Assembly: GCA_029261035.1 (NCBI GenBank) | Contig: JAJDCD010000008.1 | Coordinates: 34,313 to 98,312, forward strand | Length of the DNA: 64,000 bases | Direction of reading: 5' to 3' | Source of the DNA: Candidatus Omnitrophota bacterium | GTDB taxonomy: Bacteria; Omnitrophota; Omnitrophia; Omnitrophales; JACROU01 | Shown here: positions 1 through 64,000 of the stretch, one piece after another | Layout: each line of letters opens with the position of its first letter | How positions within the stretch are numbered: position 1 is the first letter of the stretch | Notes under the pieces: model-generated | What the model was told of the DNA's origin: nothing | Seen by the model: only the letters and a program-made list of their open reading frames with translations | Database searches by the model: none | Program-made: the position numbers and the translations under genes

Positions 1-252
1 CAGCATAAGCTTGCTTTGTTTCTGAAAAAACTTCAGCCTTATCACAAGTCATTTTGACATTTTTATATGTAATTACAACAGTTCCAGTAGCAATAATCTT
101 GCTTTTCTGACGATCATACTCTAACTGATCACCCGAAACCTCAATAGGGGCATCCGTTGGTACTTCTGCCATAACATCTGGGGGAAAACTACATAAACTA
201 ATTGTTAGCACTAACATCAGAAAAGCTTTAAAGAGCTTTCTTGTTAAACGCA
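1..252 (-). CDS. LPS-transport LptD/LptA-like protein, OstA N-terminal domain; 5' portion only, gene continues past window start
   Basis: Reverse translation from ATG at 250-252 gives MRLTRKLFKAFLMLVLTISLCSF...PIEVSGDQLEYDRQKSKIIATGTVVITYKNVKMTCDKAEV. This is a signal peptide plus the OstA_N pattern (PIxIxSDxxExDxxxxxxxxTGNVxxTxxxxxIxADKAxV) of LptA/LptD. The frame is open to position 1. Confidence 0.6.
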
Positions 253-369
253 TTTTAACCTCGTTGATCAAAACAACTTACAAGTTAAAAGAAATAAACC
301 ATACCTAAATCCCGCAGATTTTATCATAATTACCTACAGGAAACCAATTCAAATAAAATAATCGAAAAT

Positions 370-1029
370 TTACGATACAGAAAGGTTTGAGACCTTTTTC
401 CAATCACTTAAAAATTTGTCCAAACCACTTTGAGTCAGAGGATGCTTTACAAGGAGATCCAGCACTTTATAAGGTAAAGTAGCTACATGAGCCCCTATTT
501 TAGCTGCTTGAAGCACATGTATTGGATGTCGAATACTTGCCGCCAATATCTCTGTTGAAAAGCCGTAATTTTCATAAATAATCTTAATATCTTCGATCAG
601 ATCCATCCCATCAGCACCTATATCGTCTATACGTCCTATAAACGGACTAATATAGGAGGCGCCAGCTTTGGCTGCAAGTAACGCCTGATTAGCTGAAAAA
701 CACAAGGTAACATTTGTCTTAATTCCTTCTTCCGAAAAGATTTTAACTGCCTTAAGGCCTTCTTTAATTAAAGGAACTTTAACTACAATATTAGGAGCAA
801 TTTTAGAAAGGCTTCTACCCTCCTCAAGAATATCAGTCATTTCCGTTCCAACAACCTCTGCACTAACAGGGCCTTTTACTTCTTGGCAAATCTCTTTAAG
901 TAATCCTAAAAAATCGGTATTTCCTTCTTTTGAAACAAGAGAAGGATTCGTAGTGACCCCATCCAAAATACCCCAACTATTTGCATCTTTAATCTCATCA
1001 AGATTAGCAGTATCAATAAAAAATTTCAT
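370..1029 (-). CDS. tal: transaldolase / fructose-6-phosphate aldolase family (short TalC/Fsa type)
   Basis: 219 aa with [13 protein letters not shown]...GVTTNPSLV, the canonical short-transaldolase N-terminus and active-site region. Confidence 0.9.
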
Positions 1030-1123
1030 TCTCTCGGCTCCCTTTCATTAATTTATAAAAAAATAATTTACACCCCTCTAAAAACTTAAGATTTTACTCT
1101 TAAAACGCTAAAAAGGCCAATGA

Positions 1124-2545
1124 TTATACCTCGAACAAAACAACCCTGTTTCGACCTTCTTCTTTCGCCTTATAAAGAGCCTGGTCTGAATGACTTAGAA
1201 GCTTCAACATTAAGTCCTGAGCAACCCCAGGGGCTTCTTTCGAATCCTTAAAGTCTTCAGGATAAGCGCTTACCCCAATACTTACAGTAACCTGTGTATC
1301 CTCATCATAAACATGAAATCTGGTTTTAGCTACTCTGGAGCGAATTCTTTCAGCCACCTCAGCGCCAGCCTCCTTAGAGGTCTCAGGAAGAACAATTGCA
1401 AATTCTTCTCCACCATATCTGGCAATAATATCTACCTTTCGTACCGTTTGCTTAATTAATGCCGAAACCTCTTTTAAAGTCATGTCTCCAACTAAATGAC
1501 CAAATGTATCGTTATAAGTCTTAAAGTGATCAATATCTAACATCAAAACACATAAATTATAGTCATACTTCATAGAACGCTTTAATTCTTCTGAAAAGCG
1601 TTCTAAAAAATGTCTTCTTACAAAAACCTTTGTTAACCCATCAACAATAGAAAGCTCTTTAACGGTTTCATACAATTTAATTTTTTTCACTTGCAAAGCA
1701 AGTTGAGCAGAAACAATTTCATATTTTGGATAATCATCACATTTTGCATTTTCAACGATAAAAGCAGCAATCATTTTTTCTTCAACAAACAAAGGAAAAA
1801 CCCAAAAAGGAAACTCTGTTCTTTCTTGAATAAAAACAAATTCCTGAGATACATCTTCTATAGTGTCCCACCGGATAACATAGGGTTTCTTATCCAAATA
1901 ATCCGCTATCTGAGCTTGCTCACTATTTTCTACTATTTCATCAAAGTATTCATAAATACCTTCAATTCCATTAATTTGATAAAAAGATGAAACTTTAGAA
2001 TCTGAATCCAATAAAACCATTGTTGCTTTTGAAAAAGAAACTTCTTTAAGAACTTTCTTAACAACCACACCCATCAAATCATCATAAGCTAAACACTCAT
2101 TAAACTCCTTTGCAATTTCAAACAATTTAGCTATATCAGAAACCTGACGTTCTAATCTTTTAACACTTTCTTCTTTTGATTCAAACTTTTCTTTCAAAGC
2201 TTGAATTTCACTTGATGAACGGCTCTTTTTTTCATGACTTAATTTTGATTTTGATTTCCAGAAAAAATAATCCAAAAAAGAAAATAGCAATATGACAAAA
2301 ATAAGAGAGAAAAGCCAAATATAATTTTTTTCCGAAGAAAAAGATATCTTAACAACTAAATTAACTCCTAAAAGAAAAAGAGCTAAAAAGAAAGAAATGG
2401 TATCATCCAAGAAATAAAAATAAAGAACAAACACAGCAAGAAGAGTGAAAAGTAGAGGGTAATACATACTAGACTCTCCAGACAAAGCCCCTGAGAGGAG
2501 AAAAAAAACTAAAAATATTGCAAACCCTAAGATTCGTTTGAACAT
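1124..2545 (-). CDS. membrane-anchored diguanylate cyclase (GGDEF, GGEEF active site, RxxD I-site present)
   Basis: N-terminal multi-TM segment. C-terminal LDIDHFKTYNDTFGHLVGD...RKVDIIARYGGEEFAIVLPETS is a GGDEF domain with an RKVD I-site 5 residues upstream of GGEEF. Confidence 0.85.
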   Translation of the reverse strand: MFKRILGFAIFLVFFLLSGALSGESSMYYPLLFTLLAVFVLYFYFLDDTISFFLALFLLGVNLVVKISFSSEKNYIWLFSLIFVILLFSFLDYFFWKSKSKLSHEKKSRSSSEIQALKEKFESKEESVKRLERQVSDIAKLFEIAKEFNECLAYDDLMGVVVKKVLKEVSFSKATMVLLDSDSKVSSFYQINGIEGIYEYFDEIVENSEQAQIADYLDKKPYVIRWDTIEDVSQEFVFIQERTEFPFWVFPLFVEEKMIAAFIVENAKCDDYPKYEIVSAQLALQVKKIKLYETVKELSIVDGLTKVFVRRHFLERFSEELKRSMKYDYNLCVLMLDIDHFKTYNDTFGHLVGDMTLKEVSALIKQTVRKVDIIARYGGEEFAIVLPETSKEAGAEVAERIRSRVAKTRFHVYDEDTQVTVSIGVSAYPEDFKDSKEAPGVAQDLMLKLLSHSDQALYKAKEEGRNRVVLFEV

Positions 2546-3966
2546 ACCTGATTTCGCCCTTGTTTTTTAGCAACATACAATCTTTCATCTGCTACACGTA
2601 TCAATTCTTCCTCTTCAAGAGTATCTTGAGGAAAGGTACTAACCCCTAGCGAGGCTGTTACTTTTGTCATTTCATTTCTTAACATAAATTTTCTTGAATC
2701 AATTTGAGAACGAATAAGCTCCGCCATCTTAACCGCCTGTTCTTTATTCGTATTAGGGAGTAATACAGCAAACTCTTCCCCTCCATAGCGCGCTACCATA
2801 CCATCTTCTTTCACAATCTCCTTTAATGTGTTTGATATTTCTTTCAATACTATATCTCCTGCAGCATGCCCAAAACGATCATTGTAAGTCTTAAAAAAAT
2901 CTAAATCGCACATCAAAAGAGAAAGAGATGATTTACTTAAAAGTGCTCTTTTATGTTCTTCCTTCAAACGTTCTTTAAAATATCGATGGATAAATAATGA
3001 GGTTAATGAATCTCTTATAGCAAGTTCTTCTGTCTGTTGGTACAAAAGAGAGTTAGCCAATGCTGAAGCTGCTAATCCTGATATCAGATCTAGCAATCTA
3101 AGGTCATCTGTAGAAAACACATTTTTATCCTTTGAATTCATCCTCAAAACACCAATCACTCGACCATGAGAAAGCAATGGGGAAATCATCACCCCTTTAA
3201 CATCCTCTAAAGCTTCTTCCTTTACATCAAACCTATAATCACTATCAACATCTGGGACAACAAGGTGCTGTCTATTTTTAACAACCCACCAGTCAAAAAC
3301 ATCTCCTCGTTTCATCTTAGGCTTTTCTCCCTCAATCAAAGATTTAGAAGAAATTAAAGATAACTGAACCCCATCCGAATTTAAAACATACAACAAACAC
3401 ACATCTCCTTTTCGAACAAAGCTCAATGATCGCTCAACAATTACTCTGCCTAAATTCTCAATTTGTAGAGATGTAGCGAAGTCTTCGGCCACACGTCTTA
3501 AATTATAAAAACGACTATAGCGATCAAAATAAGAATTTACAGCTTCTGATTTTTCCTTCAATGCCAATTCAAGCTCATTCTTTCTTTGAATATTCTTTTC
3601 CATCTCAACATCATGAGACAAAAGAATATCTTCTTTTCTCTTATCCCCCCACCAAATTAAAAGAAGAAAAACAAGACATACTAAAGGTATGATAAAGAAC
3701 AGTAAATAGCCTGTCACAGCAGTTTCTAAAATTAGTACTAGAAAAATAAGAAAAATAAGAACAGATGTAGAAATAATACCTAATGTGGTCCCAAAAATAA
3801 TAACAGGAATTAAATATAAAGAGGATAATACAGACAGCAGTATTAAGATATCTTCTTGATTTCTAAGCTCCGGATTCTTTAGATAATAAATGAGAAGATA
3901 GGTAATCAGTAGATAAGAGGCTACAGCAAAGGAAGCCAAGAGCTGTTTTAAACGATGAGAAGGCAT
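2527..3966 (-). CDS. membrane-anchored GAF-GGDEF diguanylate cyclase (GGEEF), paralogue of downstream gene, no RxxD I-site
   Basis: N-terminal TM helices, a central GAF-like segment (RVIGVLRMNSKDKNVFSTDDLRLLDLISGLAA) and CDLDFFKTYNDRFGHAAGD...ARYGGEEFAVLLPNT. It overlaps the next DGC by 19 nt, so they are probably co-transcribed. Confidence 0.85.
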   Translation of the reverse strand: MPSHRLKQLLASFAVASYLLITYLLIYYLKNPELRNQEDILILLSVLSSLYLIPVIIFGTTLGIISTSVLIFLIFLVLILETAVTGYLLFFIIPLVCLVFLLLIWWGDKRKEDILLSHDVEMEKNIQRKNELELALKEKSEAVNSYFDRYSRFYNLRRVAEDFATSLQIENLGRVIVERSLSFVRKGDVCLLYVLNSDGVQLSLISSKSLIEGEKPKMKRGDVFDWWVVKNRQHLVVPDVDSDYRFDVKEEALEDVKGVMISPLLSHGRVIGVLRMNSKDKNVFSTDDLRLLDLISGLAASALANSLLYQQTEELAIRDSLTSLFIHRYFKERLKEEHKRALLSKSSLSLLMCDLDFFKTYNDRFGHAAGDIVLKEISNTLKEIVKEDGMVARYGGEEFAVLLPNTNKEQAVKMAELIRSQIDSRKFMLRNEMTKVTASLGVSTFPQDTLEEEELIRVADERLYVAKKQGRNQVCSNES

Positions 3967-3994
3967 AATTCTTCATAGTTTCGTTTAATAACGA

Positions 3995-5098
3995 TTAGAC
4001 AATAGTTTCTTCAGTTTGGGTGTCAAAAAAGTGTGCTCGCGTCATATCAAAGACAACTTGCAAATCTTGATTTACTTGCGCCGTATCATGAGCATTTACT
4101 CTTGCCACGAAAGAATTAGATCCAGACTTAAGATACAAAAATATCTCCGCCCCCATTGGCTCAACAACATCAACGGTAGCTGTAGAGGTAAACTCCTCTC
4201 TCGCATTCTGGGCAAATAATTTATCATATATATTTTCTGGTCTAATTCCAAAAACAACTTCTTTTCCTTCATAAGCACTTATTTTTTCATAATGCTGATC
4301 AAATAATTTAGTTTTCAATTCCTGATCCTGAAAGTAAAAATCACCATCTTTGCGAATGATTTTTCCATTTAAGAAATTCATAGGTGGCGACCCTATAAAT
4401 CCAGCAACAAACTTATTACACGGATTTTCATATAGCTCAATAGGAGGGGCTACTTGTTGTATCAAACCATCTTTCATAACAACAATTCTATCCCCCATTG
4501 TGAGAGCTTCTACTTGATCATGGGTCACATAGATCATTGTTGTCTGAAGTCGATCATGTAATTTTTGAAGTTCCATTCTCATCTGAACACGTAACTTTGC
4601 ATCTAAATTACTTAAGGGTTCATCAAAAAGAAATACTTTTGGCTTTCTTACAATAGATCTCCCCACAGCGACTCTTTGGCTCTGCCCACCTGATAGTTCT
4701 TTTGGTTTACGATGAAGTAATTTTGAAATCCCTAAAATTTCCGCAGCTTCATTAACTCTTCGTTCGATTTCAATCTTTGGGTATTTTCTCAACTTAAGTC
4801 CAAAAGACATATTATCCGCAACAGACATATGAGGATATAAAGCATAGTTTTGAAACACCATTGCAATATCTCTATTTTTAGCGGGTGTATCATTCACCAA
4901 ATCATCCCCAATAAAGATCTCGCCTTTTGTAATCTCTTCCAGTCCAGCAACCATTCTTAGAGTTGTTGATTTTCCACAACCCGAAGGGCCAACAAAAACT
5001 ATAAACTCTTTGTCTTTTATTTCTAGGTTTACATCATTAACAGCAAGAACGTCTTCACCATAAACTTTAAATAGATTTTTTAAAGAAACATTTGCCAC
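3995..5098 (-). CDS. ABC transporter ATP-binding protein, MalK/UgpC/MsmK type with C-terminal regulatory (TOBE-like) domain
   Basis: Walker A GPSGCGKSTTLRMVAGLE, ABC signature LSGGQSQRVAVGRSIV, Walker B FLFDEPLSNLDAKLR, 367 aa. No permease or binding-protein gene is adjacent in the window. Confidence 0.85.
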   Translation of the reverse strand: MANVSLKNLFKVYGEDVLAVNDVNLEIKDKEFIVFVGPSGCGKSTTLRMVAGLEEITKGEIFIGDDLVNDTPAKNRDIAMVFQNYALYPHMSVADNMSFGLKLRKYPKIEIERRVNEAAEILGISKLLHRKPKELSGGQSQRVAVGRSIVRKPKVFLFDEPLSNLDAKLRVQMRMELQKLHDRLQTTMIYVTHDQVEALTMGDRIVVMKDGLIQQVAPPIELYENPCNKFVAGFIGSPPMNFLNGKIIRKDGDFYFQDQELKTKLFDQHYEKISAYEGKEVVFGIRPENIYDKLFAQNAREEFTSTATVDVVEPMGAEIFLYLKSGSNSFVARVNAHDTAQVNQDLQVVFDMTRAHFFDTQTEETIV

Positions 5099-5119
5099 CG
5101 CGAATCTCCTTCAGTAGTA

Positions 5120-6085
5120 TTAAGCCAAGTATTTAAGAAGCCGAGATAAACAATCCTTCATCTCTTTTCTTGACGAAACAATATCAATTAAACCATGTTC
5201 TAGTAAAAATTCAGATGTTTGAAAATCTTTAGGCAATTTCTGTCTTATCGTTTGTTCAATAACTCTTGGACCCGCAAAACCAATCAACGCCTTAGGCTCA
5301 GCAACAATCAAGTCTCCCAAAGCCGCAAAACTAGCCATAACGCCCCCCATCGTGGGGTTTGTTAAAACGGAAATAAAAGATAACCCAGCCTTATCCAATT
5401 TAGATAAAGCAGCAGAAGTTTTAGCCATCTGCATCAAACTCAAAGCGCCTTCATACATCCTAGCTCCACCCCCGGAACCAGAAACAATAACTAAAGGCAG
5501 TTTTTCTTTAATAGCATATTCTATAATACGCGTTAATTTCTCACCAACTACAGAACCCATTGAGCCCATTATAAATCGTGAATCCGTAACACCAAAAGCT
5601 ATTTTTTTATTGTTTAATTTTCCATGCCCTACAATACAAGCTTCGTCTAAGCCTGTTATTTTTTGACTTTGTTTCAATTTTTCTGTGTAAGATTTACTTC
5701 CTTTAAACTGAAGAGGGTCTTTCGATCTTAGCTTTTCATACAGCTCTGTAAAGGAGCCCTTATCAATAATCTGAGCTAGACGGTCTTTAGCACCGATAAT
5801 AAAATGATAGTCGCATTTATCACAAACCTGCATATTCTCTTCTAATGTCTTATTAAAGAGAACGTTTCCACAATCGGGACACTTAGTCCATAAACCGGAA
5901 GGGAAACTTTTCTTTCTGGCAATATTCGCAGAAACATCTTGTTTGGGAGCTTGTAAGCTCTTTTTAATAGGCGTCTTTCTTTTCGACTTATTTGAAGATT
6001 TTTTAGGTGATTTAGGCATGATTTTCGTATTTTGTTCTAAAGTTAAATTTACAGGTTTTGACTGAGTAATTAAAGTGCTATTCAT
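5120..6085 (-). CDS. accD: acetyl-CoA carboxylase carboxyltransferase beta subunit with lysine-rich N-terminal extension
   Basis: Zinc ribbon CPDCGNVLFNKT...CDKCDYHF and carboxyltransferase core GSMGSVVGEKLTRIIEYA...VIVSGSGGARMYEGALSLMQMAK. Confidence 0.9.
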   Translation of the reverse strand: MNSTLITQSKPVNLTLEQNTKIMPKSPKKSSNKSKRKTPIKKSLQAPKQDVSANIARKKSFPSGLWTKCPDCGNVLFNKTLEENMQVCDKCDYHFIIGAKDRLAQIIDKGSFTELYEKLRSKDPLQFKGSKSYTEKLKQSQKITGLDEACIVGHGKLNNKKIAFGVTDSRFIMGSMGSVVGEKLTRIIEYAIKEKLPLVIVSGSGGGARMYEGALSLMQMAKTSAALSKLDKAGLSFISVLTNPTMGGVMASFAALGDLIVAEPKALIGFAGPRVIEQTIRQKLPKDFQTSEFLLEHGLIDIVSSRKEMKDCLSRLLKYLA

Positions 6086-6248
6086 AAGTCCCTAAGTTAG
6101 TCAGAGCATTATATAAGCGTCCATAATTAAGTCAATTATTTTGAGGTGTAATAATTGATTTTATAGATTATAATTACTTACGGAAGCATATATCATGCCA
6201 ATTCAAAGGTGTAATTTAACATTTTTTTAGTAACTTTGCAGTAAAAAA

Positions 6249-7733
6249 ATGATTTCAAATAATAAGAAAGCGAGTTCAATGGACTTTAACTTATCGCAAA
6301 CTCAATCCCAAAAGCTTATTCTATCTCCTCAAGTTAGGCAATATTTAAAATTCCTACAGCTTCCCATTCAACAATTATCAAATGCTATTGAACAAGAAGT
6401 AACAGAAAATCCTGCTTTAGAAGAAACAACTCTCTTAAATGATGATCTAAATTCAGATGAAGAATTTAACCAGAATCAAGATTCTGAAGAGTCTAATAAG
6501 GATTCTACTTCTGAACTAGACTTTCAAGAAAAATTAGAAACTTTAGATAAATTAGATGAAAATTTAAAAGATTCCTTTTATCCAGATTTATCTAAATCTT
6601 CTTTTAGTAGTAGTAAAGATGAAGATGAAAAAAGAGACTACCAACAATCTTTAATTACTCAAGAAGAAACTCTAATTGATTTTTTAACTTTTCAAATTAA
6701 CACACTAACTATTTCTGATAAAGAACGCGCTCTCGCATTTGAAATTATAGGCTACCTAAATGAAGATGGCTATCTAACAACACCCATTGCTGAAATTGCT
6801 ACAGAAATTAATAATAGTTCTGAGAATATTGAAAAATGTTTGATTCATCTGCAAAACTTTGACCCTCCTGGAGTTTGCGCTCGTAATTTAAAAGAATGTC
6901 TGTTGATTCAGATCAACAGAATGAACACAGACACTCATTTAGCGAAAGTCATTGTTGAAGAATACATTTCTCTCTTAGAAAAAAAAGATTACATTAAATT
7001 ATCTAAAAAAACAAAAGCCTCTATTGGAAAAATAAAAGAAGCCTGTCTTCTTATTCAAAATTTAGAACCAAAACCAGGTCGAAGCTTTTATAAAAACGAA
7101 ACCCTTTCCGTCATTCCAGACGCTAATATATATATAGATTCTGAAACCGACGAACTAGTCATTGAAATGAATGAGGAGAGTTTACCTCAAATAAGAGTCA
7201 ATCATGATTTTAAAAGAATGCTCAAAGACAAGAATCTTGATGAAAAAACTAAAGATTACATTAAAAATAAAGTAAATGCTGCTTTTTGGACCATCAAAGC
7301 CCTTAGCCAACGTCAATCTACTTTAAAACAAATTACACACCAAATAGTAGAATCCCAAAAAGAGTTTTTAGAGAAAGGCTTCTCTGCTTTAAAGCCTCTT
7401 CGACTAAAAGACATAGCTAAGTTAATTGGAGTTCACGAATCAACAGTATCTAGAGCAATACAAGGAAAATACATTCGGACAACTCAAGGAACAATTCCAT
7501 ACAAAAGCTTTTTTTCGACCCGAATGGAAAGTCTAGAAGGGTCAGAATCTCAAAAAAGTGTCTTAGAAAAAATTAAACGTATCGTTCAAAAGGAAAACCC
7601 ATCCAAACCTTTCAGCGACGAGCAATTAGTAGAATTACTTAAAAGCGATGGGATTAAAGTGGCGAGAAGAACTATTGCTAAATATAGAGGGATCCTAAAA
7701 ATACTCCCTTCATACCTTAGAAAACATCATTAA
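6249..7733 (+). CDS. rpoN: RNA polymerase sigma-54 factor
   Basis: Q/L-rich region I (LSQTQSQKLILSPQVRQYLKFLQLP), an acidic region II, an HTH (HESTVSRAI) and the C-terminal RpoN box ARRTIAKYRG. Confidence 0.9.
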   Translation: MISNNKKASSMDFNLSQTQSQKLILSPQVRQYLKFLQLPIQQLSNAIEQEVTENPALEETTLLNDDLNSDEEFNQNQDSEESNKDSTSELDFQEKLETLDKLDENLKDSFYPDLSKSSFSSSKDEDEKRDYQQSLITQEETLIDFLTFQINTLTISDKERALAFEIIGYLNEDGYLTTPIAEIATEINNSSENIEKCLIHLQNFDPPGVCARNLKECLLIQINRMNTDTHLAKVIVEEYISLLEKKDYIKLSKKTKASIGKIKEACLLIQNLEPKPGRSFYKNETLSVIPDANIYIDSETDELVIEMNEESLPQIRVNHDFKRMLKDKNLDEKTKDYIKNKVNAAFWTIKALSQRQSTLKQITHQIVESQKEFLEKGFSALKPLRLKDIAKLIGVHESTVSRAIQGKYIRTTQGTIPYKSFFSTRMESLEGSESQKSVLEKIKRIVQKENPSKPFSDEQLVELLKSDGIKVARRTIAKYRGILKILPSYLRKHH

Positions 7734-9646
7734 TTGCTCGGCTTAAGGAAAACCTTTCCTAATTGATTTCTTCCTTCATCATCAATATCAAAAAATAAGA
7801 TTAATTTGGCCTCAGTACCGTCTTGGTCTTTATCATGTACCGCTAGAGAAAGTTTGAAATTCTTGTTAAGATTAGGGTCTACATTTATTAAATCCCAAGG
7901 GATTCTTGCTTCAACAATGTAACCTTCTTGATTCTTTAGAACAGAAGCTTTAAATCTAGATTTTTCTAACCTACGTATACCATGAGGCCACAACCATGTT
8001 TTAGGCTGGTCTCCAAATTCACTGACAGCGAAGCCAAACTGAAAGTCTTTTTTACTTCCCCACTCAAACCCATTTCCATCGGGATCAATAAAAAGTTCCA
8101 ACAGGTCATCTTTGTGAATATTTTCTTTAGATTCTAATGCAAGCACATTTTGATCCACAACGTCAGCATAGACATATAAAAACTCCCAGTCCCAAGAAAA
8201 TGAATAATTAAGATTAAGATCCTTTTCGTCCGTTATTGTCCCAAATTCAAGATGAGTTTCTTTATCTAAAGAAAACCCGACTACACCTTTCCAGTCAGAA
8301 GCATCACCATCTATTTTCTTTTTACCTCCGTAAGAGATTTCCATTTGAGTAGCACTAAAATCTTGCGCCTCCAACTCAATACTTCCTTCAGAAAAACCAA
8401 TTAAATTTAAAGCTTTTTGGATAAAATTCAGTTGCATAAAATTATTCCAGACAAATTGATCTTTATAGTTCTGTATCATAATTAACATAGGGCCTAAATC
8501 AATAGCTAAAACGTAATCAGACCTCCAGTTTATCTCCAAATTGAAAGAATCTGAAAAACCATACCTTCCCCAGAGTAACTTTTTATAATTCTGATATAGT
8601 TCTTGAGCAAATTCAATAGACAAATCAGGAGTAAAGACAATGGAACTAATAGCTGCAGTAGGAGCAACAGTACCATCATGAAGTGCTTTTCCAGGTCTAG
8701 CGCCATAAGCTTGGTACCCCGAAGGCCCATCAGAAGCTGTTAACCCCCATATTTTAGAAGAGTAAGTTTTGTAACTATTACTTTGCTCTATGCAAAACTC
8801 TCTATTTGCTAAAGTAGCTAATCGTGAATTTTCAAAATAGTCTGCAAAACCATCATTTTTATTTCTAAAATCAATCCAACAATGAGAGTACTGGTGAGTA
8901 AATAGAGGAGGTGATGCAATTAAAGTGTAATCTTTATATGTCCTTACTTTTCTTTTTATTCCCTTCCATACAGATGGATCAACATTCATCGTTGGAGATG
9001 AAATCGCTAAAAAGTATAAAATCATGTTCTCATCGTAATGAGACCACCTTTCTTTCAAGAAGCCACTTCTAGGCTTCCACCCCATAGACAGAGCATTCCC
9101 TGAATTCAACATCCATGAGAAGTCCACACGGCGATAAATTTCATTCGCGATTTCTTCAACTTCAGTTCCTTTAAAATATTCGGAAGAGAATAGAGCCCCT
9201 GCTAAGAATAAAGCGGTATCAATACTTGATAATTCACAATTCCATAGCCTCTTACCTGTTTTCATATCCACAAAATGATAATAAAAACCATGTACATTTT
9301 CCATATCATCTTTAAAAAATTTAAGAGTTTTTAATGTTCTATCATAAGCTTCATTTTTTGTAATCCAGCCATTTTCAACCCCAATAGGGTACGCCGTTAA
9401 AGCAAATCCAACCGCAGCGATACTTGCAACACTAAAGGTTCCAGCCTTAAAGTTATAAGCACGATCAGGAATTAAACCATTTTCAGTGTTAGCTTCATGC
9501 CAAAAATAATTGAATGATTTTTTCTGGATTAAGTTGAGCAACTCATCATTTGATAGTTCTTGAGCATAAGCACAGGGGAGCAAAATGTTAAAAGAGAAGA
9601 GAAGGAAAAAAAATGAGAGAAGTATCCGCTTGCTAATATAATTCAT
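7730..9646 (-). CDS. secreted glycoside-hydrolase-like protein (six-hairpin glucoamylase-like/DUF3131-like N-domain) with C-terminal CBM9-like domain
   Basis: Signal peptide (MNYISKRILLSFFFLLFSFNILLPCAYAQ). N-domain resembles the putative-glucoamylase family (FNYFW...NGLIPD). The C-terminal about 200 aa (DGDASDWKG...LYVYADVVD...IDPDGNG) resembles CBM9/DOMON-like modules. The CDS call is solid; the function is a guess. Confidence 0.45.
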   Translation of the reverse strand: MNYISKRILLSFFFLLFSFNILLPCAYAQELSNDELLNLIQKKSFNYFWHEANTENGLIPDRAYNFKAGTFSVASIAAVGFALTAYPIGVENGWITKNEAYDRTLKTLKFFKDDMENVHGFYYHFVDMKTGKRLWNCELSSIDTALFLAGALFSSEYFKGTEVEEIANEIYRRVDFSWMLNSGNALSMGWKPRSGFLKERWSHYDENMILYFLAISSPTMNVDPSVWKGIKRKVRTYKDYTLIASPPLFTHQYSHCWIDFRNKNDGFADYFENSRLATLANREFCIEQSNSYKTYSSKIWGLTASDGPSGYQAYGARPGKALHDGTVAPTAAISSIVFTPDLSIEFAQELYQNYKKLLWGRYGFSDSFNLEINWRSDYVLAIDLGPMLIMIQNYKDQFVWNNFMQLNFIQKALNLIGFSEGSIELEAQDFSATQMEISYGGKKKIDGDASDWKGVVGFSLDKETHLEFGTITDEKDLNLNYSFSWDWEFLYVYADVVDQNVLALESKENIHKDDLLELFIDPDGNGFEWGSKKDFQFGFAVSEFGDQPKTWLWPHGIRRLEKSRFKASVLKNQEGYIVEARIPWDLINVDPNLNKNFKLSLAVHDKDQDGTEAKLILFFDIDDEGRNQLGKVFLKPSN

Positions 9647-9655
9647 ATATGTATA

Positions 9656-9728
9656 AGCCCACGAGCGGAGTCGAACCGCTGACCTACGCTTTACGAGAGC
9701 GTTGCTCTACCAACTGAGCTACGTGGGC
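9656..9728 (-). tRNA. tRNA-Thr (anticodon CGU)
   Basis: The reverse complement folds as a canonical 73-nt cloverleaf. It has a 7-bp acceptor stem GCCCACG/CGTGGGC, D-arm GCTC-AGTTGGTA-GAGC, anticodon stem ACGCT/AGCGT with loop CTCGTAA (anticodon CGT), and T-arm AGCGG-TTCGACT-CCGCT. CCA is not encoded. Confidence 0.85.
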
Positions 9729-9763
9729 GTAACCCTTCTTATATTATTTTATAAATCCTAAAA

Positions 9764-10564
9764 TTATGAAATTTTAGAAGCAAAATCTGACGGAGGTGCT
9801 CCCATGATAGAGTAGCCACAATCAACATGAATCACTTCACCCGTTACTCCACTTGATAAATCAGAAGCTAAATAAAGAGCCGTCTTACCAACTTCACTTC
9901 CTTCAACATTACGTTTTAAAGGAGAAACTTTAGAGGAATATTCAATCATCATATCAATATCTCCAACTACAGAAGCCGCTAATGTTTTCTGAGGGCCTGC
10001 TGAAATAGTATTCACGCGTATCTTCTGTTCTCCTAAATCATATGCCAAATATCGAACGGATGCTTCCAAAGCAGCTTTAGCAACTCCCATTACATTATAA
10101 TTAGGCACCACTTTCTCCCCGCCAAGATAACTCAAAGAAAGAATAGAACCTCCGTCACGCATAAGCTGAGAAGCGTACTTAGTCATAGAGACTAAACTAA
10201 AGGTACTAACATTCAAAGCTTGTTGAAAACCTGCTTGTGAGGTATCCAGAAACCTACCTTTCAAATCTTCAATATTTGCAAAAGCTATAGAATGGATAAA
10301 AAAATCAAGATCTCCAAAATCTTTCTCAACAATTTCAAAACCACTTCGAATTGACTCTTCACTCGAAGCATCCATTGGGACCAAAAAGGGGATGTTCAGC
10401 TCTTCTCCTATGCGCTTAACTCTTCTTTCCACCGCCTTAGCTGGTAAATAAGATAAGCCAACTTCTGCCCCCTCACTTAAAAAACTTTGCAGTATATGAT
10501 AAGCATACGAGAATTCATTCACTACCCCTGTAATAATTCCCTTTTTACCTTTTAAAAGTCCCAT
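9764..10564 (-). CDS. fabI: enoyl-[acyl-carrier-protein] reductase (NADH), FabI type
   Basis: MGLLKGKKGIITGVVNEFSYAYHILQSFLSEGAEVGLSY matches the FabI N-terminal dinucleotide-binding region, followed by an SDR core. The start is placed at the internal Met; the 22-aa upstream extension in the 9764..10630 ORF would overlap the preceding gene's stop. Confidence 0.85.
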   Translation of the reverse strand: MGLLKGKKGIITGVVNEFSYAYHILQSFLSEGAEVGLSYLPAKAVERRVKRIGEELNIPFLVPMDASSEESIRSGFEIVEKDFGDLDFFIHSIAFANIEDLKGRFLDTSQAGFQQALNVSTFSLVSMTKYASQLMRDGGSILSLSYLGGEKVVPNYNVMGVAKAALEASVRYLAYDLGEQKIRVNTISAGPQKTLAASVVGDIDMMIEYSSKVSPLKRNVEGSEVGKTALYLASDLSSGVTGEVIHVDCGYSIMGAPPSDFASKIS

Positions 10565-10565
10565 G

Positions 10566-13301
10566 TTATTTCTCAATTTTCTCAGTTTTTTCTGAATAAG
10601 CTTTTTTAGCAAAATGTACAAGATCTCCAAGAATTTTATCAGAAAATTCTTTCTGCAAACTAGACTCGGTCAAAAGATCTTTCAAACCACACCTTCCCAT
10701 CAACACAATGCTACTGATACCATTCCAAAGATTTTTTGAGATAAAAATACTTTTTAACATTTCCTCAAATTTCAAATCCGTCCAAGAGTAATCTTTGATA
10801 CCTTGCTTGTGTATATTACTAACAGATTCAGCTCCATCCAAAACAGACAAAACAGGCTTCCTTAATTTAGGTTCTAACAAATTATCCAAAAGCTCAATTG
10901 CATTAGCTCGAATATAATCATTTTCATCAGTAAAACCCTGAAAAACGATTCGGATGTCTTCAGGTTCACATAAGAGCCCTAATAGAAGAAAAATTCGATG
11001 CACAATCTCATCCAACCTTTTTTCCTGAGCAATCTGAAAAGCATCCGTATCACTAAAAGTTTTCTCCATTTTCCACTGATAGCCACTCAAAAATTTAAGT
11101 ATGTTTTCATATTCATTAATCTGAGCTAATATTTCCTTTTTTATAGTCTTTTCGTTAAAAACTAATTCCAAATTCTCTACACGTACTTTATTCATTGTTT
11201 CTAAAGTTGAGTTTTTTAACTTTCCACTCACCTGAGTTAGTAGATTTTCTAAAATTGATACAATTTTTTGTTTGGGAATCATGCCTGCAATCTTAAATAA
11301 TTTTACGCGACAAGATGTAGTTAATTCATTATCTTTTAATAATTTTTCAATTTCTTGCACAAATAATTCTTCATCTAAAATTAGATCCTCCATCACTTCC
11401 ATAACTCCATCTGAAGCATCCACTGATATATAAGCTCTTAATTTATCTTCTATCGCTTGTCTTTTTACATCGTTTGCATTCTTAGAATTCGTTACTTGAT
11501 CGATAGATGAAAAATCACTTTTAATCCTCTTATAATTTTTCCTCAAACCTTCAAACTCTTCCACAGACATACTTTCAGCATTTAAAACTAAAAATAAAAA
11601 GGCTACTTTTTGGATTAATGGGTATCGACTAGATAAATATTCTTTCATATCTGCTTCATTTGATTTTTTTGTACAATCTTCAAGGAACTGCATGTAAACT
11701 TCAATATCAATTAAATTTATTGCTTTTATTAAAATTCTTAACTCTTCTTCAATCTGAAGATCAAGCGGGTCCAAATCGTTAGGCTTAACAATAAGTTTCA
11801 GTTCCTTTTTTGCAACATCAAGCCTTTCTAGATCAAGCGAAACAAACAATTCACTGTTTTTACTGCTCTTAACATAATTTAAGAGTTTCAACACAAGGAA
11901 CCGGTCAGATAACTCAGAAGAAAGAAAAGTGTTCATATAACTATTAAGCAAAGCTGATTCACTTGATTTAACATCAATATGAGATATTTCCGTTTTCTCA
12001 CGATAGAGTTGTTTTCTTAACTCTTTTAAGTACTCCTTCTTCATCACAAAAGCAACAAACAACCAAACTCCAATCAAGAAAACAGTTAGGTAACTTAAAT
12101 TTTTCAAATCAGTAATTAAAAACCCCGTTACAAGCAATATCAACAGACTTCCAAATGCCTTAGCTGATCGATATCCAACCATATCTATAAATGGTTTAAC
12201 CTTATATCTAATTTCTCGGCTAATTGGCAAATACAGAACTTCTTTAGTTGCCTGATTTAGGGAGTAATTCAAACTACCGTCATACATCATAGTGAAAACA
12301 GCTGACCATAGTAACGGATGAATTAATATAGCAATATTTCCAAACAAAAGTCCTAGAGGTAAAATTAATAGTGCAACCTTCACTCCCAAATGTCGTAAGA
12401 CTTTGCTCGTTAGAAAAAACTGTATGGAAAAGGAAATCATATTTAACGTTCCCCAAAACCAACCAAAAAAAGCAGTCTTTCCCTCCAACCCAATAAAAGA
12501 AGTTTGAACTATTCCGTTAAACTGATATTCCACTAACGTTGAAACAAGTTTAGCTAAGAAAACAACGGAAAGAAGCATAATTAAATATTTAGATTTCCAT
12601 AAATCTTTAAATAAAACCTTCTCCCCTTTTTGCTCCTTCTTTTCATTTTCTTCTACTTCAATATCGTGATGCAACTTACTTTCAGGACTTGAATTTTCTC
12701 TTTTCCATACCCACTGAATTAGTATTACAGAAAAAAACAGAACGCACGCGGCTACAAGTAGCAAATTTATGGTTCCTACAGACTTCACCAAAATTCCAGT
12801 GACATACCCCCCCGTCATCCCGCCTAAAATGCCCCCACTACCTATAAAACCGAAAAGACGCTTCGCCTCTCTCGTATTAAAAATGTCATTCGACAGTGTC
12901 CAGAATTGTGTCACACTCATTATAGAAAAAATAGATACCCAAATATAAAAAATAGCTGGAAGAGCCCAAAAGTTCACATATGTCAACAACCACCAGAATG
13001 CAAAAATATTAGAAATAAAGAACAGAACTGTTCCTATCAATAACCTATTTTTTCTTTTTTTATTAGTAAAGCGAACATAAACAGAAACAACGCCCATAAG
13101 TACTAGAATTGTTATAAACCATACATACGGAAGGTTCTCAAACCCTGATTTTTCAAGAAAGATAGCACTGCGGATAGGCTTTAGGATATAAAGACAGGTA
13201 ATGGTAATGAAGAAATACACAAACATAAGAAGAGTTTTACCCCACTCTTCTCTTCTTATCTTAATAATTGGTTGAACTAGACGTGTAATTAAATTAAGCA
13301 T
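10566..13301 (-). CDS. TLC-family (ATP/ADP translocase-like, NTT-like) membrane transporter fused to a C-terminal HEAT-like repeat domain
   Basis: The N-terminal about 430 aa has roughly 12 TM helices with TLC-family landmarks (IIKIRREEWGKTLLMFVYFFITITCLYILKPIRSAIFL; FWTLSNDIFNTREAKRLFGFIGSGG, cf. Rickettsia Tlc EAKRFYSMFGLL). The C-terminal about 480 aa is soluble and helical-repeat-like. Confidence 0.65.
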   Translation of the reverse strand: MLNLITRLVQPIIKIRREEWGKTLLMFVYFFITITCLYILKPIRSAIFLEKSGFENLPYVWFITILVLMGVVSVYVRFTNKKRKNRLLIGTVLFFISNIFAFWWLLTYVNFWALPAIFYIWVSIFSIMSVTQFWTLSNDIFNTREAKRLFGFIGSGGILGGMTGGYVTGILVKSVGTINLLLVAACVLFFSVILIQWVWKRENSSPESKLHHDIEVEENEKKEQKGEKVLFKDLWKSKYLIMLLSVVFLAKLVSTLVEYQFNGIVQTSFIGLEGKTAFFGWFWGTLNMISFSIQFFLTSKVLRHLGVKVALLILPLGLLFGNIAILIHPLLWSAVFTMMYDGSLNYSLNQATKEVLYLPISREIRYKVKPFIDMVGYRSAKAFGSLLILLVTGFLITDLKNLSYLTVFLIGVWLFVAFVMKKEYLKELRKQLYREKTEISHIDVKSSESALLNSYMNTFLSSELSDRFLVLKLLNYVKSSKNSELFVSLDLERLDVAKKELKLIVKPNDLDPLDLQIEEELRILIKAINLIDIEVYMQFLEDCTKKSNEADMKEYLSSRYPLIQKVAFLFLVLNAESMSVEEFEGLRKNYKRIKSDFSSIDQVTNSKNANDVKRQAIEDKLRAYISVDASDGVMEVMEDLILDEELFVQEIEKLLKDNELTTSCRVKLFKIAGMIPKQKIVSILENLLTQVSGKLKNSTLETMNKVRVENLELVFNEKTIKKEILAQINEYENILKFLSGYQWKMEKTFSDTDAFQIAQEKRLDEIVHRIFLLLGLLCEPEDIRIVFQGFTDENDYIRANAIELLDNLLEPKLRKPVLSVLDGAESVSNIHKQGIKDYSWTDLKFEEMLKSIFISKNLWNGISSIVLMGRCGLKDLLTESSLQKEFSDKILGDLVHFAKKAYSEKTEKIEK

Positions 13302-13445
13302 GTCCTAGGTTTCCATAGAGTAGCTATAAAATTTAGTAAAATAATCAGGTAGTTTCTCATGTAATAACTTAAGTTTCAATAAAAAACCCTTATATGTTTT
13401 ACGAAATAGGTGCAGGTTCAGATTTAAAGTAATTAAAAGGTAGGA

Positions 13446-15128
13446 TTACTTACTTTGATGCCGGATTCCGGATAGTTTGTAAGCCCCCGTCTCAGAGGAT
13501 TTCTCAAAACTTAAATCTACAGAAGGGTTCCACTTTGATTCTTTTTGATTCCATTTACTAATTTCAGCTATTAGCGACTCAGATGATAAGGCAAAATCAA
13601 TGGCAGATGAAGCAAAATCCATAGAAGAAACTAACTTTCTCTTCTTAGAAGAAGCATCCCAAATTTGAAGTTTATATTTAACAGGTTCAGAACTCAATTC
13701 ATAAAACTTCTCTAAATCCGTAAAAGAGACACTTAATGAATCCCCGCTAACAGAGACTTTAAAATCATCCAAAGGAGAAACTACAGAAAACCAATACGCT
13801 CCAATTAAACGTTGCCTTTCTAACAATGTCTTTAACAAATAAGCTTCCGCATCTGGATTAGAATACTTTGCCACCGAAACTAACTGCTCAAGATCTTTAG
13901 GTTTAAATTTCATTAAAATCTTAGCAGCCCAAAAAGCATCAGACAAATCCATATCTTGAAAAGAATAATGCTGAAATGCAGGCTTCCAATCAGCTGGATC
14001 AAATTCAATATTGTCATAATAACCTATTGAAGGGTACTTCACTAAGGGCTCCGAAGATGCCAATCTTTTCTCCCAGCGTCTTTTATAAAGACCCAAACTC
14101 AAAATTCTTTTTGAAATCACTTCATAATCAAAGAAGAATTCATTCCCCAAATTAGCTTCCTTTTCACGCGTTCCAGCGCTTCCAAAAGCTGAGCCAAAGT
14201 CCAAAAAGTAATACTTTAAATATTTTTCGCCATTTTTTTCAATCAAAGTAGATAAAGTATTTCCCTTCCTTAAGTCCACATTATTGACCCAACTGCTTAA
14301 TACAGGAAGAGCTCTAAATTCCCTTCTATTTATATGACGATAAAAATCATTAGGGTCATCTTTTCGGTAAAAATCATAGGGCATAACTCCCTTTATATCT
14401 CCCCCTATTTTAAGGCTTGCAGAAGCTCTAACAGTACCGTCAGCCAGTCTCTCAATTTTATTCATCAAATCTCTAATTCCAGCATCGGTTAATTTCATTT
14501 TAAATCCGTCACTGTTATAAAACTGAGCATCTTCAGCTGCTGTTAAAATAGATGGGTCGAAGTAAACAACCCGATACTGAGGAACATTATAACCAGCAGC
14601 ATGGTAAATTCTACTCGCAATAGCTTCAGCTCCTGAAGCAAGCTCATTATTTCCAATGGGATCAAATTTAATTAAATACTCATCTCCTTTAGAATCTCTC
14701 ATAAAAAATCCAGGGTTAATTCCATCTACCTTACCCTTTGTAATAACCCAAGGCCCTTTAGTTTCGGGTCCGTCATTTATTTCAGGACCTTGCAATAAGT
14801 CAGAAACAGAATAACCATTTTTTCCAATTCTATTTTCAAAAAACTGCGAGTCTGTCACTTCATCATAAATGTTCACATTCAGAGCCGAAGCATCTCTGCC
14901 TAGTAATTTGTTAGCTGTTCTACCTAAATAAAACCACTGTATCAGCCTATCATAAAATCCATCATTAAAGAAATCTGAATACATACTTGTTTTATAATTC
15001 TTTAAATTATCAACTTCTTGAGTCGACAATGCGTGAATGTGTTCTTTTGCCAGAGCAGAAGGAACCCCACTAGTAAATACAAATACAGCTAATAAAAATG
15101 AAATTGTAAAATTTTTAATTTTCGTCAT
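13446..15128 (-). CDS. secreted hypothetical protein with protein-kinase-like catalytic motifs
   Basis: Signal peptide (MTKIKNFTISFLLAVFVFTSGVPSALA). Motifs YLIKF (Lys154), NELASGAEAIASRIY (possible alphaC Glu), VDLRKGN (286-291, HxDLKxxN-like catalytic loop) and FLDFGSAFG (DFG at 310-312) sit at kinase-compatible spacing. Inference only. Confidence 0.35.
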   Translation of the reverse strand: MTKIKNFTISFLLAVFVFTSGVPSALAKEHIHALSTQEVDNLKNYKTSMYSDFFNDGFYDRLIQWFYLGRTANKLLGRDASALNVNIYDEVTDSQFFENRIGKNGYSVSDLLQGPEINDGPETKGPWVITKGKVDGINPGFFMRDSKGDEYLIKFDPIGNNELASGAEAIASRIYHAAGYNVPQYRVVYFDPSILTAAEDAQFYNSDGFKMKLTDAGIRDLMNKIERLADGTVRASASLKIGGDIKGVMPYDFYRKDDPNDFYRHINRREFRALPVLSSWVNNVDLRKGNTLSTLIEKNGEKYLKYYFLDFGSAFGSAGTREKEANLGNEFFFDYEVISKRILSLGLYKRRWEKRLASSEPLVKYPSIGYYDNIEFDPADWKPAFQHYSFQDMDLSDAFWAAKILMKFKPKDLEQLVSVAKYSNPDAEAYLLKTLLERQRLIGAYWFSVVSPLDDFKVSVSGDSLSVSFTDLEKFYELSSEPVKYKLQIWDASSKKRKLVSSMDFASSAIDFALSSESLIAEISKWNQKESKWNPSVDLSFEKSSETGAYKLSGIRHQSK

Positions 15129-15138
15129 ATCTTATATC

Positions 15139-16470
15139 CTAAAAAGCTGTCTTTGTTTTAAAGTAAAATTCTGTTCCTTCACCACTTTTAGCCACTTCTA
15201 TATTTAAGAAGGTTTTGCTTGCTACTCTAAATCTAAAAGCGCTTCCATAACTGAGTTTGGAGTTTGATATTTCAAAGTCGTCTCCCTCACCAAATACAGA
15301 CCCTAAATCCAAAAATGGGGCCATATCTAATCTGAAAATACGGTACTTCCAAATATTGTACCGATACTCCATATTCATCCAAAGGGCATTATTATCGAAA
15401 AAACGATTATATTGGTACCCTCTTATTGTTTCAGAGCCCCCTAAGCGAGCCATATCAAAAAATGGCAATGTCCCATTAGCAACCTTATCATTAAATTCCC
15501 CACCCACTTTTAAACCGATAACACTATCCGTCTTATATACCTTAAAATACTGCGCCGCACTGAACTTATATTTCATGTACTCATAATCAGCCCCATCAAC
15601 TCCTTTGTTGTAATAAACGGATGCAGACCTAACACCGCCACGAGTTGGAAAACCTTTGTTATCTCTATCATCATGAACAATTTCTAAACCGACAGTATGA
15701 TAATCGCCTCCATTAACACCCGATAAGTTTTGCTCAATGAAAAAGTCCTGTATATCCCTTTTTCCCGTATCTTGTCCATTTGATATTTTAACATCGTTAA
15801 ATGCATACATTGCTTCGACATTTAAAGAACCCCAGATCAAGTCGAATTCCTTACCTACTTTGGTATCGTACAGCATTCTCTGATAATCATAAGTAAAACT
15901 ATTGGCTCTCGAAGACCTTCGTCCAACCCCAAAAAAATCTTCTTGAGGTCTGCTTTCGAATAGAAATGTTTGATTAGCATAAACACCTGTATTCAAAATA
16001 TTCTTTAAAACAAGCTGGCCTGCGTTTTCATTGTAAAGCTGAGAACTAAGCCCTGTCCAAGCTTTAAATCCAGCGCTCTCCACAAAAGGAGATAATTTAA
16101 TCAAATCATCTTTTACGACAGTAACTCTGCCCCCAAGACCACCCGAATGCTTAGATGCTTTCCCTGATAAATAGATTCCCTTATCGGTTAATTCTTTCAC
16201 TAGCCAGATAGTTTTATCTTCAACATGATACTTATCTACCCAATTCAATACATTATCCGCTAAATATTTGGTTAATTCTAAGGGGTAAGCTGGAAGAGAA
16301 AGGATTCTTTCTGTTAAAGTTATTTTTTGTTTTTGATATGTCCCTGTTCGCAGATCCTCTGTATAGCGATCATAAGTTAAATCTTGCGCGAATACAGAAA
16401 CTGAAGGCAGAAATATAGATATGAACAAAATACAAAATAATTTAGTCCATTTTTGCAAATAATTCGTCAT
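15139..16470 (-). CDS. Omp85-family (bacterial surface antigen) outer-membrane beta-barrel protein
   Basis: Signal peptide, LGGSETIRGYQYNRF (Omp85 GGxxxxRGY motif), alternating beta-strand pattern and C-terminal ...FYFKTKTAF ending in Phe. Confidence 0.7.
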   Translation of the reverse strand: MTNYLQKWTKLFCILFISIFLPSVSVFAQDLTYDRYTEDLRTGTYQKQKITLTERILSLPAYPLELTKYLADNVLNWVDKYHVEDKTIWLVKELTDKGIYLSGKASKHSGGLGGRVTVVKDDLIKLSPFVESAGFKAWTGLSSQLYNENAGQLVLKNILNTGVYANQTFLFESRPQEDFFGVGRRSSRANSFTYDYQRMLYDTKVGKEFDLIWGSLNVEAMYAFNDVKISNGQDTGKRDIQDFFIEQNLSGVNGGDYHTVGLEIVHDDRDNKGFPTRGGVRSASVYYNKGVDGADYEYMKYKFSAAQYFKVYKTDSVIGLKVGGEFNDKVANGTLPFFDMARLGGSETIRGYQYNRFFDNNALWMNMEYRYNIWKYRIFRLDMAPFLDLGSVFGEGDDFEISNSKLSYGSAFRFRVASKTFLNIEVAKSGEGTEFYFKTKTAF

Positions 16471-16559
16471 TAAAATTTCCTATTGGTATATCTGGGGTCA
16501 ATAATTAATATTAGGGTGCACATTGTACATATAAAGAGGAATGAATTCCAACTTTTTTT

Positions 16560-17252
16560 TTACATAGCTCCAGGACCCTGAATCTGGCTTTCTTTATGCT
16601 TTAAATAAAAGGATTTTATTTCCTTTACCACATTAACAGGATCGTCAATTACTTTGAATAGTTTTAAATCTGATCTATCAATATTCTTTTCTTTTAGCAT
16701 GGAGTCCTCAATCCACTCCAACAAACCTTGCCAGTATTCACTGCCGACAAGAATAACAGGAAATTTGTGTATTCGTTTTGTCTGAATCAACGTTAGAGCT
16801 TCAAAGAACTCATCCAACGTTCCGAAACCACCTGGCATAATAATAAAAGCCGTAGAATGCTTCACAAACATCACTTTTCTACAAAAGAAATATCGAAAAT
16901 TAAACAAGTGAGTAATAAACTTATTTGAGGACTGTTCCAAAGGCAATTCAATATTTAAACCTATAGAAATTCCTTTTTTTTCTTTAGCTCCTCTATTGCC
17001 AGCTTCCATCATCCCAGGCCCACCGCCTGTAATAACTCCAAAACCCGCTTCTACTAATAAACCTGCTATTTTCCTTCCTAATTTATAATACTTATTTTTA
17101 GCATTCGTACGAGCTGAACCAAAAATGGACACAGCAGGTGTTAAATGAGGCAAACTCTCTAAACCATCCACAAATTCAGATAGAATTCTAAATAAGCGCC
17201 ATGGCTCTGCTGCTAATACGTCGTTCTTCGTCTCTTTGGATTTCTTTTTCAT
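16560..17252 (-). CDS. LOG-family (TIGR00730) Rossmann-fold nucleotide 5'-monophosphate nucleosidase
   Basis: VSIFGSARTNAKNKYYKLGRKIAGLLVEAGFGVITGGGPGMMEAGNRGA...IIMPGGFGTLDEFFEALTLIQT, with the GGGxGxMxxxxxGA and PGGxGTxxE motifs. Confidence 0.85.
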   Translation of the reverse strand: MKKKSKETKNDVLAAEPWRLFRILSEFVDGLESLPHLTPAVSIFGSARTNAKNKYYKLGRKIAGLLVEAGFGVITGGGPGMMEAGNRGAKEKKGISIGLNIELPLEQSSNKFITHLFNFRYFFCRKVMFVKHSTAFIIMPGGFGTLDEFFEALTLIQTKRIHKFPVILVGSEYWQGLLEWIEDSMLKEKNIDRSDLKLFKVIDDPVNVVKEIKSFYLKHKESQIQGPGAM

Positions 17253-17260
17253 AAAACCCC

Positions 17261-17722
17261 CTAGTTTCTAGATAAACTAAACTCTCTTCGTTCTTTAGCT
17301 TCAGCGTTTCGTCTTCGTTCTTCATCTGAATCAAGAATCAACTCGGGAACTCGTTTCTTGTGCCCTTTCTCATCTGTAGCAACCATAGTAAAGTAGCAAG
17401 AATTCGTATGTCGAACAGTTCCGTGCAACAAATCTTCAGCAAAAATCTTAATTCCAACCTCAACAGAGGTCTTCCCAACATAATTTACGGATGCCTTAAA
17501 CTGGACTAATTCCCCAACGCGAATAGGCTTTTTAAATAAAACCTGATCCACAGACATAGTCACACATAACGACTCCGCATGCCTAGAGGCACAAACATAA
17601 GCTACTTTGTCAGCAATACTAAGTATAACACCTCCATGGACAAACCCTGCGTGATTGGCATCATTAGGCATCATCAGCTGGCCCATTTCTGTTTTGGATT
17701 CCCTTACTTTTTTAGGTTTCAT
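17261..17722 (-). CDS. acyl-CoA thioesterase, hotdog fold (YciA/4HBT-like)
   Basis: MPNDANHAGFVHGGVILSIADKVAYVCASRHA, the hotdog thioesterase signature, in 153 aa. Confidence 0.8.
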   Translation of the reverse strand: MKPKKVRESKTEMGQLMMPNDANHAGFVHGGVILSIADKVAYVCASRHAESLCVTMSVDQVLFKKPIRVGELVQFKASVNYVGKTSVEVGIKIFAEDLLHGTVRHTNSCYFTMVATDEKGHKKRVPELILDSDEERRRNAEAKERREFSLSRN

Positions 17723-17784
17723 ATCAATCTCCTTGAATATTAAATATCGTCGAAAGTGTTAATTCGCTGAAGTAAGAAGAATTT

Positions 17785-18315
17785 CTACCTCTTGGATAAA
17801 TAAAGAGCTGCCAATATAGTTTTCCCATCCTTAATCTTGCCCGACCGAATCATTGTGTTCACTTGATTTAGTGAGAAAGCTTGAACCTCCAGAAACTCAT
17901 CCTCATCCGGCTGACCTTGTTTAGGATATAGATCTGTTGCCAAAAATAAGTGCATATGCTCTGTGCTGATCCCTGGTGTAGGATAAAATGAAAGCAGTTT
18001 TTTAAAACTTTTAGCAGAATGGTTTGTTTCTTCCACAAGTTCTCTTTTAGCACACGTCAGAGGCTTTTCCTTACCATCACATGTCCCCGCAGGAAACTCC
18101 CAAAAATACTTATTTACAGCATATCTATGTTGCCGAACCAAAATCAATTTTTTGTTTTTAAATTGAGGAACAATAACAGCCACATCAGGATGCTTAATCA
18201 CTTCTCTTTTTAATGTTTTTTTATGGTCTTTAACTTGTATCTCTTCCACTAATAGCTGAATTCGCGAGCCTTTATATACTGTTTTACTTTTTTTTATTTT
18301 TATAAAACTTCTCAT
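17785..18315 (-). CDS. Nudix hydrolase (ADP-ribose pyrophosphatase-like)
   Basis: Nudix box GTCDGKEKPLTCAKRELVEETNH (GX5EX7REUXEEXGU). Confidence 0.8.
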   Translation of the reverse strand: MRSFIKIKKSKTVYKGSRIQLLVEEIQVKDHKKTLKREVIKHPDVAVIVPQFKNKKLILVRQHRYAVNKYFWEFPAGTCDGKEKPLTCAKRELVEETNHSAKSFKKLLSFYPTPGISTEHMHLFLATDLYPKQGQPDEDEFLEVQAFSLNQVNTMIRSGKIKDGKTILAALYLSKR

Positions 18316-18327
18316 ATTATTCCTTTT

Positions 18328-19119
18328 TTATTTTACAATTACAGATAATTTATCACCCAATCTTACTTTCAAATTCTTAGCTGCATCACCTTGATTTATA
18401 GCAACCTCCAATAACCCCAAGCTATTCCAAAGACAAAGAGACTTGCCTTGCTTTACATCAGAAAAACACTGAGAGATCTCTTTGAATTCATTTTTCTTTA
18501 TTTTTATAATTAAATCTTCACCCAAAAAGCTTTTAACATCTTCTTCAGTAATATTCGATATGATATTACCAAACCGATCTATACTTACAACAGAACCCTG
18601 AACTCGTCTCTTTTCCACAAACACCTTCTCCCAACCTATCTCATTCCATTTTTTCATTTTAGGTCCGACATTCGAAAAATTCCCTGCTTTAGATAAATAA
18701 GCAGCTACAGGAGACATAATGTCTCTTCCGTGAAAAGTGCTGCTCACTTTTGACAAAAATAATTTCTTATTTTCAACACTTCTTACAATTGGATTTTCTT
18801 CTCTCTCCAATACAGGGGACAGAAGGCCGTTATCCGGAGCTATAAAAAAACCTTTACTTGTCTTTGCACATAGAATTTTTCTCCCCGCACCGACAGTAGG
18901 ATCAATTACGGAAATACAAATAACACCCTTAGGGAAATAAGCATAATTTGCAAGCAAAGTAAACGCAGCTTCATTTATATTTTGAGGAGATACTTGATGG
19001 GTTACATCCAAAAATTGAATATTTGGATTTTGAGAAAGTAAAACACCCTTCATTGAAGAAACATATCCGTCTCGATCTCCAAAATCCGTCAATAAAGCAA
19101 CAACAGGTCTTTTTATCAT
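18328..19119 (-). CDS. SAM hydrolase / SAM-dependent halogenase-like protein (DUF62, S-adenosyl-L-methionine hydroxide adenosyltransferase family)
   Basis: N-terminus VVALLTDFGDRDGYVSSMKGVLLSQNPNIQFLDVTHQVSPQNINEAAF matches the LTDFGxxDxYVGxMKGV signature. Confidence 0.8.
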   Translation of the reverse strand: MIKRPVVALLTDFGDRDGYVSSMKGVLLSQNPNIQFLDVTHQVSPQNINEAAFTLLANYAYFPKGVICISVIDPTVGAGRKILCAKTSKGFFIAPDNGLLSPVLEREENPIVRSVENKKLFLSKVSSTFHGRDIMSPVAAYLSKAGNFSNVGPKMKKWNEIGWEKVFVEKRRVQGSVVSIDRFGNIISNITEEDVKSFLGEDLIIKIKKNEFKEISQCFSDVKQGKSLCLWNSLGLLEVAINQGDAAKNLKVRLGDKLSVIVK

Positions 19120-19134
19120 TAAAAATACGCTTTC

Positions 19135-19602
19135 TTAGATTTTATGGTAAGGCCCCTCATTGATCATATCAAAGGAGCGATAAAGCGCTTCTATTAAAAA
19201 CAGCCTTACTAATCGGTGAGGCAAAGTAAGCTCGGACAAGGCCCAAACCCAATCTGCTTTTTTCTTTAAACTGTCAGAGACTCCCTGTGGCCCTCCAATT
19301 AAAAAACATAAATTTTTAGTTCCTCTTTGCATTTGGTCTTCGAAATATGAGCTTAAATCTTTGGATGATTTTTGCTTCCCCCGCTCATCTAATACAATGA
19401 GCAAACTATTCGAATCCAACTCCTTTAAGATCAACTTTTCTTCTTGTTCCAATGTTCTTTCCTTGTTCCGAGCATCCGTCTTTGGTCTTATTGTGACAAT
19501 CTCGCATTTTAAAAATCGCTCAAGACGTCTAAAGTAATCTTGCTCTAACGCTTCAACTTCTTTCTGAGAATGTCTTTGAACTGAAATTATTTTTACATTC
19601 AT
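19135..19602 (-). CDS. rlmH: 23S rRNA (pseudouridine1915-N3)-methyltransferase, SPOUT class
   Basis: 155 aa with ...LIVLDERGKQKSSKDL...NLCFLIGGPQGVSDSLKKKADWVWALSELTLPHRLVRLFLIEALYRSF, the RlmH C-terminal SPOUT knot region. Confidence 0.85.
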   Translation of the reverse strand: MNVKIISVQRHSQKEVEALEQDYFRRLERFLKCEIVTIRPKTDARNKERTLEQEEKLILKELDSNSLLIVLDERGKQKSSKDLSSYFEDQMQRGTKNLCFLIGGPQGVSDSLKKKADWVWALSELTLPHRLVRLFLIEALYRSFDMINEGPYHKI

Positions 19603-19637
19603 GAGGCTCGGGTCTTTCAGGTATTATCTTTAAACTA

Positions 19638-20714
19638 CTAATTTTTTAAAAAATAACTTACAACTTTTTCTTTTAACTCTTTAACCCCTATATTTTTCAA
19701 TGATGAAACCTGAAAAGCTTCTGGGAATAAAACCCGAAAGCCTTCTCTTTCTTTGGAAGAAAGAAGGTCCACTTTATTCAATATCAACCATTGTTGAATT
19801 TGGTCACATTTAATTTCTTTCAACACCGCTCGAGTTACTTCATATTGATTCTGAAAATCAGGATTAGAAACATCTAAAACGTGAAAAATAAGTTTCGAAT
19901 CTTGAATTTCTTCTAAGGTGGCTTGAAATGACTCAACAAGACCATGCGGTAAATCCATTAAAAATCCAACGGTATCTGTGATAACAACATCTCTTCCTTC
20001 CACCCCTTTCATATTTCTAGCGCAAGAATCCAAGGTTGCAAATAATTTATCTTGAACGTAAACATCAGAACCTGTGAGCTGATTCATTAAAGTTGATTTC
20101 CCAGCGTTGGTATAACCCAACAAACTTATAAGAGACAAGTTATTTCTTATTCTATTTTTTCTTAGCAGCGCTCTGTGTGTTTTTAGTTTCTTTAAATCCT
20201 TTTTTAGTTTAGAAATACGGTTTCTAATTTGGCGTCGGTCCACCTCCAACTTTTGTTCTCCGGGACCCCGGGTCCCAATTCCACCGCCAAGTCGGGACAT
20301 CACAACACCTCTTCCTACCAGACGAGGCAAAAGATAACTCATTTGAGCCAACTCAACTTGTAGTTTCCCCTCTCTGGAAGTTGCTCTCTTAGCAAAAATA
20401 TCTAAAATCAACCCCGTTCTATCAACAACACGAACGTCAATTTGATTCTCAATATTTCTCGACTGAGTCGGTTGTAAATCTACACCAAAAATACAAACAT
20501 TAGCTTTTTTCTTAACAATTTCCTCCGCTATTTTTTCAACGCCACCTTTACCCAAATAGCTTACAGAAGTAGGTTTTTCAATATTAAATTCCGCATACCC
20601 AACACACTTTCCCCCCGCTGAACGAATCAACTCCATCATCTCGTTTAATCGCTCTTGACGATAGCGGAGAGAATGTTTTTTACTATAAGGCGCTACTAAA
20701 AAAACATGTTCCAT
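19638..20714 (-). CDS. hflX: GTPase HflX
   Basis: HflX N-domain followed by G-domain LISLLGYTNAGKSTLMNQLTG...ATLD...ITDTVGF...LNKVDL. Confidence 0.9.
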   Translation of the reverse strand: MEHVFLVAPYSKKHSLRYRQERLNEMMELIRSAGGKCVGYAEFNIEKPTSVSYLGKGGVEKIAEEIVKKKANVCIFGVDLQPTQSRNIENQIDVRVVDRTGLILDIFAKRATSREGKLQVELAQMSYLLPRLVGRGVVMSRLGGGIGTRGPGEQKLEVDRRQIRNRISKLKKDLKKLKTHRALLRKNRIRNNLSLISLLGYTNAGKSTLMNQLTGSDVYVQDKLFATLDSCARNMKGVEGRDVVITDTVGFLMDLPHGLVESFQATLEEIQDSKLIFHVLDVSNPDFQNQYEVTRAVLKEIKCDQIQQWLILNKVDLLSSKEREGFRVLFPEAFQVSSLKNIGVKELKEKVVSYFLKN

Positions 20715-20715
20715 G

Positions 20716-21645
20716 CTACAGCCAATCTTTTAACTTTAACTGCATTTGTGAATACATTTGCCCTAAAGTTTTATTATTCGCATCTATCCAACTCACTTTA
20801 GATTGATGTCTAAACCAAGTAAGCTGTCTTTTTGCATAATGCCGCGAATTTTTTTTAAGCTCTTCCAATGAGTTCTCTAAGGAATTTTCTTTCTTTAAGA
20901 AACTCTGAATTTCTTTAAAATAAATAGACTTACGTGCTGTTGAAGACAGCTTTTTTTTGCCCAAACTCTTTACCTCAGGAATCAAACCATTCAAAACCAT
21001 TTGATCGACTCTCGCATTAATTTTTTGATAAAGAGCATCCCTGTCTAATTGTATTCCAATAACCTTACTAGCATAACCTAATTGTGATAAGGAGATTTTT
21101 TTTGAAATAAAATCCGTTCTACTTGTTCCTGTAGTTTCACATATCTCTAATGCTCTAATAATGCGTTTTTCATCATTCTCATGAATGCGTTTAGCGCTTT
21201 TAGGATCTTTGGAACACAATCGCTTATAAAGGTGTGCAATTCCTTTTTTTTCCTTCACTCGCTCTAACTTCTTTCTCGCTTCCTTATCCATCAGATTCTC
21301 TTCCGAAAGACCTTCTATTAAAGATTTAATATAAAAACCTGTTCCGCCAACTACTATAGGAAAACGGCCCGCAGAGAATATATCATCTACAGCTTCTAAA
21401 GCATCTTGTCTCCATTGATGAGCTGAATAAGTTTGGGTGGGTGGAATTACATCTAAAAGATAATGAGGGATAGAGCCTCTTTCTTCAACTGAAGGCTTGG
21501 CTGTTCCAACATCCATTCCCTGATAAACCTGCATTGAATCTGCAGAAATAATACTCCCTTTTAGCCTTCTAGCTGCATAAAGAGCAAATCTCGATTTACC
21601 AGAACCCGTAGGGCCAACGATAAAAAGGATTTTCTTTTTTTTCAT
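20716..21645 (-). CDS. miaA: tRNA dimethylallyltransferase
   Basis: ILFIVGPTGSGKSRFALYAARRLKGSIISADSMQVYQGMDVGTAKPS, P-loop plus the SADSMQVY motif. Confidence 0.9.
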   Translation of the reverse strand: MKKKKILFIVGPTGSGKSRFALYAARRLKGSIISADSMQVYQGMDVGTAKPSVEERGSIPHYLLDVIPPTQTYSAHQWRQDALEAVDDIFSAGRFPIVVGGTGFYIKSLIEGLSEENLMDKEARKKLERVKEKKGIAHLYKRLCSKDPKSAKRIHENDEKRIIRALEICETTGTSRTDFISKKISLSQLGYASKVIGIQLDRDALYQKINARVDQMVLNGLIPEVKSLGKKKLSSTARKSIYFKEIQSFLKKENSLENSLEELKKNSRHYAKRQLTWFRHQSKVSWIDANNKTLGQMYSQMQLKLKDWL

Positions 21646-21653
21646 AGTTTTAA

Positions 21654-23315
21654 TTACATTTTATCAGGAGCATGAACTCCTAATAAGTGCAATCCGTTTT
21701 GAAGGACAATTTGACAGCATTTAATTAAATAGAGTCTAGATTGAGTTAATTTCTCATCATCCCCAATCACACGATGAACAGAATAAAATTTATGAAACTT
21801 CGTTGCAAGATCTCTCAGATAATCCACTAAACGGTAAGGTTCTAAATGTTCCGAAGATTGATTTAAAATTTCAGGAAAGTTCAATAAATGCTTAACCACA
21901 TCAAGCTCTTTTTCTTCCTGTATCAAACTTAAATCACAACCCTCGCTCGGTTGAACTTCCGAAGTTCTTAAAAGACTAGAGATCCTAGCGTGTGCATACT
22001 GTACATAATACACTGGGTTTTCTTGTGATTTTTCTTTCGCTAATTCAAGATCGAAGTCAAGGTGGCTTTCAATTTTTCTCATTAAAAAGAAAAATCGAGT
22101 GGCATCTGAGCCAACTTCATCCATCAATTCTCGAAGAGAAACAAATTCTCCTGCTCGAGTTGACATCCGAACAGGCTCTCCTTTTCTATATAGTGTTGTT
22201 AATTGAACTAATAAAACTACGAGTTGATTCGCTTCATGCCCTAAAGCTTCACAAGCAGCCCTAAGACGAGCCACATACCCATGATGATCCGGGCCCCAAA
22301 AATTAATCAGCATATTAAAGCCACGTTTAAATTTCTCTTCATGATAAGCAATGTCGGGGGTTAAGTAGGTATAATCTCCTGTCGACTTAATTAAAACTCG
22401 ATCTTTATCATCTCCATAATCTGTAGAACGAAACCAAGTAGCTCCGTCTTTTTCGTAAGCATGCCCTTTTTCTTTAAGGCGAGCAACAACCTCTGTCACC
22501 TTATCCCCATCGTCTAGAGATTTTTCTGAGAAATATTGATCAAAATGTACTTTTAAATCCTTGAGATCGCTCTCGATTCCTTTCAGAATTCCAGAAGCCG
22601 CATATTCAGAAAAAAAAGCAATCGCTTCGGCCTCTTCTAAAACCTTAAACCGATCTCCTTCTTTATCTAAAACTTCTTGAGCTATATCTTTAACATAAGC
22701 CCCTTGATAACCTTGTTCTGGAAACTCTTTATCAACACCCAACAATTCGAGATAACGAATATAAGTACTTAGTCCAAGAATCTGAATCTGCACACCTCGG
22801 TCATTTAAATAATATTCTCTATGGACTTTATGCCCTGTAGCATACAAAAGATTTGCCAAAGCATCTCCAACAACAGCCTGTCGGCCATGAGCAATGGTTA
22901 AGGGCCCTGTAGGGTTAGCGCTTACATATTCCAATACTACAGACTTCCCAGATCCTAATTGAGTCTGACCAAATTTATCACCCTCTTCCCATATTTGCTT
23001 CAGGGATAAAGAAATAGAGTGTGCCTCAATAAAAAAATTCAAAAACCCTGGGCCAGCAACCTCAATGTTTTTAATCCCAGCATTCGACTCAGCAATTTTG
23101 GACATCAACAAATCTCTTGTCTTCTGAGCAGCATCTACCGGATTCGTTTTAGCCAATTTAGCTATTCGAAAAGCAACATTACAGGAAACATCTCCATGTT
23201 CAATTTTCTTAGGTTGGTTAATGTCATAAACAAAGTCATCTGGCAATTTTACGCCTAAATCATCTGCTATTTCCTCTAATAAATTATCAATAAAATTTCG
23301 CACATTCGATTTCAT
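21654..23315 (-). CDS. argS: arginine--tRNA ligase
   Basis: 553 aa with ANPTGPLTIAHGRQAVVGDALANLL (class I HIGH region), the ArgRS anticodon-binding C-terminus and a terminal Met. Confidence 0.9.
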   Translation of the reverse strand: MKSNVRNFIDNLLEEIADDLGVKLPDDFVYDINQPKKIEHGDVSCNVAFRIAKLAKTNPVDAAQKTRDLLMSKIAESNAGIKNIEVAGPGFLNFFIEAHSISLSLKQIWEEGDKFGQTQLGSGKSVVLEYVSANPTGPLTIAHGRQAVVGDALANLLYATGHKVHREYYLNDRGVQIQILGLSTYIRYLELLGVDKEFPEQGYQGAYVKDIAQEVLDKEGDRFKVLEEAEAIAFFSEYAASGILKGIESDLKDLKVHFDQYFSEKSLDDGDKVTEVVARLKEKGHAYEKDGATWFRSTDYGDDKDRVLIKSTGDYTYLTPDIAYHEEKFKRGFNMLINFWGPDHHGYVARLRAACEALGHEANQLVVLLVQLTTLYRKGEPVRMSTRAGEFVSLRELMDEVGSDATRFFFLMRKIESHLDFDLELAKEKSQENPVYYVQYAHARISSLLRTSEVQPSEGCDLSLIQEEKELDVVKHLLNFPEILNQSSEHLEPYRLVDYLRDLATKFHKFYSVHRVIGDDEKLTQSRLYLIKCCQIVLQNGLHLLGVHAPDKM

Positions 23316-23325
23316 GAAAAATACC

Positions 23326-23685
23326 CTATTTTTGAGTCTTTAATGATTTTGCATCAATTAGTTTACCTTCTCCCCATAAACGCTCCAAACCATAAAAATC
23401 ACGCATTTCTGGGTGAAATAAATGAATCATAACATCCCCGTAATCTAAAAGTACCCATCGGCAATCGCTTAAACCCTGAGAGTGGATTACAGGTTCATCT
23501 TTTTTGTCGAGTTCATCTATAACATTATCCGCCAATGCCTTAACATGACGATCAGATGTTCCGGATCCAATGACAAAGTAGTCAACAACCGCAGATAGTT
23601 TTTTAACATCCAAAATTAAAACATCAACCCCTTTTTTATCCTCAATTGCTTGACCTGCTAATAATGCTAATTGTTTTGTTCTCAC
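23326..23685 (-). CDS. rsfS: ribosomal silencing factor RsfS (Iojap family)
   Basis: VDVLILDVKKLSAVVDYFVIGSGTSDRHVKALADNV...LLDYGDVMIHLFHPEMRDFYGLERLW. Confidence 0.85.
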   Translation of the reverse strand: MRTKQLALLAGQAIEDKKGVDVLILDVKKLSAVVDYFVIGSGTSDRHVKALADNVIDELDKKDEPVIHSQGLSDCRWVLLDYGDVMIHLFHPEMRDFYGLERLWGEGKLIDAKSLKTQK

Positions 23686-23722
23686 AAGAGTTTCCTTTTT
23701 TTATAAAAACCAAAAAGGTTTT

Positions 23723-24232
23723 TTATTTTTGAATTCCTTCTAAATTTAAAATTTTCTTCTTCACATCAAGTCCTTTAGCATAGCCTCCCAAAGACCCATC
23801 TTTACGTATAACGCGATGACATGGAATAATAATCGGAAACGGGTTCTTGTTCATTGCATTTCCAACAGCTCTTGCCCCATGATTTACTTTTACCTTTCGA
23901 GACAAACCCTGATAAGTTACAAGTTCACCTCGCTTAACTTTCAATAATTCTTTCCAAATTTTCCTAAAAAAAGGAGGAGCTTTTGATAACTCTAGTGGAA
24001 CATCATTAAACAAAACATCTTTTCCTTCAAAATATTTCTCTAATCGCTTTTTTAATTCAAAAACATATTTGGGTGCTGTTTTTAAATTTGAAGAGCTCTT
24101 GTTTTTTAGTGTTTTTTTAATCGGAGCAAAATCAAGCAAATGAAGCGATTCAGAATCCCCTTCTAGTCGAACAAACCAATCCCCAGAAAGGCTACTCGAA
24201 ATACAAAATTGATATTGTTTATTTGCAGTCAT
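23723..24232 (-). CDS. ogt: methylated-DNA--protein-cysteine S-methyltransferase
   Basis: TYQGLSRKV...NPFPIIIPCHRVIRKDGSLGGY, with the PCHRV active-site motif. Confidence 0.85.
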   Translation of the reverse strand: MTANKQYQFCISSSLSGDWFVRLEGDSESLHLLDFAPIKKTLKNKSSSNLKTAPKYVFELKKRLEKYFEGKDVLFNDVPLELSKAPPFFRKIWKELLKVKRGELVTYQGLSRKVKVNHGARAVGNAMNKNPFPIIIPCHRVIRKDGSLGGYAKGLDVKKKILNLEGIQK

Positions 24233-24447
24233 TAGAAAGGTATACGCAACTGCTTTTCATCAGCCAAAGATATCTTAGATTTGACTCCTGCAGTTTTTAC
24301 TTCTTTTTCTTTTACAATTCCTTGAATCGCACTATCAATAGGTGCCGTAAATGGGGCTAAAGGCTGAGCCACCCTTTCAGTAGGTGCACAACCTAAAACG
24401 GAAACACTCCAAACAATAAAACTTGCTACAACTATCCCTCTCAACAT
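24232..24447 (-). CDS. small hypothetical secreted/lipoprotein (71 aa)
   Basis: MLRGIVVASFIVWSVSVLGCAP, a signal peptide with a possible lipobox Cys. Its stop overlaps the ogt start. Support is weak. Confidence 0.35.
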   Translation of the reverse strand: MLRGIVVASFIVWSVSVLGCAPTERVAQPLAPFTAPIDSAIQGIVKEKEVKTAGVKSKISLADEKQLRIPF

Positions 24448-24520
24448 AAAACCTCCAAATTCTTAATTATATAGTGTAATCCAAAGACTTCAAAATTTCC
24501 ACAGTTTAAGCTTATTTCTA

Positions 24521-25708
24521 CTAAGAACCTTCATGCAACATATTATGAGCTTTAGCAACCTCGACACACAGAATTCTACCATTAGAAACATTCAAACCAG
24601 TCTTAAGCTCTGGATACTGCTTAAAAGCGCTTTCAAGCCCTTGAGATAAAGCTAGAACATAGGGTAAAGAAATTTTTTCTAGAGCTTTTGTGGCATACTG
24701 TGGGCAAAGAGTCGGTATATTCGTAACTCCAAACCGCAAGTTACCATAAGAATCGATATAAACAGGATCATCATAAGTAGTAGGATGCGTTCCAAAAACA
24801 TTACCGCCTTGATCTACAGCAACATCTACAATAACCTTTCTTTTCTCAACATAACGAGAAACAGCATCCTCATCAATCAAAACTGGCGCACGACGCCCTA
24901 GTAAATAAACAGAACCAATGACAATATCTGCCTTATCATACAATGAGGTAACACTTCTATCTTGTGCATCGACTACAATCATATTTATTTTTTGTTTTTG
25001 GACCAGCTGTTTAAGTTCTTTTTGACGAACCAAGTTTTTTTCCGTAATCCAAATATGGGCTTTTGTATTTGCAAAATCCATAGCGGCTTCATACCCCACA
25101 GTCCCTCCCCCTAATATCAGAACATTACCCTCAAATTTTGGGTATTTGATTTTAGGAAAATCGGAAGCGAGCTTCTCTAAATCTTTCTTATAAGTTTTAG
25201 GATAAACAACTTCCCCAGCTCTTATCTTAAGTTTACTCGCACAGTAGATAGCAAAATAGCCCGCAAGTTTCCCTGCAATCACAGACATGGGTTTCAAAAG
25301 AGGAGTCCCTTCTTCACTTCCAACAGTCTCAAAAGCAATTGCTGCGGCTTTAGACTTCATAAACGTTTTAACTAAATGGCTTTCATCATGGGAAGATAAA
25401 TGTAAAAAAGAAAATACCGTATGTTTTTTCTTAATAAAATCAAACTCTTCCGGTTGAGGCTCTTTCACTTTAACGATTACATCAGAATTTTTCCATATAT
25501 CAGAAGATGTCTCTAAGATTTCTGCACCCGCATTGATATACATTCGGTCCGTAAAACCACAGCCCACTCCAGCCGACTTCTCAACAAAAACAGGTATCTT
25601 TTCCCCACATAGCTTTTTAACTGCTTGTGGAGACAAAGCAACCCTAACTTCTCCAGACTTAACTTCTTTAGGTATTCCTATATTGAGTAATTTGGATTTT
25701 GAGCTCAT
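24521..25708 (-). CDS. ald: alanine dehydrogenase (AlaDH/PNT family)
   Basis: LNIGIPKEVKSGEVRVALSP...VIVKVKEPQPEEF...LILGGGTVGYEAAMDFA...IVDVAVDQGGN, collinear with Bacillus Ald (IGVPKEIKNNENRVALTP / VKVKEPLPEEY / VDVAIDQGG). Confidence 0.75.
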   Translation of the reverse strand: MSSKSKLLNIGIPKEVKSGEVRVALSPQAVKKLCGEKIPVFVEKSAGVGCGFTDRMYINAGAEILETSSDIWKNSDVIVKVKEPQPEEFDFIKKKHTVFSFLHLSSHDESHLVKTFMKSKAAAIAFETVGSEEGTPLLKPMSVIAGKLAGYFAIYCASKLKIRAGEVVYPKTYKKDLEKLASDFPKIKYPKFEGNVLILGGGTVGYEAAMDFANTKAHIWITEKNLVRQKELKQLVQKQKINMIVVDAQDRSVTSLYDKADIVIGSVYLLGRRAPVLIDEDAVSRYVEKRKVIVDVAVDQGGNVFGTHPTTYDDPVYIDSYGNLRFGVTNIPTLCPQYATKALEKISLPYVLALSQGLESAFKQYPELKTGLNVSNGRILCVEVAKAHNMLHEGS

Positions 25709-27402
25709 TATTCCTCCAACTCAAATCGATTTGTTATAGGCATTCTTCTCCCGAACCATGCCTTTTGAGTTACTCGTAAAATAGGAGCAGATTGTCTTCT
25801 TTTGTATTCATTGTGATCAATTTTCCTAATAATCTGCTTTATTTCATCCAGTCTCATCTTAGACTGAATCAAATCTCTAATTTCCTGAATCGTCTTACTT
25901 TCTTCTAAATGATAATAAAGAACCTGGTCTAATAGTTCATAGGACGGTAATGAATCTTCATCTTTCTGGTCCGGTCTCAACTCAGCAGAAGGTGGCTTTT
26001 CTATCGTTTCCTTAGGAATCGATGGAGACAAACCCGCTCTATATTGGGACAATCGGAATACTTCCGATTTATACAAATCTCCCAAAACACACAGCCCCCC
26101 ACACATATCTCCATAAATCGTGCAATACCCCATAGCAAGCTCTGATTTATTGCCTGTAGACAACAACATTCTACCTTCGTCATTTGAGGTATACATTAAT
26201 TCTAATCCTCTCAGTCTTGCTTGCAAATTCTCCATTGCTAAACTAATCTGAGTCTCTTCTTTAGCTTCCTGTTTTTCGTTTTTCTTATTCTTAACAATTT
26301 CTTTTATTTTAAACTCATATTGATCCTTAATAGAACGAACACGACACTCCATTCCTAGATTCTTCGCCAAAGCGAGCGAATCATCTACACTCCCTTCGGA
26401 TGAGTAAGGGCCGGGCATCGTGATCCCTAATACATTCTCAGCACCAATAGCATCACACGCAATCGCTGCAGTAAGAGCCGAGTCAATCCCACCACTCAAA
26501 CCTAAAAGAACTTTTTTAAATCCATTCTTAGTAATATAGTCTCTCACACCTAAAACCAATGCCTCATACATCTCCTGGGTAATTTGAGGACCTCTTTCGT
26601 CTTTAACTTCTGGCATTTCTGCTTTTGTGTCTAATTCAAAGACATAAAGGCCTTCTTTAAACATTTCACCCTCATATATAATTCTACCACTTGGATCGGC
26701 TATCAAACTGCGACCATCAAAAATAAGTTCATCTTGAGCCCCTACCTGATTGCAATAAATCACATACACACCGTATTCTTTCGCTTTGCTCGCAATCAAA
26801 TCTTCTCTTAACTGGCCTTTATTTTGATGATATGGAGATGCTGAAATATTAACAATAAACTGAGCTCCTTTTTCCTTCAGCTTCCGGATAGGTTTATGCT
26901 CGTAATCATCTTCCCACAAATCCTCACAAATACTCATTCCCCACTCTGCCCCAAACAAAGATAGCGTCTGAACCTCTTTCGCTGATTCAAAAAATATTTG
27001 CTCTAAAAACACATCATAATTTGGCAATAAAAACTTATGCTGCTGATGCAGAACCTTCCCCTTATGAATCACACATAAAGCATTACAGCTTTTCTTCTTT
27101 TGCTCCTCCCCCTTTGCGACATACCCACAAACAATGACAAGATTTTTATCTTCAGACTCCTTAATAATTAAATTTAAATACTCTTCATTTTTTTGAATAA
27201 AAGACTCTTTATTTGCCAGATCCCATACGGGATAACCAGAAATAACCAATTCGGGAAAAACGAGCAAATCGACAGATTGCTGCTCTGCAGATTGTATACA
27301 GTCTTTGATTTTCTTAAAATTAAGCTCAAACGCTCCCACCGTAGGATTTAACTGAGCAAGCCCAATCTTAATTTTTTCATTTTCAGAAGATTTCTGTTGC
27401 AT
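25708..27402 (-). CDS. nadE: glutamine-dependent NAD+ synthetase (nitrilase domain + NAD synthase domain)
   Basis: N-terminal CN-hydrolase domain (ELVISGYP...CEDLW) and C-terminal PP-loop LLGLSGGIDSALTAAIACDAIG. Confidence 0.9.
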   Translation of the reverse strand: MQQKSSENEKIKIGLAQLNPTVGAFELNFKKIKDCIQSAEQQSVDLLVFPELVISGYPVWDLANKESFIQKNEEYLNLIIKESEDKNLVIVCGYVAKGEEQKKKSCNALCVIHKGKVLHQQHKFLLPNYDVFLEQIFFESAKEVQTLSLFGAEWGMSICEDLWEDDYEHKPIRKLKEKGAQFIVNISASPYHQNKGQLREDLIASKAKEYGVYVIYCNQVGAQDELIFDGRSLIADPSGRIIYEGEMFKEGLYVFELDTKAEMPEVKDERGPQITQEMYEALVLGVRDYITKNGFKKVLLGLSGGIDSALTAAIACDAIGAENVLGITMPGPYSSEGSVDDSLALAKNLGMECRVRSIKDQYEFKIKEIVKNKKNEKQEAKEETQISLAMENLQARLRGLELMYTSNDEGRMLLSTGNKSELAMGYCTIYGDMCGGLCVLGDLYKSEVFRLSQYRAGLSPSIPKETIEKPPSAELRPDQKDEDSLPSYELLDQVLYYHLEESKTIQEIRDLIQSKMRLDEIKQIIRKIDHNEYKRRQSAPILRVTQKAWFGRRMPITNRFELEE

Positions 27403-27533
27403 CTTAAGCCTTTTCTTATTAAATTACTTACCTTCGCTAACTTGTTTACGCTCTATATTATACAGAAAATTTCCTATATAAGAATCATTGAATTTTTGAC
27501 CAAATATGCTAACTTTAATAAAAGGGTCACAAT

Positions 27534-27899
27534 ATGAGTAAAAAAATACTAATCGTGGACGACGAAATCGAGATATTAGAGACTCTCAAAGACTACCTCA
27601 CAGAGGAAGGCTTTGATGTTTTACTGGCTAAGAATAGAGAAGAATTCTTTAACCACGCTCAAAACACGCCTCCAGATTTGATCATCCTAGACATCGTTAT
27701 TGGCCCAGAAAATGGCCCGCAAATGTACAACGAATTAGTCCACAAGGGCTTCGATCCCGAAATTCCCGTCATATTCCTATCTGGGCTCTTAGAAGACCGG
27801 CCACCTTCTTACAGTTACGAAGGCCGAAAAACATCTCTCCTCGGAAAACCCTTTGACCCCAAAAAGCTAGTAGAAGAAATCAATAACCTAATCAAATAG
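27534..27899 (+). CDS. stand-alone response-regulator receiver domain (CheY-like), no output domain
   Basis: 121 aa: KILIVDDEIEILETLKDYL...PDLIILDIVIGPENGPQMY...IPVIFLSG, with receiver acidic pocket DD and phospho-acceptor Asp in LIILD. Confidence 0.8.
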   Translation: MSKKILIVDDEIEILETLKDYLTEEGFDVLLAKNREEFFNHAQNTPPDLIILDIVIGPENGPQMYNELVHKGFDPEIPVIFLSGLLEDRPPSYSYEGRKTSLLGKPFDPKKLVEEINNLIK

Positions 27900-27904
27900 A
27901 CTCT

Positions 27905-28235
27905 AGCTTTCAGCTGTTAGCCATTAGCTTATAGCTAAAACAAATTCTAATTCCGTCATTGCAAGGTATCGAGTCAAGGAGCCGTGGCAATCTCAGAGTT
28001 AGGATTCATATTCTTAAACTTATCCCGAGATTGCCACGACTCACTTGTATACGCCTCGCAATGACAAAATAATAATACGAGCTGTCATTCCCGAAATCTT
28101 TTGTCGGGAAACCATAACACTTACATATTACAGCACCTTTAGCCAAAAACCTGGATCCCCGACACAAACATTCGGGGATGACAATTCCATTTAAAATGTT
28201 CTTTAGTTAAAAGCTAACGGCTATTAGCTGATTGC
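27905..28235. repeat. nested inverted-repeat element filling the convergent intergenic gap (MITE-like or structured RNA or compound terminator)
   Basis: Outer imperfect IR: CAGCTGTTAGCCATTAGCTTATAGCT (27910-27935) vs reverse complement of 28206-28232 (CAGCTAATAGCCGTTAGCTTTTAACT). Inner hairpin 1: CCGTGGCAATCTC (27982-27994) / GAGATTGCCACGA (28027-28039). Inner hairpin 2: GTCATTCCCGAAATCTTTTGTCGGG (28084-28108) / CCCCGACACAAACATTCGGGGATGAC (28157-28182). GC content is higher than the flanks. Confidence 0.5.
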
Positions 28236-28238
28236 TAT

Positions 28239-31200
28239 TTACGCTGCTTGTGCAACAAGTCGTTCTGCTTCAATAGATAATCTTAAATTTTCTAGCAAAT
28301 CAAAAACAAGATGACTTCCCTCTAATCGAATACCCTTAACACCTAAAGTATCTTCAAACCACTCAGGATGAATCACAACACCATCGCTAGCAACTTTGGC
28401 TCTAGCTAAAACTAATTTAAATACAAAGGCAGCTAAACCTTCCCTGATTTCCCCATCCGCCTTTGAGTAACTCGCTGTCATATACTCTTCAGGTATTTTA
28501 GATTCCATCTCTCCCCATACGCCCTCAGTCATTATTCCAATTTTCAGACTATCAGAACGATCACTAAAAGTTTGTCTTCTAGCTTGTTTTTTAACAAAGC
28601 GAATATTAGTTTTTCCGTGAAGAACAGATCCTTTCCTCATCCATTCTGAAGCTTTAATCCTCTCATCATGATCTCTGGGGTTATATAGAATATATAACTG
28701 ATCTCTCTCTTTCATTTGCTGTATCCATTCTGGAAACGACTTCATGAGCCCTTCAAAAGAACTTAAATCTAAAATCACATCTACAACCTGATCCCCTATA
28801 AAAATATCTGAGTAATTCACCTTAATCTGATCCAAATCTCTTCTATCAACACTCCACATCAAAGTTGCTATCTCCATCGCACGAGTGAGAACCTCAGGCA
28901 TTTCCCGAGTAGATTGATATAACTGCCAAAAAGAACGTTTATACTCCTTACTTAGCTGAACTCCAAGAGCTGTTTCCAAATATTCAGCCAATAAAACTTC
29001 AGAAGAAAAATCTTCTTGCAGCAAGTGCGTTAACACAACATCCAATGAGAGAGTTTCACCTAAACTTCTGGCCAAGACTTCTCTATCAAGCCAAGGAGAT
29101 TCATCTTCTGGCACCACAAGTGTTTCAGAGGATTGACTCACTGCAAAAAATAGCTTGTTCAGTTGTTGAAACAAAACCTCCCAATCATCAGCACCATGTC
29201 TCTCAAAAACTTCTAATACCTCTTCAATTTTTCTAAAATCTTTATTCATTCCAATCTTTCCCAGAACTAACATCATTTTTCTTTTAGCTTCTTCAGAAAT
29301 ATCGTTTCTACTAAAGATTATCGTTAGAACCTCTTTTATTTGGGTCTCAATATTTTTTATTTGATTTTCATTAAACTCTAAAGGAATTTGGTATAAAAAG
29401 AAATAAGCTAAAAACAACCATTCTTTTGCTGTAGTGAACAAGTTTAAAAGATCCATACGGATGATATTTCCATTCAATCTTCCCTTACTAATACCGCTAC
29501 TTAAACTATTAAGAATATTTAAATAATTCCCTGGTAAGAATAAAAGAGCCCACTCTTTCTTAAAAAAATAATTATTTAACTCTGAATCGGATAATAGATA
29601 AAATTGGTTTAAAGCATACATCCAATTTTCTTCATTTAAACCTACAAATAATTCTATTAAATCAATATCCGCAAAGAGATTTTTTTCTGGGTTACTAATA
29701 GCCTCAGTAATAATCTTTTTAAATTCTAATGCTTCAAAATGAACAGGCGTTGATCGGGGCATTTTTCGAATCATTTCTAAGTAAATCATGATCCAACGTT
29801 CTATAAATTTTTCATCCATATTGGGATTTGCTTCTAAAAATGAAAAGAAAACATCCTTATAAACAGCCTGTGTCACAACGGGGTATTTCAGTTCAAACTC
29901 TTCAAATGAGAGTCCTAAACGTTCTGGTAAAATAGACGCTTCATAATCTTCTTCAAACCCTAAACTTTGACCTTGAATAGTTTCAAGATTGTTTTTGGTC
30001 AATTCAGCTGAAACTCCAATAACCCCGCCCAAACTAGTGGCATCCACAATTTCCCGACCCGATCCACTTAAGCTAGAACTTCCTCCTCTGGCTCCAGGAG
30101 AATAAACACCTTGTATAATATTGGATAAAACTTTCTTCATTGTTTCTGGCAATTTTGAAAGCTCGTTGTCTTTGAGTGAAAAGGAGAATTGAGACCCATA
30201 CACTTCTATCACATCCTCTGTTCCGGTCCCTAAACCTATACCAACATAATCCACAACAGAACCACCGACTCTTCCATTCTTCTTTCTTAACTCTTCCAAA
30301 AAGGCCATTACTTGATCTCTTGTACCCATACCATCTGTAATGACAAATACGTAGTGACGCTCTCCACCTACTTTTTGAATATCTTCCATTGATTTAAGAA
30401 TCGCGCTAAAGTCATCAGTGCCTCCATGAGCACCAATAGATCGGTATAAATCTTCTATTAAATATTCTTTTTCTCTTCGCGTTCCGTAAGACTGAGGCAC
30501 CGCATCAGCACCCTCTCTTAAGTCTTCTGGCTCTGTTTTTTGTCCCTTAAAACGCTTATGAAGGTGCGTTGAGCTACCAAAGCCTCGAACGGCAAAATCA
30601 ATACCAAGGTTTTGCAACGTTTCCATAAACACCACAGCTCCTTTAAGGGCGTTGTAACCCGCCATCCCTGCATGGGTGGGTTTATTGGCCTCAGAGTCTG
30701 CTGGAGTCCCTGACATACTGCCACTTTGGTCAATGAGCAGGGTGAATTTAATATCCTTCTTCTGTGGTAACACCTTTTGCTTATAGAACCTCATGTCCAC
30801 AAAGCCTCGAGCCATCGAATTCATTAACCGCCTAATATCAATGCGGCCTTTTTTCATTCCCGTAACTTCTTTAGGTCTTAAGGAGTTTTGAATCAAATCT
30901 CTTAAGTAGCCCGTTAAAGTCATAATAGTTCCTCCTAACCAACCCATCAGGTTGTCTCTTAGAGACCTAGGCTCGTTAATAGAAGCATCTTTCATAGCAT
31001 CTTGGTAATCTGTAGAATCTTCTTTAGTTCTATCTTTGGCATTTCCTGCAGCACCTTTTTTAATTTCATCTACTATCTTTGATTTATCTTTTTCTCCCAA
31101 AGCTTCCCAAATCTTTTTCCAATCCTTATCTGAAATTTTCTTTTTGCGCTTATCTTTAATTTTCCCTTCCACTGTCGCTCCCTCGCCTGAAGAATCTCCT

Positions 31201-34200
31201 GTAGAAGGTTGCTCAGGCATATCCCCTTCAATAATTAAATCTCCTTTAATTGTGATCTTTCCTTTGCTCGGTTTCCCTCCAGGAGGAGCTCCTGGCCCTA
31301 TATGAACATCTCCTTCGATAATAAGGTCTCCATCCCCAGACTCTCCTTCACCCTCTCCCTGCCCTTGCCCTTGACCTTGACCTTGACCCTGCCCTTGACC
31401 ACCCTTACCTTTATCTTTTTTCTGATTTTCCTGAGCATCTCGAACAGCCCATTTATAAACAACGGGCATAACAATGTCTTTGATCATCTCACCTTGTTCA
31501 CGAGCTAATTCTATTATTTTCACGTCCCCCTCTCTAAGTTCCGACTGAAAACGAGGAAGTCCTACATCGTCAAAGGTAACCGGAATCTTCGCGAATACAC
31601 TTCTCATTTGTGCTCGTTGATATTTACCTAGAATTTCATCTCTGTCTCCACCTTTATAGTGGTATCGATCCTTATCCCATGTCCCAAAAACTCCCGTAGC
31701 CAACAATTTCTCAACATCCTTTCTAAGGTCCGCATCCTTCTCACCAATAATTTCTAAAATTCTTGGGAACTTATCCTTAGAATCATCAAAATCTCCTCTT
31801 TTTGCTAACCACAACATTAGATTACTTAAGATGGATGAATAACTATGGTCTGTCTTAAATAGCTGTTCAACATCTTCCGTCCTAAACACAGCCTCATCAT
31901 TCATTCGTTTCAAAAAACGTGCGGCTCCTTTAAAACGTAATTTTGCCCAGTTCTCTATTCGACCATCTTCAATTATGTTGAATACGGTAGCTCCTAAAGA
32001 TGTATCTTTTAGAAATTCATAAAAAAGAGAAGAGTACCAAGTAGCATAGCGATGCATTGCTTCATGAATCGCTGTTCCTAGTACAGACTCTAAACTTTCC
32101 TCCATTAGAGCGCTTGCCGGAACAATCACCATGTTTTTACCTCTGTTAAATGCCCAATTCGCATCTTTTCCTGTTCTCACTTCTACATTCACTGTTCCTT
32201 TACTTACAGTTTCAAATGCTTGAACAAATATTTCAGCACGCTGTTCAGCACCCATCAACTTCCACCGACTGTCATCCGGTAAATCTTCTAATTCATCTGC
32301 ATTTTCTAATTCTTGGAAGGGGCGGTCACTCAAGACATCCATAGAAGCCATAAGCACCTCTTCTGGGTCCTTTAATGAACTCGATTCTGAATCTAATGAA
32401 GTCATAGAAGGCTGAATCATTTGAGGCTCTAATTCCGATCTCTGTTCAGGACTTTTAGGATCTGAAGGCTCTTCTAAAAGAACAACATCTTCTTGCTCAT
32501 CCAAATTAATTTCTTTGGACTGAACCAGTTTAAGTACACGTCCCACCAAAGACTGAATTCCTCCTAACATTATTTGATACATCTCATCCCTTCTTCGTTG
32601 ACTCCGAACCCAAACTTCTCTAAAACGACTCCTTAAAGCTGGAGACAACCCTACGCGCCCTGCATTCATCCCTGTACGACCTTCTGCAGGGTTCATTGTC
32701 CCAAACAATCTAAAATTAGGGTGGATATTTACATAAACACCTCCTTTTTCCAATATGCTCATCGTCCCACGATCAAAATATTCATTCAAAACTTCAATAA
32801 CACCTGCATCAGCCATGTTAATTTCTTCTAATACAAGAGCATACCCTCTTTCCATTGCTTGAATTAATACTCCTTTTTTAAATTCCATAGTCCCTGTGGA
32901 TTCATCTAAAACAAAACTCCCTATCAAACTTTCAATCGTAGCCGCTCCTAAGGATACGGACATATAAGGCCAATAAAGTTCACGAGCAATGTCCCCAATC
33001 ATTTCTGTTTTTCCACCACCCGAATGCCCTGTTAGGAGTACAGGCTTTGATTTATGAATCTCCACAGTCGAACCTTCACTATCTCTTACCTTTACAGTGC
33101 CTCCATCTCTAAAACCTTTTAATATTTGAGACCTCACATTACCCATAGATTTAATTTCCACCAATTTATCAATACGCTCTGCTTGAGAACGGAAATACTT
33201 GTCTATAACAGATTCTAAAATCAATTTATTCTCAGGAAGGTTTTGCAACATACCACCATAGAACTCTGAAATTATTTTTTTGTACCTTTCCTTCAAAGGA
33301 AGGTCACTATCCCTATCACGAACGGCTTCATCCATGACACGAGTCATAGAGCTGTCATCAATGGGGTTTAATCGGCCGCCTTCGTTTGAAACAAAAACCC
33401 CTTCCTGAATTAAAGCATTCACCTCAATATGGAAGGAATTTAACATATCATTTAAGTCTAATTTCTTTACCTTTACTCCATTTAACTCAATCCACTCCCC
33501 TAAATCATTTTGAGTTTGTCGAATTTTATAACCATCTATGTAAATATCTTCAAAAGCAACAACAGGCTTCAGATTACTAGTGACCGCTTTAGATGCTCTG
33601 CGAAAATCACTCATTTCAAGGGTTTTTGAACCCCTTTCAAAAAACAGTCTATTCCCTTCAATTAACTCTAAGCTGAAAGTTTGAAACCTTTCTAAAAAAG
33701 TCTTTTCATCCCCATCTCCACTAGACTCTTTTCGAAACATCAATCCAAAAGCTTGATTCGTTGAAAGAAAAAAGTCAGGGTTGACTGCTCTTAATTTCTC
33801 CTCCTGACTTTCAAGGTACCGAAATTTTAAATCTGGATCAACATCACTTTTTGAGTCATCCCATTCAATACTTCTTAGTAAATTCAAGGCCCCTTCTACT
33901 TCTAACGCAAAATTAGCTGCTTGTTTTTCAATAATTTCTTCAATTGATACTTCAGCTCTACCATCATCCGATTTCATTACTTCTTGAAAAGCATTATTAT
34001 TTTCTAAACTTTCATCGAAAGACTGAATTAAGAAACGCTCAAATAAAGCATTAAGTTTATTGATATTATTATTGCGGAACGGGTCATCTGAATTTGTTTG
34101 TGATAATAATCCATAATATTCTTGATATCCTGTCTTAAGAATTAAATCAAACAAAGACTCTTCTTCAGACCCTTCTTTAGAATATTGCAAAGCATCATGA

Positions 34201-37200
34201 ATAATTCTTTCTAAATTGCGAATAGAAAAACGGTATGATTGATCTGCATTAAAAGAGTCAAAGTACCCCTGCATACTCTTTTTATTCAACTCTATTTGAA
34301 ATTTCACAAACTCCCCTAATTGACGATATCGAATACCTTTTTTTGATAAATCATACTTTTTCATTAAAATTATGGTCATTTCTTCAACGCTCATGTCTCT
34401 AACGTGATGAATCTCAAAACGATTCATAAACGCTTCACTCATTCGATTTCGCCCCACATAATTAGACGGATTTCCACTCACAATAAGCTGAAACCCTTCA
34501 CCTGGATAAATCTTCTTACCTTGAAACTCCACATACCCTAATGTTAATAGCTGATAAAGCACTCCTATAGATTCTTCATTCGCTAAATTTACTTCATCTA
34601 ATAAAACAACATCTCCACGCTCGTACGCCTCCAAAAAAGCTCCTTTTTTAAAAATTAGCTCAATTCCAGTCAGCCCGTTAATAAGTAAAACAGAAAGGTC
34701 CAAAAGCTTTTTCTTAGCATTTAAATCAATTCCTCTAACCCCTGATCTCAGCAAATACTTTAAAATATACAACTCAATCAATTGCTCACTAGTGGTTTCT
34801 TTGGGTATCAAATCTCTTAAATGAAGCCTCATTTCATCTTCTGATATTTTAAGTTTTTTTAACGCCCTTTCTAAGCGGACATACTCTTTCTTCTCTAAGG
34901 CTTCCAGCAACACTTCCGTTGCTTTCCCTTCATCCATATCTATTTCTACAGGATGAAAACTACCGAACAAGTCATATTCATCCGTACGTCGGTTCATCTG
35001 AATTCTTGTCAGACGATTTCCTGACACATGAGCCACCAACTCAGCCATGGTCGATTTTCCACCAGCAGTTTCCCCCAACAACATGAGCGGATGATATTTT
35101 TTTCCATTAAATTTCGTTATAGTGACGCCGCTTCCGTGCTCCATCACATCCATTATTTGCGACATCAAAGCCTTACTTTCCTCTGTTAAAATAAATCCCC
35201 TTTCTTTTAAGACAACTTTTTCAAGACGGGCAACGACTTTGGAGCCACGAGAAACAACCCAAACATCACCTTCATCCTTCCATTCAAAAAAAGGAGAACC
35301 CAAATCTAAATCAGATGCAACATCCTTTTTAAAGACACTCCTATCGTCATCGTTGTTTAGCCTTAAATAATAGATTCTATTAACAGCATGTCTCAAGGCT
35401 TCGTCTTCAGAAACTCCATTTTGAATATCTCTAGAAATTACATCCACAATCCTGGAGACATCTCTTAAACTAGTAACATACCCTTCATTATTTTGAGTCC
35501 CTATCCTTCCTTCTTCCAAAGCTTTTTCAAATCCAGAGTAAATAGTGTAAATACGATTAACAATAGAGGAACTCACATTCGTTTGCCGATTGGAGAATTT
35601 TTTAAGAATAATATCTTGAACTTCTTTTTTAGATTTTTTATGAGAAACCCACACTTCATTAAATCGACTGCGAATAGCAGGCGACAAACCTACACGACCG
35701 CCACTAGCACTACTAATTCCCTGTTCCGGATTCATTGTTGCAAATAATCGGAAATTAGGATGTATCTTTACTTTTTCACCTGTCAAAGGATTTGTAAAAG
35801 TACCTTCATCAAAATATTCATTTAAAATTTCAATTAATCCAGACGTAGCCATATTCACTTCTTCAATAACAAAAATCGCACCCTCTTCCATTGCCTGAAT
35901 CAAAGCTCCAGGAACGTAATGCATTCTTTTAGTGTCTTCCTCCATTTCAAAGCCACCCACCAAACTTTCTAAATTAGCATTACCAAAAGAAATACTTCGG
36001 TACTTCCAACGCAAGCGGCGAGCCAAATCTCCAATCATTTCCGTCTTTCCACCTCCTGTTTGTCCCACGAGCATCACTGTAGACTTAGGGTCCATAAGTC
36101 CTTTAGCAATTGCATATTGAATTCGGTTCGTTTCTTTGCCTTCAGCAAGCTCTTCAATAATATCCGCCTCACTCGAGCCCTTTGGAAGATCATCATAAGA
36201 TCTTGTAGGAATAAATAGATCACCCATCCTTAACCCTTTGGGTGTATTTTCTTTCTGAGGAGATTCTGGCACTTCAAATTTAGGGAAATATTCTGCGGAA
36301 GTAAATAATACTTCAAGACGTTTAATATCTTCATCATCTCGACCTAAGATACTGCGGTAATTCATATAAGCTTCTCTTAGTAAAATCTGAGGCGAAGGAG
36401 GGGATGAATCGCTAGAAACCAATACCATCTGAGTATCTTTAACGATTTTCTTTATATTTCTTAATGTAAATTGATATGCTTTAGATGGATCCGAAGAATC
36501 CATATTAGAAAACTCCCCTTCCCGTATAGCTCTATTTACTTCCTTTTGAAATAAAGCTAAACGCTTAAAAGCACTTTCTAAACCCAAACTATATTGCTCC
36601 CATTCCCAGACGCTCGTGTTTTTAATTTCACTCGATATAATTTCCGTCATCTCTTCAGGTGTCATATTCGGAATATGATGAATTTCAAATCGGTTCATCA
36701 TAGCCTCTCCTAACTGATTTCTACCTGCATAGGTTGCTGGATTTGCAGTTGCAATAAATTTAAAACCCTTAGCCGGTCTGATTTTTTGAATTTTCTTAGT
36801 TTGCCTATCATAATACTCCACATAGCCCAAGGTTAATAATTGATACAAAACACCCAACACTTCAGGGCTAGCCAAATTGATCTCGTCTAAAACGACAACA
36901 TCTCCATTTTTGATAGACTTAAGCAAACGACCTTCTCTAAATTCAAGGTCTATATTCATAGACCCATTTTTTAAAATAAATGCGACATTCATAACCTTTC
37001 TTCTAGCAGCTTTTTTCTCTTGTGACTCTGTTCCAGATAAAGCATTTCCCAACCAACCTTTAAGCTCCTCCATCGTCTCCATATCAATTTCGTCTTTAGC
37101 CTGATACAAAGCTGTTTTAGATGAAGCTCTTCTAATTTGATCTACATCCATCTCCCCATGTTTCAATAGACTCATACTTTTTCTTAACTTCACCCAATCC

Positions 37201-40200
37201 TTGCGACTCATTGAGTTCATCAATATTCTATACGCTTCCTCAAAAGACAAGTCCACTTCTCTTGGCTCATAACTTCCAAAAAGATCCAATTCATCTATTC
37301 GCTCATTCATCTGAATTCGGGTATAACTCTGCCCCAAAAGATTGACAGCTGCATATTTCGCTAGAGAACTTTTACCTCCTGCAGTTTCTCCCATCAAAAG
37401 AGTTGGATTAAATTTATGAGCCTCAACGTCATTCGATGAAAGAGATAGTGTGGCTAAAAGACTCATTAAATTAGCTTTTGTTTGTGGACTTTCAACTAAT
37501 TGAGAATCTTTCACAATCACATTCAACCTTCTTTCAATCTCTTCCTCTGATAACGCAACATCGCTTTCTTCTATAATTTGTTGCCTCAAACTTTTGCTTA
37601 ATTGACTCAAATCAAATTGAGCAACTTTTACTCTTACTTTATTGTGAATTCCATAAACATTAAGAGCTCTATTCTCCCCACTCTCCACTACTTCATAATT
37701 CAACGAGTCTAAATTAACATTCTCTATACCTATGTTTGGGAATAAGGTTTCCAAGAGTTCTCCATCACTTTTTTCAAAAATACGGGACTGGTACACTCTT
37801 TTAATCGCTAAGGATAATGCCACATTCTCAGATTGGTTGAGCTCTTGAATCCCGTAGCTCATACCATAGATAATTCTTGTTAAATCTCTAATACTTGTAT
37901 AGTAAATATCAGATAAACGATTGCCGAAGAATCTTTTGTAATTTAAATAAAAATCAACAATACGTTCCACGGTTTTCTTTTCAATATTCTGAATCGCATT
38001 TTCACCCATGAGACCTTTTTGCTGAAACCTACCCTCAACAATTTCAATCAATTCTGAGCGAGTTTTTTCATGAGGAACCCAAACTTCTCTAAATCTATTT
38101 CTTAATGCCGGAGATAAGCTCACCCTTCCCGTATTCTCTCCAGAAACTCCTTCGATCGGATTCATTGTTGCCATCAACCTAAAATTATGATGGATATTAA
38201 CTCGCTCTCCTGTAAAAGGATTTGTAAAAGTCCCTTCATCAAAATACTCGTTTAAAATTTCTAATATGCCAGACTTAGCCATATTTAACTCTTCCAGAAC
38301 AAGTATATTCCCTTCTTCCATTGCTTGAATTAAGATCCCTGGACGATAAATAAATCGATGTTCCGCACGATCATATTCCATGGTTCCTATTAAGGTTTCT
38401 AAAGTAGCATCTCCCAAAGATACAGAGATATAATCCCAATTTAACTTATAAGCCAAATCGGCTATCATTTCACTTTTTCCACCTCCCGATTGCCCCACCA
38501 TTAAAACGGGCTCATTACGCCTAAGACCCTTTGCAATTTGGTACTGAATAGCCTTTGTAGATGACGTCTGGATCAAAGGTGGCACGACTCTTTCCGTTGG
38601 CTCTTCTGAATTAACCTGCGTAGAAATTCCTCCAATAACGAGTGATTCCGACTCTATATACTCGTAATCATCAAATTGAGTTAAGGAAGTCTCAATCATT
38701 TCATCAAAATCCTTAATCGTAAGGCCCAAATGAACCGAAAAAATAGTACGAATATTCTGAAAATCCGAATCTCCAGGAATTAGCCTCTGTCTTTTCCCTC
38801 CTTCAACTTCAGGATCTTCAATTTCTATTGTCTTACCCGAAAGATCTTCCATGCTATCTAAGTACCGTGGAGAACGAATTAAAATATTGGCATACTCACG
38901 ATAAGCAGCAGTAATCCATACCTGTTCATCAATGACAACTCCTTGCTCCTTTAGCTCTTTAACATCTTGATAAATTCTCAACAAATTTCTCATAGTAAAA
39001 ACATAATTAGCATCCCTACCCATCCTAGGAAAGGAACCACTTAGCAATTTGCTGTTAATTGTATTTTGTATAGCCGCTAAATATTTAATTAAATCTTGGT
39101 TGACTCCAAATTCTTCCTTTAAAACCTGGTCAGGATCTCTGCCAAGATAATCTCGACTCACTAAGCCTTTAATAATATTTGCCATCTCATAATCAGGTAT
39201 GGAGTCAATATTTAATATTTCAAAACGGTTCATAAATGCTTCACTCATTCTATTTCTACCTTCATAACTAGATGGGTTTGCTGTAGCCATAAGACGAGCT
39301 ATCTTACCAGCCTCACCTTCTATAACCTTTCCATTGTATTCAATATATCCTAAAGTTAACATTTGATACAAAACACCCAACATTTCTTCATTCGCCAAAT
39401 TAACTTCATCCAACAGAATCAAATCGCCCCTTCGATAAGCATCTAAAAATCTTCCTTCTTGATAAACAAGTCCTACTTCATTGTTTAATATATAAGCTAA
39501 TGATTTAATTTTTCTTATTTCATCCCAAGCTTTTGTTCCTTTTTTAATACTGTCTTCACCTTGTTTTAAGTAATGAGAGCTTTGTCCAGTATAAATTGAA
39601 AGTAATTTTTTTATTTTATTAACCACCCACTCATTTTGATCTTTTAAACTCAGAGTTGTGATTCGCTCTCTTTCTAAAGGACTGGATACAAACGCTTGAA
39701 TAAAATCACCTCTTTTGCCTATCTTCATTCGAACCAAAGCATCCTCTAATGCATTTAGGTTATTACTCTCTAAGGCTTCTCTAATTACTTTATCCGCATC
39801 CTGTAAAGAAATTTTTATTTCTCTAGGTTGAAACGAGCCAAACAAATCAAATTCATCCGTTCTCTGATTCACCTGAATTCGAGTAAAGCCCACATTTAAA
39901 ATATGAGAAACAATACTCGCCACGGTTGTCTTTCCCCCCGAAGTGACACCAAACTCCAAAACGGGATTAAACTTCTCATCTTCTCCACCGTCTAGACCTT
40001 GAAGAACATGGGCAATTTGTCTTTTTGTTGTTTCATTCAAAATCACTTGGGGAAAAGCCTCTGATATAGGAACGGATATCATTCCAGAGTAAAGTAAGCG
40101 CTTCTCTTTTGGGACAATTTCACGCACTTCAAAACGATACTGATCATTACCCTCATCATCTTGATCAACGATTCGCACTGTTTTTTGGTAGGGGCGCCTA

Positions 40201-43200
40201 CGTTCATATATTTTAATCCGTACTTCACCTTCAATGATTTCTTCTTCAAAATCATAGATAAAATCCAAAGGGTCGTCCTCCGTTATCAATCGATGCTTAA
40301 TCATCAAATTTCTCACCTTTTGCTTATCATCCAAATTTAAGCGATTATAATATCGACGTCGTACAGCAGCAGATACTGCTTCACTAATATTCCCATCATC
40401 TTTGTAATAACTTTGAACCATACTCATGGTTTTTTTCAAATCTCTAAGACTCACAAAGAGTGTTTCATTGTTCTCCAAACCTATATCACTTCTCTCTAAA
40501 GCTTTTTCATAATCCACATGAAAATTCACAATAGAAATAAAATAACGAAACGTATAAAGTAGATCTTTTAAATTCTTTATAGAATCCCCTACCATTCCTT
40601 TATAAAGATCCATCGCTTCTCTTAATAAAGCAGACGTTCCATCTTTTGCTGTTCTTGAAATTTGGGAAATGATTTGTAAAATCTCTGTTTCTTCAGCACT
40701 TCCTTCTTCAATTTTGAAAAAATTTCTAAGACCACTTAAAGGAAGTCGGACAAAGTCTTCGACACCCATATTGGCCAGAATTACACCTAAAGTTCTAAAG
40801 CGCTCAATATCATTATGCACCATCCCTTTATAATCTTTTAAAATACGCATGAGCATCGTCTTCAACTTAATATCACCTAGCTTCCCAAATGGCAAATCCA
40901 CTCCATACGTTGATTTTGATATATCAGCAATAGCAGTTAACAATTGAAAATCTGTAGCATCTGGAAACATTTTTGATTTTATATAACTTAAACTGTTTTC
41001 GTAACCCTCTGGCCCTCTATTCATTAACCAATCAAACTCTTCCTTAGATCCAAATAGATAGATATAAGTTAATACTTTAAACCCTTCCATCCCATGCTCG
41101 TCTAAAACTTTTCTGAATTTAGTTCTTAATTTTTCATCATTAGCCCCACTTTCCTCTTTACCAAACAAAAATAGAGATATGACTTTTTGAAGCTCATAAA
41201 ATACATGATACAATTCCTTCTGAGATGCTCCTGAAGAAGTTAGAATTGCCGCTTTGGTTACATCGCGTAAGGCTAAAATATCAGGTTGAGGCCCCCATTT
41301 AGCTTCTACATCATCCGCCCAACCTTTTAGCATGTTTGGTAGCGGCTGATTGACACTGGTACTTTCTAAGTAATCTAAAAGGTAAAATTTATCTTTAATA
41401 ACATAATTCACAAGCAACTCAACATAAGGCTTTTGATACAAAAGATCTAAGTCATGAACAATATGTTTTTCAACTCTACGCAGAGAGTCTAACTTTCCTA
41501 AAAACATTTGATTCTCTGTATTAGCTAATTTATTTATATGAACAATTTTACTTAATGCAAAATCAATAATTTTAGAATGATACTGACTCACGTACCCACT
41601 TTTTTCATACTCATCCATATAAGTTCGTCCTAATATCGTTTTTATTAGAGCTACCACAGCCTCTTCTTGAGAAGAAGACATCTCAGAAATCACTTCACCA
41701 CCTTGAAAAAGCTCTATTAATAGAAAAAGGTTATCCCCAGCACTAAGGATTAACTTAAAAAAATGATCTTCCTTAGAAAAAATAGACTCCTCTGCTTCTG
41801 CAGATTGATAAAAGAGAAGTGTTTTTGAGAAAATATCGGGAAATTCTGAGTGTTGTTTAGATAAAGATACAATAATGCTCAAGACTTCATCCTTTCGGCT
41901 AGCAGGTACCCTATCCTTCGTTATCTCATTCAGTAATAATAGAGCATCCACATTTTGAGCTAGAACCTCTCTCAATTCCCCATCCAAATCTTCCCAAGCA
42001 ATATAAAGTCGCCCGGCACTCGAAATCCCTAATTCATCATATTTTTCTTTAGCTCCTAAACTTTGAGCTTCAGCATCTGCAACTGAAGACAATGAGAGCC
42101 AATCATCTTCACTTCGGACAGAAACTGTAGCTACTTGATTCTCTACTTCTGAGACCCATATTTGAGAAAGTTGAAATAATTTTTCATTCACGCTCACTAA
42201 CCCTATCTTGTCAATTTCTTCCAAAACACCCAACACTTCCATTGATTTTTTACGTGCTAGGAAATAGGGGTAACGGCCACCCTCTTCTTCATCCGTCTCT
42301 ATAGATTTGATGTTTTCATTTGTTAACAAGAACAATCTTTCCAATCTAACCAAATTTATAGGCACTTTTGATTCTCTAGTCTCAATAACATATTTTTCAT
42401 ATGCTTGATACACACGTTCTAATAAATTCAACAATTCTTCTTGAGACACATTAAAATTAATCCCTCCAAGCAAATGAGAAAATAAGAATCTGAAGAACGA
42501 CCTATTTTGCTCTGATAATTTCAACATAACCTTAGGGTTATTCTCATTGAATCTCCTCTGTAAATTCAATAAATGATTCAAAACTACTTGAGAATCCCAC
42601 CCTATATCCATATTTTGATTTGCTAATTCTAGTAAAAATGATTGAGGAAGACTCAGGGGGTGAAACTCTTGATACACTTCCTTAATTTGTTCAGGAGTAT
42701 ATGTAATGGCCTTCAAACGACCTTGGGTGTAAAGTTCAAATAAATTCACCAAAAACTCTGATTTTAAACGTGAACCGAATATCAAAATAAGGAATTGGAT
42801 ATCCATATATCCATCCATTAAAGATTCATAATCACCAACACTTTCAATTTTTTCTAACAAATCCAAAACAAGAGGGCCGTTTTCTGCATAGTCATCACCA
42901 AGTAATTTTCGCAAGTCATCCCAAAAGGTATTTTCAACAACCTCATCCATATCAACAAAGTACTCTATCATTTTTTTAAAATCCAGAATTCCAGTTCCGA
43001 AGTTATTTATAAATACATCAAACACTTTCATTTCAAACAAAATATCGAATCGAGAATCCTCATCAACCAAACTTTCAAGTATGCGAACATCCTCTAAAAT
43101 CTTATAAAAATGCCGTATTACATCTGTGTTAATATTTTCCGACACTGGAATTTTTTTATTTCTGTTTAATTTAGATTTTAAAGATTTTATATATTTAAAA

Positions 43201-46200
43201 ATACCCGTTGCTCTTAGCAAAAGATCTCGCCAACGATCCAATTTTTCATCAGAACCCTTACCTGAAATATCATTACGCACTAAGATTTCTAATATCTCAA
43301 AAACAGAAGGCCCTTCCGAGGAAACGGTAGGCTCTAAAACCAATGCTTCCTCCAAAAAAACTAAGTCCTTATATTTATCACTAAACATATCCCAAGGCAT
43401 TCCAAGAGTTTCCTCTAGCCCTGACCTATCATAAGAATCATTCCCACCTAAACTTTTAGCTTCAATCAGAACAGGAGCCCGAGATAACCAATCTCCATCT
43501 TTAGCTTTTGGTTCTTCCTCAAGACTCTCTTTCTGCATGTTTAAATCATCTTCCCACTCTCTATCTAAATTCAGCAATAATTGATAAACATCATCAACAG
43601 GAATATGATCTAGCCGTTCCAGAACTTCGATCAACTCAGGCCCCTTTAAGGTATCAACAAAATAAGGGATTTCGGTAAGTTCCAATGTTGTTGTATTGAC
43701 ATAGCCCTTTTCCTCCATCATTCCTAGAAGCTTTGGATAAAACACATTCAAAAAAACAAGCGAGTCTATTTTTTTCAACAATTCCATAACGTTGTTAAGA
43801 CGATCTACAATAGAGGAGAGCTCAGCTTGATTCATATTAGGATCTAATCCTTCTATTAATTTTAAAATAATTCGACCATTCCCCGTACTCACCCCTACAT
43901 TTCTCAAAAAATGCAAAAGGTGCCCCTCCGTTAAAAAAGAAGGATTTACTCTCCCTTCAATAACCGAATCCAAAAATCCAATAATTAAACTATGATCATC
44001 TTCAGTCAATGCTATTTCAATATCAAAAATTTGTTCTAAATATCTATCAACACCACTAATAACTCCTTTCTCTTTCAAGAGGAGTAATCGAAATAAAATT
44101 TTATTAGCTAAAAATATATGAGGACCATACAACTGATTAAATCGAATAAAGTCTTCTTTTGAATACTCCGATCGATCAATTTGATTGTTCTTAAGGAGCT
44201 CCCCCAACTCTCTGAGTGCCTTAAAAACAGATATTTGTATGTGCTTTTTTCCTAACGGGGTCTGTTTTTCTAACATGTTTTTGATTAAAGGAAAGTCTAG
44301 AACAAATGGATCAATTAATTCTTTTTCCACCAAATTCAATAAAAGATCTATTTCTTTTGTAACTAAATACACCCCCCCTGGTTCCATTTTTTGAAGGAGA
44401 TAAACAAAAAGGCTAAGATTAAAATATCTTTCTCCATCAACCTTTTTTAATTTCTGCAGCAATAGAGTGAAACGCTCTAAAAACTCATCTTCGTGCCCCT
44501 CATAAAGCTGCCTTCCGATAAGCCTTCCTATTAAAATTAAATCATCTTTTAGTTTCATGAATTCAGCCCCAGATCTTTCTTGCCCCTCTTCATCAAGAAG
44601 ACCTAAAACTGCATCTAAAAACATGCTGTACTCTTCTCCAAATACAAAAGAAAAGAAATAACGAAATTCTGCCGGCAAATCTTCCCATTCCCAACCCAGA
44701 CTCTCTTTCAATGAAGAATTATCATAAATTTCTCTCCCCCCTAAACTTTTAGCTGAAATTAAAGCTTTTCCTCTCTCTAACCATTCCCCTTCTTCACTAA
44801 TTTCTTCACTTCTCCCTCCTGCCCCTTTCTGAATTTCAACGCGCCATACTTTACGTAGGTTTTCTATTTTTTCTATAGCAGCATCCTCTCCCACTTCACT
44901 TGCAGATTCTAATATTTCTAAAACCGTTTCTATATGATAGTTATTTAAATAATAACTTTGTAACTCTTTATCCTCTACAAGAAAGCCTTCCATGTATTCA
45001 AATAACAAGCTGTAGTAAAATTCATCATCCAAAACACGCTCAATCCGCATCAACAACTCTTCAACTTCATTTCCATCCATAGTTGGAGAAATTCCCGAAA
45101 TCAATAATAGCCCCAACTTTCCATTTCCACTCATAACTCCCAAATCTTTGTACAACTCAACAATTCTCCAATTATGAATTAAATAAGTATGAGAGACTCC
45201 GTCCAAGACTCTTTTCAACAGATTTGCTAAATCAAGATAACTCCCACCATTTAGAGCCGAAAGGTTCGGTGGGAAAAACTGTTTAGCAGCATCTTTATAG
45301 CTCTTAACTTTTTCTTGAAACTGCAATTGAATTAAATGAACTATAATTTTAAAAAAGTTTTGGGCTCTCATGTTGCTTTGAGACAGTAAAGCAACCAAAT
45401 ACTCATCCTTTAAAACCCGTCGCACCTCTTCATTTTCCTTTGCCATCACACCCAAAATCTCCAGAGAATCAAAGCCTATATCTTCATTTTCATCCCTTTC
45501 ATTAACAATCAAAGCTTTGATTAGTTCAGGGTTCAATACGGATGCATCTAGTTTGCCATTACGCACATCCAGAATAAGTCGATTAATACGAGATAAACTT
45601 ACGTACGTATTAGTTTCACTCATCATAAAGAAAAAGAAATCAGAATTAAATTTTTGAGCAATGTTCTCATCTTTTAAGGAGTCTAATAAGGTTAAAGTTT
45701 CTGAAATCACCTCAGCAATGTGATTATGCCTAGACATCCCATTCTTGAAGCCAAGATCATTTAAAATGATAATATCTTTCCATTTCATTAATTCTTTTTT
45801 ATATCCCTCTACTGAGGATTCACCAACAAAATTAATTACCGCATCAAACAACCTTAACATTGAACTTTGAATCACCCGAACACTAAAACCATATTGCATT
45901 TCCTCATCGAGATCTTCCCACTTTAACCCCGTTCTCTCTTCAATCCCTGAAGCTTCAAAAAACTCTTTAGCTTCTACAAGACCTAAGCTTTTAGCTGTTG
46001 CATTAGTATTCACTTCAATTTTTTCGAGTTCCCCCTTCATCTTTACGACATCTGGCCAATGAACAATCTCTCTCACCATCCCATTCATCTCAGCAGGAGA
46101 GATCGTTCCCTGTGAAGCCATTCTACGAATCAACGATAATCCCCATTCAACAAGAGCTGCTTTCCCCTGCACACCATCCAAAAACCGAGCTTCAGCTTCA

Positions 46201-47642
46201 GCTCTTAAATTAGCAATAGACAAGACAGATGCTTCTTTTAAGGTCGCCTGGATTGCCAAATAATTGTCCATTCTTTTTTTGTAAGAAACGCTTTTGTTTT
46301 GGAATTCAAAACTAGGCTTAACAACCTGAATACCCCATCCTCTTTCTTCAAACTCTTCCTTGAGGCGGCTCGTATGAAAACCTCCCATATGAATCACCAT
46401 TCTACGATTCCCACCTTTAACTTCTTGATTTATCTTCTTCATAAAGCCCGATTCCCTTTGAATTGCTAATTCATAGTATTCCTCTATAGGTTGAGGTAGT
46501 TTTAAACCCAACACTTGAATCAACTCCCATTCTTTTCGAATTAGTTTTAGATCAAAAGCTTTTGTTTTTAGCTCCATTTCTTTTGATTTTAAAAACAATG
46601 CTTTTTGGGCTTCTGTAATCAATAAATTATTCTTTATTTCATCTACATATTTTTTTAAATCATAGAGTATTTGAATGGATAGGGCTGGAGGAGACGTTTT
46701 TAAATCCTTTTCTTCTTTCATCAATCTATTGGGTCCGAGAATCATCTTCATACTATGAAGGTACTCTCTTGGGCTAATCAAAGAGCTCATCCATTGTTGT
46801 TGAGTCGATCCCCACTGTTTAGAAACTTCTTTAGATAAACGCTCATTCTTGATTCTTTTCTCAACCAAAGGGATTTGCTTTTCTACATAAGGCTCCATTT
46901 CCCTTTGATAGGTTTCCCAATCCCACAACAACCTTAACTCTCCAGAAGCTTCCACTTCCTGAAACTTCTTTATGTATGTTAGCCAAACATCAATAACACC
47001 ACTTTTTTGATACATTCTTTCCTTTTCTTCCAATTCCAAAACCTCTTCGGGATAAATTTCCAACTTCTTTTGATTTAACTCTTCTAATTCTTGGGCTAAC
47101 ACCATTCGAGCATCCTTCAATAGAACACTGTTCTGTACGTCAAAATAGGCTTTAACGTTCTTTTGATATAAAGATTCTTGATCCAATCCTTTAAATTGAG
47201 TTATAAGCTCTCTATTCAACGCTGCAACCTCAGCGCCGTTCAAACGGCCTTCTTCTAATTCTTGAAGTAAATACGCTTGCTTTTCTAATCTATTCGGGTA
47301 ACTCTCAATTAATACACTCTCTAAAGGATGAGAAGCCCCTTCGATGAGAAATGCATGATAATCATATTGTTTTTCTAGTTGATTAAAGAGAGAAAGTATA
47401 GACTTCTGAGCCGCTATGTATCCATGAGCGTCTTCAACAATAACAACATCTACCTCAGAGCCTTTATGATAAAAACTTACTTCACCCTGATCTAACTGTA
47501 ATTGTTTGTAATTTAGTGTTGGTTTTGAAGGTGAAAAAAAAGAAGGATTAGCGAAACCCTCAGGTAGTAGCGTCCCCTGAGAGCAGAGAAAGAAAAATAA
47601 AACAAAAGTTGAAATGAGCCTATTTGTTTTTTTCATAATCAT
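28239..47642 (-). CDS. giant (6467 aa) midasin-like protein: signal peptide, about 2450-aa helical N-region, six MoxR/midasin-type AAA+ (AAA_5) modules, acidic linker, HExxH motif, GQ/GE low-complexity tract, VWA/MIDAS domain, about 620-aa C-terminal region
   Basis: One uninterrupted ORF of 19,404 nt. Six Walker-A sites lie at nt ~39945 (GVTSGGKTT), ~38490 (GQSGGGKSE), ~37375 (GETAGGKSS), ~36060 (GQTGGGKTE), ~35070 (GETAGGKST) and ~33030 (GHSGGGKTE). Odd modules carry TRIQMNxRTDExDLFGS, cf. MoxR RIQFTPDLLPSD and midasin RINNHEHTDLQEYIGSY. Acidic stretch EQEDVVLLEEPSDPKSPEQRSELEPQ...ENADELEDLPDD. HEAMH at 32053-32067. GKGGQGQGQGQGQGQGEGEGE at ~31350-31400. MIDAS motif LLIDQSGSMSG at ~30707-30745. 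Confidence 0.85.
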   Translation of the reverse strand: MIMKKTNRLISTFVLFFFLCSQGTLLPEGFANPSFFSPSKPTLNYKQLQLDQGEVSFYHKGSEVDVVIVEDAHGYIAAQKSILSLFNQLEKQYDYHAFLIEGASHPLESVLIESYPNRLEKQAYLLQELEEGRLNGAEVAALNRELITQFKGLDQESLYQKNVKAYFDVQNSVLLKDARMVLAQELEELNQKKLEIYPEEVLELEEKERMYQKSGVIDVWLTYIKKFQEVEASGELRLLWDWETYQREMEPYVEKQIPLVEKRIKNERLSKEVSKQWGSTQQQWMSSLISPREYLHSMKMILGPNRLMKEEKDLKTSPPALSIQILYDLKKYVDEIKNNLLITEAQKALFLKSKEMELKTKAFDLKLIRKEWELIQVLGLKLPQPIEEYYELAIQRESGFMKKINQEVKGGNRRMVIHMGGFHTSRLKEEFEERGWGIQVVKPSFEFQNKSVSYKKRMDNYLAIQATLKEASVLSIANLRAEAEARFLDGVQGKAALVEWGLSLIRRMASQGTISPAEMNGMVREIVHWPDVVKMKGELEKIEVNTNATAKSLGLVEAKEFFEASGIEERTGLKWEDLDEEMQYGFSVRVIQSSMLRLFDAVINFVGESSVEGYKKELMKWKDIIILNDLGFKNGMSRHNHIAEVISETLTLLDSLKDENIAQKFNSDFFFFMMSETNTYVSLSRINRLILDVRNGKLDASVLNPELIKALIVNERDENEDIGFDSLEILGVMAKENEEVRRVLKDEYLVALLSQSNMRAQNFFKIIVHLIQLQFQEKVKSYKDAAKQFFPPNLSALNGGSYLDLANLLKRVLDGVSHTYLIHNWRIVELYKDLGVMSGNGKLGLLLISGISPTMDGNEVEELLMRIERVLDDEFYYSLLFEYMEGFLVEDKELQSYYLNNYHIETVLEILESASEVGEDAAIEKIENLRKVWRVEIQKGAGGRSEEISEEGEWLERGKALISAKSLGGREIYDNSSLKESLGWEWEDLPAEFRYFFSFVFGEEYSMFLDAVLGLLDEEGQERSGAEFMKLKDDLILIGRLIGRQLYEGHEDEFLERFTLLLQKLKKVDGERYFNLSLFVYLLQKMEPGGVYLVTKEIDLLLNLVEKELIDPFVLDFPLIKNMLEKQTPLGKKHIQISVFKALRELGELLKNNQIDRSEYSKEDFIRFNQLYGPHIFLANKILFRLLLLKEKGVISGVDRYLEQIFDIEIALTEDDHSLIIGFLDSVIEGRVNPSFLTEGHLLHFLRNVGVSTGNGRIILKLIEGLDPNMNQAELSSIVDRLNNVMELLKKIDSLVFLNVFYPKLLGMMEEKGYVNTTTLELTEIPYFVDTLKGPELIEVLERLDHIPVDDVYQLLLNLDREWEDDLNMQKESLEEEPKAKDGDWLSRAPVLIEAKSLGGNDSYDRSGLEETLGMPWDMFSDKYKDLVFLEEALVLEPTVSSEGPSVFEILEILVRNDISGKGSDEKLDRWRDLLLRATGIFKYIKSLKSKLNRNKKIPVSENINTDVIRHFYKILEDVRILESLVDEDSRFDILFEMKVFDVFINNFGTGILDFKKMIEYFVDMDEVVENTFWDDLRKLLGDDYAENGPLVLDLLEKIESVGDYESLMDGYMDIQFLILIFGSRLKSEFLVNLFELYTQGRLKAITYTPEQIKEVYQEFHPLSLPQSFLLELANQNMDIGWDSQVVLNHLLNLQRRFNENNPKVMLKLSEQNRSFFRFLFSHLLGGINFNVSQEELLNLLERVYQAYEKYVIETRESKVPINLVRLERLFLLTNENIKSIETDEEEGGRYPYFLARKKSMEVLGVLEEIDKIGLVSVNEKLFQLSQIWVSEVENQVATVSVRSEDDWLSLSSVADAEAQSLGAKEKYDELGISSAGRLYIAWEDLDGELREVLAQNVDALLLLNEITKDRVPASRKDEVLSIIVSLSKQHSEFPDIFSKTLLFYQSAEAEESIFSKEDHFFKLILSAGDNLFLLIELFQGGEVISEMSSSQEEAVVALIKTILGRTYMDEYEKSGYVSQYHSKIIDFALSKIVHINKLANTENQMFLGKLDSLRRVEKHIVHDLDLLYQKPYVELLVNYVIKDKFYLLDYLESTSVNQPLPNMLKGWADDVEAKWGPQPDILALRDVTKAAILTSSGASQKELYHVFYELQKVISLFLFGKEESGANDEKLRTKFRKVLDEHGMEGFKVLTYIYLFGSKEEFDWLMNRGPEGYENSLSYIKSKMFPDATDFQLLTAIADISKSTYGVDLPFGKLGDIKLKTMLMRILKDYKGMVHNDIERFRTLGVILANMGVEDFVRLPLSGLRNFFKIEEGSAEETEILQIISQISRTAKDGTSALLREAMDLYKGMVGDSIKNLKDLLYTFRYFISIVNFHVDYEKALERSDIGLENNETLFVSLRDLKKTMSMVQSYYKDDGNISEAVSAAVRRRYYNRLNLDDKQKVRNLMIKHRLITEDDPLDFIYDFEEEIIEGEVRIKIYERRRPYQKTVRIVDQDDEGNDQYRFEVREIVPKEKRLLYSGMISVPISEAFPQVILNETTKRQIAHVLQGLDGGEDEKFNPVLEFGVTSGGKTTVASIVSHILNVGFTRIQVNQRTDEFDLFGSFQPREIKISLQDADKVIREALESNNLNALEDALVRMKIGKRGDFIQAFVSSPLERERITTLSLKDQNEWVVNKIKKLLSIYTGQSSHYLKQGEDSIKKGTKAWDEIRKIKSLAYILNNEVGLVYQEGRFLDAYRRGDLILLDEVNLANEEMLGVLYQMLTLGYIEYNGKVIEGEAGKIARLMATANPSSYEGRNRMSEAFMNRFEILNIDSIPDYEMANIIKGLVSRDYLGRDPDQVLKEEFGVNQDLIKYLAAIQNTINSKLLSGSFPRMGRDANYVFTMRNLLRIYQDVKELKEQGVVIDEQVWITAAYREYANILIRSPRYLDSMEDLSGKTIEIEDPEVEGGKRQRLIPGDSDFQNIRTIFSVHLGLTIKDFDEMIETSLTQFDDYEYIESESLVIGGISTQVNSEEPTERVVPPLIQTSSTKAIQYQIAKGLRRNEPVLMVGQSGGGKSEMIADLAYKLNWDYISVSLGDATLETLIGTMEYDRAEHRFIYRPGILIQAMEEGNILVLEELNMAKSGILEILNEYFDEGTFTNPFTGERVNIHHNFRLMATMNPIEGVSGENTGRVSLSPALRNRFREVWVPHEKTRSELIEIVEGRFQQKGLMGENAIQNIEKKTVERIVDFYLNYKRFFGNRLSDIYYTSIRDLTRIIYGMSYGIQELNQSENVALSLAIKRVYQSRIFEKSDGELLETLFPNIGIENVNLDSLNYEVVESGENRALNVYGIHNKVRVKVAQFDLSQLSKSLRQQIIEESDVALSEEEIERRLNVIVKDSQLVESPQTKANLMSLLATLSLSSNDVEAHKFNPTLLMGETAGGKSSLAKYAAVNLLGQSYTRIQMNERIDELDLFGSYEPREVDLSFEEAYRILMNSMSRKDWVKLRKSMSLLKHGEMDVDQIRRASSKTALYQAKDEIDMETMEELKGWLGNALSGTESQEKKAARRKVMNVAFILKNGSMNIDLEFREGRLLKSIKNGDVVVLDEINLASPEVLGVLYQLLTLGYVEYYDRQTKKIQKIRPAKGFKFIATANPATYAGRNQLGEAMMNRFEIHHIPNMTPEEMTEIISSEIKNTSVWEWEQYSLGLESAFKRLALFQKEVNRAIREGEFSNMDSSDPSKAYQFTLRNIKKIVKDTQMVLVSSDSSPPSPQILLREAYMNYRSILGRDDEDIKRLEVLFTSAEYFPKFEVPESPQKENTPKGLRMGDLFIPTRSYDDLPKGSSEADIIEELAEGKETNRIQYAIAKGLMDPKSTVMLVGQTGGGKTEMIGDLARRLRWKYRSISFGNANLESLVGGFEMEEDTKRMHYVPGALIQAMEEGAIFVIEEVNMATSGLIEILNEYFDEGTFTNPLTGEKVKIHPNFRLFATMNPEQGISSASGGRVGLSPAIRSRFNEVWVSHKKSKKEVQDIILKKFSNRQTNVSSSIVNRIYTIYSGFEKALEEGRIGTQNNEGYVTSLRDVSRIVDVISRDIQNGVSEDEALRHAVNRIYYLRLNNDDDRSVFKKDVASDLDLGSPFFEWKDEGDVWVVSRGSKVVARLEKVVLKERGFILTEESKALMSQIMDVMEHGSGVTITKFNGKKYHPLMLLGETAGGKSTMAELVAHVSGNRLTRIQMNRRTDEYDLFGSFHPVEIDMDEGKATEVLLEALEKKEYVRLERALKKLKISEDEMRLHLRDLIPKETTSEQLIELYILKYLLRSGVRGIDLNAKKKLLDLSVLLINGLTGIELIFKKGAFLEAYERGDVVLLDEVNLANEESIGVLYQLLTLGYVEFQGKKIYPGEGFQLIVSGNPSNYVGRNRMSEAFMNRFEIHHVRDMSVEEMTIILMKKYDLSKKGIRYRQLGEFVKFQIELNKKSMQGYFDSFNADQSYRFSIRNLERIIHDALQYSKEGSEEESLFDLILKTGYQEYYGLLSQTNSDDPFRNNNINKLNALFERFLIQSFDESLENNNAFQEVMKSDDGRAEVSIEEIIEKQAANFALEVEGALNLLRSIEWDDSKSDVDPDLKFRYLESQEEKLRAVNPDFFLSTNQAFGLMFRKESSGDGDEKTFLERFQTFSLELIEGNRLFFERGSKTLEMSDFRRASKAVTSNLKPVVAFEDIYIDGYKIRQTQNDLGEWIELNGVKVKKLDLNDMLNSFHIEVNALIQEGVFVSNEGGRLNPIDDSSMTRVMDEAVRDRDSDLPLKERYKKIISEFYGGMLQNLPENKLILESVIDKYFRSQAERIDKLVEIKSMGNVRSQILKGFRDGGTVKVRDSEGSTVEIHKSKPVLLTGHSGGGKTEMIGDIARELYWPYMSVSLGAATIESLIGSFVLDESTGTMEFKKGVLIQAMERGYALVLEEINMADAGVIEVLNEYFDRGTMSILEKGGVYVNIHPNFRLFGTMNPAEGRTGMNAGRVGLSPALRSRFREVWVRSQRRRDEMYQIMLGGIQSLVGRVLKLVQSKEINLDEQEDVVLLEEPSDPKSPEQRSELEPQMIQPSMTSLDSESSSLKDPEEVLMASMDVLSDRPFQELENADELEDLPDDSRWKLMGAEQRAEIFVQAFETVSKGTVNVEVRTGKDANWAFNRGKNMVIVPASALMEESLESVLGTAIHEAMHRYATWYSSLFYEFLKDTSLGATVFNIIEDGRIENWAKLRFKGAARFLKRMNDEAVFRTEDVEQLFKTDHSYSSILSNLMLWLAKRGDFDDSKDKFPRILEIIGEKDADLRKDVEKLLATGVFGTWDKDRYHYKGGDRDEILGKYQRAQMRSVFAKIPVTFDDVGLPRFQSELREGDVKIIELAREQGEMIKDIVMPVVYKWAVRDAQENQKKDKGKGGQGQGQGQGQGQGQGEGEGESGDGDLIIEGDVHIGPGAPPGGKPSKGKITIKGDLIIEGDMPEQPSTGDSSGEGATVEGKIKDKRKKKISDKDWKKIWEALGEKDKSKIVDEIKKGAAGNAKDRTKEDSTDYQDAMKDASINEPRSLRDNLMGWLGGTIMTLTGYLRDLIQNSLRPKEVTGMKKGRIDIRRLMNSMARGFVDMRFYKQKVLPQKKDIKFTLLIDQSGSMSGTPADSEANKPTHAGMAGYNALKGAVVFMETLQNLGIDFAVRGFGSSTHLHKRFKGQKTEPEDLREGADAVPQSYGTRREKEYLIEDLYRSIGAHGGTDDFSAILKSMEDIQKVGGERHYVFVITDGMGTRDQVMAFLEELRKKNGRVGGSVVDYVGIGLGTGTEDVIEVYGSQFSFSLKDNELSKLPETMKKVLSNIIQGVYSPGARGGSSSLSGSGREIVDATSLGGVIGVSAELTKNNLETIQGQSLGFEEDYEASILPERLGLSFEEFELKYPVVTQAVYKDVFFSFLEANPNMDEKFIERWIMIYLEMIRKMPRSTPVHFEALEFKKIITEAISNPEKNLFADIDLIELFVGLNEENWMYALNQFYLLSDSELNNYFFKKEWALLFLPGNYLNILNSLSSGISKGRLNGNIIRMDLLNLFTTAKEWLFLAYFFLYQIPLEFNENQIKNIETQIKEVLTIIFSRNDISEEAKRKMMLVLGKIGMNKDFRKIEEVLEVFERHGADDWEVLFQQLNKLFFAVSQSSETLVVPEDESPWLDREVLARSLGETLSLDVVLTHLLQEDFSSEVLLAEYLETALGVQLSKEYKRSFWQLYQSTREMPEVLTRAMEIATLMWSVDRRDLDQIKVNYSDIFIGDQVVDVILDLSSFEGLMKSFPEWIQQMKERDQLYILYNPRDHDERIKASEWMRKGSVLHGKTNIRFVKKQARRQTFSDRSDSLKIGIMTEGVWGEMESKIPEEYMTASYSKADGEIREGLAAFVFKLVLARAKVASDGVVIHPEWFEDTLGVKGIRLEGSHLVFDLLENLRLSIEAERLVAQAA
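30100..30780 (-). other. von Willebrand factor A (VWA) domain with intact MIDAS DxSxS motif
   Basis: KDIKFTLLIDQSGSMSG (nt 30707-30745), then downstream T and D positions (ITDGMG) consistent with a complete MIDAS. Confidence 0.7.
31348..31402 (-). repeat. in-frame hexanucleotide SSR (CCYTGM)n encoding (GQ)6(GE)3 low-complexity linker
   Basis: + strand ccctgcccttgcccttgaccttgaccttgaccctgcccttgacc; protein GKGGQGQGQGQGQGQGEGEGESGDGD, flanked by the duplicated motif GDLIIEGD. Confidence 0.8.
32053..32067 (-). other. HExxH zincin-like motif (AIHEAMHRY) between acidic linker and VWA domain
   Basis: The reverse complement of ATGCATTGCTTCATG encodes H-E-A-M-H. A possible third ligand Glu lies about 30 aa downstream (NIIEDGRIEN). 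Its position N-terminal to the VWA mirrors the putative-metallopeptidase+VWA partners of MoxR ATPases. Confidence 0.4.
32300..40150 (-). other. array of six tandem AAA+ modules (ABABAB) inside the giant ORF
   Basis: Walker-A positions listed under the giant CDS. Modules alternate between a GxT(S/A)GGK(T/S) class followed by RIQMNxRTDExDLFGS and a GQ(S/T)GGGK(S/T)E class followed by xGxAxLExLIG and NILVLEExNMAxxGxxExLNEYFDxGTF. Confidence 0.75.
47544..47642 (-). other. predicted Sec signal peptide of the giant protein (MIMKKTNRLISTFVLFFFLCSQGTLLPEGFA|NP)
   Basis: Lys-rich n-region, a 13-residue hydrophobic core and a small-residue c-region ending GFA. By eye only. Confidence 0.5.
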
Positions 47643-47691
47643 CAGTTTAATTCAGTGTATGTTATTGATAAACTTCAAGTTACCTACATTA

Positions 47692-47720
47692 AATATACCT
47701 GGAATACACACCCTTTACAA
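47692..47720 (-). promoter_or_regulatory. candidate sigma-70-type promoter for the giant gene (-35 TTGTAA, 17-nt spacer, -10 TATATT), with adjacent palindrome CTGTTA-tt-TAACAG / AAAACAGCG upstream
   Basis: Minus-strand reading: AACAGCGTTGTAAAGGGTGTGTATTCCAGGTATATTTAATG, about 45 nt upstream of the ATG at 47642. Hexamers were matched by eye only. Confidence 0.25.
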
Positions 47721-47869
47721 CGCTGTTTTAAAAACTGTTAAATAACAGCGCAAACATAAACTGATTCATAAAGGTTATATGATAGATAAGTGTTTATTAT
47801 ATATGTAGATAGGGTAATTTGAATGATTATTATGAATATACGAATACTTGTTCGACTAGATTAAGAAAA

Positions 47870-48886
47870 TCACAGGTCTCTTCCCAGTGCCTGAGCAATG
47901 CTCTTTAACTCAACCATAAGCTCGTCATACATCTTGGGCAACAAAGCTTGAGGACCATCACAAACAGCTTCTTCTGGCTTATCATGAACTTCTACGATAA
48001 TACCATCGGCACCTGCCGCAATAGCCGCCCTGGAAATAGCTGAAACATAAGCACGCTTTCCAGCAGCGTGAGAAGGATCAATAATTACCGGAAGATGTGT
48101 TTTTTCTTTTAGAACAGGAATTGAACCAATATCTAAAGTAAAACGCGTGGATGTTTCGAAAGTACGAATACCTCGTTCACAAAGCATCACTTGATGATTT
48201 CCTTGAGAATAAATATATTCAGCGGCCATCAAGAAATCCTTGATCGTATTCGCCATCCCTCTTTTTAACAAAACAGGCTTTTTACTTTTACCCACCTCTT
48301 TGAGTAAATTATAATTTTGCATGTTACGAGCACCAATTTGAATCACATCTGCATATTTTTCAAACAAAGGTAAATCTCGAACATCCATCATTTCTGTGAC
48401 GACAAGAAGTCCTGTAGCTTTTTTAGCTTGAGCTAAATACTTAAGACCTTCCTCCCCTAAACCTTGAAAGTCATAAGGAGAAGTTCTTGGCTTATATGCG
48501 CCTCCACGAAGAAACTTTGCCCCTTTTTTCTTTACATGCTTTGCCAAATACATCAAACGCTCTTTACTTTCAATCGTACAAGGCCCCGCCATTACAACGA
48601 TTTTCTTTCCCCCAACAACAATATTTTTTCCTAATTTGATCTCACTGGGTTTGTTATGAAATTCTTTAGAAACCATTTTGTATGGTTCTTGAACTGCAAT
48701 AACCTTCTCAACTCCAGGATAAACTTCTAACGGCTGAGTTCTAAGTTTAGCCTCATCTCCAATAACACCAATAACGGTTCTCTCAATTCCTTGAGACACT
48801 TTAGGCTCCAACTTCAATTCTTTTAGTTTCTCTAAAATATGATCAATTTCTTTTTTTGATGCTTTAGGTTTAAAAATGATAACCAT
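47870..48886 (-). CDS. 3-deoxy-D-arabino-heptulosonate 7-phosphate synthase, type I-beta with N-terminal ferredoxin-like regulatory domain (KDO8PS-like fold)
   Basis: 338 aa, the same length as Thermotoga-type DAHPS. About 70-aa N-terminal extension, then [13 protein letters not shown]...[23 protein letters not shown]...[13 protein letters not shown]. Confidence 0.75.
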
Positions 48887-48960
48887 TTCGACAACTCCTT
48901 TAGAACCCTAATTTTTATAAACTCAAATACTAACTCGCAAAATCGGATAAATCAAATTTT

Positions 48961-49545
48961 CTACTTTTTAACAGCAGACTTTTTAGTCGCCATCTTTTTA
49001 AAAATGGCCTTTTTGTAGTATTTCAACTCTTGTACCGACTCATAAATATCCGGCAAAGCTCTATGTTTATTGCTTTTAACAGGTTGTTTATCATACTTTT
49101 TAGCATACCACAATTCGACAAGAACTTTAATGGTGCTTACATCAATTAAACGATAATGAAAAAACTTATGTAATCTTGGCATATATTTAGCCATAAAACG
49201 TCTGTCGTGATGAACCACATTGCCACAAAGGTACGCTTCACCAGCGGTGCAGTACTTCTTAACAAATTGAAGCGTTTTATCTTCTGCTTGTTTTAAAGTA
49301 ACCTTAGAATTTTTTACTTTATCCACCAAACCCGATTTTGTATGTTGACCTGTATTCCAAGCGTCCATACGATTCAAATAGCGTGCACTTTGCTTAACAA
49401 CCAACTCAGGGCCTTCAGCAATAACATTTAAATCCTTATCTGTTACTAAGGAAGCGATTTCTAGAACCACTTCTTTTTCAGGATCCAGACCTGTCATTTC
49501 CATATCAATCCAAGCCAAATGGTTTTTTTTGATAGATTTCCCCAT
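48961..49545 (-). CDS. orn: oligoribonuclease (DEDDh 3'-5' exonuclease)
   Basis: LAWIDMEMTGLDPEKEVVLEIASLVTDKDLNVIAEGPELVV...; DEDDh motifs, 194 aa. Confidence 0.85.
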   Translation of the reverse strand: MGKSIKKNHLAWIDMEMTGLDPEKEVVLEIASLVTDKDLNVIAEGPELVVKQSARYLNRMDAWNTGQHTKSGLVDKVKNSKVTLKQAEDKTLQFVKKYCTAGEAYLCGNVVHHDRRFMAKYMPRLHKFFHYRLIDVSTIKVLVELWYAKKYDKQPVKSNKHRALPDIYESVQELKYYKKAIFKKMATKKSAVKK

Positions 49546-49585
49546 CTCACATGCTTTCTAATTCAAATTGAATTTAGGTAAATGA

Positions 49586-49837
49586 TTAGTTAATGACGAA
49601 AGGTAAAAGACCAGCAAAACGTGATTTTTTAATTACACGTGTAATTTGTCTTTGATCTTTTGCACTAAGGCGAGTGATTCTTCTTGGAAGAATTTTTCCC
49701 TTTTCAGTTACAAATTTCGACAAAAGCTCTGTGTCAGAAATATCTAAAACAGTAGGCAACGTTCTTTTAGGCAATTTTCTAAAAGTCTTCTTTTTACCTT
49801 TTCTAATAGGTCTACGTGCTGATGTTTCTCTTGGCAT
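49586..49837 (-). CDS. rpsR: 30S ribosomal protein S18
   Basis: ...[49 protein letters not shown], the canonical S18 core. No rpsF, ssb or rplI is adjacent. Confidence 0.9.
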
Positions 49838-50036
49838 ATTAAAGTAACTCCTTTAGCTTCTATTAATAAAAAATGCTTCTCTCAAAAATTACTAAGATCT
49901 ATCCTGTTAAAGACTTAGAAAATCCAAGCAGAAAAGTGTGACATATTACTCATTTACACCTAATTAATCAAGCTATTTGTTAAAAAGAGAAGTGTGTTAA
50001 AAATCTTTAAGACACCACTATCAAATGACTTATATC

Positions 50037-51044
50037 TTATTTTATATTCAGTTGCTCAAACGCTTCTTTAGTAGCTTCTAAAAGCTTAGGATGAAGGTGG
50101 CCATTAGTCGCTACGACCCCCGTATTTTTAGATAATTTTACACCACAGGAAAAATCTAGCTTGTTACCGTAAACATCTGTCACTTTACCACCCGCTTCTT
50201 CAACAATAAGTGCCCCAGAAGCAATATCCCAAATATTTTCCTTATAATTCTGTTTTTTAGGGGATGGAAAACGACATAACAAATCCCCTATTCCTTCTGC
50301 TACCAAAGCAAATTTAGCAAGACTATCCAAACAAATTGCGGGTTGATGGATATTTAATATTTCTAAAATTTTATCCGTAATGGAAATATTTGTATGTCTT
50401 TGCTCAAAAGACCGTAGAACAATTCCTTTTGAAGCATCTTCCTTATCTGAAACCTTCAACAAATGCCATGAACTCAAATCTGAAAGAGGGGCTTTCCAAG
50501 AACCAAAGTCTTTAAAGGCAATCACGATACTTGCAGGATGAGACCTCCCTAAAACATCTGTCTTTAAATCTGGATAACCAACAATGCTCGCTTTCACTTC
50601 TCCTTCATGTATCCAGGCTAGAGCGACAGCAAAACAATCTCCTCGCACAAATCCTCGCGTCCCATCAATAGGATCCAAAGTCCAAAATGAATGATTCGGT
50701 TTAGAAGAACCTTTTTGAACTAAATTAATAATTTCTTCATCGCTTAATGTTCCAAGTTCTGGTTTTAAAATTTCTTTAATAGATGAAAGGGTTTCCAGCC
50801 CTTTCTCCGATTGAAGAAAATAAACCCCTTCCTCTGCAAGCAAAACACCTTCTGGGAGCTCTTTGGCCATACAAGAAGCTATGAGTGTTTGAATAGAAAA
50901 ATCAGCCACTGTCACAGGTGAATCATCTTGTTTCTGCAAGCTCTCTACATTTTTTGAACTCTGAATCTGAATTCCTAATTCAGTAGCTCGTCTGACAGCA
51001 TCTACTGCCCAACGTATTTCCAATGGCAATTCTTTGTAATTCAT
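50037..51044 (-). CDS. inositol monophosphatase family protein / 3'(2'),5'-bisphosphate nucleotidase (CysQ/HAL2-like)
   Basis: WTLDPIDGTRGFVRGD (IMPase DPIDGT motif) and downstream WDIASGALIVEEAGG. Confidence 0.75.
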   Translation of the reverse strand: MNYKELPLEIRWAVDAVRRATELGIQIQSSKNVESLQKQDDSPVTVADFSIQTLIASCMAKELPEGVLLAEEGVYFLQSEKGLETLSSIKEILKPELGTLSDEEIINLVQKGSSKPNHSFWTLDPIDGTRGFVRGDCFAVALAWIHEGEVKASIVGYPDLKTDVLGRSHPASIVIAFKDFGSWKAPLSDLSSWHLLKVSDKEDASKGIVLRSFEQRHTNISITDKILEILNIHQPAICLDSLAKFALVAEGIGDLLCRFPSPKKQNYKENIWDIASGALIVEEAGGKVTDVYGNKLDFSCGVKLSKNTGVVATNGHLHPKLLEATKEAFEQLNIK

Positions 51045-51066
51045 ATTTTTACCCTGACTCCTAAAT

Positions 51067-51732
51067 TTATTTAATTACAAACGGAACTTCAACATTAAAA
51101 GCTTCTTCACTTCCCACTGTTTGAATGTTTTCGATTAATAATCGAAAGGGCTCTTCAAAATACTCTTTACTCCCTAAATCAAAAAATAAAAAACCTTGGA
51201 ATAAAGCTTGTTGTTCTATAACCCCTTGTTTGAATGACTTCTCATTTAAATCAGACTTTATCTTCTTATTCGCTTGATAGGAGTCAATCCCTGCACCTAC
51301 CGCAAATGGAACTGTAAAAAAAATAAACGCCGAACCAACAGCACCAAAACTAACCATTCGAGCGAATGTATTTTTAAATATTTTTTTTGAAATCTGGCCA
51401 TCAGACAAAGGTTGGTAAATTTCCCCAGAGAAAGATCGGAGTTGAATTTGAACGGAACTCAAGTCCAACGCATCTATCCCCTTATTCCATATTATTATAT
51501 GCAAAGGCAAAACCCCTTTTTTAATCATATCGACATTAAACATGTACTCTACTTTTGAAGGGGCTACATAAGGGTCAACAACCACATCCATATCATCTGA
51601 CTCTACCTTGTAATCATAGAAAGAGGGTATTTTAATGATAGGAACCAACTCGGGGTGATAAGCGCAAGAATATAGAAAAAAAACAGCCAAGGTCACTATA
51701 AGAGAAATAAATTTTTGTCTAAAAAGAACCAT
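51067..51732 (-). CDS. hypothetical membrane/lipoprotein
   Basis: MVLFRQKFISLIVTLAVFFLYSCAY, a signal peptide with Cys, plus a second hydrophobic segment near the C-terminus. No recognised motif. Confidence 0.5.
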   Translation of the reverse strand: MVLFRQKFISLIVTLAVFFLYSCAYHPELVPIIKIPSFYDYKVESDDMDVVVDPYVAPSKVEYMFNVDMIKKGVLPLHIIIWNKGIDALDLSSVQIQLRSFSGEIYQPLSDGQISKKIFKNTFARMVSFGAVGSAFIFFTVPFAVGAGIDSYQANKKIKSDLNEKSFKQGVIEQQALFQGFLFFDLGSKEYFEEPFRLLIENIQTVGSEEAFNVEVPFVIK

Positions 51733-52584
51733 TTAATTTTCCTTCGTATTCGAATACTTTTTCAAGAAACTACGGACAACGTTATACACTTCACCCGAAT
51801 TAGACTCTCTTAAAATCTCATGGTAAAACTGAGGGTAAATCTTTATTATTTTTTCTAAACTTGAAACCTTGTCGTAAAACTGCTTTGAAGACTTTAAATG
51901 AACAACCCGATCTGTTCCTGATAAAACCATCAATAATGGATTTTTAAATTCCTCAGCCCGCTTAACTGTTTCTGGCATAATTTTCAGCATATCTTTCAAT
52001 AACTTCAAACCTAGTCTGTTATGTATTAAAGGGTCATTTCTATGCATTTCCCACTCATTTGGATCATGAGAAAGAGATTCCCTAACCACTGCTGATCCTA
52101 TATCCTTCTTTGGGAAAACACAAGAAAGTTCTGCCAAAATATATTCTAAATAAGGAATAGGACTTTTAATAGCAAAACATGGAGAAGAAAGTACAAGTGC
52201 TTTAACTTTATCCGGATGGTCTAAAGCAAAACGAGACGCTAACAAACCTCCAAAACTATGCCCAAGCCAAATTAGATTGCCTTGCGGCATTTGAGGGTAT
52301 TTTGCTTTGATATATTCTAGAAAGGCATTTATATCTAACAAAAATTCGTTAATCGAATGAGCAAAACCACGACGTCCTAAAGATGTACCATGACCTCTTA
52401 AATCAAATGAAAAAAATGAGAACTCTGGCAAATCTATAGCTTTTACTATTTTGTCATACCGAGCGGAGTGTTCATGTAAACCATGAATCAATATAACAGG
52501 ATGTGAAAAGTTATTTCCAAGCCAGAATCGATAGGAAAGACTCAAACCATCAAATGTTTGAAAATTACCTTCTTCAATCTTCAT
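51733..52584 (-). CDS. alpha/beta-hydrolase lysophospholipase / monoacylglycerol lipase-like
   Basis: HPVILIHGLHEHSARY...LGHSFGGLLASRF (GHSxG nucleophile elbow), 283 aa. Confidence 0.8.
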   Translation of the reverse strand: MKIEEGNFQTFDGLSLSYRFWLGNNFSHPVILIHGLHEHSARYDKIVKAIDLPEFSFFSFDLRGHGTSLGRRGFAHSINEFLLDINAFLEYIKAKYPQMPQGNLIWLGHSFGGLLASRFALDHPDKVKALVLSSPCFAIKSPIPYLEYILAELSCVFPKKDIGSAVVRESLSHDPNEWEMHRNDPLIHNRLGLKLLKDMLKIMPETVKRAEEFKNPLLMVLSGTDRVVHLKSSKQFYDKVSSLEKIIKIYPQFYHEILRESNSGEVYNVVRSFLKKYSNTKEN

Positions 52585-52585
52585 A

Positions 52586-54430
52586 CTAACTACTATTTAC
52601 TTTTGGGTTCTTATCAGAAACTTTATACATCTCATCTATCGTCTCTTTATACTTCTCAAAAACTTTTTTTCTTTTCATTTTAAGAGTGGGTGTCAAATCG
52701 CCTTTTTCTAAACTCATCTCTTCTTGCAAAAAAGAAAAATATTTAATCTGTTCATAAGAAGACAAAGCGCTCAATCTCTTAGCAAGCCTCTGCTCTGTTA
52801 GTCGATAGAGAGTCTGATTATTTAGCAACTCTTCTCTGGTTGAAAATTGAATACCCTTCTCTTTTGCTACTTCTTCTAATTTTTTATATTCAGGAACAAT
52901 AAGAGCCACAATATACTTTTTCTTATCTCCATAAACAAAAACCTGCTGAACCCAATCATCTGCTATCAGTAAGCCCTCTATATTTTGAGGCGAGATATTT
53001 TTTCCACCTGCAGTTACAATAATGTCTTTTTTTCTATCCGTAATAAACATAAAACCATCTTCAGCTATATGTCCTACATCCCCCGTATAAAACCATCCAT
53101 CTCGTATGACCTCTTTCGTTGCTTTATCATCTTGATAGTAACCCTTCATTATCCCTGGACCACGGGCACATATTTCTCCATCATCAGCAATTCTAATCTC
53201 CACGCCTTGAACAGGAACTCCTACACTGCCAAAACAAAATTTATTTTCCCTATTAGCAGACAATACGGGAGATGTCTCCGTAAGGCCATATCCTTCTAAA
53301 ATAAGAATCCCACAAGCATGAAAAAATTCTGCAATATGCTGTGATAGAGGCGCTCCACCGGAAATAAAGAATCGAATTTGACCGCCCATTTTTTTCTTTA
53401 ATTTAGAAAACACGAGTAATTTTGCTATAGAATAAGATAAAGACAATCCAATTGAAGGTCTTTTTCCATTACATATAGTTTTTGAATATTTTTCCCCAAC
53501 TTTTAAAGAGGCGTAAAATAATCTTTTTCTTAATCCTCCTCTCACATCAACTTGCTCTATAATTTTTTCATGAAATTTTTCAAGAAACCGCGGAACCACT
53601 GTCATAATTGTAGGTTTAATTTCCAACATATTCTCTGCAACTGTAGTCATATCCTCAGCAAAAGCAATGGAAACAAGGTTATACATTTGAAGATAATAGC
53701 CTCCCATACGCTCAAAAACATGGCTTAACGGCAACATAGACAAAAATACGTCTGTAGGACCCATCAGGATAGCTTCAGAGCACGCAATGCAATTAGAAAG
53801 AAAATTATTATGCGTTAGCATTACACCTTTTGGATTCCCTGTAGTTCCCGAAGTGTAAATTATAGACGCCAAGCACTCTGAATTAATACTTGAAGCATTT
53901 GCTTCTATGGTTTCTTTCAATTTATAAACAGAATTGGCAGATTCCTTTAAAAGAGATTCGAAAGAAGTGTAATCAGAATTATCTTCAACAGAGTCAAAGA
54001 TAAAAATATGTTTTAAAGATTTGCATTTACTAATTTCTGGCAATATACGATTCAAATGCTCTTTTGAGGAGAGAAAAAGAACTTTTGCTTCACTATGATT
54101 AATAACATAAGCAACTTCAGTAGATGAGTTTGTTTGATAAATAGGAACCGTAACACAACCCAATGCTAAACTACCTAAATCTGAAAAAAACCATTCAGGT
54201 CGACTTTCAGATAAAATACAAACACGATCGCCTTCAACAACCCCTCTACTTTTGAGAGCAACAGCTGTAGCAATCACAGATTTTCGGAAAGTGTGAAAAG
54301 CAATCGACTGATACTCCCCATCCACCTTGTATCTTAAAGCAATTTTTTCAGGGAAGCTTTTTGCACGATTCAAAAACATATCGACTAAATTTGAATCTCT
54401 AAATGTGAGTGAGCTCTTTTTTTGGTTCAT
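52586..54430 (-). CDS. long-chain fatty acid--CoA ligase (AMP-binding superfamily)
   Basis: IIYTSGTTGNPKGVMLTHNN (AMP-binding motif I), GYGLTETS, ...ITDRKKDII.... Confidence 0.85.
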   Translation of the reverse strand: MNQKKSSLTFRDSNLVDMFLNRAKSFPEKIALRYKVDGEYQSIAFHTFRKSVIATAVALKSRGVVEGDRVCILSESRPEWFFSDLGSLALGCVTVPIYQTNSSTEVAYVINHSEAKVLFLSSKEHLNRILPEISKCKSLKHIFIFDSVEDNSDYTSFESLLKESANSVYKLKETIEANASSINSECLASIIYTSGTTGNPKGVMLTHNNFLSNCIACSEAILMGPTDVFLSMLPLSHVFERMGGYYLQMYNLVSIAFAEDMTTVAENMLEIKPTIMTVVPRFLEKFHEKIIEQVDVRGGLRKRLFYASLKVGEKYSKTICNGKRPSIGLSLSYSIAKLLVFSKLKKKMGGQIRFFISGGAPLSQHIAEFFHACGILILEGYGLTETSPVLSANRENKFCFGSVGVPVQGVEIRIADDGEICARGPGIMKGYYQDDKATKEVIRDGWFYTGDVGHIAEDGFMFITDRKKDIIVTAGGKNISPQNIEGLLIADDWVQQVFVYGDKKKYIVALIVPEYKKLEEVAKEKGIQFSTREELLNNQTLYRLTEQRLAKRLSALSSYEQIKYFSFLQEEMSLEKGDLTPTLKMKRKKVFEKYKETIDEMYKVSDKNPKVNSS

Positions 54431-54457
54431 TCGATGTAGGGTATAATTTTGGGTTAG

Positions 54458-54925
54458 CTATTTTTTTATATTTTGTCTGCTAGTTCTAAGTGATTGTAGA
54501 ATTTCTTGATTTCTTCTTGCTTGATCTGCAATAAGTTTAACCTTTTCCTGGCGAATCACATCTTCAATTGCGCTTGTCTCAGGAGTGTCTTGAGAACGGA
54601 TTTGGTCCAAAATTTGTTGATGAATTTTTGCTTGTGTGGATATGGCTCTGATTTTTTGCATCCGTCTTAAATAATCTTCTTGCAACCTTTGATTTGCTAA
54701 CAAAACATTATTTAGTTGATTCTGAATTTTAGCAAGATCTTCATTCTCAGAAATCTTCTCTTTTTGATTTGAGTCCATTACATTCAAAGATGATCCAGAC
54801 AACGTATTCTGCAATGAAGCTATATCGGAACTTGTAGACACATCTTTAGATTGTGTCATACCAAGATGAGAGAAAGACATAAATAGAAAGGAAAACAATA
54901 ATAATTTTAAAGTCCAGACCGACAT
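54458..54925 (-). CDS. hypothetical secreted coiled-coil protein
   Basis: Signal peptide MSVWTLKLLLFSFLFMSFSHLGMTQS, then a Q/E/R-rich helical sequence. No recognised motif. Confidence 0.45.
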   Translation of the reverse strand: MSVWTLKLLLFSFLFMSFSHLGMTQSKDVSTSSDIASLQNTLSGSSLNVMDSNQKEKISENEDLAKIQNQLNNVLLANQRLQEDYLRRMQKIRAISTQAKIHQQILDQIRSQDTPETSAIEDVIRQEKVKLIADQARRNQEILQSLRTSRQNIKK

Positions 54926-55032
54926 GAACCCTCCTTAGAATTTCTGAAGATCATTCATTACAATTATAGCATCAAAACATGATCTAAGATCAATATTATC
55001 ATACTATTAGAACCTGTAATCTATATTCTATC

Positions 55033-56010
55033 TTAAGATCCTGATTTATTCAAAACCTTCTTGAGCTCCTCTGTTAAGGCCGGCAGCACCTTAAAGACAT
55101 CCCCTACGATACCCAAATCACAATGAGAGAAAATAGGAGCTTCTCTATCCTTATTTATAGCAACAACATATTTAGATGAAGACATTCCTACAAGATGTTG
55201 AACAGCCCCACTCAAAGCACATGCAAAATAGAGTTTAGGGGTAACCACTTTTCCTGTCTGACCTATTTGTTCCGTATAAGGTCTCCAACCCAAGTCTACT
55301 ACAGCTCTAGTTGCACCCACGGTTCCACCTAAAACATGTGCCAAATCCTCTATTATAGAAAAATTTTCAGGAGAACCTAACCCACGTCCTCCCGTAACTA
55401 TAATTTCCGCATCTGTCAGATCTACGGCCTTTTTCCCCGAAATAGACATCTCATTCACAATCACATTCTTTAGATCTTCCACTACTTGTATTTGTTGTAA
55501 ATCGGGTTCCTTATTTTTTTCCTGAACCTTATCCACTATTCCATTTCTAAAGCTCATATATATTTGATCATCTATACCTTTATAAAATGCCTCTATTTTT
55601 CCGGCATAGATAGGCCTCTGTATTTCTAGAGAGTCATCAGACATTAAAATGCTAGTAACATCATTAAATAATTCTTTTCCTTTTTTAGCAGCTAGTCGAG
55701 AAAGTAATTCTTTTTCAATATAGCTCGCCCCTGAAAAAACGTATTTTGGCTTTATTTCATCTACTAACTTTAAAACAGTTTTAAATACACTTAAAGGATT
55801 AGCTAACACCAATTGATCATCATCTGAATGATATATATGATCTGCACCATACTTCTGAAGCTTTAGAGTCAGGTCATCGTTTATTCGTCCAATAACAAAA
55901 CAAGAAATCTGAACTTCTCTATCTAAACTATTTACCCATGTTAGGATTTCCAAAACTACGGAGTGAATTTTCTCTTCCAAACCATTAACGATCAATAATA
56001 CATGAGCCAT
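55033..56010 (-). CDS. etfA: electron transfer flavoprotein alpha subunit
   Basis: ...IVTGGRGLGSPENFSIIEDLAHVLGGTVGATRAVVDLGWRPYTEQIGQTGKVVTPKLYFACALSGAVQHLVGM, the FAD-binding C-terminal signature. Confidence 0.9.
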   Translation of the reverse strand: MAHVLLIVNGLEEKIHSVVLEILTWVNSLDREVQISCFVIGRINDDLTLKLQKYGADHIYHSDDDQLVLANPLSVFKTVLKLVDEIKPKYVFSGASYIEKELLSRLAAKKGKELFNDVTSILMSDDSLEIQRPIYAGKIEAFYKGIDDQIYMSFRNGIVDKVQEKNKEPDLQQIQVVEDLKNVIVNEMSISGKKAVDLTDAEIIVTGGRGLGSPENFSIIEDLAHVLGGTVGATRAVVDLGWRPYTEQIGQTGKVVTPKLYFACALSGAVQHLVGMSSSKYVVAINKDREAPIFSHCDLGIVGDVFKVLPALTEELKKVLNKSGS

Positions 56011-56780
56011 TAAATAATCCTTGTTTCTTTAGATAAAAAATTCAGTATTTCTTTCACTTGAGAATCGATATCGTCATCAAAAAGAAGACACTCTCTCTGA
56101 ACCTTCTGTTCTTTCATCTTCACCAAAGAATAAGATGATTTAGTTAAATCAAAGTCTGTTGCTTGCAATACTTTGATTTCTTTTTTCTTGGCTTTCATTA
56201 TTCCAGGCAATGTAGCAAAACGAGGATTGTTGATTCCTTTTTGGCAAGAGAGTACACAGGGAAAATTTAATGTCATACTCTGTTTTCTACCCGACTCCAA
56301 AACCCTTTGCACTTGAAGAGATTTTTCATCAGAACTTACCTCTATCTTACTCACAACAGAACAAATAGAAGCTTCTAAATATAAAGAAAGAGCTCCAGGT
56401 ACTTGAAAAGCATCGTCATCCACTGCCTGTCTACCACATAAAATGATATCCACTTTCAATAGTTTGATGATTTCCGACAATATTTTAGCTGAATTTAAAG
56501 CATCTAGAGGTAAAGAAGTTACGACATGAGTAGCACTATCAACTCCTAAAGCTAAAGCATTTCTAAGAACCTCTACTGCTTTTTCTTCTCCAACAGTAAT
56601 TGCCGTAATATAAACTTCGGAATATTTTTCTTTAAGTAGAAGGGCTGCTTCTAATGCGTATTCATCATAGGGATTCAACACATAAGATATCTGACTCTTA
56701 TCTATATCCGTACAATCAACATTCGTTCTAATTTTTGAATTTGTATCAGGAACTTGCTTAAGGCAAACCACAATATTCAT
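56010..56780 (-). CDS. etfB: electron transfer flavoprotein beta subunit
   Basis: MNIVVCLKQVPDTNSKIR, the ETF-beta N-terminus, in 256 aa. Confidence 0.9.
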   Translation of the reverse strand: MNIVVCLKQVPDTNSKIRTNVDCTDIDKSQISYVLNPYDEYALEAALLLKEKYSEVYITAITVGEEKAVEVLRNALALGVDSATHVVTSLPLDALNSAKILSEIIKLLKVDIILCGRQAVDDDAFQVPGALSLYLEASICSVVSKIEVSSDEKSLQVQRVLESGRKQSMTLNFPCVLSCQKGINNPRFATLPGIMKAKKKEIKVLQATDFDLTKSSYSLVKMKEQKVQRECLLFDDDIDSQVKEILNFLSKETRII

Positions 56781-56832
56781 TCAATAACCCTTTGTCAAAA
56801 TTGAATCATAAAACCTAAACCAAACCTACCCT

Positions 56833-57618
56833 TTATTCGTCCACAAACTGAGGCTGTCTTTTCTCAACAAAAGCTTTCAACCCTTCTTTCATATCTTTCG
56901 TTTCACAAACCTCACCAAAGAGCTCCGCTTCTTTTGAAAACCCCTTCTCAGTACTAGATTCCATACCTTCTCGCATTGCTTGTAGAATAAGAGAAATACT
57001 TCCCGCAGATTTAGATGCTATTTTTCTAGCCATCCCCAACGAATGCTTCATTAAATCACTGTCTGGAACAACTTGATTAACTAATCCTATTCTTAACGCT
57101 TCTTGAGAGGAAATAATGTCTCCAGTCAAATTAAGCTCACAAGCTTTCGCTGCTCCACATATCCTCGTTAATCGTTGAGTCCCACCAAAACCGGGTATGA
57201 TTCCTAAATTAATTTCAGGTTGCCCAAACCTAGCTTTATCAGAAGCTATTCTAATATGACAAGCCATAGCTAACTCATTCCCCCCGCCTAGACAAACTCC
57301 GTTAATTGCGGCAATTACAGGTTTATCAAGGTTCTCTAGACGGGACAAAATCACTTGACCTCTCCGAGCCATAGCTTCTCCTGTTTTTTTATCATTTATT
57401 TTTATAATCTCTCGAATATCTGCCCCAGCAACAAAAGCAATAGCTCCTTCTCCAGTCAAAATCATTACTTTGACTTCCTTATTTAATTCATATTCTTCGA
57501 GCAACTGCTCTAACTCACTCATTAATTTTGTAGATAACGTGTTTGCTGGCGGATGATTAATCGTTACAATCAAAACATCCTCTTCTTGAGTTGATTTTAA
57601 ATACTTAAATGTTGCCAT
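56833..57618 (-). CDS. enoyl-CoA hydratase (crotonase family)
   Basis: FVAGADIREI...AINGVCLGGGNELAMACHIRIAS.... Confidence 0.85.
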   Translation of the reverse strand: MATFKYLKSTQEEDVLIVTINHPPANTLSTKLMSELEQLLEEYELNKEVKVMILTGEGAIAFVAGADIREIIKINDKKTGEAMARRGQVILSRLENLDKPVIAAINGVCLGGGNELAMACHIRIASDKARFGQPEINLGIIPGFGGTQRLTRICGAAKACELNLTGDIISSQEALRIGLVNQVVPDSDLMKHSLGMARKIASKSAGSISLILQAMREGMESSTEKGFSKEAELFGEVCETKDMKEGLKAFVEKRQPQFVDE

Positions 57619-57653
57619 ATTCTTATCTCCTTATATAAATAGCTAAATTCAAA

Positions 57654-58865
57654 TTAATGATATTCATAAAAACCTTTTCCTGATTTTCGCCCTAAACACT
57701 CCCCATGAACCATTCTTTGAATTAAAGGGGCTGGCCAGAATCTCTCACCATGCTCTCTATACAACTCTTGTAATTTGCCATACACGTGATCCAGTCCAAT
57801 ACTATCTGCATATCTTAAAATTCCTACCTTTTCTTGAGGGAACCCAATACCAGCCAAAACTCCTAAATCAATATCAGAAGCCTTAGAAACTTGTTCTTGC
57901 AAACATAGAGCTGCCTCATTAATCATTGAGAAAACAAGTCTTTCCTGCGAAAAAGCAGATTTTTTATTACCCTGCTCTTTCTGTACTTTTAAAACGAGCT
58001 CGTTTACAGTAGGGTCATCTTCATCTTCAAAATTATAGAAGCCTTTGCCCACCTTTTTACCGTACCGTTTTAAAGAGGTCATTTCTTTCCAAATCTCCGC
58101 AGGTTTCATTCGTTGCCCATATTCGTCCAATAATACTTCAACAACATCAGCACAAATATCTAAACCTACATTATCTACCAAAGTGAACGGCCCCATAGGG
58201 AATCCAAACTCCACCATTGAAGCATCAATTTCTTTAATACTAGATCCTTCCTGCAAACAATATGCTGCTTCGTTAAGATAAGGCATAAGTAATCGGTTAA
58301 TTAAAAACCCAGCGCATTCATTTACACGAATAGGGATTTTTCTCAATGACTCAGAAAACTGTATCATTTGCTGAACGACAGCCTCATCCGTTTGAAGCCC
58401 TGGAATCACCTCAACCAACTTCATTACATGTGCAGGCAAAAAGAAATGAAGTCCCACAACTTTATCAGGACGATTCGTAGCAGATGCAATCGCCGATATC
58501 GATAGACTAGATGTGTTGGTCGCCAAGATGGCATGTTCAGGTAAATTCTGATCTAATTCTTTAAATATAGACTTCTTTAATTCCATTTTTTCAGGAACCG
58601 CTTCAATAACCAAATCGACATCTTTCAAATCATCAAAAGAAGTTGTTCCGGTAACACCACTCATCTTTTTTTCCATATCTGCAGGGGACATTTTTCCAGC
58701 ATCAACTCTTTTTTGATAAATCGATCGTATTTTAACCAAACCTTTTTGAACAAAACTATCTTCAATATCTTTTAAAACGACCGGTATATTTGAATAAGAA
58801 ACAACTTGGGCAATCTCCGCCCCCATTGCGCCCGCACCAATCACAGCAACTTTATATATATACAT
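57654..58865 (-). CDS. 3-hydroxyacyl-CoA dehydrogenase (NAD-binding domain + duplicated C-terminal domain)
   Basis: KVAVIGAGAMGAEIAQVV (Rossmann), a HADH catalytic region, 403 aa. Confidence 0.85.
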   Translation of the reverse strand: MYIYKVAVIGAGAMGAEIAQVVSYSNIPVVLKDIEDSFVQKGLVKIRSIYQKRVDAGKMSPADMEKKMSGVTGTTSFDDLKDVDLVIEAVPEKMELKKSIFKELDQNLPEHAILATNTSSLSISAIASATNRPDKVVGLHFFLPAHVMKLVEVIPGLQTDEAVVQQMIQFSESLRKIPIRVNECAGFLINRLLMPYLNEAAYCLQEGSSIKEIDASMVEFGFPMGPFTLVDNVGLDICADVVEVLLDEYGQRMKPAEIWKEMTSLKRYGKKVGKGFYNFEDEDDPTVNELVLKVQKEQGNKKSAFSQERLVFSMINEAALCLQEQVSKASDIDLGVLAGIGFPQEKVGILRYADSIGLDHVYGKLQELYREHGERFWPAPLIQRMVHGECLGRKSGKGFYEYH

Positions 58866-58879
58866 TAAATTTCCTTTCT

Positions 58880-60970
58880 TTATCGTTCTTCTAACAAAGC
58901 TTTAATCTCATCTAATTTTTCTCTAGCTTTTTCTTCACCAATTTCTATAAATTTCTTTGGCTCATAAAACTCTGCCCAATAACCATCAGAAACCACAGGA
59001 TTAATTTGCACATCTGATTCCTGTTCTGCGGTGGAAGAAATTTTATATTCCATAAATTGAATTGTATTCATCAATACATTGAAAATGTTATCCATATATT
59101 TCTTTTCTGTATTTATCTTAAATTGAAGCCAGAGCCGCCCAAAAAAGTTTTTTTCTTTCTTTCGCCTCTCTATAAGATCAACCATTTTTTTTCTGTACAT
59201 ATCTTTTCTTTCTTCAAATTGAGAAGGTCTAGAAAGAACATTCACTGAAATAATTTTAGAAACCCCCTCCTTAGCCAAAACTTTAACAGGAAGAGGATCG
59301 ACAACTCCTCCATCTATATAATATTTTCCTCTTAACTTATAAGGCCTTAATATACCAGGAACCGAAATGCTAGCTCGCAAAGCTGTAGCAACATCCCCTT
59401 CGCTAAAAACTACTTCTTCTGATGAAAATAAACTAGTAGCAACTATTCTCATAGGGGTTCTTAATTCCTGAAATGTTTTATCTTCTATCAAAGAACGCAT
59501 ATATTTTAATAAACGGTTCCCTTTAAAAAAGCCTCTGTGAGCCACAGAGAAATCTCTAATTCCTAACAACTTCATAAAAGCCTTACTCTTAGAGTTTAAT
59601 CCATATGCAATTTTAACAAGACCATCTGCGTCATACCCTGCAGCCCACATCGTCCCAACAAAAGCACCTATACTGGAACCTGCTATGATATCAATAGGAA
59701 TATTCTCTTCTTCAAGAACTTTAATAACACCTATATGAGCCAATCCAAAAGCTGCACCACTTCCCAAAACAAGCCCAACCAAAGTACCCGTTATTTCACG
59801 AGAAAGGTACCGAACCACCCGACTATAAGGAGATTTTGGATTTTCATTTGCATAAACTACTTCACCGCTAAGAGGGTATTTCCCCATTTCAGGAACATCG
59901 GGAAACAATGCAAATATTTTAGCCAAAAGAATCCGTTCCATTTGTTTCTTGTTTAGAAAAGACGCTTTTTTATTTTGAGTCACCAAAACTCGAATATCAT
60001 TTTTTCCAAATTTAAAAGATTCTTCAAATTCACAGTGTAAAGCTTTCGCTTTTTCTAGATTCTCCCTTTCTCCAGTCGTCAACATATAAACACAATCAGA
60101 TTGAGTTAAAATTTTCAAAGACAGATCCTTTAACTCCATAGACATATCCACCAAGACCACATCATAATGAATTAACAAAAATGTTAAAAGAGAGATTACT
60201 TTCTGATCTAGAGTATCTCTTGTCTCATTTTCCATATACAAAAAGTCAAAGCCTGCACGATGTTTATAGATATGTTCTCTCATAGCTTTTTCGTGATTAA
60301 AATCAGCCGTATGTAAATCAAATGCTTTTGCTTTAGTTTTATCAGATTTTTCCAAGATACCCTGCGCTACTTCAACCGCTCGCTCACTTAAATCAACCAC
60401 AACTACTTTTTTTCGAGCGTAATGGCAGAGACTTGCAGCAAAGTTCACCAAAAACGAAGTTTTGCCTATTCCTTCAGCAACACTAAAAACAGAAATAATT
60501 TTACTTCCTGAAACCTTCTCGACATCATATTTTTTCTTTAATCGGTGCCCTAACGAACGAGTCAAATGTAATGACAAGGCAGACATCTCTTTCATCATAG
60601 TTAAAAAATCTTGCTTATCGATCTTAAAAAGCAACGCATCATTCATCGCTTCAACATAAACGGAATGAGGCTTTTCTGTTAATATAGATATTTCCCCAAA
60701 ATAATCCCCTCGATGAAAATAAGCTACGGTCTTTTTTATCTCATCTTCCTCTTTCTGAAAAACTCTAAACCGTCCAGAAATGACAACATAAAAAGCATCA
60801 CCAGATTGACCTTTCTTATAAATCTGGTCGCCTTTTTTACATTCAATTAAACGAGATAATTTTTGAATTGTTTTCAATTCAGATGGGGAAAGAGATGAAA
60901 ATAAAGGGATATTCTCTAAAGAATACTCCTTATTAAAGTCTGTTTTTCTGCCGAACAATGAAAAACCCAT
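58880..60970 (-). CDS. cyclic-nucleotide-binding / degenerate ParA-like P-loop / patatin-like phospholipase three-domain protein (NTE-like)
   Basis: cNMP domain (FHRGDYFGEISILTEKPHSVYVEAMNDALLF); middle SVFSVAEGIGKTSFLVNFAASL...YDVVLVD (deviant Walker A/B of ParA/MinD type); patatin domain LVLGSGAAFGLAHIGVIKVL (GxGxxG), AGSSIGA (GxSxG), DGGVVDPLP (catalytic Asp). Confidence 0.75.
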   Translation of the reverse strand: MGFSLFGRKTDFNKEYSLENIPLFSSLSPSELKTIQKLSRLIECKKGDQIYKKGQSGDAFYVVISGRFRVFQKEEDEIKKTVAYFHRGDYFGEISILTEKPHSVYVEAMNDALLFKIDKQDFLTMMKEMSALSLHLTRSLGHRLKKKYDVEKVSGSKIISVFSVAEGIGKTSFLVNFAASLCHYARKKVVVVDLSERAVEVAQGILEKSDKTKAKAFDLHTADFNHEKAMREHIYKHRAGFDFLYMENETRDTLDQKVISLLTFLLIHYDVVLVDMSMELKDLSLKILTQSDCVYMLTTGERENLEKAKALHCEFEESFKFGKNDIRVLVTQNKKASFLNKKQMERILLAKIFALFPDVPEMGKYPLSGEVVYANENPKSPYSRVVRYLSREITGTLVGLVLGSGAAFGLAHIGVIKVLEEENIPIDIIAGSSIGAFVGTMWAAGYDADGLVKIAYGLNSKSKAFMKLLGIRDFSVAHRGFFKGNRLLKYMRSLIEDKTFQELRTPMRIVATSLFSSEEVVFSEGDVATALRASISVPGILRPYKLRGKYYIDGGVVDPLPVKVLAKEGVSKIISVNVLSRPSQFEERKDMYRKKMVDLIERRKKEKNFFGRLWLQFKINTEKKYMDNIFNVLMNTIQFMEYKISSTAEQESDVQINPVVSDGYWAEFYEPKKFIEIGEEKAREKLDEIKALLEER

Positions 60971-61076
60971 ATAAACTAAGCCTTCATATGAAATATCAAT
61001 GGTTTATTATATAAGTCAAAAATGAAATTCTAGGGTATATATATCGACTTAAAAAGGTAAAAACTATAGGGTAGCT

Positions 61077-61793
61077 CTAAGAGGATTTTAAGACTTTTTC
61101 AGGACAGTCCGTGATTACACCATCAAACTTCAACCGTTTCCATTTCGCTACTTCCAAAGGATTATTCACAGTCCAAACATATCTCTTCAATTTAGAAACA
61201 ATCAAACATTGTCTCGCAATACTTGAATGGGGGTGAATGGAGTGAAATTGATTTTTTATCGCTTTTTTGGTATTGGTTTTAGGTTTATTTTTAAACAAAA
61301 AACCTAAACGAATTTTAGGATCTATTTTTTGAATTTCTATTAATAGTTTCTCAGAAAATGAACTCACAATAAACATAGAATAAGGAATCTTCTTTTTTGT
61401 TATTATGGCAACAAGAGCTTTTGTTATTTCAATATGCTTATTCTGATTTTCCTTTATTTCCAACATCAGCTTTACTTTTGGAAGTAAAATACTTATAGCT
61501 TCCTCTAATGTAAGGATTCTTTCAAACGATTTTTTATGAAAGGAATTAGCATAATTGAACTTTTTCAAATACTTCAAAGTAGAATCATGCACTTTAGCAT
61601 TTCCATTTGAAAGATGCTTGATGTTTAAGTCATGAATAACAACCAGTTTATTATCTTTTGTAATACGAGCGTCAAATTCAACCATCGGCAAAGATAACTC
61701 TACTGCTTTTTTAAAACTACTTGCTGAGTTCTCTTGAGCTAAAGAAGGGACCCCTCGATGCCCTATAATTAAAAAATTAGATCTATTCCCCAT
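61077..61793 (-). CDS. glycerophosphodiester phosphodiesterase
   Basis: FLIIGHRGVPSLAQENSASSFKKAVELSLPMVEFDARITKDNKLVVIHD, the GDPD HRG...E.D...HD motifs. Confidence 0.85.
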   Translation of the reverse strand: MGNRSNFLIIGHRGVPSLAQENSASSFKKAVELSLPMVEFDARITKDNKLVVIHDLNIKHLSNGNAKVHDSTLKYLKKFNYANSFHKKSFERILTLEEAISILLPKVKLMLEIKENQNKHIEITKALVAIITKKKIPYSMFIVSSFSEKLLIEIQKIDPKIRLGFLFKNKPKTNTKKAIKNQFHSIHPHSSIARQCLIVSKLKRYVWTVNNPLEVAKWKRLKFDGVITDCPEKVLKSS

Positions 61794-61805
61794 CCCACTT
61801 AAGCC

Positions 61806-63299
61806 CTATTTTTCCGAGGAACTAAAAACTCTTTTGACTTGGCTCTGCCAATAAGAATATTGTTCTTCTCTTTTTTTCTTTAACATCTTAGGATGATATG
61901 TATTAAAACCTACTTTTAAATCTAAAGCTTTAGCACTCTTCCAGATTCCAGCTTTTATACCTGCCAATTTAGCAGTCCCCCAAGCAGTACTTTCAATCGT
62001 ATTTGACCTCAAAACGGGGATCCCCAAAATATCAGATTGATATTGCATTAAGAAATTATTTTGACTCACTCCACCATCTACTTTTAATGTTTTAATTGGG
62101 TTCTTGAATTCTTTGTTAATTAAATTGACCAAATCTTTAGTCTGAAATGCAATCGACTCCAAACTCGCCCTTATAATATGTTCTCGCTTAACCCCTCGAG
62201 TTAGCCCTAAAATAGCTCCTTTAGCCGCAGAGTCCCAATAAGGAGCTCCCAAACCTACAAACGCAGGAACAACGGTCACACCCATCGAATCAGGAACAGA
62301 CAATGCTTTACTCTCTGTTTCTCTCGCTTCTTTAATGAACCCTAATGAATCTCTGAGCCACTGAACTAAAGCTCCAGCAACAAAAATAGCTCCCTCTAAA
62401 GCATAAGCTGGTTTTCCAGAGGAATCACAGGCCATGGTGGTCAAAAGGCCTGATTTTGAAATTATTGCACGCCTTCCTGTATTCATTAAAAGAAAACAAC
62501 CTGTTCCATAGGTGTTTTTCATACTTCCTTTTTCATAACACCCCTGACCGTATAAAGCAGATTGCTGATCTCCAATAATCGACATCACAGGAATTCCGTC
62601 TGGAAGTACTTTAAAACCATCCGTCTTTCCAAATAAACCTCCTGAATCACAAACCTTTGGCTGTAAACCTGCGGGAACTTTAAATAACTTAAAAAGCTCC
62701 TTGCTCCATATTTTTTTCTTAATATCAAATAAAAGAGTTCTAGAAGCATTCGTGTAATCTGTTGCATGAACACCCGTAAGATTCCAAAGCAACCAACTGT
62801 CAATCGTTCCCCAAATTAGAGAGCCCTTTTTAATGGCTTCTTTACATTTAGAAGAATTTTGAAAAAGCCAAGTCAATTTAGTTCCTGAAAAATACGGATC
62901 GAGTAAAAGGCCTGTCTTTCGGTGAATAGCATTTTCTTTTCCAGCTTTTTTCAATCTCTCACAGATGGGAGAAGATCTTCTATCCTGCCATACAATAACT
63001 CGATGATAGGGCTTTCCTGATTTCTTATTCCAGACAACCACAGACTCACGTTGATTGGTTATCCCAATTGAAACGATTTTATTTTTGCTAATTTTTGATA
63101 TGGAGATAGCTCTTTGAATACTCCATTGAACGGATTCTAAGATATTTAAGGGGTCTTGTTCAACCCAACCAGGATGGGGGTAGTATTGTTTAATCTCACG
63201 ATATGCCTGGCCGACAACCTTTCCTTTCGAGTCGTAAATAATCGCACGACTTCCAGTAGTTCCTTGATCGATTGAAAGGACATAAGCAGATTGCTTCAT
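61806..63299 (-). CDS. glpK: glycerol kinase
   Basis: YVLSIDQGTTGSRAIIYDSKGKVVG...HPGWVEQDP...; FGGY kinase, 497 aa. Confidence 0.9.
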   Translation of the reverse strand: MKQSAYVLSIDQGTTGSRAIIYDSKGKVVGQAYREIKQYYPHPGWVEQDPLNILESVQWSIQRAISISKISKNKIVSIGITNQRESVVVWNKKSGKPYHRVIVWQDRRSSPICERLKKAGKENAIHRKTGLLLDPYFSGTKLTWLFQNSSKCKEAIKKGSLIWGTIDSWLLWNLTGVHATDYTNASRTLLFDIKKKIWSKELFKLFKVPAGLQPKVCDSGGLFGKTDGFKVLPDGIPVMSIIGDQQSALYGQGCYEKGSMKNTYGTGCFLLMNTGRRAIISKSGLLTTMACDSSGKPAYALEGAIFVAGALVQWLRDSLGFIKEARETESKALSVPDSMGVTVVPAFVGLGAPYWDSAAKGAILGLTRGVKREHIIRASLESIAFQTKDLVNLINKEFKNPIKTLKVDGGVSQNNFLMQYQSDILGIPVLRSNTIESTAWGTAKLAGIKAGIWKSAKALDLKVGFNTYHPKMLKKKREEQYSYWQSQVKRVFSSSEK

Positions 63300-63427
63300 C
63301 GAAACCTCTTCTTAGATTATATAAAAAATGTTACTCAATAGTTTTTTAATATTGTAAATAAGATTTCATTAAATTTTTTTTTGGAATTTTTTTTTGAAAA
63401 TTAAGTGGTAGGATAAGAAACAATTGA

Positions 63428-63823
63428 TTAAAGACCTTTTAATTCTGGTATCTCTTCAGGGTCTGCAAAATCATTGATTTTATCTTCAAGCCAATTATTA
63501 TAAGCAAAGTCTAGAGCTCGAAACTTATCTACCGGATCGATACTTATAAAACGCAAACCATATTCATTGCCAGCATTTTTCTCTTTAAGTTTTTTAGCCC
63601 ATACAACTTCAACGCTTACTTCTATTGGTCTGGGATCATCAGGGATACGAACTTCAATATCCATATTCGAATTTACTTTTAAAGCTTCATTTGTTGAGAT
63701 TTTAATACCATCACGTGAAACGTCATGAGTCAGACATGTGACTTTCTTATCTGATTTAGAAGATAAAAATTTAACTGTCATATAAGCATCAAATCTTTTA
63801 AATCTTCTTTTTTCTTTATTCAT
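63428..63823 (-). CDS. PilZ-domain c-di-GMP-binding protein
   Basis: RRFKRFDAYMTVKF (RxxxR) and THDVSRDGIKI (DxSxxG) at PilZ spacing, 131 aa. Confidence 0.7.
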   Translation of the reverse strand: MNKEKRRFKRFDAYMTVKFLSSKSDKKVTCLTHDVSRDGIKISTNEALKVNSNMDIEVRIPDDPRPIEVSVEVVWAKKLKEKNAGNEYGLRFISIDPVDKFRALDFAYNNWLEDKINDFADPEEIPELKGL

Positions 63824-64000
63824 CCTATTCCTCCTTTCATCAATTATTAATCATAGAACTATAAAAATAGAACTTTTTTTCATAAGTTGAAGGAAGTATA
63901 ACACACGTATTTATACAATACAAGAAAAGCACTTATTTATTTATAACCCATTTTATATCATGGGTTTACAGATATTATCTATTAATTATTTCCTGGATTT

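Follow-up and report, generated by a model that had tools for sequence, protein, structure and literature searches.

A conserved HExxH domain of predicted zincin fold in a probable CobT/NorD-type adaptor module of a giant midasin-like protein from Omnitrophota

Introduction

To our knowledge, the machines in which an ATPase of the AAA_5/MoxR class is combined with a VWA domain, i.e. NorQD, CbbQO, CobST, RavA-ViaA and midasin, serve remodelling or metal insertion and are not proteases. Metal-insertion roles are assigned to NorQD (Fe), CobST (Co) and CoxDE (Cu). NorD and CbbO are the VWA adaptors of the MoxR-class ATPases NorQ and CbbQ, respectively; the client of NorD is nitric oxide reductase, and we know of no HExxH motif in NorD.

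Most of the characterized MoxR-class/VWA pairs act as chaperones of metal insertion (PMC13036017, PMC7159879). CobT is composed of an M48C-like N-domain, a disordered linker of about 90 aa and a VWA domain with a shaft that is located in the CobS pore, and the CobS lid serves as the docking site of its N-domain (bioRxiv 10.64898/2026.07.21.739949). NorD places a finger in the pore and its N-domain on the NorQ lid, and contains a stretchable linker (PMC13036017). In the solved NorQD and CobST complexes, the finger of the VWA partner fills the pore and the substrate is not threaded (PMC13036017; bioRxiv 10.64898/2026.07.21.739949). The origin of the midasin layout has been placed early in eukaryotes (PMC3495828).

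Here, we analysed a stretch of 64,000 nucleotides from Candidatus Omnitrophota bacterium (the window), in which an earlier note, made from the sequence alone, had read a giant protein as an apparent fusion of a MoxR-like ATPase, multiplied to six copies, with an HExxH-VWA partner.

Results

The ORF list and its translation revealed a giant ORF (28239..47642, minus strand) that encodes a midasin-like protein of 6,467 aa. Orthologous giant ORFs are found in nine Omnitrophota MAGs, with 43-55% identity in the query region. Matches to Pfam AAA_5 and to the midasin lid define six AAA_5 modules, in which odd and even types alternate (32523..40025, minus strand; aa ~2540-5040). Walker A motifs are located at aa 2569, 3054, 3422, 3864, 4194 and 4876; Walker B motifs were found by motif scan in modules 1-5, and the copy in AAA6 was read by eye. 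Among solved sequences, midasin is closest to the AAA array (E 1.7e-88), followed by CobS (3e-10) and NorQ (2e-6). Pairwise identity is 33-38% among the odd and 55-57% among the even modules. At the sequence level, this (odd, even) x3 pattern suggests a triplication separate from eukaryotic midasin, and the alternation hints that the array may have an independent origin.

With six AAA_5 modules and a C-terminal MIDAS/VWA domain in one polypeptide, the protein displays the layout of midasin (Rea1/Mdn1), in which one chain likewise unites six AAA_5 modules and carries a C-terminal MIDAS domain behind an acidic low-complexity stretch. Midasin differs by a linker domain of ~1,700 aa and a much longer D/E-rich region, whereas the N- and C-terminal repeat regions of the window protein are unrelated to midasin. 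A conserved inter-module motif (W-L-x-R...A-K-S-L-G-G in the window protein, ...LW...R-S-E-V-R in orthologues) precedes each N-terminal repeat of ~430 aa and recurs once more beyond the VWA domain.

The AAA array is separated from the HExxH motif by a low-complexity segment, linker 1 (32271..32504, minus strand; aa 5047-5124), which the earlier note had regarded as an acidic linker. This description holds for the window protein, in which 30% of the linker residues are D/E and 5% K/R, but not for the orthologues, in which D/E account for 8-17%. The length of linker 1 varies from 59 to 84 aa among orthologues with recognizable anchors, and it is not alignable between orthologues. Because of the low D/E content of the orthologues, it is conserved as a disordered spacer and not for its acidity; a conserved midasin-like D/E region was ruled out for the same reason. 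Linker 2 (31011..31406, minus strand; aa 5413-5544) consists of a Gly/Gln/Glu/Lys-rich low-complexity stretch, followed by conserved charged sequence that continues into the VWA extension. It is the conserved low-complexity spacer between the HExxH-containing domain and the VWA domain, its low-complexity part being G/E/K-rich and 26-94 aa long in the orthologues, and it occupies the position of the disordered D/E-rich linker of CobT (bioRxiv 10.64898/2026.07.21.739949).

The VWA domain that had been proposed downstream of HExxH is of the NorD/CobT/midasin type and carries an N-terminal helical and hairpin extension (30027..31010, minus strand; aa 5545-5872). A Foldseek search with its AF2 model (pLDDT 83.3) identified the NorD VWA as the best solved structural match (9qhe_G, E 5.6e-11), besides the MIDAS domains of human MDN1 (3.5e-9) and Rea1 (2.9e-7), and weak sequence matches were obtained to Pfam VWA_CoxE, NCBIfam CobT and PHROG CobT-like. 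In the MIDAS motif DQSGS (30717..30731, minus strand; aa 5638-5642), the D and both S residues do not vary among 15 sequences, and neither does D5770 of the TDG motif. An alignment with the Rea1 MIDAS chain 6qt8 also revealed a conserved pre-MIDAS element, KKGRIDIRRLMN (30819..30854, minus strand; aa 5597-5608), which corresponds residue by residue to GkRLNIKKIIPYIA just N-terminal of the MIDAS motif of Rea1 and contains the invariant G5599. The midasin MIDAS matches the window VWA in both structure and pre-MIDAS motif. By analogy, this element is a candidate for a pore-inserting finger and is probably equivalent to the NorD finger, the CobT shaft and the midasin MIDAS loop (PMC13036017; bioRxiv 10.64898/2026.07.21.739949).

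The sequence AIHEAMHRY (aa 5191-5199, nt 32046-32072) is present ahead of the VWA domain, as stated in the earlier note, although its core HEAMH, the putative zinc-binding and catalytic motif, occupies 32052..32066 on the minus strand (aa 5193-5197), one base off the interval 32053-32067 given there. No second HExxH is present in the giant protein and, since 0.10 occurrences are expected by chance from the composition, the single motif is weak evidence by itself. HExxH is, however, kept in all Omnitrophota orthologues (L001-L009, P0001) and in every remote family member examined (about 35). No substitution of H5193, E5194 or H5197 occurs in alignments of 36, 26 and 23 family sequences, drawn from a homologue set that was gathered with an HExxH-containing query and is biased towards intact members; W5163 and D5226 are likewise invariant. 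The invariance of HExxH and D5226 holds at overall identities of 19-56%.

D5226, 29 residues C-terminal of HExxH, belongs to the motif NxxEDxRIE, which the AF2 model (helix 91-112) places in the helix after the HExxH helix (NIIEDGRIENW, 31947..31979, minus strand; aa 5222-5232). Conservation is 90% or higher at N5222, E5225, R5228 and W5232. The third zinc ligand that had been envisaged downstream of HExxH finds two conserved acidic candidates here, and either E5225 or D5226 may provide it.

The domain that carries the motif (31407..32270, minus strand; aa 5125-5412, ~290 aa) was characterized by AF2, Foldseek and profile searches. The AF2 prediction, for which the alignment was made without locus-derived orthologue sequences, yielded a confident model of zincin topology (pLDDT 89.6, pTM 0.87), consisting of a helix, a three-stranded sheet, the HExxH helix, a second helix with NxxED and a helical bundle. 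The three strands are N-terminal to the HExxH helix, which spans model residues 60-76, and the motif is predicted to sit on the active-site helix of a zincin-fold domain of the minigluzincin/M48 type. That HExxH is a chance pentapeptide without function, for which the expectation of 0.10 per protein of such size and composition is not negligible, is refuted by its conservation across about 45 homologues, including remote ones with 19% identity, and the location of the motif in a helix of a zincin-like fold that is predicted with confidence also makes this reading practically untenable. HEAMH is a real, strictly conserved motif and marks a previously unannotated zinc-protease-like domain.

The ten best Foldseek matches of the domain in the PDB are minigluzincins (probability 0.91-1.0), and the subsequent matches include MATCAP, BlaR1, ZMPSTE24 and Spartan, but the E-values are weak (0.1-2). 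A profile HMM search against solved sequences independently, if weakly, recovered the same minigluzincins (E 0.04). When the full-domain profile was compared with PDB sequences, a flagellin-hook repeat and CutA were dismissed as spurious, and selecase was also matched. The minigluzincins (selecase, projannalysin, proabylysin) and M48/M56 catalytic cores, which rank at the top in both Foldseek and profile HMM searches, match in the region of the sheet and the HExxH helix. They have in common with the window domain the minimal zincin scaffold, i.e. the helix, the three-stranded sheet, the HExxH helix and a following helix that in the window domain is putatively ligand-bearing, at an identity of 12-17% and weak E-values of 0.04-0.5. 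Minigluzincins are, however, stand-alone proteins of ~110 aa, whereas the window domain has an additional helical part of ~170 aa, and its NxxEDxRIE motif is without obvious counterpart in minigluzincins. Among predicted structures, the best matches are the non-VWA parts of phage CobT-like VWA proteins; the N-domain model alone aligned with phage 'Cobalt chelatase CobT subunit' and CobT-VWA proteins over 306 columns (E 4.6e-5, TMq 0.52).

Nothing relevant to the HExxH segment was found in Pfam (E<=10) or PHROGs (E<=0.01), and no NCBIfam model covered the HExxH domain when the C-terminal third of the giant protein was searched (E<=10). PADLOC (E<=0.001) provided no match for the HExxH-VWA module or for the stand-alone pairs described below. 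A word-indexed homologue search with the HExxH domain alone found no homologue and the corresponding profile search only six short unannotated proteins; the family was recovered only by exhaustive search of representatives. The HExxH domain represents an unannotated family, new to the models of Pfam, NCBIfam and PHROGs, with the CobT N-domain as its nearest characterized analogue.

The earlier note had considered a DUF2201_N-like assignment. In DUF2201_N/DUF2201 proteins, an HExxH domain is located ahead of a VWA-like domain, and these proteins are partnered with MoxR-type ATPases. A divergent DUF2201_N (PF13203) followed by DUF2201 (PF09967) would follow the same HExxH-then-VWA-like logic, and phage 'Metallopeptidase domain' and 'VWA-like domain' proteins appeared among weak structural matches in BFVD (E 0.2-0.5). 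Yet neither PF13203 nor PF09967 matched the window protein or any of 23 family members (E<=10), the VWA matches fall on VWA, VWA_CoxE, VWA_2 and CobT_C instead, and CobT-like proteins are far better structural matches. Because no family member matches DUF2201_N, this part of the assignment is unsupported, and we consider it highly improbable.

Stand-alone proteins of 525-843 aa contain the same HExxH domain and the same VWA domain as the giant protein. On three of the four informative contigs (L013, L016, L019), their gene is located directly downstream of a gene for a single AAA_5 ATPase, and the order AAA_5, HExxH, VWA is repeated in two other giants (P0019 and P0015). Since stand-alone HExxH-VWA genes follow AAA_5 genes, the fusion of an ATPase, multiplied to six copies, with its HExxH-VWA partner is a fair description of the window protein.

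The closest characterized analogue of the HExxH-VWA module is CobT, which displays the same order of N-domain, disordered linker and VWA domain with N-terminal extension and MIDAS, and also cooperates with an AAA_5-type partner; in the window protein, this architecture is matched and the AAA_5 partner is fused in cis. Like the window domain, the CobT N-domain comprises a helix, a sheet of three strands and a bundle of helices. The HExxH family profile is collinear with the CobT N-domain, at a weak hhalign score against seven CobTs that falls short of significance (E 0.002-0.009, probability 5-14%), and the 'NxxEDxRIE...G' helix of the window domain aligns with 'FDAVEQARVEA..G' of CobT. In contrast to the HExxH family, the seven CobTs contain DSMAL at the position of HExxH and EQ instead of ED, with Q in place of the invariant Asp. 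CobT is furthermore a separate protein of ~630 aa that works with homohexameric CobS and with CobN, whereas the window module forms one chain with six concatenated AAA modules. The CobT model TIGR01651 scored 11.3 bits against a cut-off of 759, and the CobT model PF06213 matched one of 23 family members (E 0.011) but not the window protein. The module follows the design of CobT but, since the CobT family models are not matched above threshold, does not qualify as a CobT. Chain 21VU, the solved CobT_N, was absent from the structure-search matches, possibly because it is not yet included in the structure library, and no link to cobalamin synthesis was seen.

The domain order of NorD also corresponds to that of the window protein. 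NorD chains were absent from the matches of the HExxH family profile at E<=10, with no sequence similarity detected in the N-domain, and the same profile found no zincin-like domain in midasin.

Discussion

The zincin-fold domain and the VWA domain very probably form a CobT/NorD-type adaptor, fused in cis with a midasin-like ring of six AAA_5 modules. By extrapolation from NorQD and CobST, the pre-MIDAS element KKGRIDIRRLMN would enter the AAA pore and the zincin domain would dock onto the AAA lid subdomain, while ATP hydrolysis would turn the VWA domain relative to the N-domain and the MIDAS would capture an acidic residue of the client. Because the family keeps the Glu and both His residues and CobT has lost the motif, metal-dependent hydrolysis is the most likely function added to this scheme. 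It would consist of limited, site-specific cleavage, in which a client or the linkers of the giant protein itself are cut while held by the MIDAS and AAA machine; processive degradation would not be expected of the zincin domain.

Docking without cleavage has to be weighed against hydrolysis. The HExxH domain could be a non-cleaving docking or peptide-binding module that clamps the AAA lid or the client, with a metal that supports fold stability or the binding of peptides or carboxylates. Pseudo-peptidases in which the zincin motif is partly kept are common, and CobT_N, at the same position and with a similar fold, purely docks on the CobS lid and CobN, as the NorD N-domain binds to the NorQ lid. 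Precisely this docking-only example, however, has lost the motif (DSMAL and EQ in the seven CobTs), whereas every member of the HExxH family keeps both His residues, the catalytic Glu and the downstream Asp, and the mere holding of a metal does not need the Glu of HExxH. We consider a purely docking role less probable than hydrolysis.

The site might also handle a metal ion, which the AAA-VWA machine would insert into a client. This would be in line with the metal insertion carried out by most characterized MoxR-class/VWA pairs (PMC13036017, PMC7159879) and with a chelatase subunit, CobT, as the closest analogue. It is nonetheless distinctly unlikely: the chelatase itself has a degenerate sequence at this site, peptide hydrolases typically show the features seen here (the invariant Glu, zincin topology and W5163 in a sheet strand), and neither a metalloenzyme client nor a chelatase large subunit was noticed in a scan of ten of the neighbouring ORFs.

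Metal-dependent hydrolysis remains the preferred reading of the site. The earlier note had considered a machine that combines unfolding with proteolysis. By analogy with NorQD and CobST, such a combination would fit poorly with a finger that fills the pore, while proteolysis by the zincin domain as such is plausible. The chances for and against actual peptidase activity appear evenly balanced; the complete proposal, in which structure, architecture, AAA-VWA mechanism and metal-dependent hydrolysis are combined, is favoured by a small degree.

A more far-reaching version would see in the giant protein an AAA+ machine of the MoxR/midasin class that, as the first of its kind, contains an active protease of its own. 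MIDAS and finger would then hold a client, or the protein's own repeat modules, and the zincin domain would cut at defined sites, for which the inter-module motif (W-L-x-R...A-K-S-L-G-G; ...LW...R-S-E-V-R) would be a candidate. In this way, the protein could be a polyprotein that processes itself, or a dispenser of cargo, in a nanobacterium with a predatory or parasitic lifestyle, and CobT_N would be the degenerate descendant of an ancestral peptidase adaptor. We regard this version as unlikely.

The adaptor family described here carries an apparently complete zincin signature in its N-domain and occurs both as separate genes and within fused six-module midasin-like giants. It may be a candidate for ATP-driven remodelling coupled to site-specific cleavage, and it may account in evolutionary terms for the 'M48C-like', motif-less N-domain that was recently reported for CobT. 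Bacterial proteins that show the full midasin layout, from the six AAA_5 modules through the low-complexity linker to the MIDAS, also put the accepted history of midasin to the test (PMC3495828). Our literature searches revealed nothing specific on bacterial midasin-like proteins or on this giant protein in Omnitrophota; the giant ORFs treated in papers on Omnitrophota are different proteins, transmembrane and adhesin-like.

The HExxH motif and its family

The giant ORF (28239..47642, minus strand, in the ORF list) encodes 6,467 aa and contains, in translation, the motif AIHEAMHRY at aa 5191-5199. Its HEAMH core (aa 5193-5197) lies at nt 32052-32066 of the same strand, one base off the coordinates of the earlier note. 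HExxH occurs once in the protein, and because 0.10 occurrences are expected by chance from the protein's composition, this single motif is by itself little proof. Between aa ~2500 and 5010, Pfam detects a number of AAA_5 stretches together with midasin-type lid domains; downstream of this array, its only match is a weak one to VWA_CoxE. The HExxH region of the window protein has no Pfam match, and the sole NCBIfam match is CobT (11 bits), just before the VWA domain.

With the HExxH domain alone as query, a word-indexed protein search returned no match. Searching 1.84 billion representatives exhaustively yielded 31 proteins (E<=1e-3), 30 of which carry the domain according to a local HMM, and a profile search added 6 further members, all retaining HExxH. 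In family alignments of 36, 26 and 23 sequences, with 19-56% identity to the window protein, W5163, H5193, E5194, H5197 and D5226 are invariant, and N5222, E5225, R5228 and W5232 are at least 90% conserved. The check proposed in the earlier note is thus positive: a conserved candidate for a third zinc ligand, E5225 or D5226, is present downstream. A chance motif is essentially excluded. The same applies to membership in DUF2201_N, which had been suggested earlier: no family member matched DUF2201_N or DUF2201 at E<=10 in the Pfam scan, where the only weak matches were SprT-like (2 members, E 0.0095) and CobT (1 member, E 0.011). The HExxH family represents a family-level annotation gap.

A genome scan with the AAA6-to-HExxH alignment identified 9 loci, 7 of them labelled Candidatus Omnitrophota MAGs, whose giant ORFs are 43-55% identical to the query; P0001, a metagenomic fragment with 53% identity, stops just past the motif. 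The sequence [IV]HE[AS]MHR, followed by FNxxEDGRIE, is kept in every orthologue. The linker between AAA6 and the HExxH domain is unalignable among orthologues and is acidic in the window protein only (30% D/E versus 8-17%). A second low-complexity linker of 26-94 aa, rich in Gly, Glu and Lys, connects the HExxH domain to the VWA domain.

Fold of the HExxH domain and the VWA domain

The AlphaFold2 model of aa 5125-5412, based on a 23-row alignment, reached a pLDDT of 89.6 and a pTM of 0.87. It consists of an N-terminal helix, three strands, the HExxH helix and a short hairpin, followed by a long helix with NxxEDxRIENW, a helical bundle and a long C-terminal helix. In a Foldseek search against the PDB, the minigluzincins selecase, projannalysin and proabylysin rank first, with a probability of ~1 but E ~0.1; later matches include MATCAP, BlaR1, ZMPSTE24, Spartan, snapalysin and IrrE, all of them zincins. 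Independently of Foldseek, the sequence profile also picked out these minigluzincins among PDB sequences, covering the sheet and the HExxH helix (E 0.04); its match to the CobT N-domain (E 0.13) covers the NxxED helix. In a Foldseek search against predicted viral structures, this model alone best matches a phage protein named 'Cobalt chelatase, CobT subunit' (E 4.6e-5, TMq 0.52, 306 columns), followed by a series of phage and archaeal-virus VWA and CobT-VWA proteins of 600-780 aa.

The VWA region (aa 5545-5872) is common to the giants and their stand-alone relatives, and its MIDAS DxSxS (aa 5638-5642) and TDG Asp (aa 5770) are invariant. Its model (pLDDT 83.3) matches the NorD VWA in NorQD complexes (E 5.6e-11), human MDN1 MIDAS and Rea1 MIDAS, and the pre-MIDAS stretch KKGRIDIRRLMN aligns with GkRLNIKKIIPYIA of the Rea1 MIDAS-domain chain.

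Association with AAA_5 ATPases

Six stand-alone relatives (P0018, P0022, P0023, P0025, P0026 and P0032; 525-843 aa) combine an N-terminal HExxH domain with a C-terminal VWA, VWA_CoxE or CobT_C domain. Their gene lies directly 3' of an AAA_5 gene in three of the four informative contigs (L013, L016 and L019), and in the fourth the neighbour is an unannotated 247-aa protein; a fifth contig was too short to judge. The partner genes encode 446-522 aa, abut the HExxH-VWA gene or overlap it by a few bases, and share ~24-38% identity with the AAA modules of the giant. The same order recurs in other giants: P0019 contains six AAA_5 stretches, then HExxH, then VWA, and P0015 contains HEAT repeats, AAA_5, HExxH and VWA. 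These pairs and the repeated order support the earlier proposal that the giant is a fusion of a MoxR-like ATPase with its HExxH-VWA partner.

P0019 has TPR repeats at its N-terminus, and P0015, a 3,628-aa match of the representative search, also carries an Mpv17/PMP22 membrane-protein domain at its C-terminus. Evidently, the N-terminal 'cargo or scaffold' regions can be exchanged among the related giants. The pairs in L019 (contig SRR21524775_60661) and L016 are located near genes typical of defence or mobile regions, namely ParE/PhdYeFM toxin-antitoxin genes, a gene for a NERD/helicase protein, and a neighbouring gene for a metallophosphatase with one for a large SMC-type ATPase after it. The pairs as such have no match among the PADLOC models.

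Comparison with CobT and NorD, and possible function

According to a 2026 preprint on CobSTN, CobT has an N-domain 'resembling peptidase M48C' (one helix, a three-stranded sheet, eight helices) that docks onto both CobN and the CobS lid subdomain, and a disordered linker of ~90 aa leads from it to the VWA domain. This VWA domain is extended at its N-terminus; its 'shaft' moves into the CobS ring when nucleotide binds, and its MIDAS faces the client (bioRxiv 10.64898/2026.07.21.739949). NorQD follows the same logic of finger in pore and N-domain on lid, with the linker stretched by rotation (PMC13036017). In seven CobT sequences from plasmid records (L020, L021-L026), HExxH is absent from all, and DSMAL or a variant occupies the aligned position. 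In place of the family's ED pair, most of them have EQ and the others E-A, E-R or E-T, so that the invariant Asp is missing in all seven. Six of the seven linkers are strongly D/E-rich, resembling the region before the midasin MIDAS. Aligned by hhalign, the family and the seven CobT N-domains are collinear over 114-178 columns, albeit with weak statistics (E 0.002-0.009). The adaptor module is therefore CobT/NorD-like in design and its HExxH domain probably homologous to the CobT N-domain, but it is not a CobT. Given DSMAL or its variants in place of HExxH, CobT N-domains have the appearance of pseudo-peptidases derived from the zincin adaptor domain.

Beyond the established fold class, conserved motif, module architecture and link to AAA_5, analogy with NorQD and CobST suggests that the VWA finger would enter the AAA pore, the zincin domain would sit on an AAA lid, the ATPase would rotate or stretch the adaptor, and the MIDAS may capture an acidic residue of a client. 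The docking role of the CobT N-domain raises the possibility that the HExxH domain is a non-catalytic docking or peptide-binding module, which we consider rather unlikely. The docking-only CobT has lost the motif, whereas His, Glu, His and Asp are retained in every member of the family; residue conservation thus favours a working metal-dependent hydrolase, its possible task being the limited cleavage of a held client or of linkers within the protein itself. Metal handling at this site, akin to the metal insertion performed by NorQD, CobST and CoxDE, appears less probable than the docking role. Degradation in the manner of an unfoldase-protease, in line with the earlier note's idea of unfolding or remodelling combined with proteolysis, would be a poor fit for this class of ATPase, since in the solved complexes of NorQD and CobST the pore is taken up by the adaptor finger.

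AAA_5/MoxR-VWA adaptor machines are a known kind of system, of which the adaptor of the window protein is a variant. A literature search found no account of the HExxH domain family, of a VWA adaptor bearing a zincin, or of a midasin-like giant in Omnitrophota.

AAA array and other features

Among solved sequences, eukaryotic midasin is by far the closest to the AAA array (E 1.7e-88; CobS 3e-10, NorQ 2e-6). This is notable because the six-AAA concatenation is held to have arisen early in eukaryotes, from MoxR (PMC3495828). Sequence comparison resolves the array (32523-40025, minus strand) into six AAA_5 modules of two alternating types, with six Walker A motifs; Walker B was found by motif scan in modules 1-5 and read by eye in AAA6. 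In the odd modules (1, 3, 5), which share 33-38% identity, ~150 aa are inserted between Walker A and Walker B; the even modules (2, 4, 6) share 55-57% identity. By sequence, the array looks like a triplication of a two-module unit.

Repeat comparison of the N-terminal region (window 40026-47642, minus strand) revealed at least three tandem ~430-aa repeats over aa ~552-1861 (aa 552-965 versus 966-1396: 25% identity, E 5e-23). The repeat-start motif W-L-x-R...A-[KQ]-S-L-G-G at aa 552, 966, 1397 and 1861 recurs past the VWA domain at aa 5870, 5893 and 6193 (region aa 5870-6200, window ~29040-30035, minus strand). Orthologues contain 4-9 copies of an equivalent boundary motif, ...LW...R[SA]E[VLI]R; the motif might be a recognition or cleavage site. 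From the predicted start codon, the N-terminus MIMKKTNRLISTFVLFFFLCSQG (aa 1-23, window 47574-47642, minus strand) resembles a signal peptide or membrane anchor, an odd feature in a machine driven by ATP; the giants P0019 and P0031 likewise begin with a basic and then a hydrophobic stretch.

The window has a G+C content of 35.5%, and the ten neighbouring ORFs scanned belong to housekeeping functions, among them NAD synthase, ArgRS, DAHP synthase and a 911-aa ORF with a TLC ATP/ADP-translocase domain (window 10566-13301, minus strand). Such a translocase marks energy parasitism and has been reported from some Omnitrophota classes (PMC10066038).

Follow-up and report, generated by a model that had tools for sequence, protein, structure and literature searches.

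A giant six-module ATPase with a Sec-type leader in an Omnitrophota bacterium: export weighed against a membrane anchor

Background

The MARTX toxins, giant secreted proteins whose enzyme domains, including a TIKI-family endopeptidase, are delivered into the host cytoplasm (PMC6254334), set a precedent for a giant secreted protein bringing enzyme domains into another cell. A 2His/2Glu+Arg residue set is described for RRSP and Bcr135 (PMC6254334), and keeping cysteine out of exported proteins has been documented as an adaptation (PMC2823432). Part of the finding reported here was anticipated in preprints on giant proteins of Omnitrophota. The window analyzed, a stretch of 64,000 nucleotides, contains an ORF of 6,467 aa (28239..47642, minus strand), in which a sequence-only reading had recognized a multi-AAA+ ATPase behind a Sec-type leader. 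Two ways out of this paradox had been offered: an uncleaved anchor, or export to a compartment holding ATP.

Results and discussion

Anatomy and conservation of the leader

Translated on the minus strand, 47544..47642 reads exactly MIMKKTNRLISTFVLFFFLCSQGTLLPEGFANP (residues 1-33 of the ORF); the codons leading into it are ...CAC TGA ATT AAA CTG ATG, the last being the start codon. Since an in-frame TGA lies upstream, and ATG, GTG or TTG occur among the first 120 codons only at codons 1 and 3 (both ATG), a true start downstream of the leader, which the sequence-only reading had named as fatal to its claim, is excluded. The leader (Table 1) is modelled by AF2 as a helix at residues 2-21, and its core contains the sole cysteine of the giant, C20. 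The Kyte-Doolittle 19-residue mean is 1.73 over residues 9-27 and passes 1.6 at just one other place, within AAA module 5; outside the folded ATPase core, no stretch but the leader is convincingly hydrophobic. Plainly exported proteins encoded in the same window have similar leaders, e.g. MNYISKRILLSFFFLLFSFNILLPCAYA/QE at 7730..9646. Two small-residue sites are candidates for cleavage: S21-Q22-G23/T24 and G29-F30-A31/N32. The cut after A31 proposed earlier is retained as one of these two predicted sites, but the cut after G23 is equally conserved.

The two closest relatives carry the leaders MRLFSRFKKGLSTGLLFFFIASQGVFLPDGFALP (P0001) and MLKKPVAYITIITFLFSQGTVLPYGFAQP (P0002). By hand count, the giant and P0001 agree at 15 of 25 leader positions (60%), compared with 42% identity when the N-terminal region is taken whole. 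Among metagenomic orthologues sharing the six-AAA core, the three independent ones whose N-terminus falls inside the fetched locus (L006, L007/L008 and L009) all have a leader; no orthologue lacking a hydrophobic N-terminus, which would have counted against the earlier reading, was encountered among them. Scored by its hydrophobic core, the leader occurs in 120 of the 126 representatives of the family that have a complete N-terminus. The family values are as follows: the n-region has a mean net charge of +3.05 (+1 or more in 97% of members), the median length of the hydrophobic core is 13 aa (10th-90th percentile 11-18), and the 20 residues past it hold 0.94 K+R where 2.62 are expected. An AxA site comes after the core in 54% of the family, against 14% of background and 37% of shuffled windows, and an [AGS]x[AGS] site in 97.5%, against 55% of background windows. 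Judged by this conservation, the leader of the giant is not a chance resemblance; the fixed start and the leader anatomy likewise uphold the original assignment.

Table 1. Features of the giant and of its window
Feature	Coordinates	Strand	Basis or remark
In-frame TGA stop	47652..47654	-	four codons 5' of start ATG 47640..47642; bounds ORF 5' end
Promoter-like hexamers TTGTAA, 17 nt, TATATT	47692..47720	-	consensus match only
Sec-type leader, residues 1-31	47550..47642	-	sequence, family alignment, orthologues, AF2 model
Leader n-region MIMKKTNR	47619..47642	-	net charge +3
Leader hydrophobic core LISTFVLFFFLC	47583..47618	-	12 aa
Leader c-region SQGTLLPEGFA	47550..47582	-	two candidate type-I signal-peptidase sites
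Pro/Ser-rich linker, residues 32-52	47487..47549	-	predicted disordered
N-terminal hydrolase domain, TIKI/TraB/ChaN/erythromycin-esterase type, residues 53-545	46008..47486	-	alignment, AF2, weak Pfam/PDB matches
Four all-helical modules, residues 546-2450	40293..46007	-	split by junction motifs
Six tandem AAA_5 (MoxR/dynein/midasin-type) modules, residues ~2451-5060	32463..40292	-	Pfam and motifs
HEAMH (HExxH, zinc-peptidase-like) motif, residues 5193-5197	32052..32066	-	position kept in orthologues
Low-complexity charged region, residues 5401-5600	30843..31442	-	includes (GQ)7 run at 5415-5428
VWA-like domain, residues ~5628-5830	30153..30761	-	DQSGS (5638), GGTD (5740), ITDG (5768)
C-terminal helical modules, residues 5861-6467	28242..30062	-	junction motifs at 5868, 5891, 6191
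TLC/NTT-like gene	10566..13301		60 bits vs 387-bit cut-off for NTP/NDP exchangers
Omp85-family gene	15139..16470		basis for outer membrane

Domain layout and the ATPase modules

The linker behind the leader has AF2 pLDDT below 50 at residues 28-42, and corresponds in the family alignment (A1) to a variable A/P/S/T-rich segment. The hydrolase domain (pLDDT 81.9, pTM 0.72) carries a long helical insertion (residues ~156-409). Its putative catalytic set, taken from the family alignment, is D71-x-H73, E101, R396 and H423, where D71 is nearly invariant and the other four are invariant; their spacing fits the set of RRSP and Bcr135. Bcr135 (2rad/3b55) is also the best PDB match, a weak one (E = 0.058), and individual family members weakly match Cofac_haem_bdg, Erythro_esteras and TraB_PrgY_gumN in Pfam. 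The four all-helical modules matched no Pfam family, and the AF2 model of one of them is of low confidence. They are delimited by the junction motif [AG][KQRT]S[LM]G (residues 550, 964, 1395 and 1859), with D/E-W-L before it and ...Y-D/E...L-G-x-x-W-E-D-L after it; the giant holds seven copies against 0.1 expected.

The earlier identification of a multi-AAA+ ATPase was confirmed by Pfam AAA_5 (E = 2.1e-90 over 7 stretches, and 6.1e-19 for the sixth module), together with a match to the Midasin AAA lid (E = 1.1e-06). Walker A (GGK[ST]) is found at residues 2569, 3054, 3422, 3864, 4194 and 4876, and Walker B alternates between DE (modules 1, 3 and 5) and EE (modules 2, 4 and 6). This whole pattern is kept in the metagenomic orthologues L004-L008 at 40-48% identity, and by these intact and conserved motifs the dependence on ATP is maintained. 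Around HEAMH no Pfam family was assigned. VWA_CoxE matches (E = 0.0029 and 0.00038) both fall below the Pfam cut-off, and in L004-L007 DxSGS and the Asp of [IL]TD[GA] are conserved while the Thr is not. In the giant, the enzyme cargo is a midasin-like unit, one chain combining six AAA_5 modules with an HExxH motif and a VWA-like domain.

The giant belongs to a family of 2,278 clusters at 50% identity with a common plan: leader, disordered linker, TIKI/TraB/erythromycin-esterase-like hydrolase, ~400-aa helical modules linked via a short conserved junction motif, cargo, and a C-terminal [AS]A. The cargo varies and is nucleotide- or SAM-dependent (methyltransferases, ABC1 kinase, adenylate kinase, HATPase_c, NUDIX). 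Going by these shared architectures, the giant is no exception: the paradox holds as a rule throughout a family of more than 2,000 clusters.

Export or membrane anchor

The mature giant has no cysteine in 6,436 residues against 61.5 expected (log10 P = -26.8), and a single TGT/TGC codon stands in frame, compared with 141 and 293 in the two alternative frames. Across the window, Cys makes up 0.16% of leader-bearing and 1.14% of leaderless proteins; pooled over the family it amounts to 0.09%, and 46 of 150 members, one of them 7,754 aa long, have none. Given intact, conserved ATPase motifs in a Cys-free mature chain, the machine seems adapted to an extracytoplasmic route yet still built to use ATP.

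The pair of alternatives put forward earlier was the right one, and the evidence favours the second. For an uncleaved anchor holding a cytoplasmic ATPase machine at the inner membrane, it can be said that an uncharged stretch of 19 residues in the leader could cross a membrane, and that in 15 transmembrane hairpins of the family the loops are K+R-poor (0.06) with flanks at background (0.12-0.14), a weak hint that the bulk is cytoplasmic. However, the positive charge on the N-terminal side (+3, as in the family mean) predicts an N-in/C-out orientation, whereas a cytoplasmic body would call for the reverse; at 12 residues the hydrophobic core is short, as is the family median; [AGS]x[AGS] sites follow it almost throughout the family; and the mature chain lacks cysteine, like the exported proteins of the same window. 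Between leader and ATPases, hydropathy gave no transmembrane segment in the giant, L005 or L007. The Cys-free mature protein, the conserved ATPase motifs and the leader features together therefore favour export of the whole protein, as far as can be read from sequence. Counting against simple cleavage, the leader is better conserved than the domain behind it, which is unusual for a cut-off peptide; this would be partly explained by a cut after G23, leaving LPxGFAxP in the mature protein.

It is, in our judgement, just on the probable side that the giant is exported by its leader and works, effector-like, outside the producer cytoplasm where ATP is present. Residues 1-23 to 1-31 would be a genuine Sec-type signal peptide, removed in type-I signal-peptidase style; with a core so hydrophobic and rich in Phe, it would be suited to co-translational targeting by SRP, and the leader would thread the entire 6,467-aa chain across the cytoplasmic membrane. 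The Omp85-family gene indicates that the organism has an outer membrane, which the protein would then pass. An exported machine requiring ATP must find it elsewhere, most plausibly inside another cell, in or on which it may act as effector-like cargo. Further points count against this explanation: no secretion system or dedicated partner gene adjoins the giant, here or in orthologous loci; the family cargo looks like housekeeping or regulatory enzymes, not classic toxins; and the window, otherwise made of ordinary biosynthetic and catabolic genes, looks metabolically self-sufficient. In such a window, and with its score far under the cut-off, the TLC/NTT-like gene, earlier called compatible with host association, is weak support for that lifestyle.

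Gene ends

No Shine-Dalgarno-like sequence was found before the ATG of the giant. The promoter-like hexamers lie ~50 nt 5' of the start codon, within a 227-bp intergenic gap; the search returned 4 sites against 2.4 expected, a weak excess. At the other end, the tail ...IEAERLVAQAA (stop codon 28239..28241) is typical of the family, in which [AS]A closes 64% of 150 representatives where 1.4% would be expected.

Start and anatomy of the leader

The N-terminus of the giant has, as far as its sequence tells, the n-region charge, the core length and the -1/-3 residues expected of a type-I signal-peptidase signal. Its first 33 residues, MIMKKTNRLISTFVLFFFLCSQGTLLPEGFANP, are exactly those quoted in the sequence-only reading. 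The n-region, MIMKKTNR, contains K4, K5 and R8 and no acidic residue (net charge +3). It is followed by a Phe-rich hydrophobic core of 12 aa, LISTFVLFFFLC, which lies within the range of about 7-15 residues set for a Sec-type core, then by a polar c-region with two candidate cleavage sites: S-Q-G/T after residue 23 and G-F-A/N after residue 31 (a slash marks the point of cleavage). At each of them, positions -1 and -3 are small and uncharged, and +1 is not Pro. Cleavage after residue 31, as first proposed, is a valid candidate which has to share its place with the site after residue 23. The charge distribution would put the bulk of the giant outside whether the leader is cut or kept. Apart from the leader, only one segment of the giant, inside AAA module 5, has a 19-residue Kyte-Doolittle mean above 1.6, so leader and ATPases are not topologically separated by another hydrophobic stretch. 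Leaders of the same style are carried by plainly exported proteins of the window: MNYISKRILLSFFFLLFSFNILLPCAYA/QE in a glucoamylase/CBM9 protein and MTNYLQKWTKLFCILFISIFLPSVSVFA/QD in an Omp85-family protein.

The start codon is firmly placed. The codons around it read CAC TGA ATT AAA CTG ATG, with an in-frame stop four codons before ATG1, and within the first 120 codons ATG, GTG or TTG is found at codons 1 and 3 only; a true start downstream of the hydrophobic segment, which would have undone the sequence-only reading, is excluded by these two observations. A promoter-like hexamer pair (weak match) is present about 50 nt 5' of the ATG, within an intergenic gap of 227 bp. No Shine-Dalgarno-like sequence precedes the ATG, nor is one seen at several other genes of the window, the G+C content of which is 35.5%. 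A hairpin lying between the DAHP synthase gene and the giant does not reach significance (z = -1.77).

Three other classes of signal were considered and rejected. As a lipoprotein signal, FFLC (Leu at -1, Phe at -2) misfits [LVI][ASTVI][GAS]C, and P0001 and P0002, the two closest relatives, lack the Cys. As a twin-arginine signal, the leader has a single Arg (NRL), a strongly hydrophobic core and no S/T-R-R-x-F-L-K, and most leaders of the family have a single R or K. As a prepilin-type signal, its hydrophobic stretch precedes G/F rather than following it.

Conservation of the leader in orthologues and in the family

To collect relatives, residues 1-1200 of the giant were searched exhaustively with HMMER against 1.84 billion representatives. 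E-values of 1e-3 or below were obtained for 2,278 proteins, 428 of which reached 1e-10 or below. The hits are mostly giants, of up to 7,754 aa, and the aligned part is always their N-terminus. Word-indexed homology searches with residues 1-586 and with a family profile (A1) gave nothing useful: the word-indexed protein search missed the whole family despite relatives at 38% identity over 570 residues. An absence of homologues in such a search should not be trusted for low-complexity, helix-rich giants.

The two closest matches, P0001 (MRLFSRFKKGLSTGLLFFFIASQGVFLPDGFALP) and P0002 (MLKKPVAYITIITFLFSQGTVLPYGFAQP), are contig-truncated orthologues with the same leader, in which both candidate cleavage sites are kept. 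Identity to P0001 is 60% in the leader compared to 42% in the N-terminal region behind it. Using AAA modules 1-2 as a query, a metagenome scan identified six orthologous loci (40-48% identity). In all three lineages for which the fetched DNA reaches the N-terminus, the protein begins with a leader followed by the same N-terminal domain (leaders in the table). Orthologues deprived of the hydrophobic N-terminus, the other finding that would have counted against the sequence-only reading, were seen neither in these lineages nor in P0001 and P0002. The single match in a genome collection is a distant relative (L002) in a MAG labelled Elusimicrobia. Its in-frame translation has no leader, and a family-like leader, RPAKFLLIGFFTILWGLG, stands just upstream in another frame; the break is probably an indel in the MAG assembly, not a sign of a leaderless orthologue. 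By eye, its TIKI-like domain is followed by about three transmembrane helices, then by a PP2C-phosphatase-like region. The L009 orthologue ORF stops after 2,813 aa, in the first AAA module, and similarity to the giant runs past the stop; a frameshift, an error in sequencing or a true split of the gene could each explain this.

Family statistics were computed on the best 150 of the 2,278 representatives, 126 of which have a complete N-terminus. A hydrophobic core is present in 120 of these 126, with a median length of 13 residues (10th-90th percentile 11-18). The n-region has a mean net charge of +3.05 and is at +1 or more in 97% of cases, and K+R fall to 0.94 per 20 residues after the core compared to 2.62 expected. 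AxA follows the core in 54% of members (background windows 14%, composition-matched shuffles 37%), and [AGS]x[AGS] does so in 97.5% (background windows 55%). Read from sequence, these properties point to cleavable Sec signals rather than to membrane anchors.

Exclusion of cysteine

The only Cys of the giant, C20, lies inside the leader. Its 6,436 mature residues contain none, where 61.5 are predicted from the 0.96% Cys of the window's other 39 ORFs (log10 P = -26.8). TGT and TGC occur once in frame, compared to 141 and 293 times in the other two frames, and this scarcity in frame only points to selection, not to base composition. The tendency extends beyond the giant. Leader-bearing proteins of the window contain 3 Cys in 1,867 mature residues (0.16%, from only five exported proteins), compared to 112 in 9,825 (1.14%) for leaderless ones. 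In the family (best 150 of 2,278 representatives), Cys is depleted about ten-fold, to 0.09% pooled, and 46 of the 150 proteins are Cys-free; AAA-bearing orthologues have 0.04-0.29%. Proteins that have to remain unfolded until a second translocation, such as the passengers of autotransporters and of two-partner secretion, typically exclude Cys as well. In the giant this signal runs along the entire chain, including the ATPase ring, and does not depend on the leader. Exclusion of Cys from exported proteins is a documented adaptation to the oxidising extracytoplasmic space (PMC2823432).

A putative TIKI-type domain behind the leader

A domain of about 450 residues follows the leader and its disordered Pro/Ala/Ser-rich linker; no Pfam or NCBIfam model recognises this domain in the giant. 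Several members of the TIKI superfamily (Tiki, ChaN and PrgY) are extracytoplasmic. In a 25-member alignment, H73, E101-G102, R396 and G420-G421-F422-H423 are invariant and D71 is nearly so, which gives a catalytic set D71-x-H73, E101 (+28 from H73), R396 and H423 (+27 from R396). The corresponding sets are E3900-x-H3902, E3930 (+28), R4001 and H4030 (+29) in RRSP, and H85 and E113 (+28) in Bcr135 (PMC6254334). Order and spacing agree with the 2His/2Glu + Arg set of TIKI proteins, with Asp in place of the first Glu. Like the TIKI superfamily (Tiki, TraB/PrgY, ChaN, erythromycin esterases), the giant has [D/E]-x-H, E at +28, R, and G-x-x-H about 27-29 residues after R; unlike it, the giant has this Asp, a helical insertion of about 250 residues and no Pfam model at threshold.

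An AlphaFold2 model built from the family alignment (pLDDT 81.9, pTM 0.72) predicts a parallel beta-sheet core. Its best PDB match is Bcr135, a TIKI protein of the erythromycin-esterase family; the match is weak (E = 0.058), probably because of the 250-residue insertion. Other family members have sub-threshold Pfam matches to Cofac_haem_bdg (ChaN, 0.0077), Erythro_esteras (0.0009) and TraB_PrgY_gumN (0.058). On the catalytic-motif pattern, together with the weak fold match and the relatives' weak Pfam matches, we call the domain a putative divergent TIKI-type hydrolase.

Six AAA modules and a VWA-like domain

The ATPase cargo of the giant matches Pfam AAA_5, the dynein/midasin/MoxR subfamily, with E = 2.1e-90 over seven stretches and 6.1e-19 for the last module; a Midasin AAA-lid match (Pfam, 1.1e-06) was also obtained. 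Six Walker A loops are read from the sequence. The Walker B motif reads hhhhDE in the odd modules (1, 3, 5) and hhhhEE in the even ones (2, 4, 6). It is followed in every module by a conserved Asn within NP, presumed to be sensor-1, and by an Arg within NRF/SRF, presumed to be the arginine finger. The modules are thus of two types: odd ones combine DE with ...VLYQLLTLGY and even ones EE with ...ILNEYFDEGTFTNP. This alternation, kept in metagenomic orthologues, suggests triplication of a two-module unit.

Downstream of the AAA modules are found an HEAMH motif (5193), a low-complexity charged region with (GQ)7, and a VWA-like domain with DQSGS at 5638, GGTD at 5740 and ITDG at 5768; Pfam VWA scores are below cut-off for this domain, and its Thr is not kept in orthologues. 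The orthologue loci (40-48% identity) share with the giant the six Walker A, the DE/EE alternation, HExxH and DxSGS.

Junction motif, C-terminus and cargo of the family

Behind the TIKI-type domain the chain is made of helical modules of about 400 aa linked by a short linear motif. In most members this motif is R[SA]E[VILM]R, with 464 copies in 150 proteins (the best of 2,278) compared to 6.6 expected. It is about 70-fold over-represented, has a median spacing of 395 aa and lies in A/S/P/E-rich surroundings. In the giant, P0001, P0044 and P0110, [AG][KQRT]S[LM]G replaces RSExR: the giant contains seven copies (0.1 expected) and no RSExR. Both forms occupy the same position, ENDLWLKGGGRSEVRAK in L009 corresponding to EGEWLERGKALISAKSLGG in the giant, and RSE[VLM]R and [AG][KQRT]S[LM]G are mutually exclusive between subfamilies. 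The motif may be a processing or docking site. An AlphaFold2 model of one helical module with both junctions reaches a pLDDT of 48, and so cannot show whether the motif lies in a disordered linker.

The C-terminus ends in [AS]A in 64% of the 150 representatives (best of 2,278), compared to 1.4% expected, often directly after a copy of the junction motif, as in ...ARAEVRKAA (C-termini including those of P0004, P0005 and P0007); the tail of the giant is given in the table. The cargo of twelve other full-length members consists mainly of SAM methyltransferases, ABC1 kinases, adenylate kinase, HATPase_c, NUDIX and a PLP enzyme, with WD40 and HEAT repeats in the same proteins. The paradox of a signal peptide on cargo that needs cofactors is therefore a rule of the family, not a peculiarity of the giant.

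Coordinates and sequences of the features discussed
Feature	Location	Position	Strand	Remark
Giant ORF	window	28239..47642	-	6,467 aa
Leader	giant residues 1-31	47550..47642	-	
Codon of C20	leader	47583..47585		only Cys of the giant
Mature giant	window	28242..47549		6,436 residues
N-terminal TIKI-type domain	window	46008..47486		
Junction motif	giant	45981..45995, 44739..44753, 43446..43460, 42054..42068, 30027..30041, 29958..29972, 29058..29072	-	module boundaries
AAA modules	window	32463..40292		
Walker A, GGK[ST]	giant	residues 2569, 3054, 3422, 3864, 4194, 4876		six loops, motif reading
C-terminal tail	giant	28242..28283	-	...ERLVAQAA
Two membrane-bound GGDEF proteins	window	1124..3966		one with GAF
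TLC-like gene	window	10566..13301		911 aa
Omp85-family gene	window	15139..16470		443 aa, with leader
Omp85-family gene and 560-aa neighbour	window	13446..16470		
PilZ protein	window	63428..63823		
Orthologue leader	L006			MVKKGVFHREDCLRKVIAFLTVLFFLTTDLFGPKAYA/LS
Orthologue leader	L007			MSILKPLYPYRFSTRFIALMLVLCFLSSNLQA/QV; L008 identical
Orthologue leader	L009			begins MQLMNQSKVIAGVLLLLFPITNLGLAG
TatC-like ORF	L007	2727..3473		248 aa, directly upstream of the orthologue
End of a family member and PilZ-like ORF	L009	34..1460		upstream of the orthologue
Orthologue ORF	L009	2345..10786		2,813 aa
Family-type leader and TIKI-like domain, in different frames	L002	2645..2935 vs 2824 onward		

Where the giant may act

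We consider that, with a probability somewhat above one half, the leader works as a Sec signal, the whole chain is exported and the ATPase unit would act outside the cytoplasm of the producer, at a place where ATP exists. A protein of this size, with so hydrophobic a core, would probably be exported co-translationally. The Omp85-family gene of the window shows that the organism has an outer membrane, so that Sec export alone would end in the periplasm, which has no known ATP supply. Another cell would be the most plausible ATP-holding site, and reaching it would need a further secretion step. Processing at the junction motif, passage of the outer membrane and action in another cell are steps that we infer.

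No secretion or processing gene was found beside the orthologues among the upstream neighbours in L006, L007 and L009. In L006 these are an enolase gene and an unannotated 145-aa ORF; in L007, read by eye, a 910-aa ORF resembling a UvrD/AddA-type helicase-nuclease and a TatC-like ORF. In L009, the orthologue is preceded by the C-terminus of another family member (with RSEVR and ending in ...TAESA) and by a PilZ-like ORF, an arrangement which indicates that family giants can stand in tandem.

A more elaborate form of export is tentative and, in our estimate, unlikely. Family members would be Sec-exported self-processing polyproteins, in which the TIKI-type domain cuts the junction motifs and Cys-free nucleotide-dependent enzymes are freed to act inside another cell. 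The freed piece would here be a complete midasin-like six-AAA ring with its VWA-like domain, and the motif to be cut would be the one that returns at intervals of about 400 residues and has an echo at the very C-terminus. If true, bacteria would possess an effector-delivery chassis of a new class, and its AAA+ ring would be the first remodelling machine of ring type known to be secreted.

The main rival, with a similarly small chance, is that the N-terminus stays uncleaved and, instead of leading the chain across the cytoplasmic membrane, holds the giant as a cytoplasmic machine at its inner face, with access to ATP, SAM and other cofactors. Every cargo of the family depends on cofactors of the cytoplasm, the sequence of the leader is kept unusually well with respect to the region behind it, and the transmembrane-only class of Omnitrophota long proteins is read in this way in a 2026 preprint (bioRxiv 10.64898/2026.06.07.730766). 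The uncharged stretch, 19 aa in the giant with a Kyte-Doolittle 19-mer mean of 1.73 (family median 23.5 aa), also fits a tether and stands beside a 12-aa core and two good candidate cleavage sites. Transmembrane hairpins of the family have K+R-poor loops, a weak indication since 15 hairpins are too few for topology. A tether would however require the opposite charge pattern: with positive charge before the core and depletion after it, the positive-inside rule predicts N-in/C-out, the wrong orientation for a cytoplasmic body. The core (12-13 aa) is shorter than a membrane span, small-residue sites after it are far commoner than chance, and a total exclusion of Cys has no obvious cytoplasmic reason when leaderless neighbours contain 1.14%.

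The possibility that the giant is exported and stays in the periplasm or at the surface as a coat is to be regarded as quite improbable. Its AAA modules would then be nucleotide-independent scaffolds, or be fed by nucleotides of lysed or attached prey. Leader and Cys exclusion fit this picture; against it stand the lack of a known periplasmic ATP supply and the conservation, in lineages at 40-48% identity, of the six Walker A, of Walker B and of the presumed sensor-1 Asn and arginine finger, which argues for selection on ATP turnover. A Pfam scan of the giant also found no adhesin, carbohydrate-binding or lytic domain. Surface-coat and prey-degradation roles have been proposed for Omnitrophota giants (PMC10066038; bioRxiv 10.1101/2023.11.21.568195; bioRxiv 10.64898/2026.06.07.730766).

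Finally, a leader produced by a wrong start, or of the lipoprotein or twin-arginine class, is barely credible: the lack of a Shine-Dalgarno-like sequence, the Cys at the end of the core and an RR before the core in about 11% of family leaders (by eye, listed N-termini) are outweighed by the upstream stop, the lack of another start in 120 codons and the protein-level conservation of the leader in orthologues.

Comparison with known systems

Textbooks place AAA+ rings in the cytoplasm. On a midasin-like six-AAA unit, a conserved Sec leader together with total Cys exclusion would imply either that AAA+ machines are exported to work in another cell, or that a family of more than 2,000 proteins is mis-localised by every topology predictor. 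Either outcome bears on the role of giant proteins in ultra-small, possibly predatory or parasitic bacteria, and the family offers experimental handles: the leader, the TIKI-like domain with its full catalytic set, the junction motif, the [AS]A C-terminus and the exclusion of Cys.

The general phenomenon is already known, in preprint form. In Omnitrophota, very long ORFs have been described that combine signal peptides or transmembrane helices with domains of cytoplasm type, such as methyltransferase, HATPase_c and AAA_5, the last being among the top domains; self-cleavage is suspected, PilZ genes adjoin them, and N-terminal C39 or S8 peptidases are reported (bioRxiv 10.1101/2023.11.21.568195; bioRxiv 10.64898/2026.06.07.730766; PMC10066038). 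DeepTMHMM puts the metabolic domains on the periplasmic/extracellular face (bioRxiv 10.64898/2026.06.07.730766). According to West-Roberts et al., the N-terminal regions of giants are generally without identifiable domains and the cleavage points are unknown. As in the published giants, a family C-terminus is followed by a PilZ-like ORF in L009. Unlike them, the present giant is 6.5 kaa long, below the thresholds used (10-20 kaa), and has no internal transmembrane helices. Neither of the two preprints on giant proteins mentions cysteine, midasin, dynein, MoxR or VWA, as judged by term search, and no use of RSELR/RSEVR as a junction motif was found in the literature searched. The TIKI-type N-terminal domain with its catalytic set, the junction motif, the [AS]A terminus, the Cys exclusion and the six-AAA plus VWA cargo appear to be unreported there.

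In architecture, the giant resembles midasin/Rea1: six AAA_5 modules in one chain, a low-complexity charged stretch, a VWA/MIDAS-like domain and the Midasin AAA-lid match. The likeness to eukaryotic midasin is architectural only. MoxR ATPases are typically paired with a VWA partner (PMC13036017; PMC9976466), and the plan of the giant would correspond to such MoxR-VWA pairs (RavA-ViaA, NorQ-NorD, CbbQ-CbbO) fused in one chain. Midasin and these pairs are proteins of the cytoplasm or nucleus without signal peptide, whereas the giant carries its ring in a Cys-free chassis of secreted type. It also differs by its triplicated two-AAA appearance, by the DE/EE alternation of Walker B and by a VWA match below the Pfam cut-off.

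For giants that are exported and whose cargo works in the cytoplasm of a foreign cell, there are two precedents, CdiA and MARTX. The two-partner-secretion exoproteins CdiA and FHA have a Sec leader followed by a conserved N-terminal domain, are several thousand residues long and Cys-poor, and the C-terminal cargo of CdiA acts in the cytoplasm of the target cell. They form beta-helical filaments and have a TPS domain and an adjacent Omp85-type TpsB gene, whereas the giant is all-alpha plus enzymes and the Omp85-family gene of its window is not adjacent, being about 12 kb from the giant's stop codon. MARTX are giant secreted modular proteins, processed into modules, whose enzyme domains act in the cytoplasm of another cell; their RRSP domain has, as is proposed for the giant on a weak fold match, a TIKI-superfamily endopeptidase fold with the 2His/2Glu + Arg set (PMC6254334). 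MARTX use type I secretion by a C-terminal signal, autoprocessing by a cysteine protease and glycine-rich repeats. The giant, in contrast, has an N-terminal Sec leader, a TIKI-like domain found at the N-terminus of every member, and a processing which is hypothesised only.

Genomic context

The sequence-only reading had taken a TLC/NTT-like gene of the window as compatible with a host-associated lifestyle. The TLC-like protein scores 60.3 bits against TIGR00769, far below the cut-off of 387.2 for NTP/NDP exchangers; its Pfam TLC match (E = 1.1e-19) is partial, covering residues 102-424 of 911, and its C-terminal half of about 480 aa is unannotated. On these scores it should not be called an ATP/ADP translocase. 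The window also encodes DAHP synthase, NAD synthase, an alanine-dehydrogenase/PNT-family protein, AccD-like and FabI-like enzymes and an AMP-binding (acyl-CoA-synthetase-type) enzyme, together with sigma-54; likely ETF subunits, beta-oxidation-type enzymes and glycerol kinase are seen by eye. Such a content is not that of a reduced obligate parasite, which makes the lifestyle argument weak.

The Omp85-family gene adjoins a gene for a 560-aa protein which bears a leader, is Cys-free and has no family match; the two could form a transporter-substrate pair. The window is well supplied with proteins of c-di-GMP signalling: two adjacent membrane-bound GGDEF proteins, and a PilZ protein whose gene lies about 16 kb upstream of the giant.
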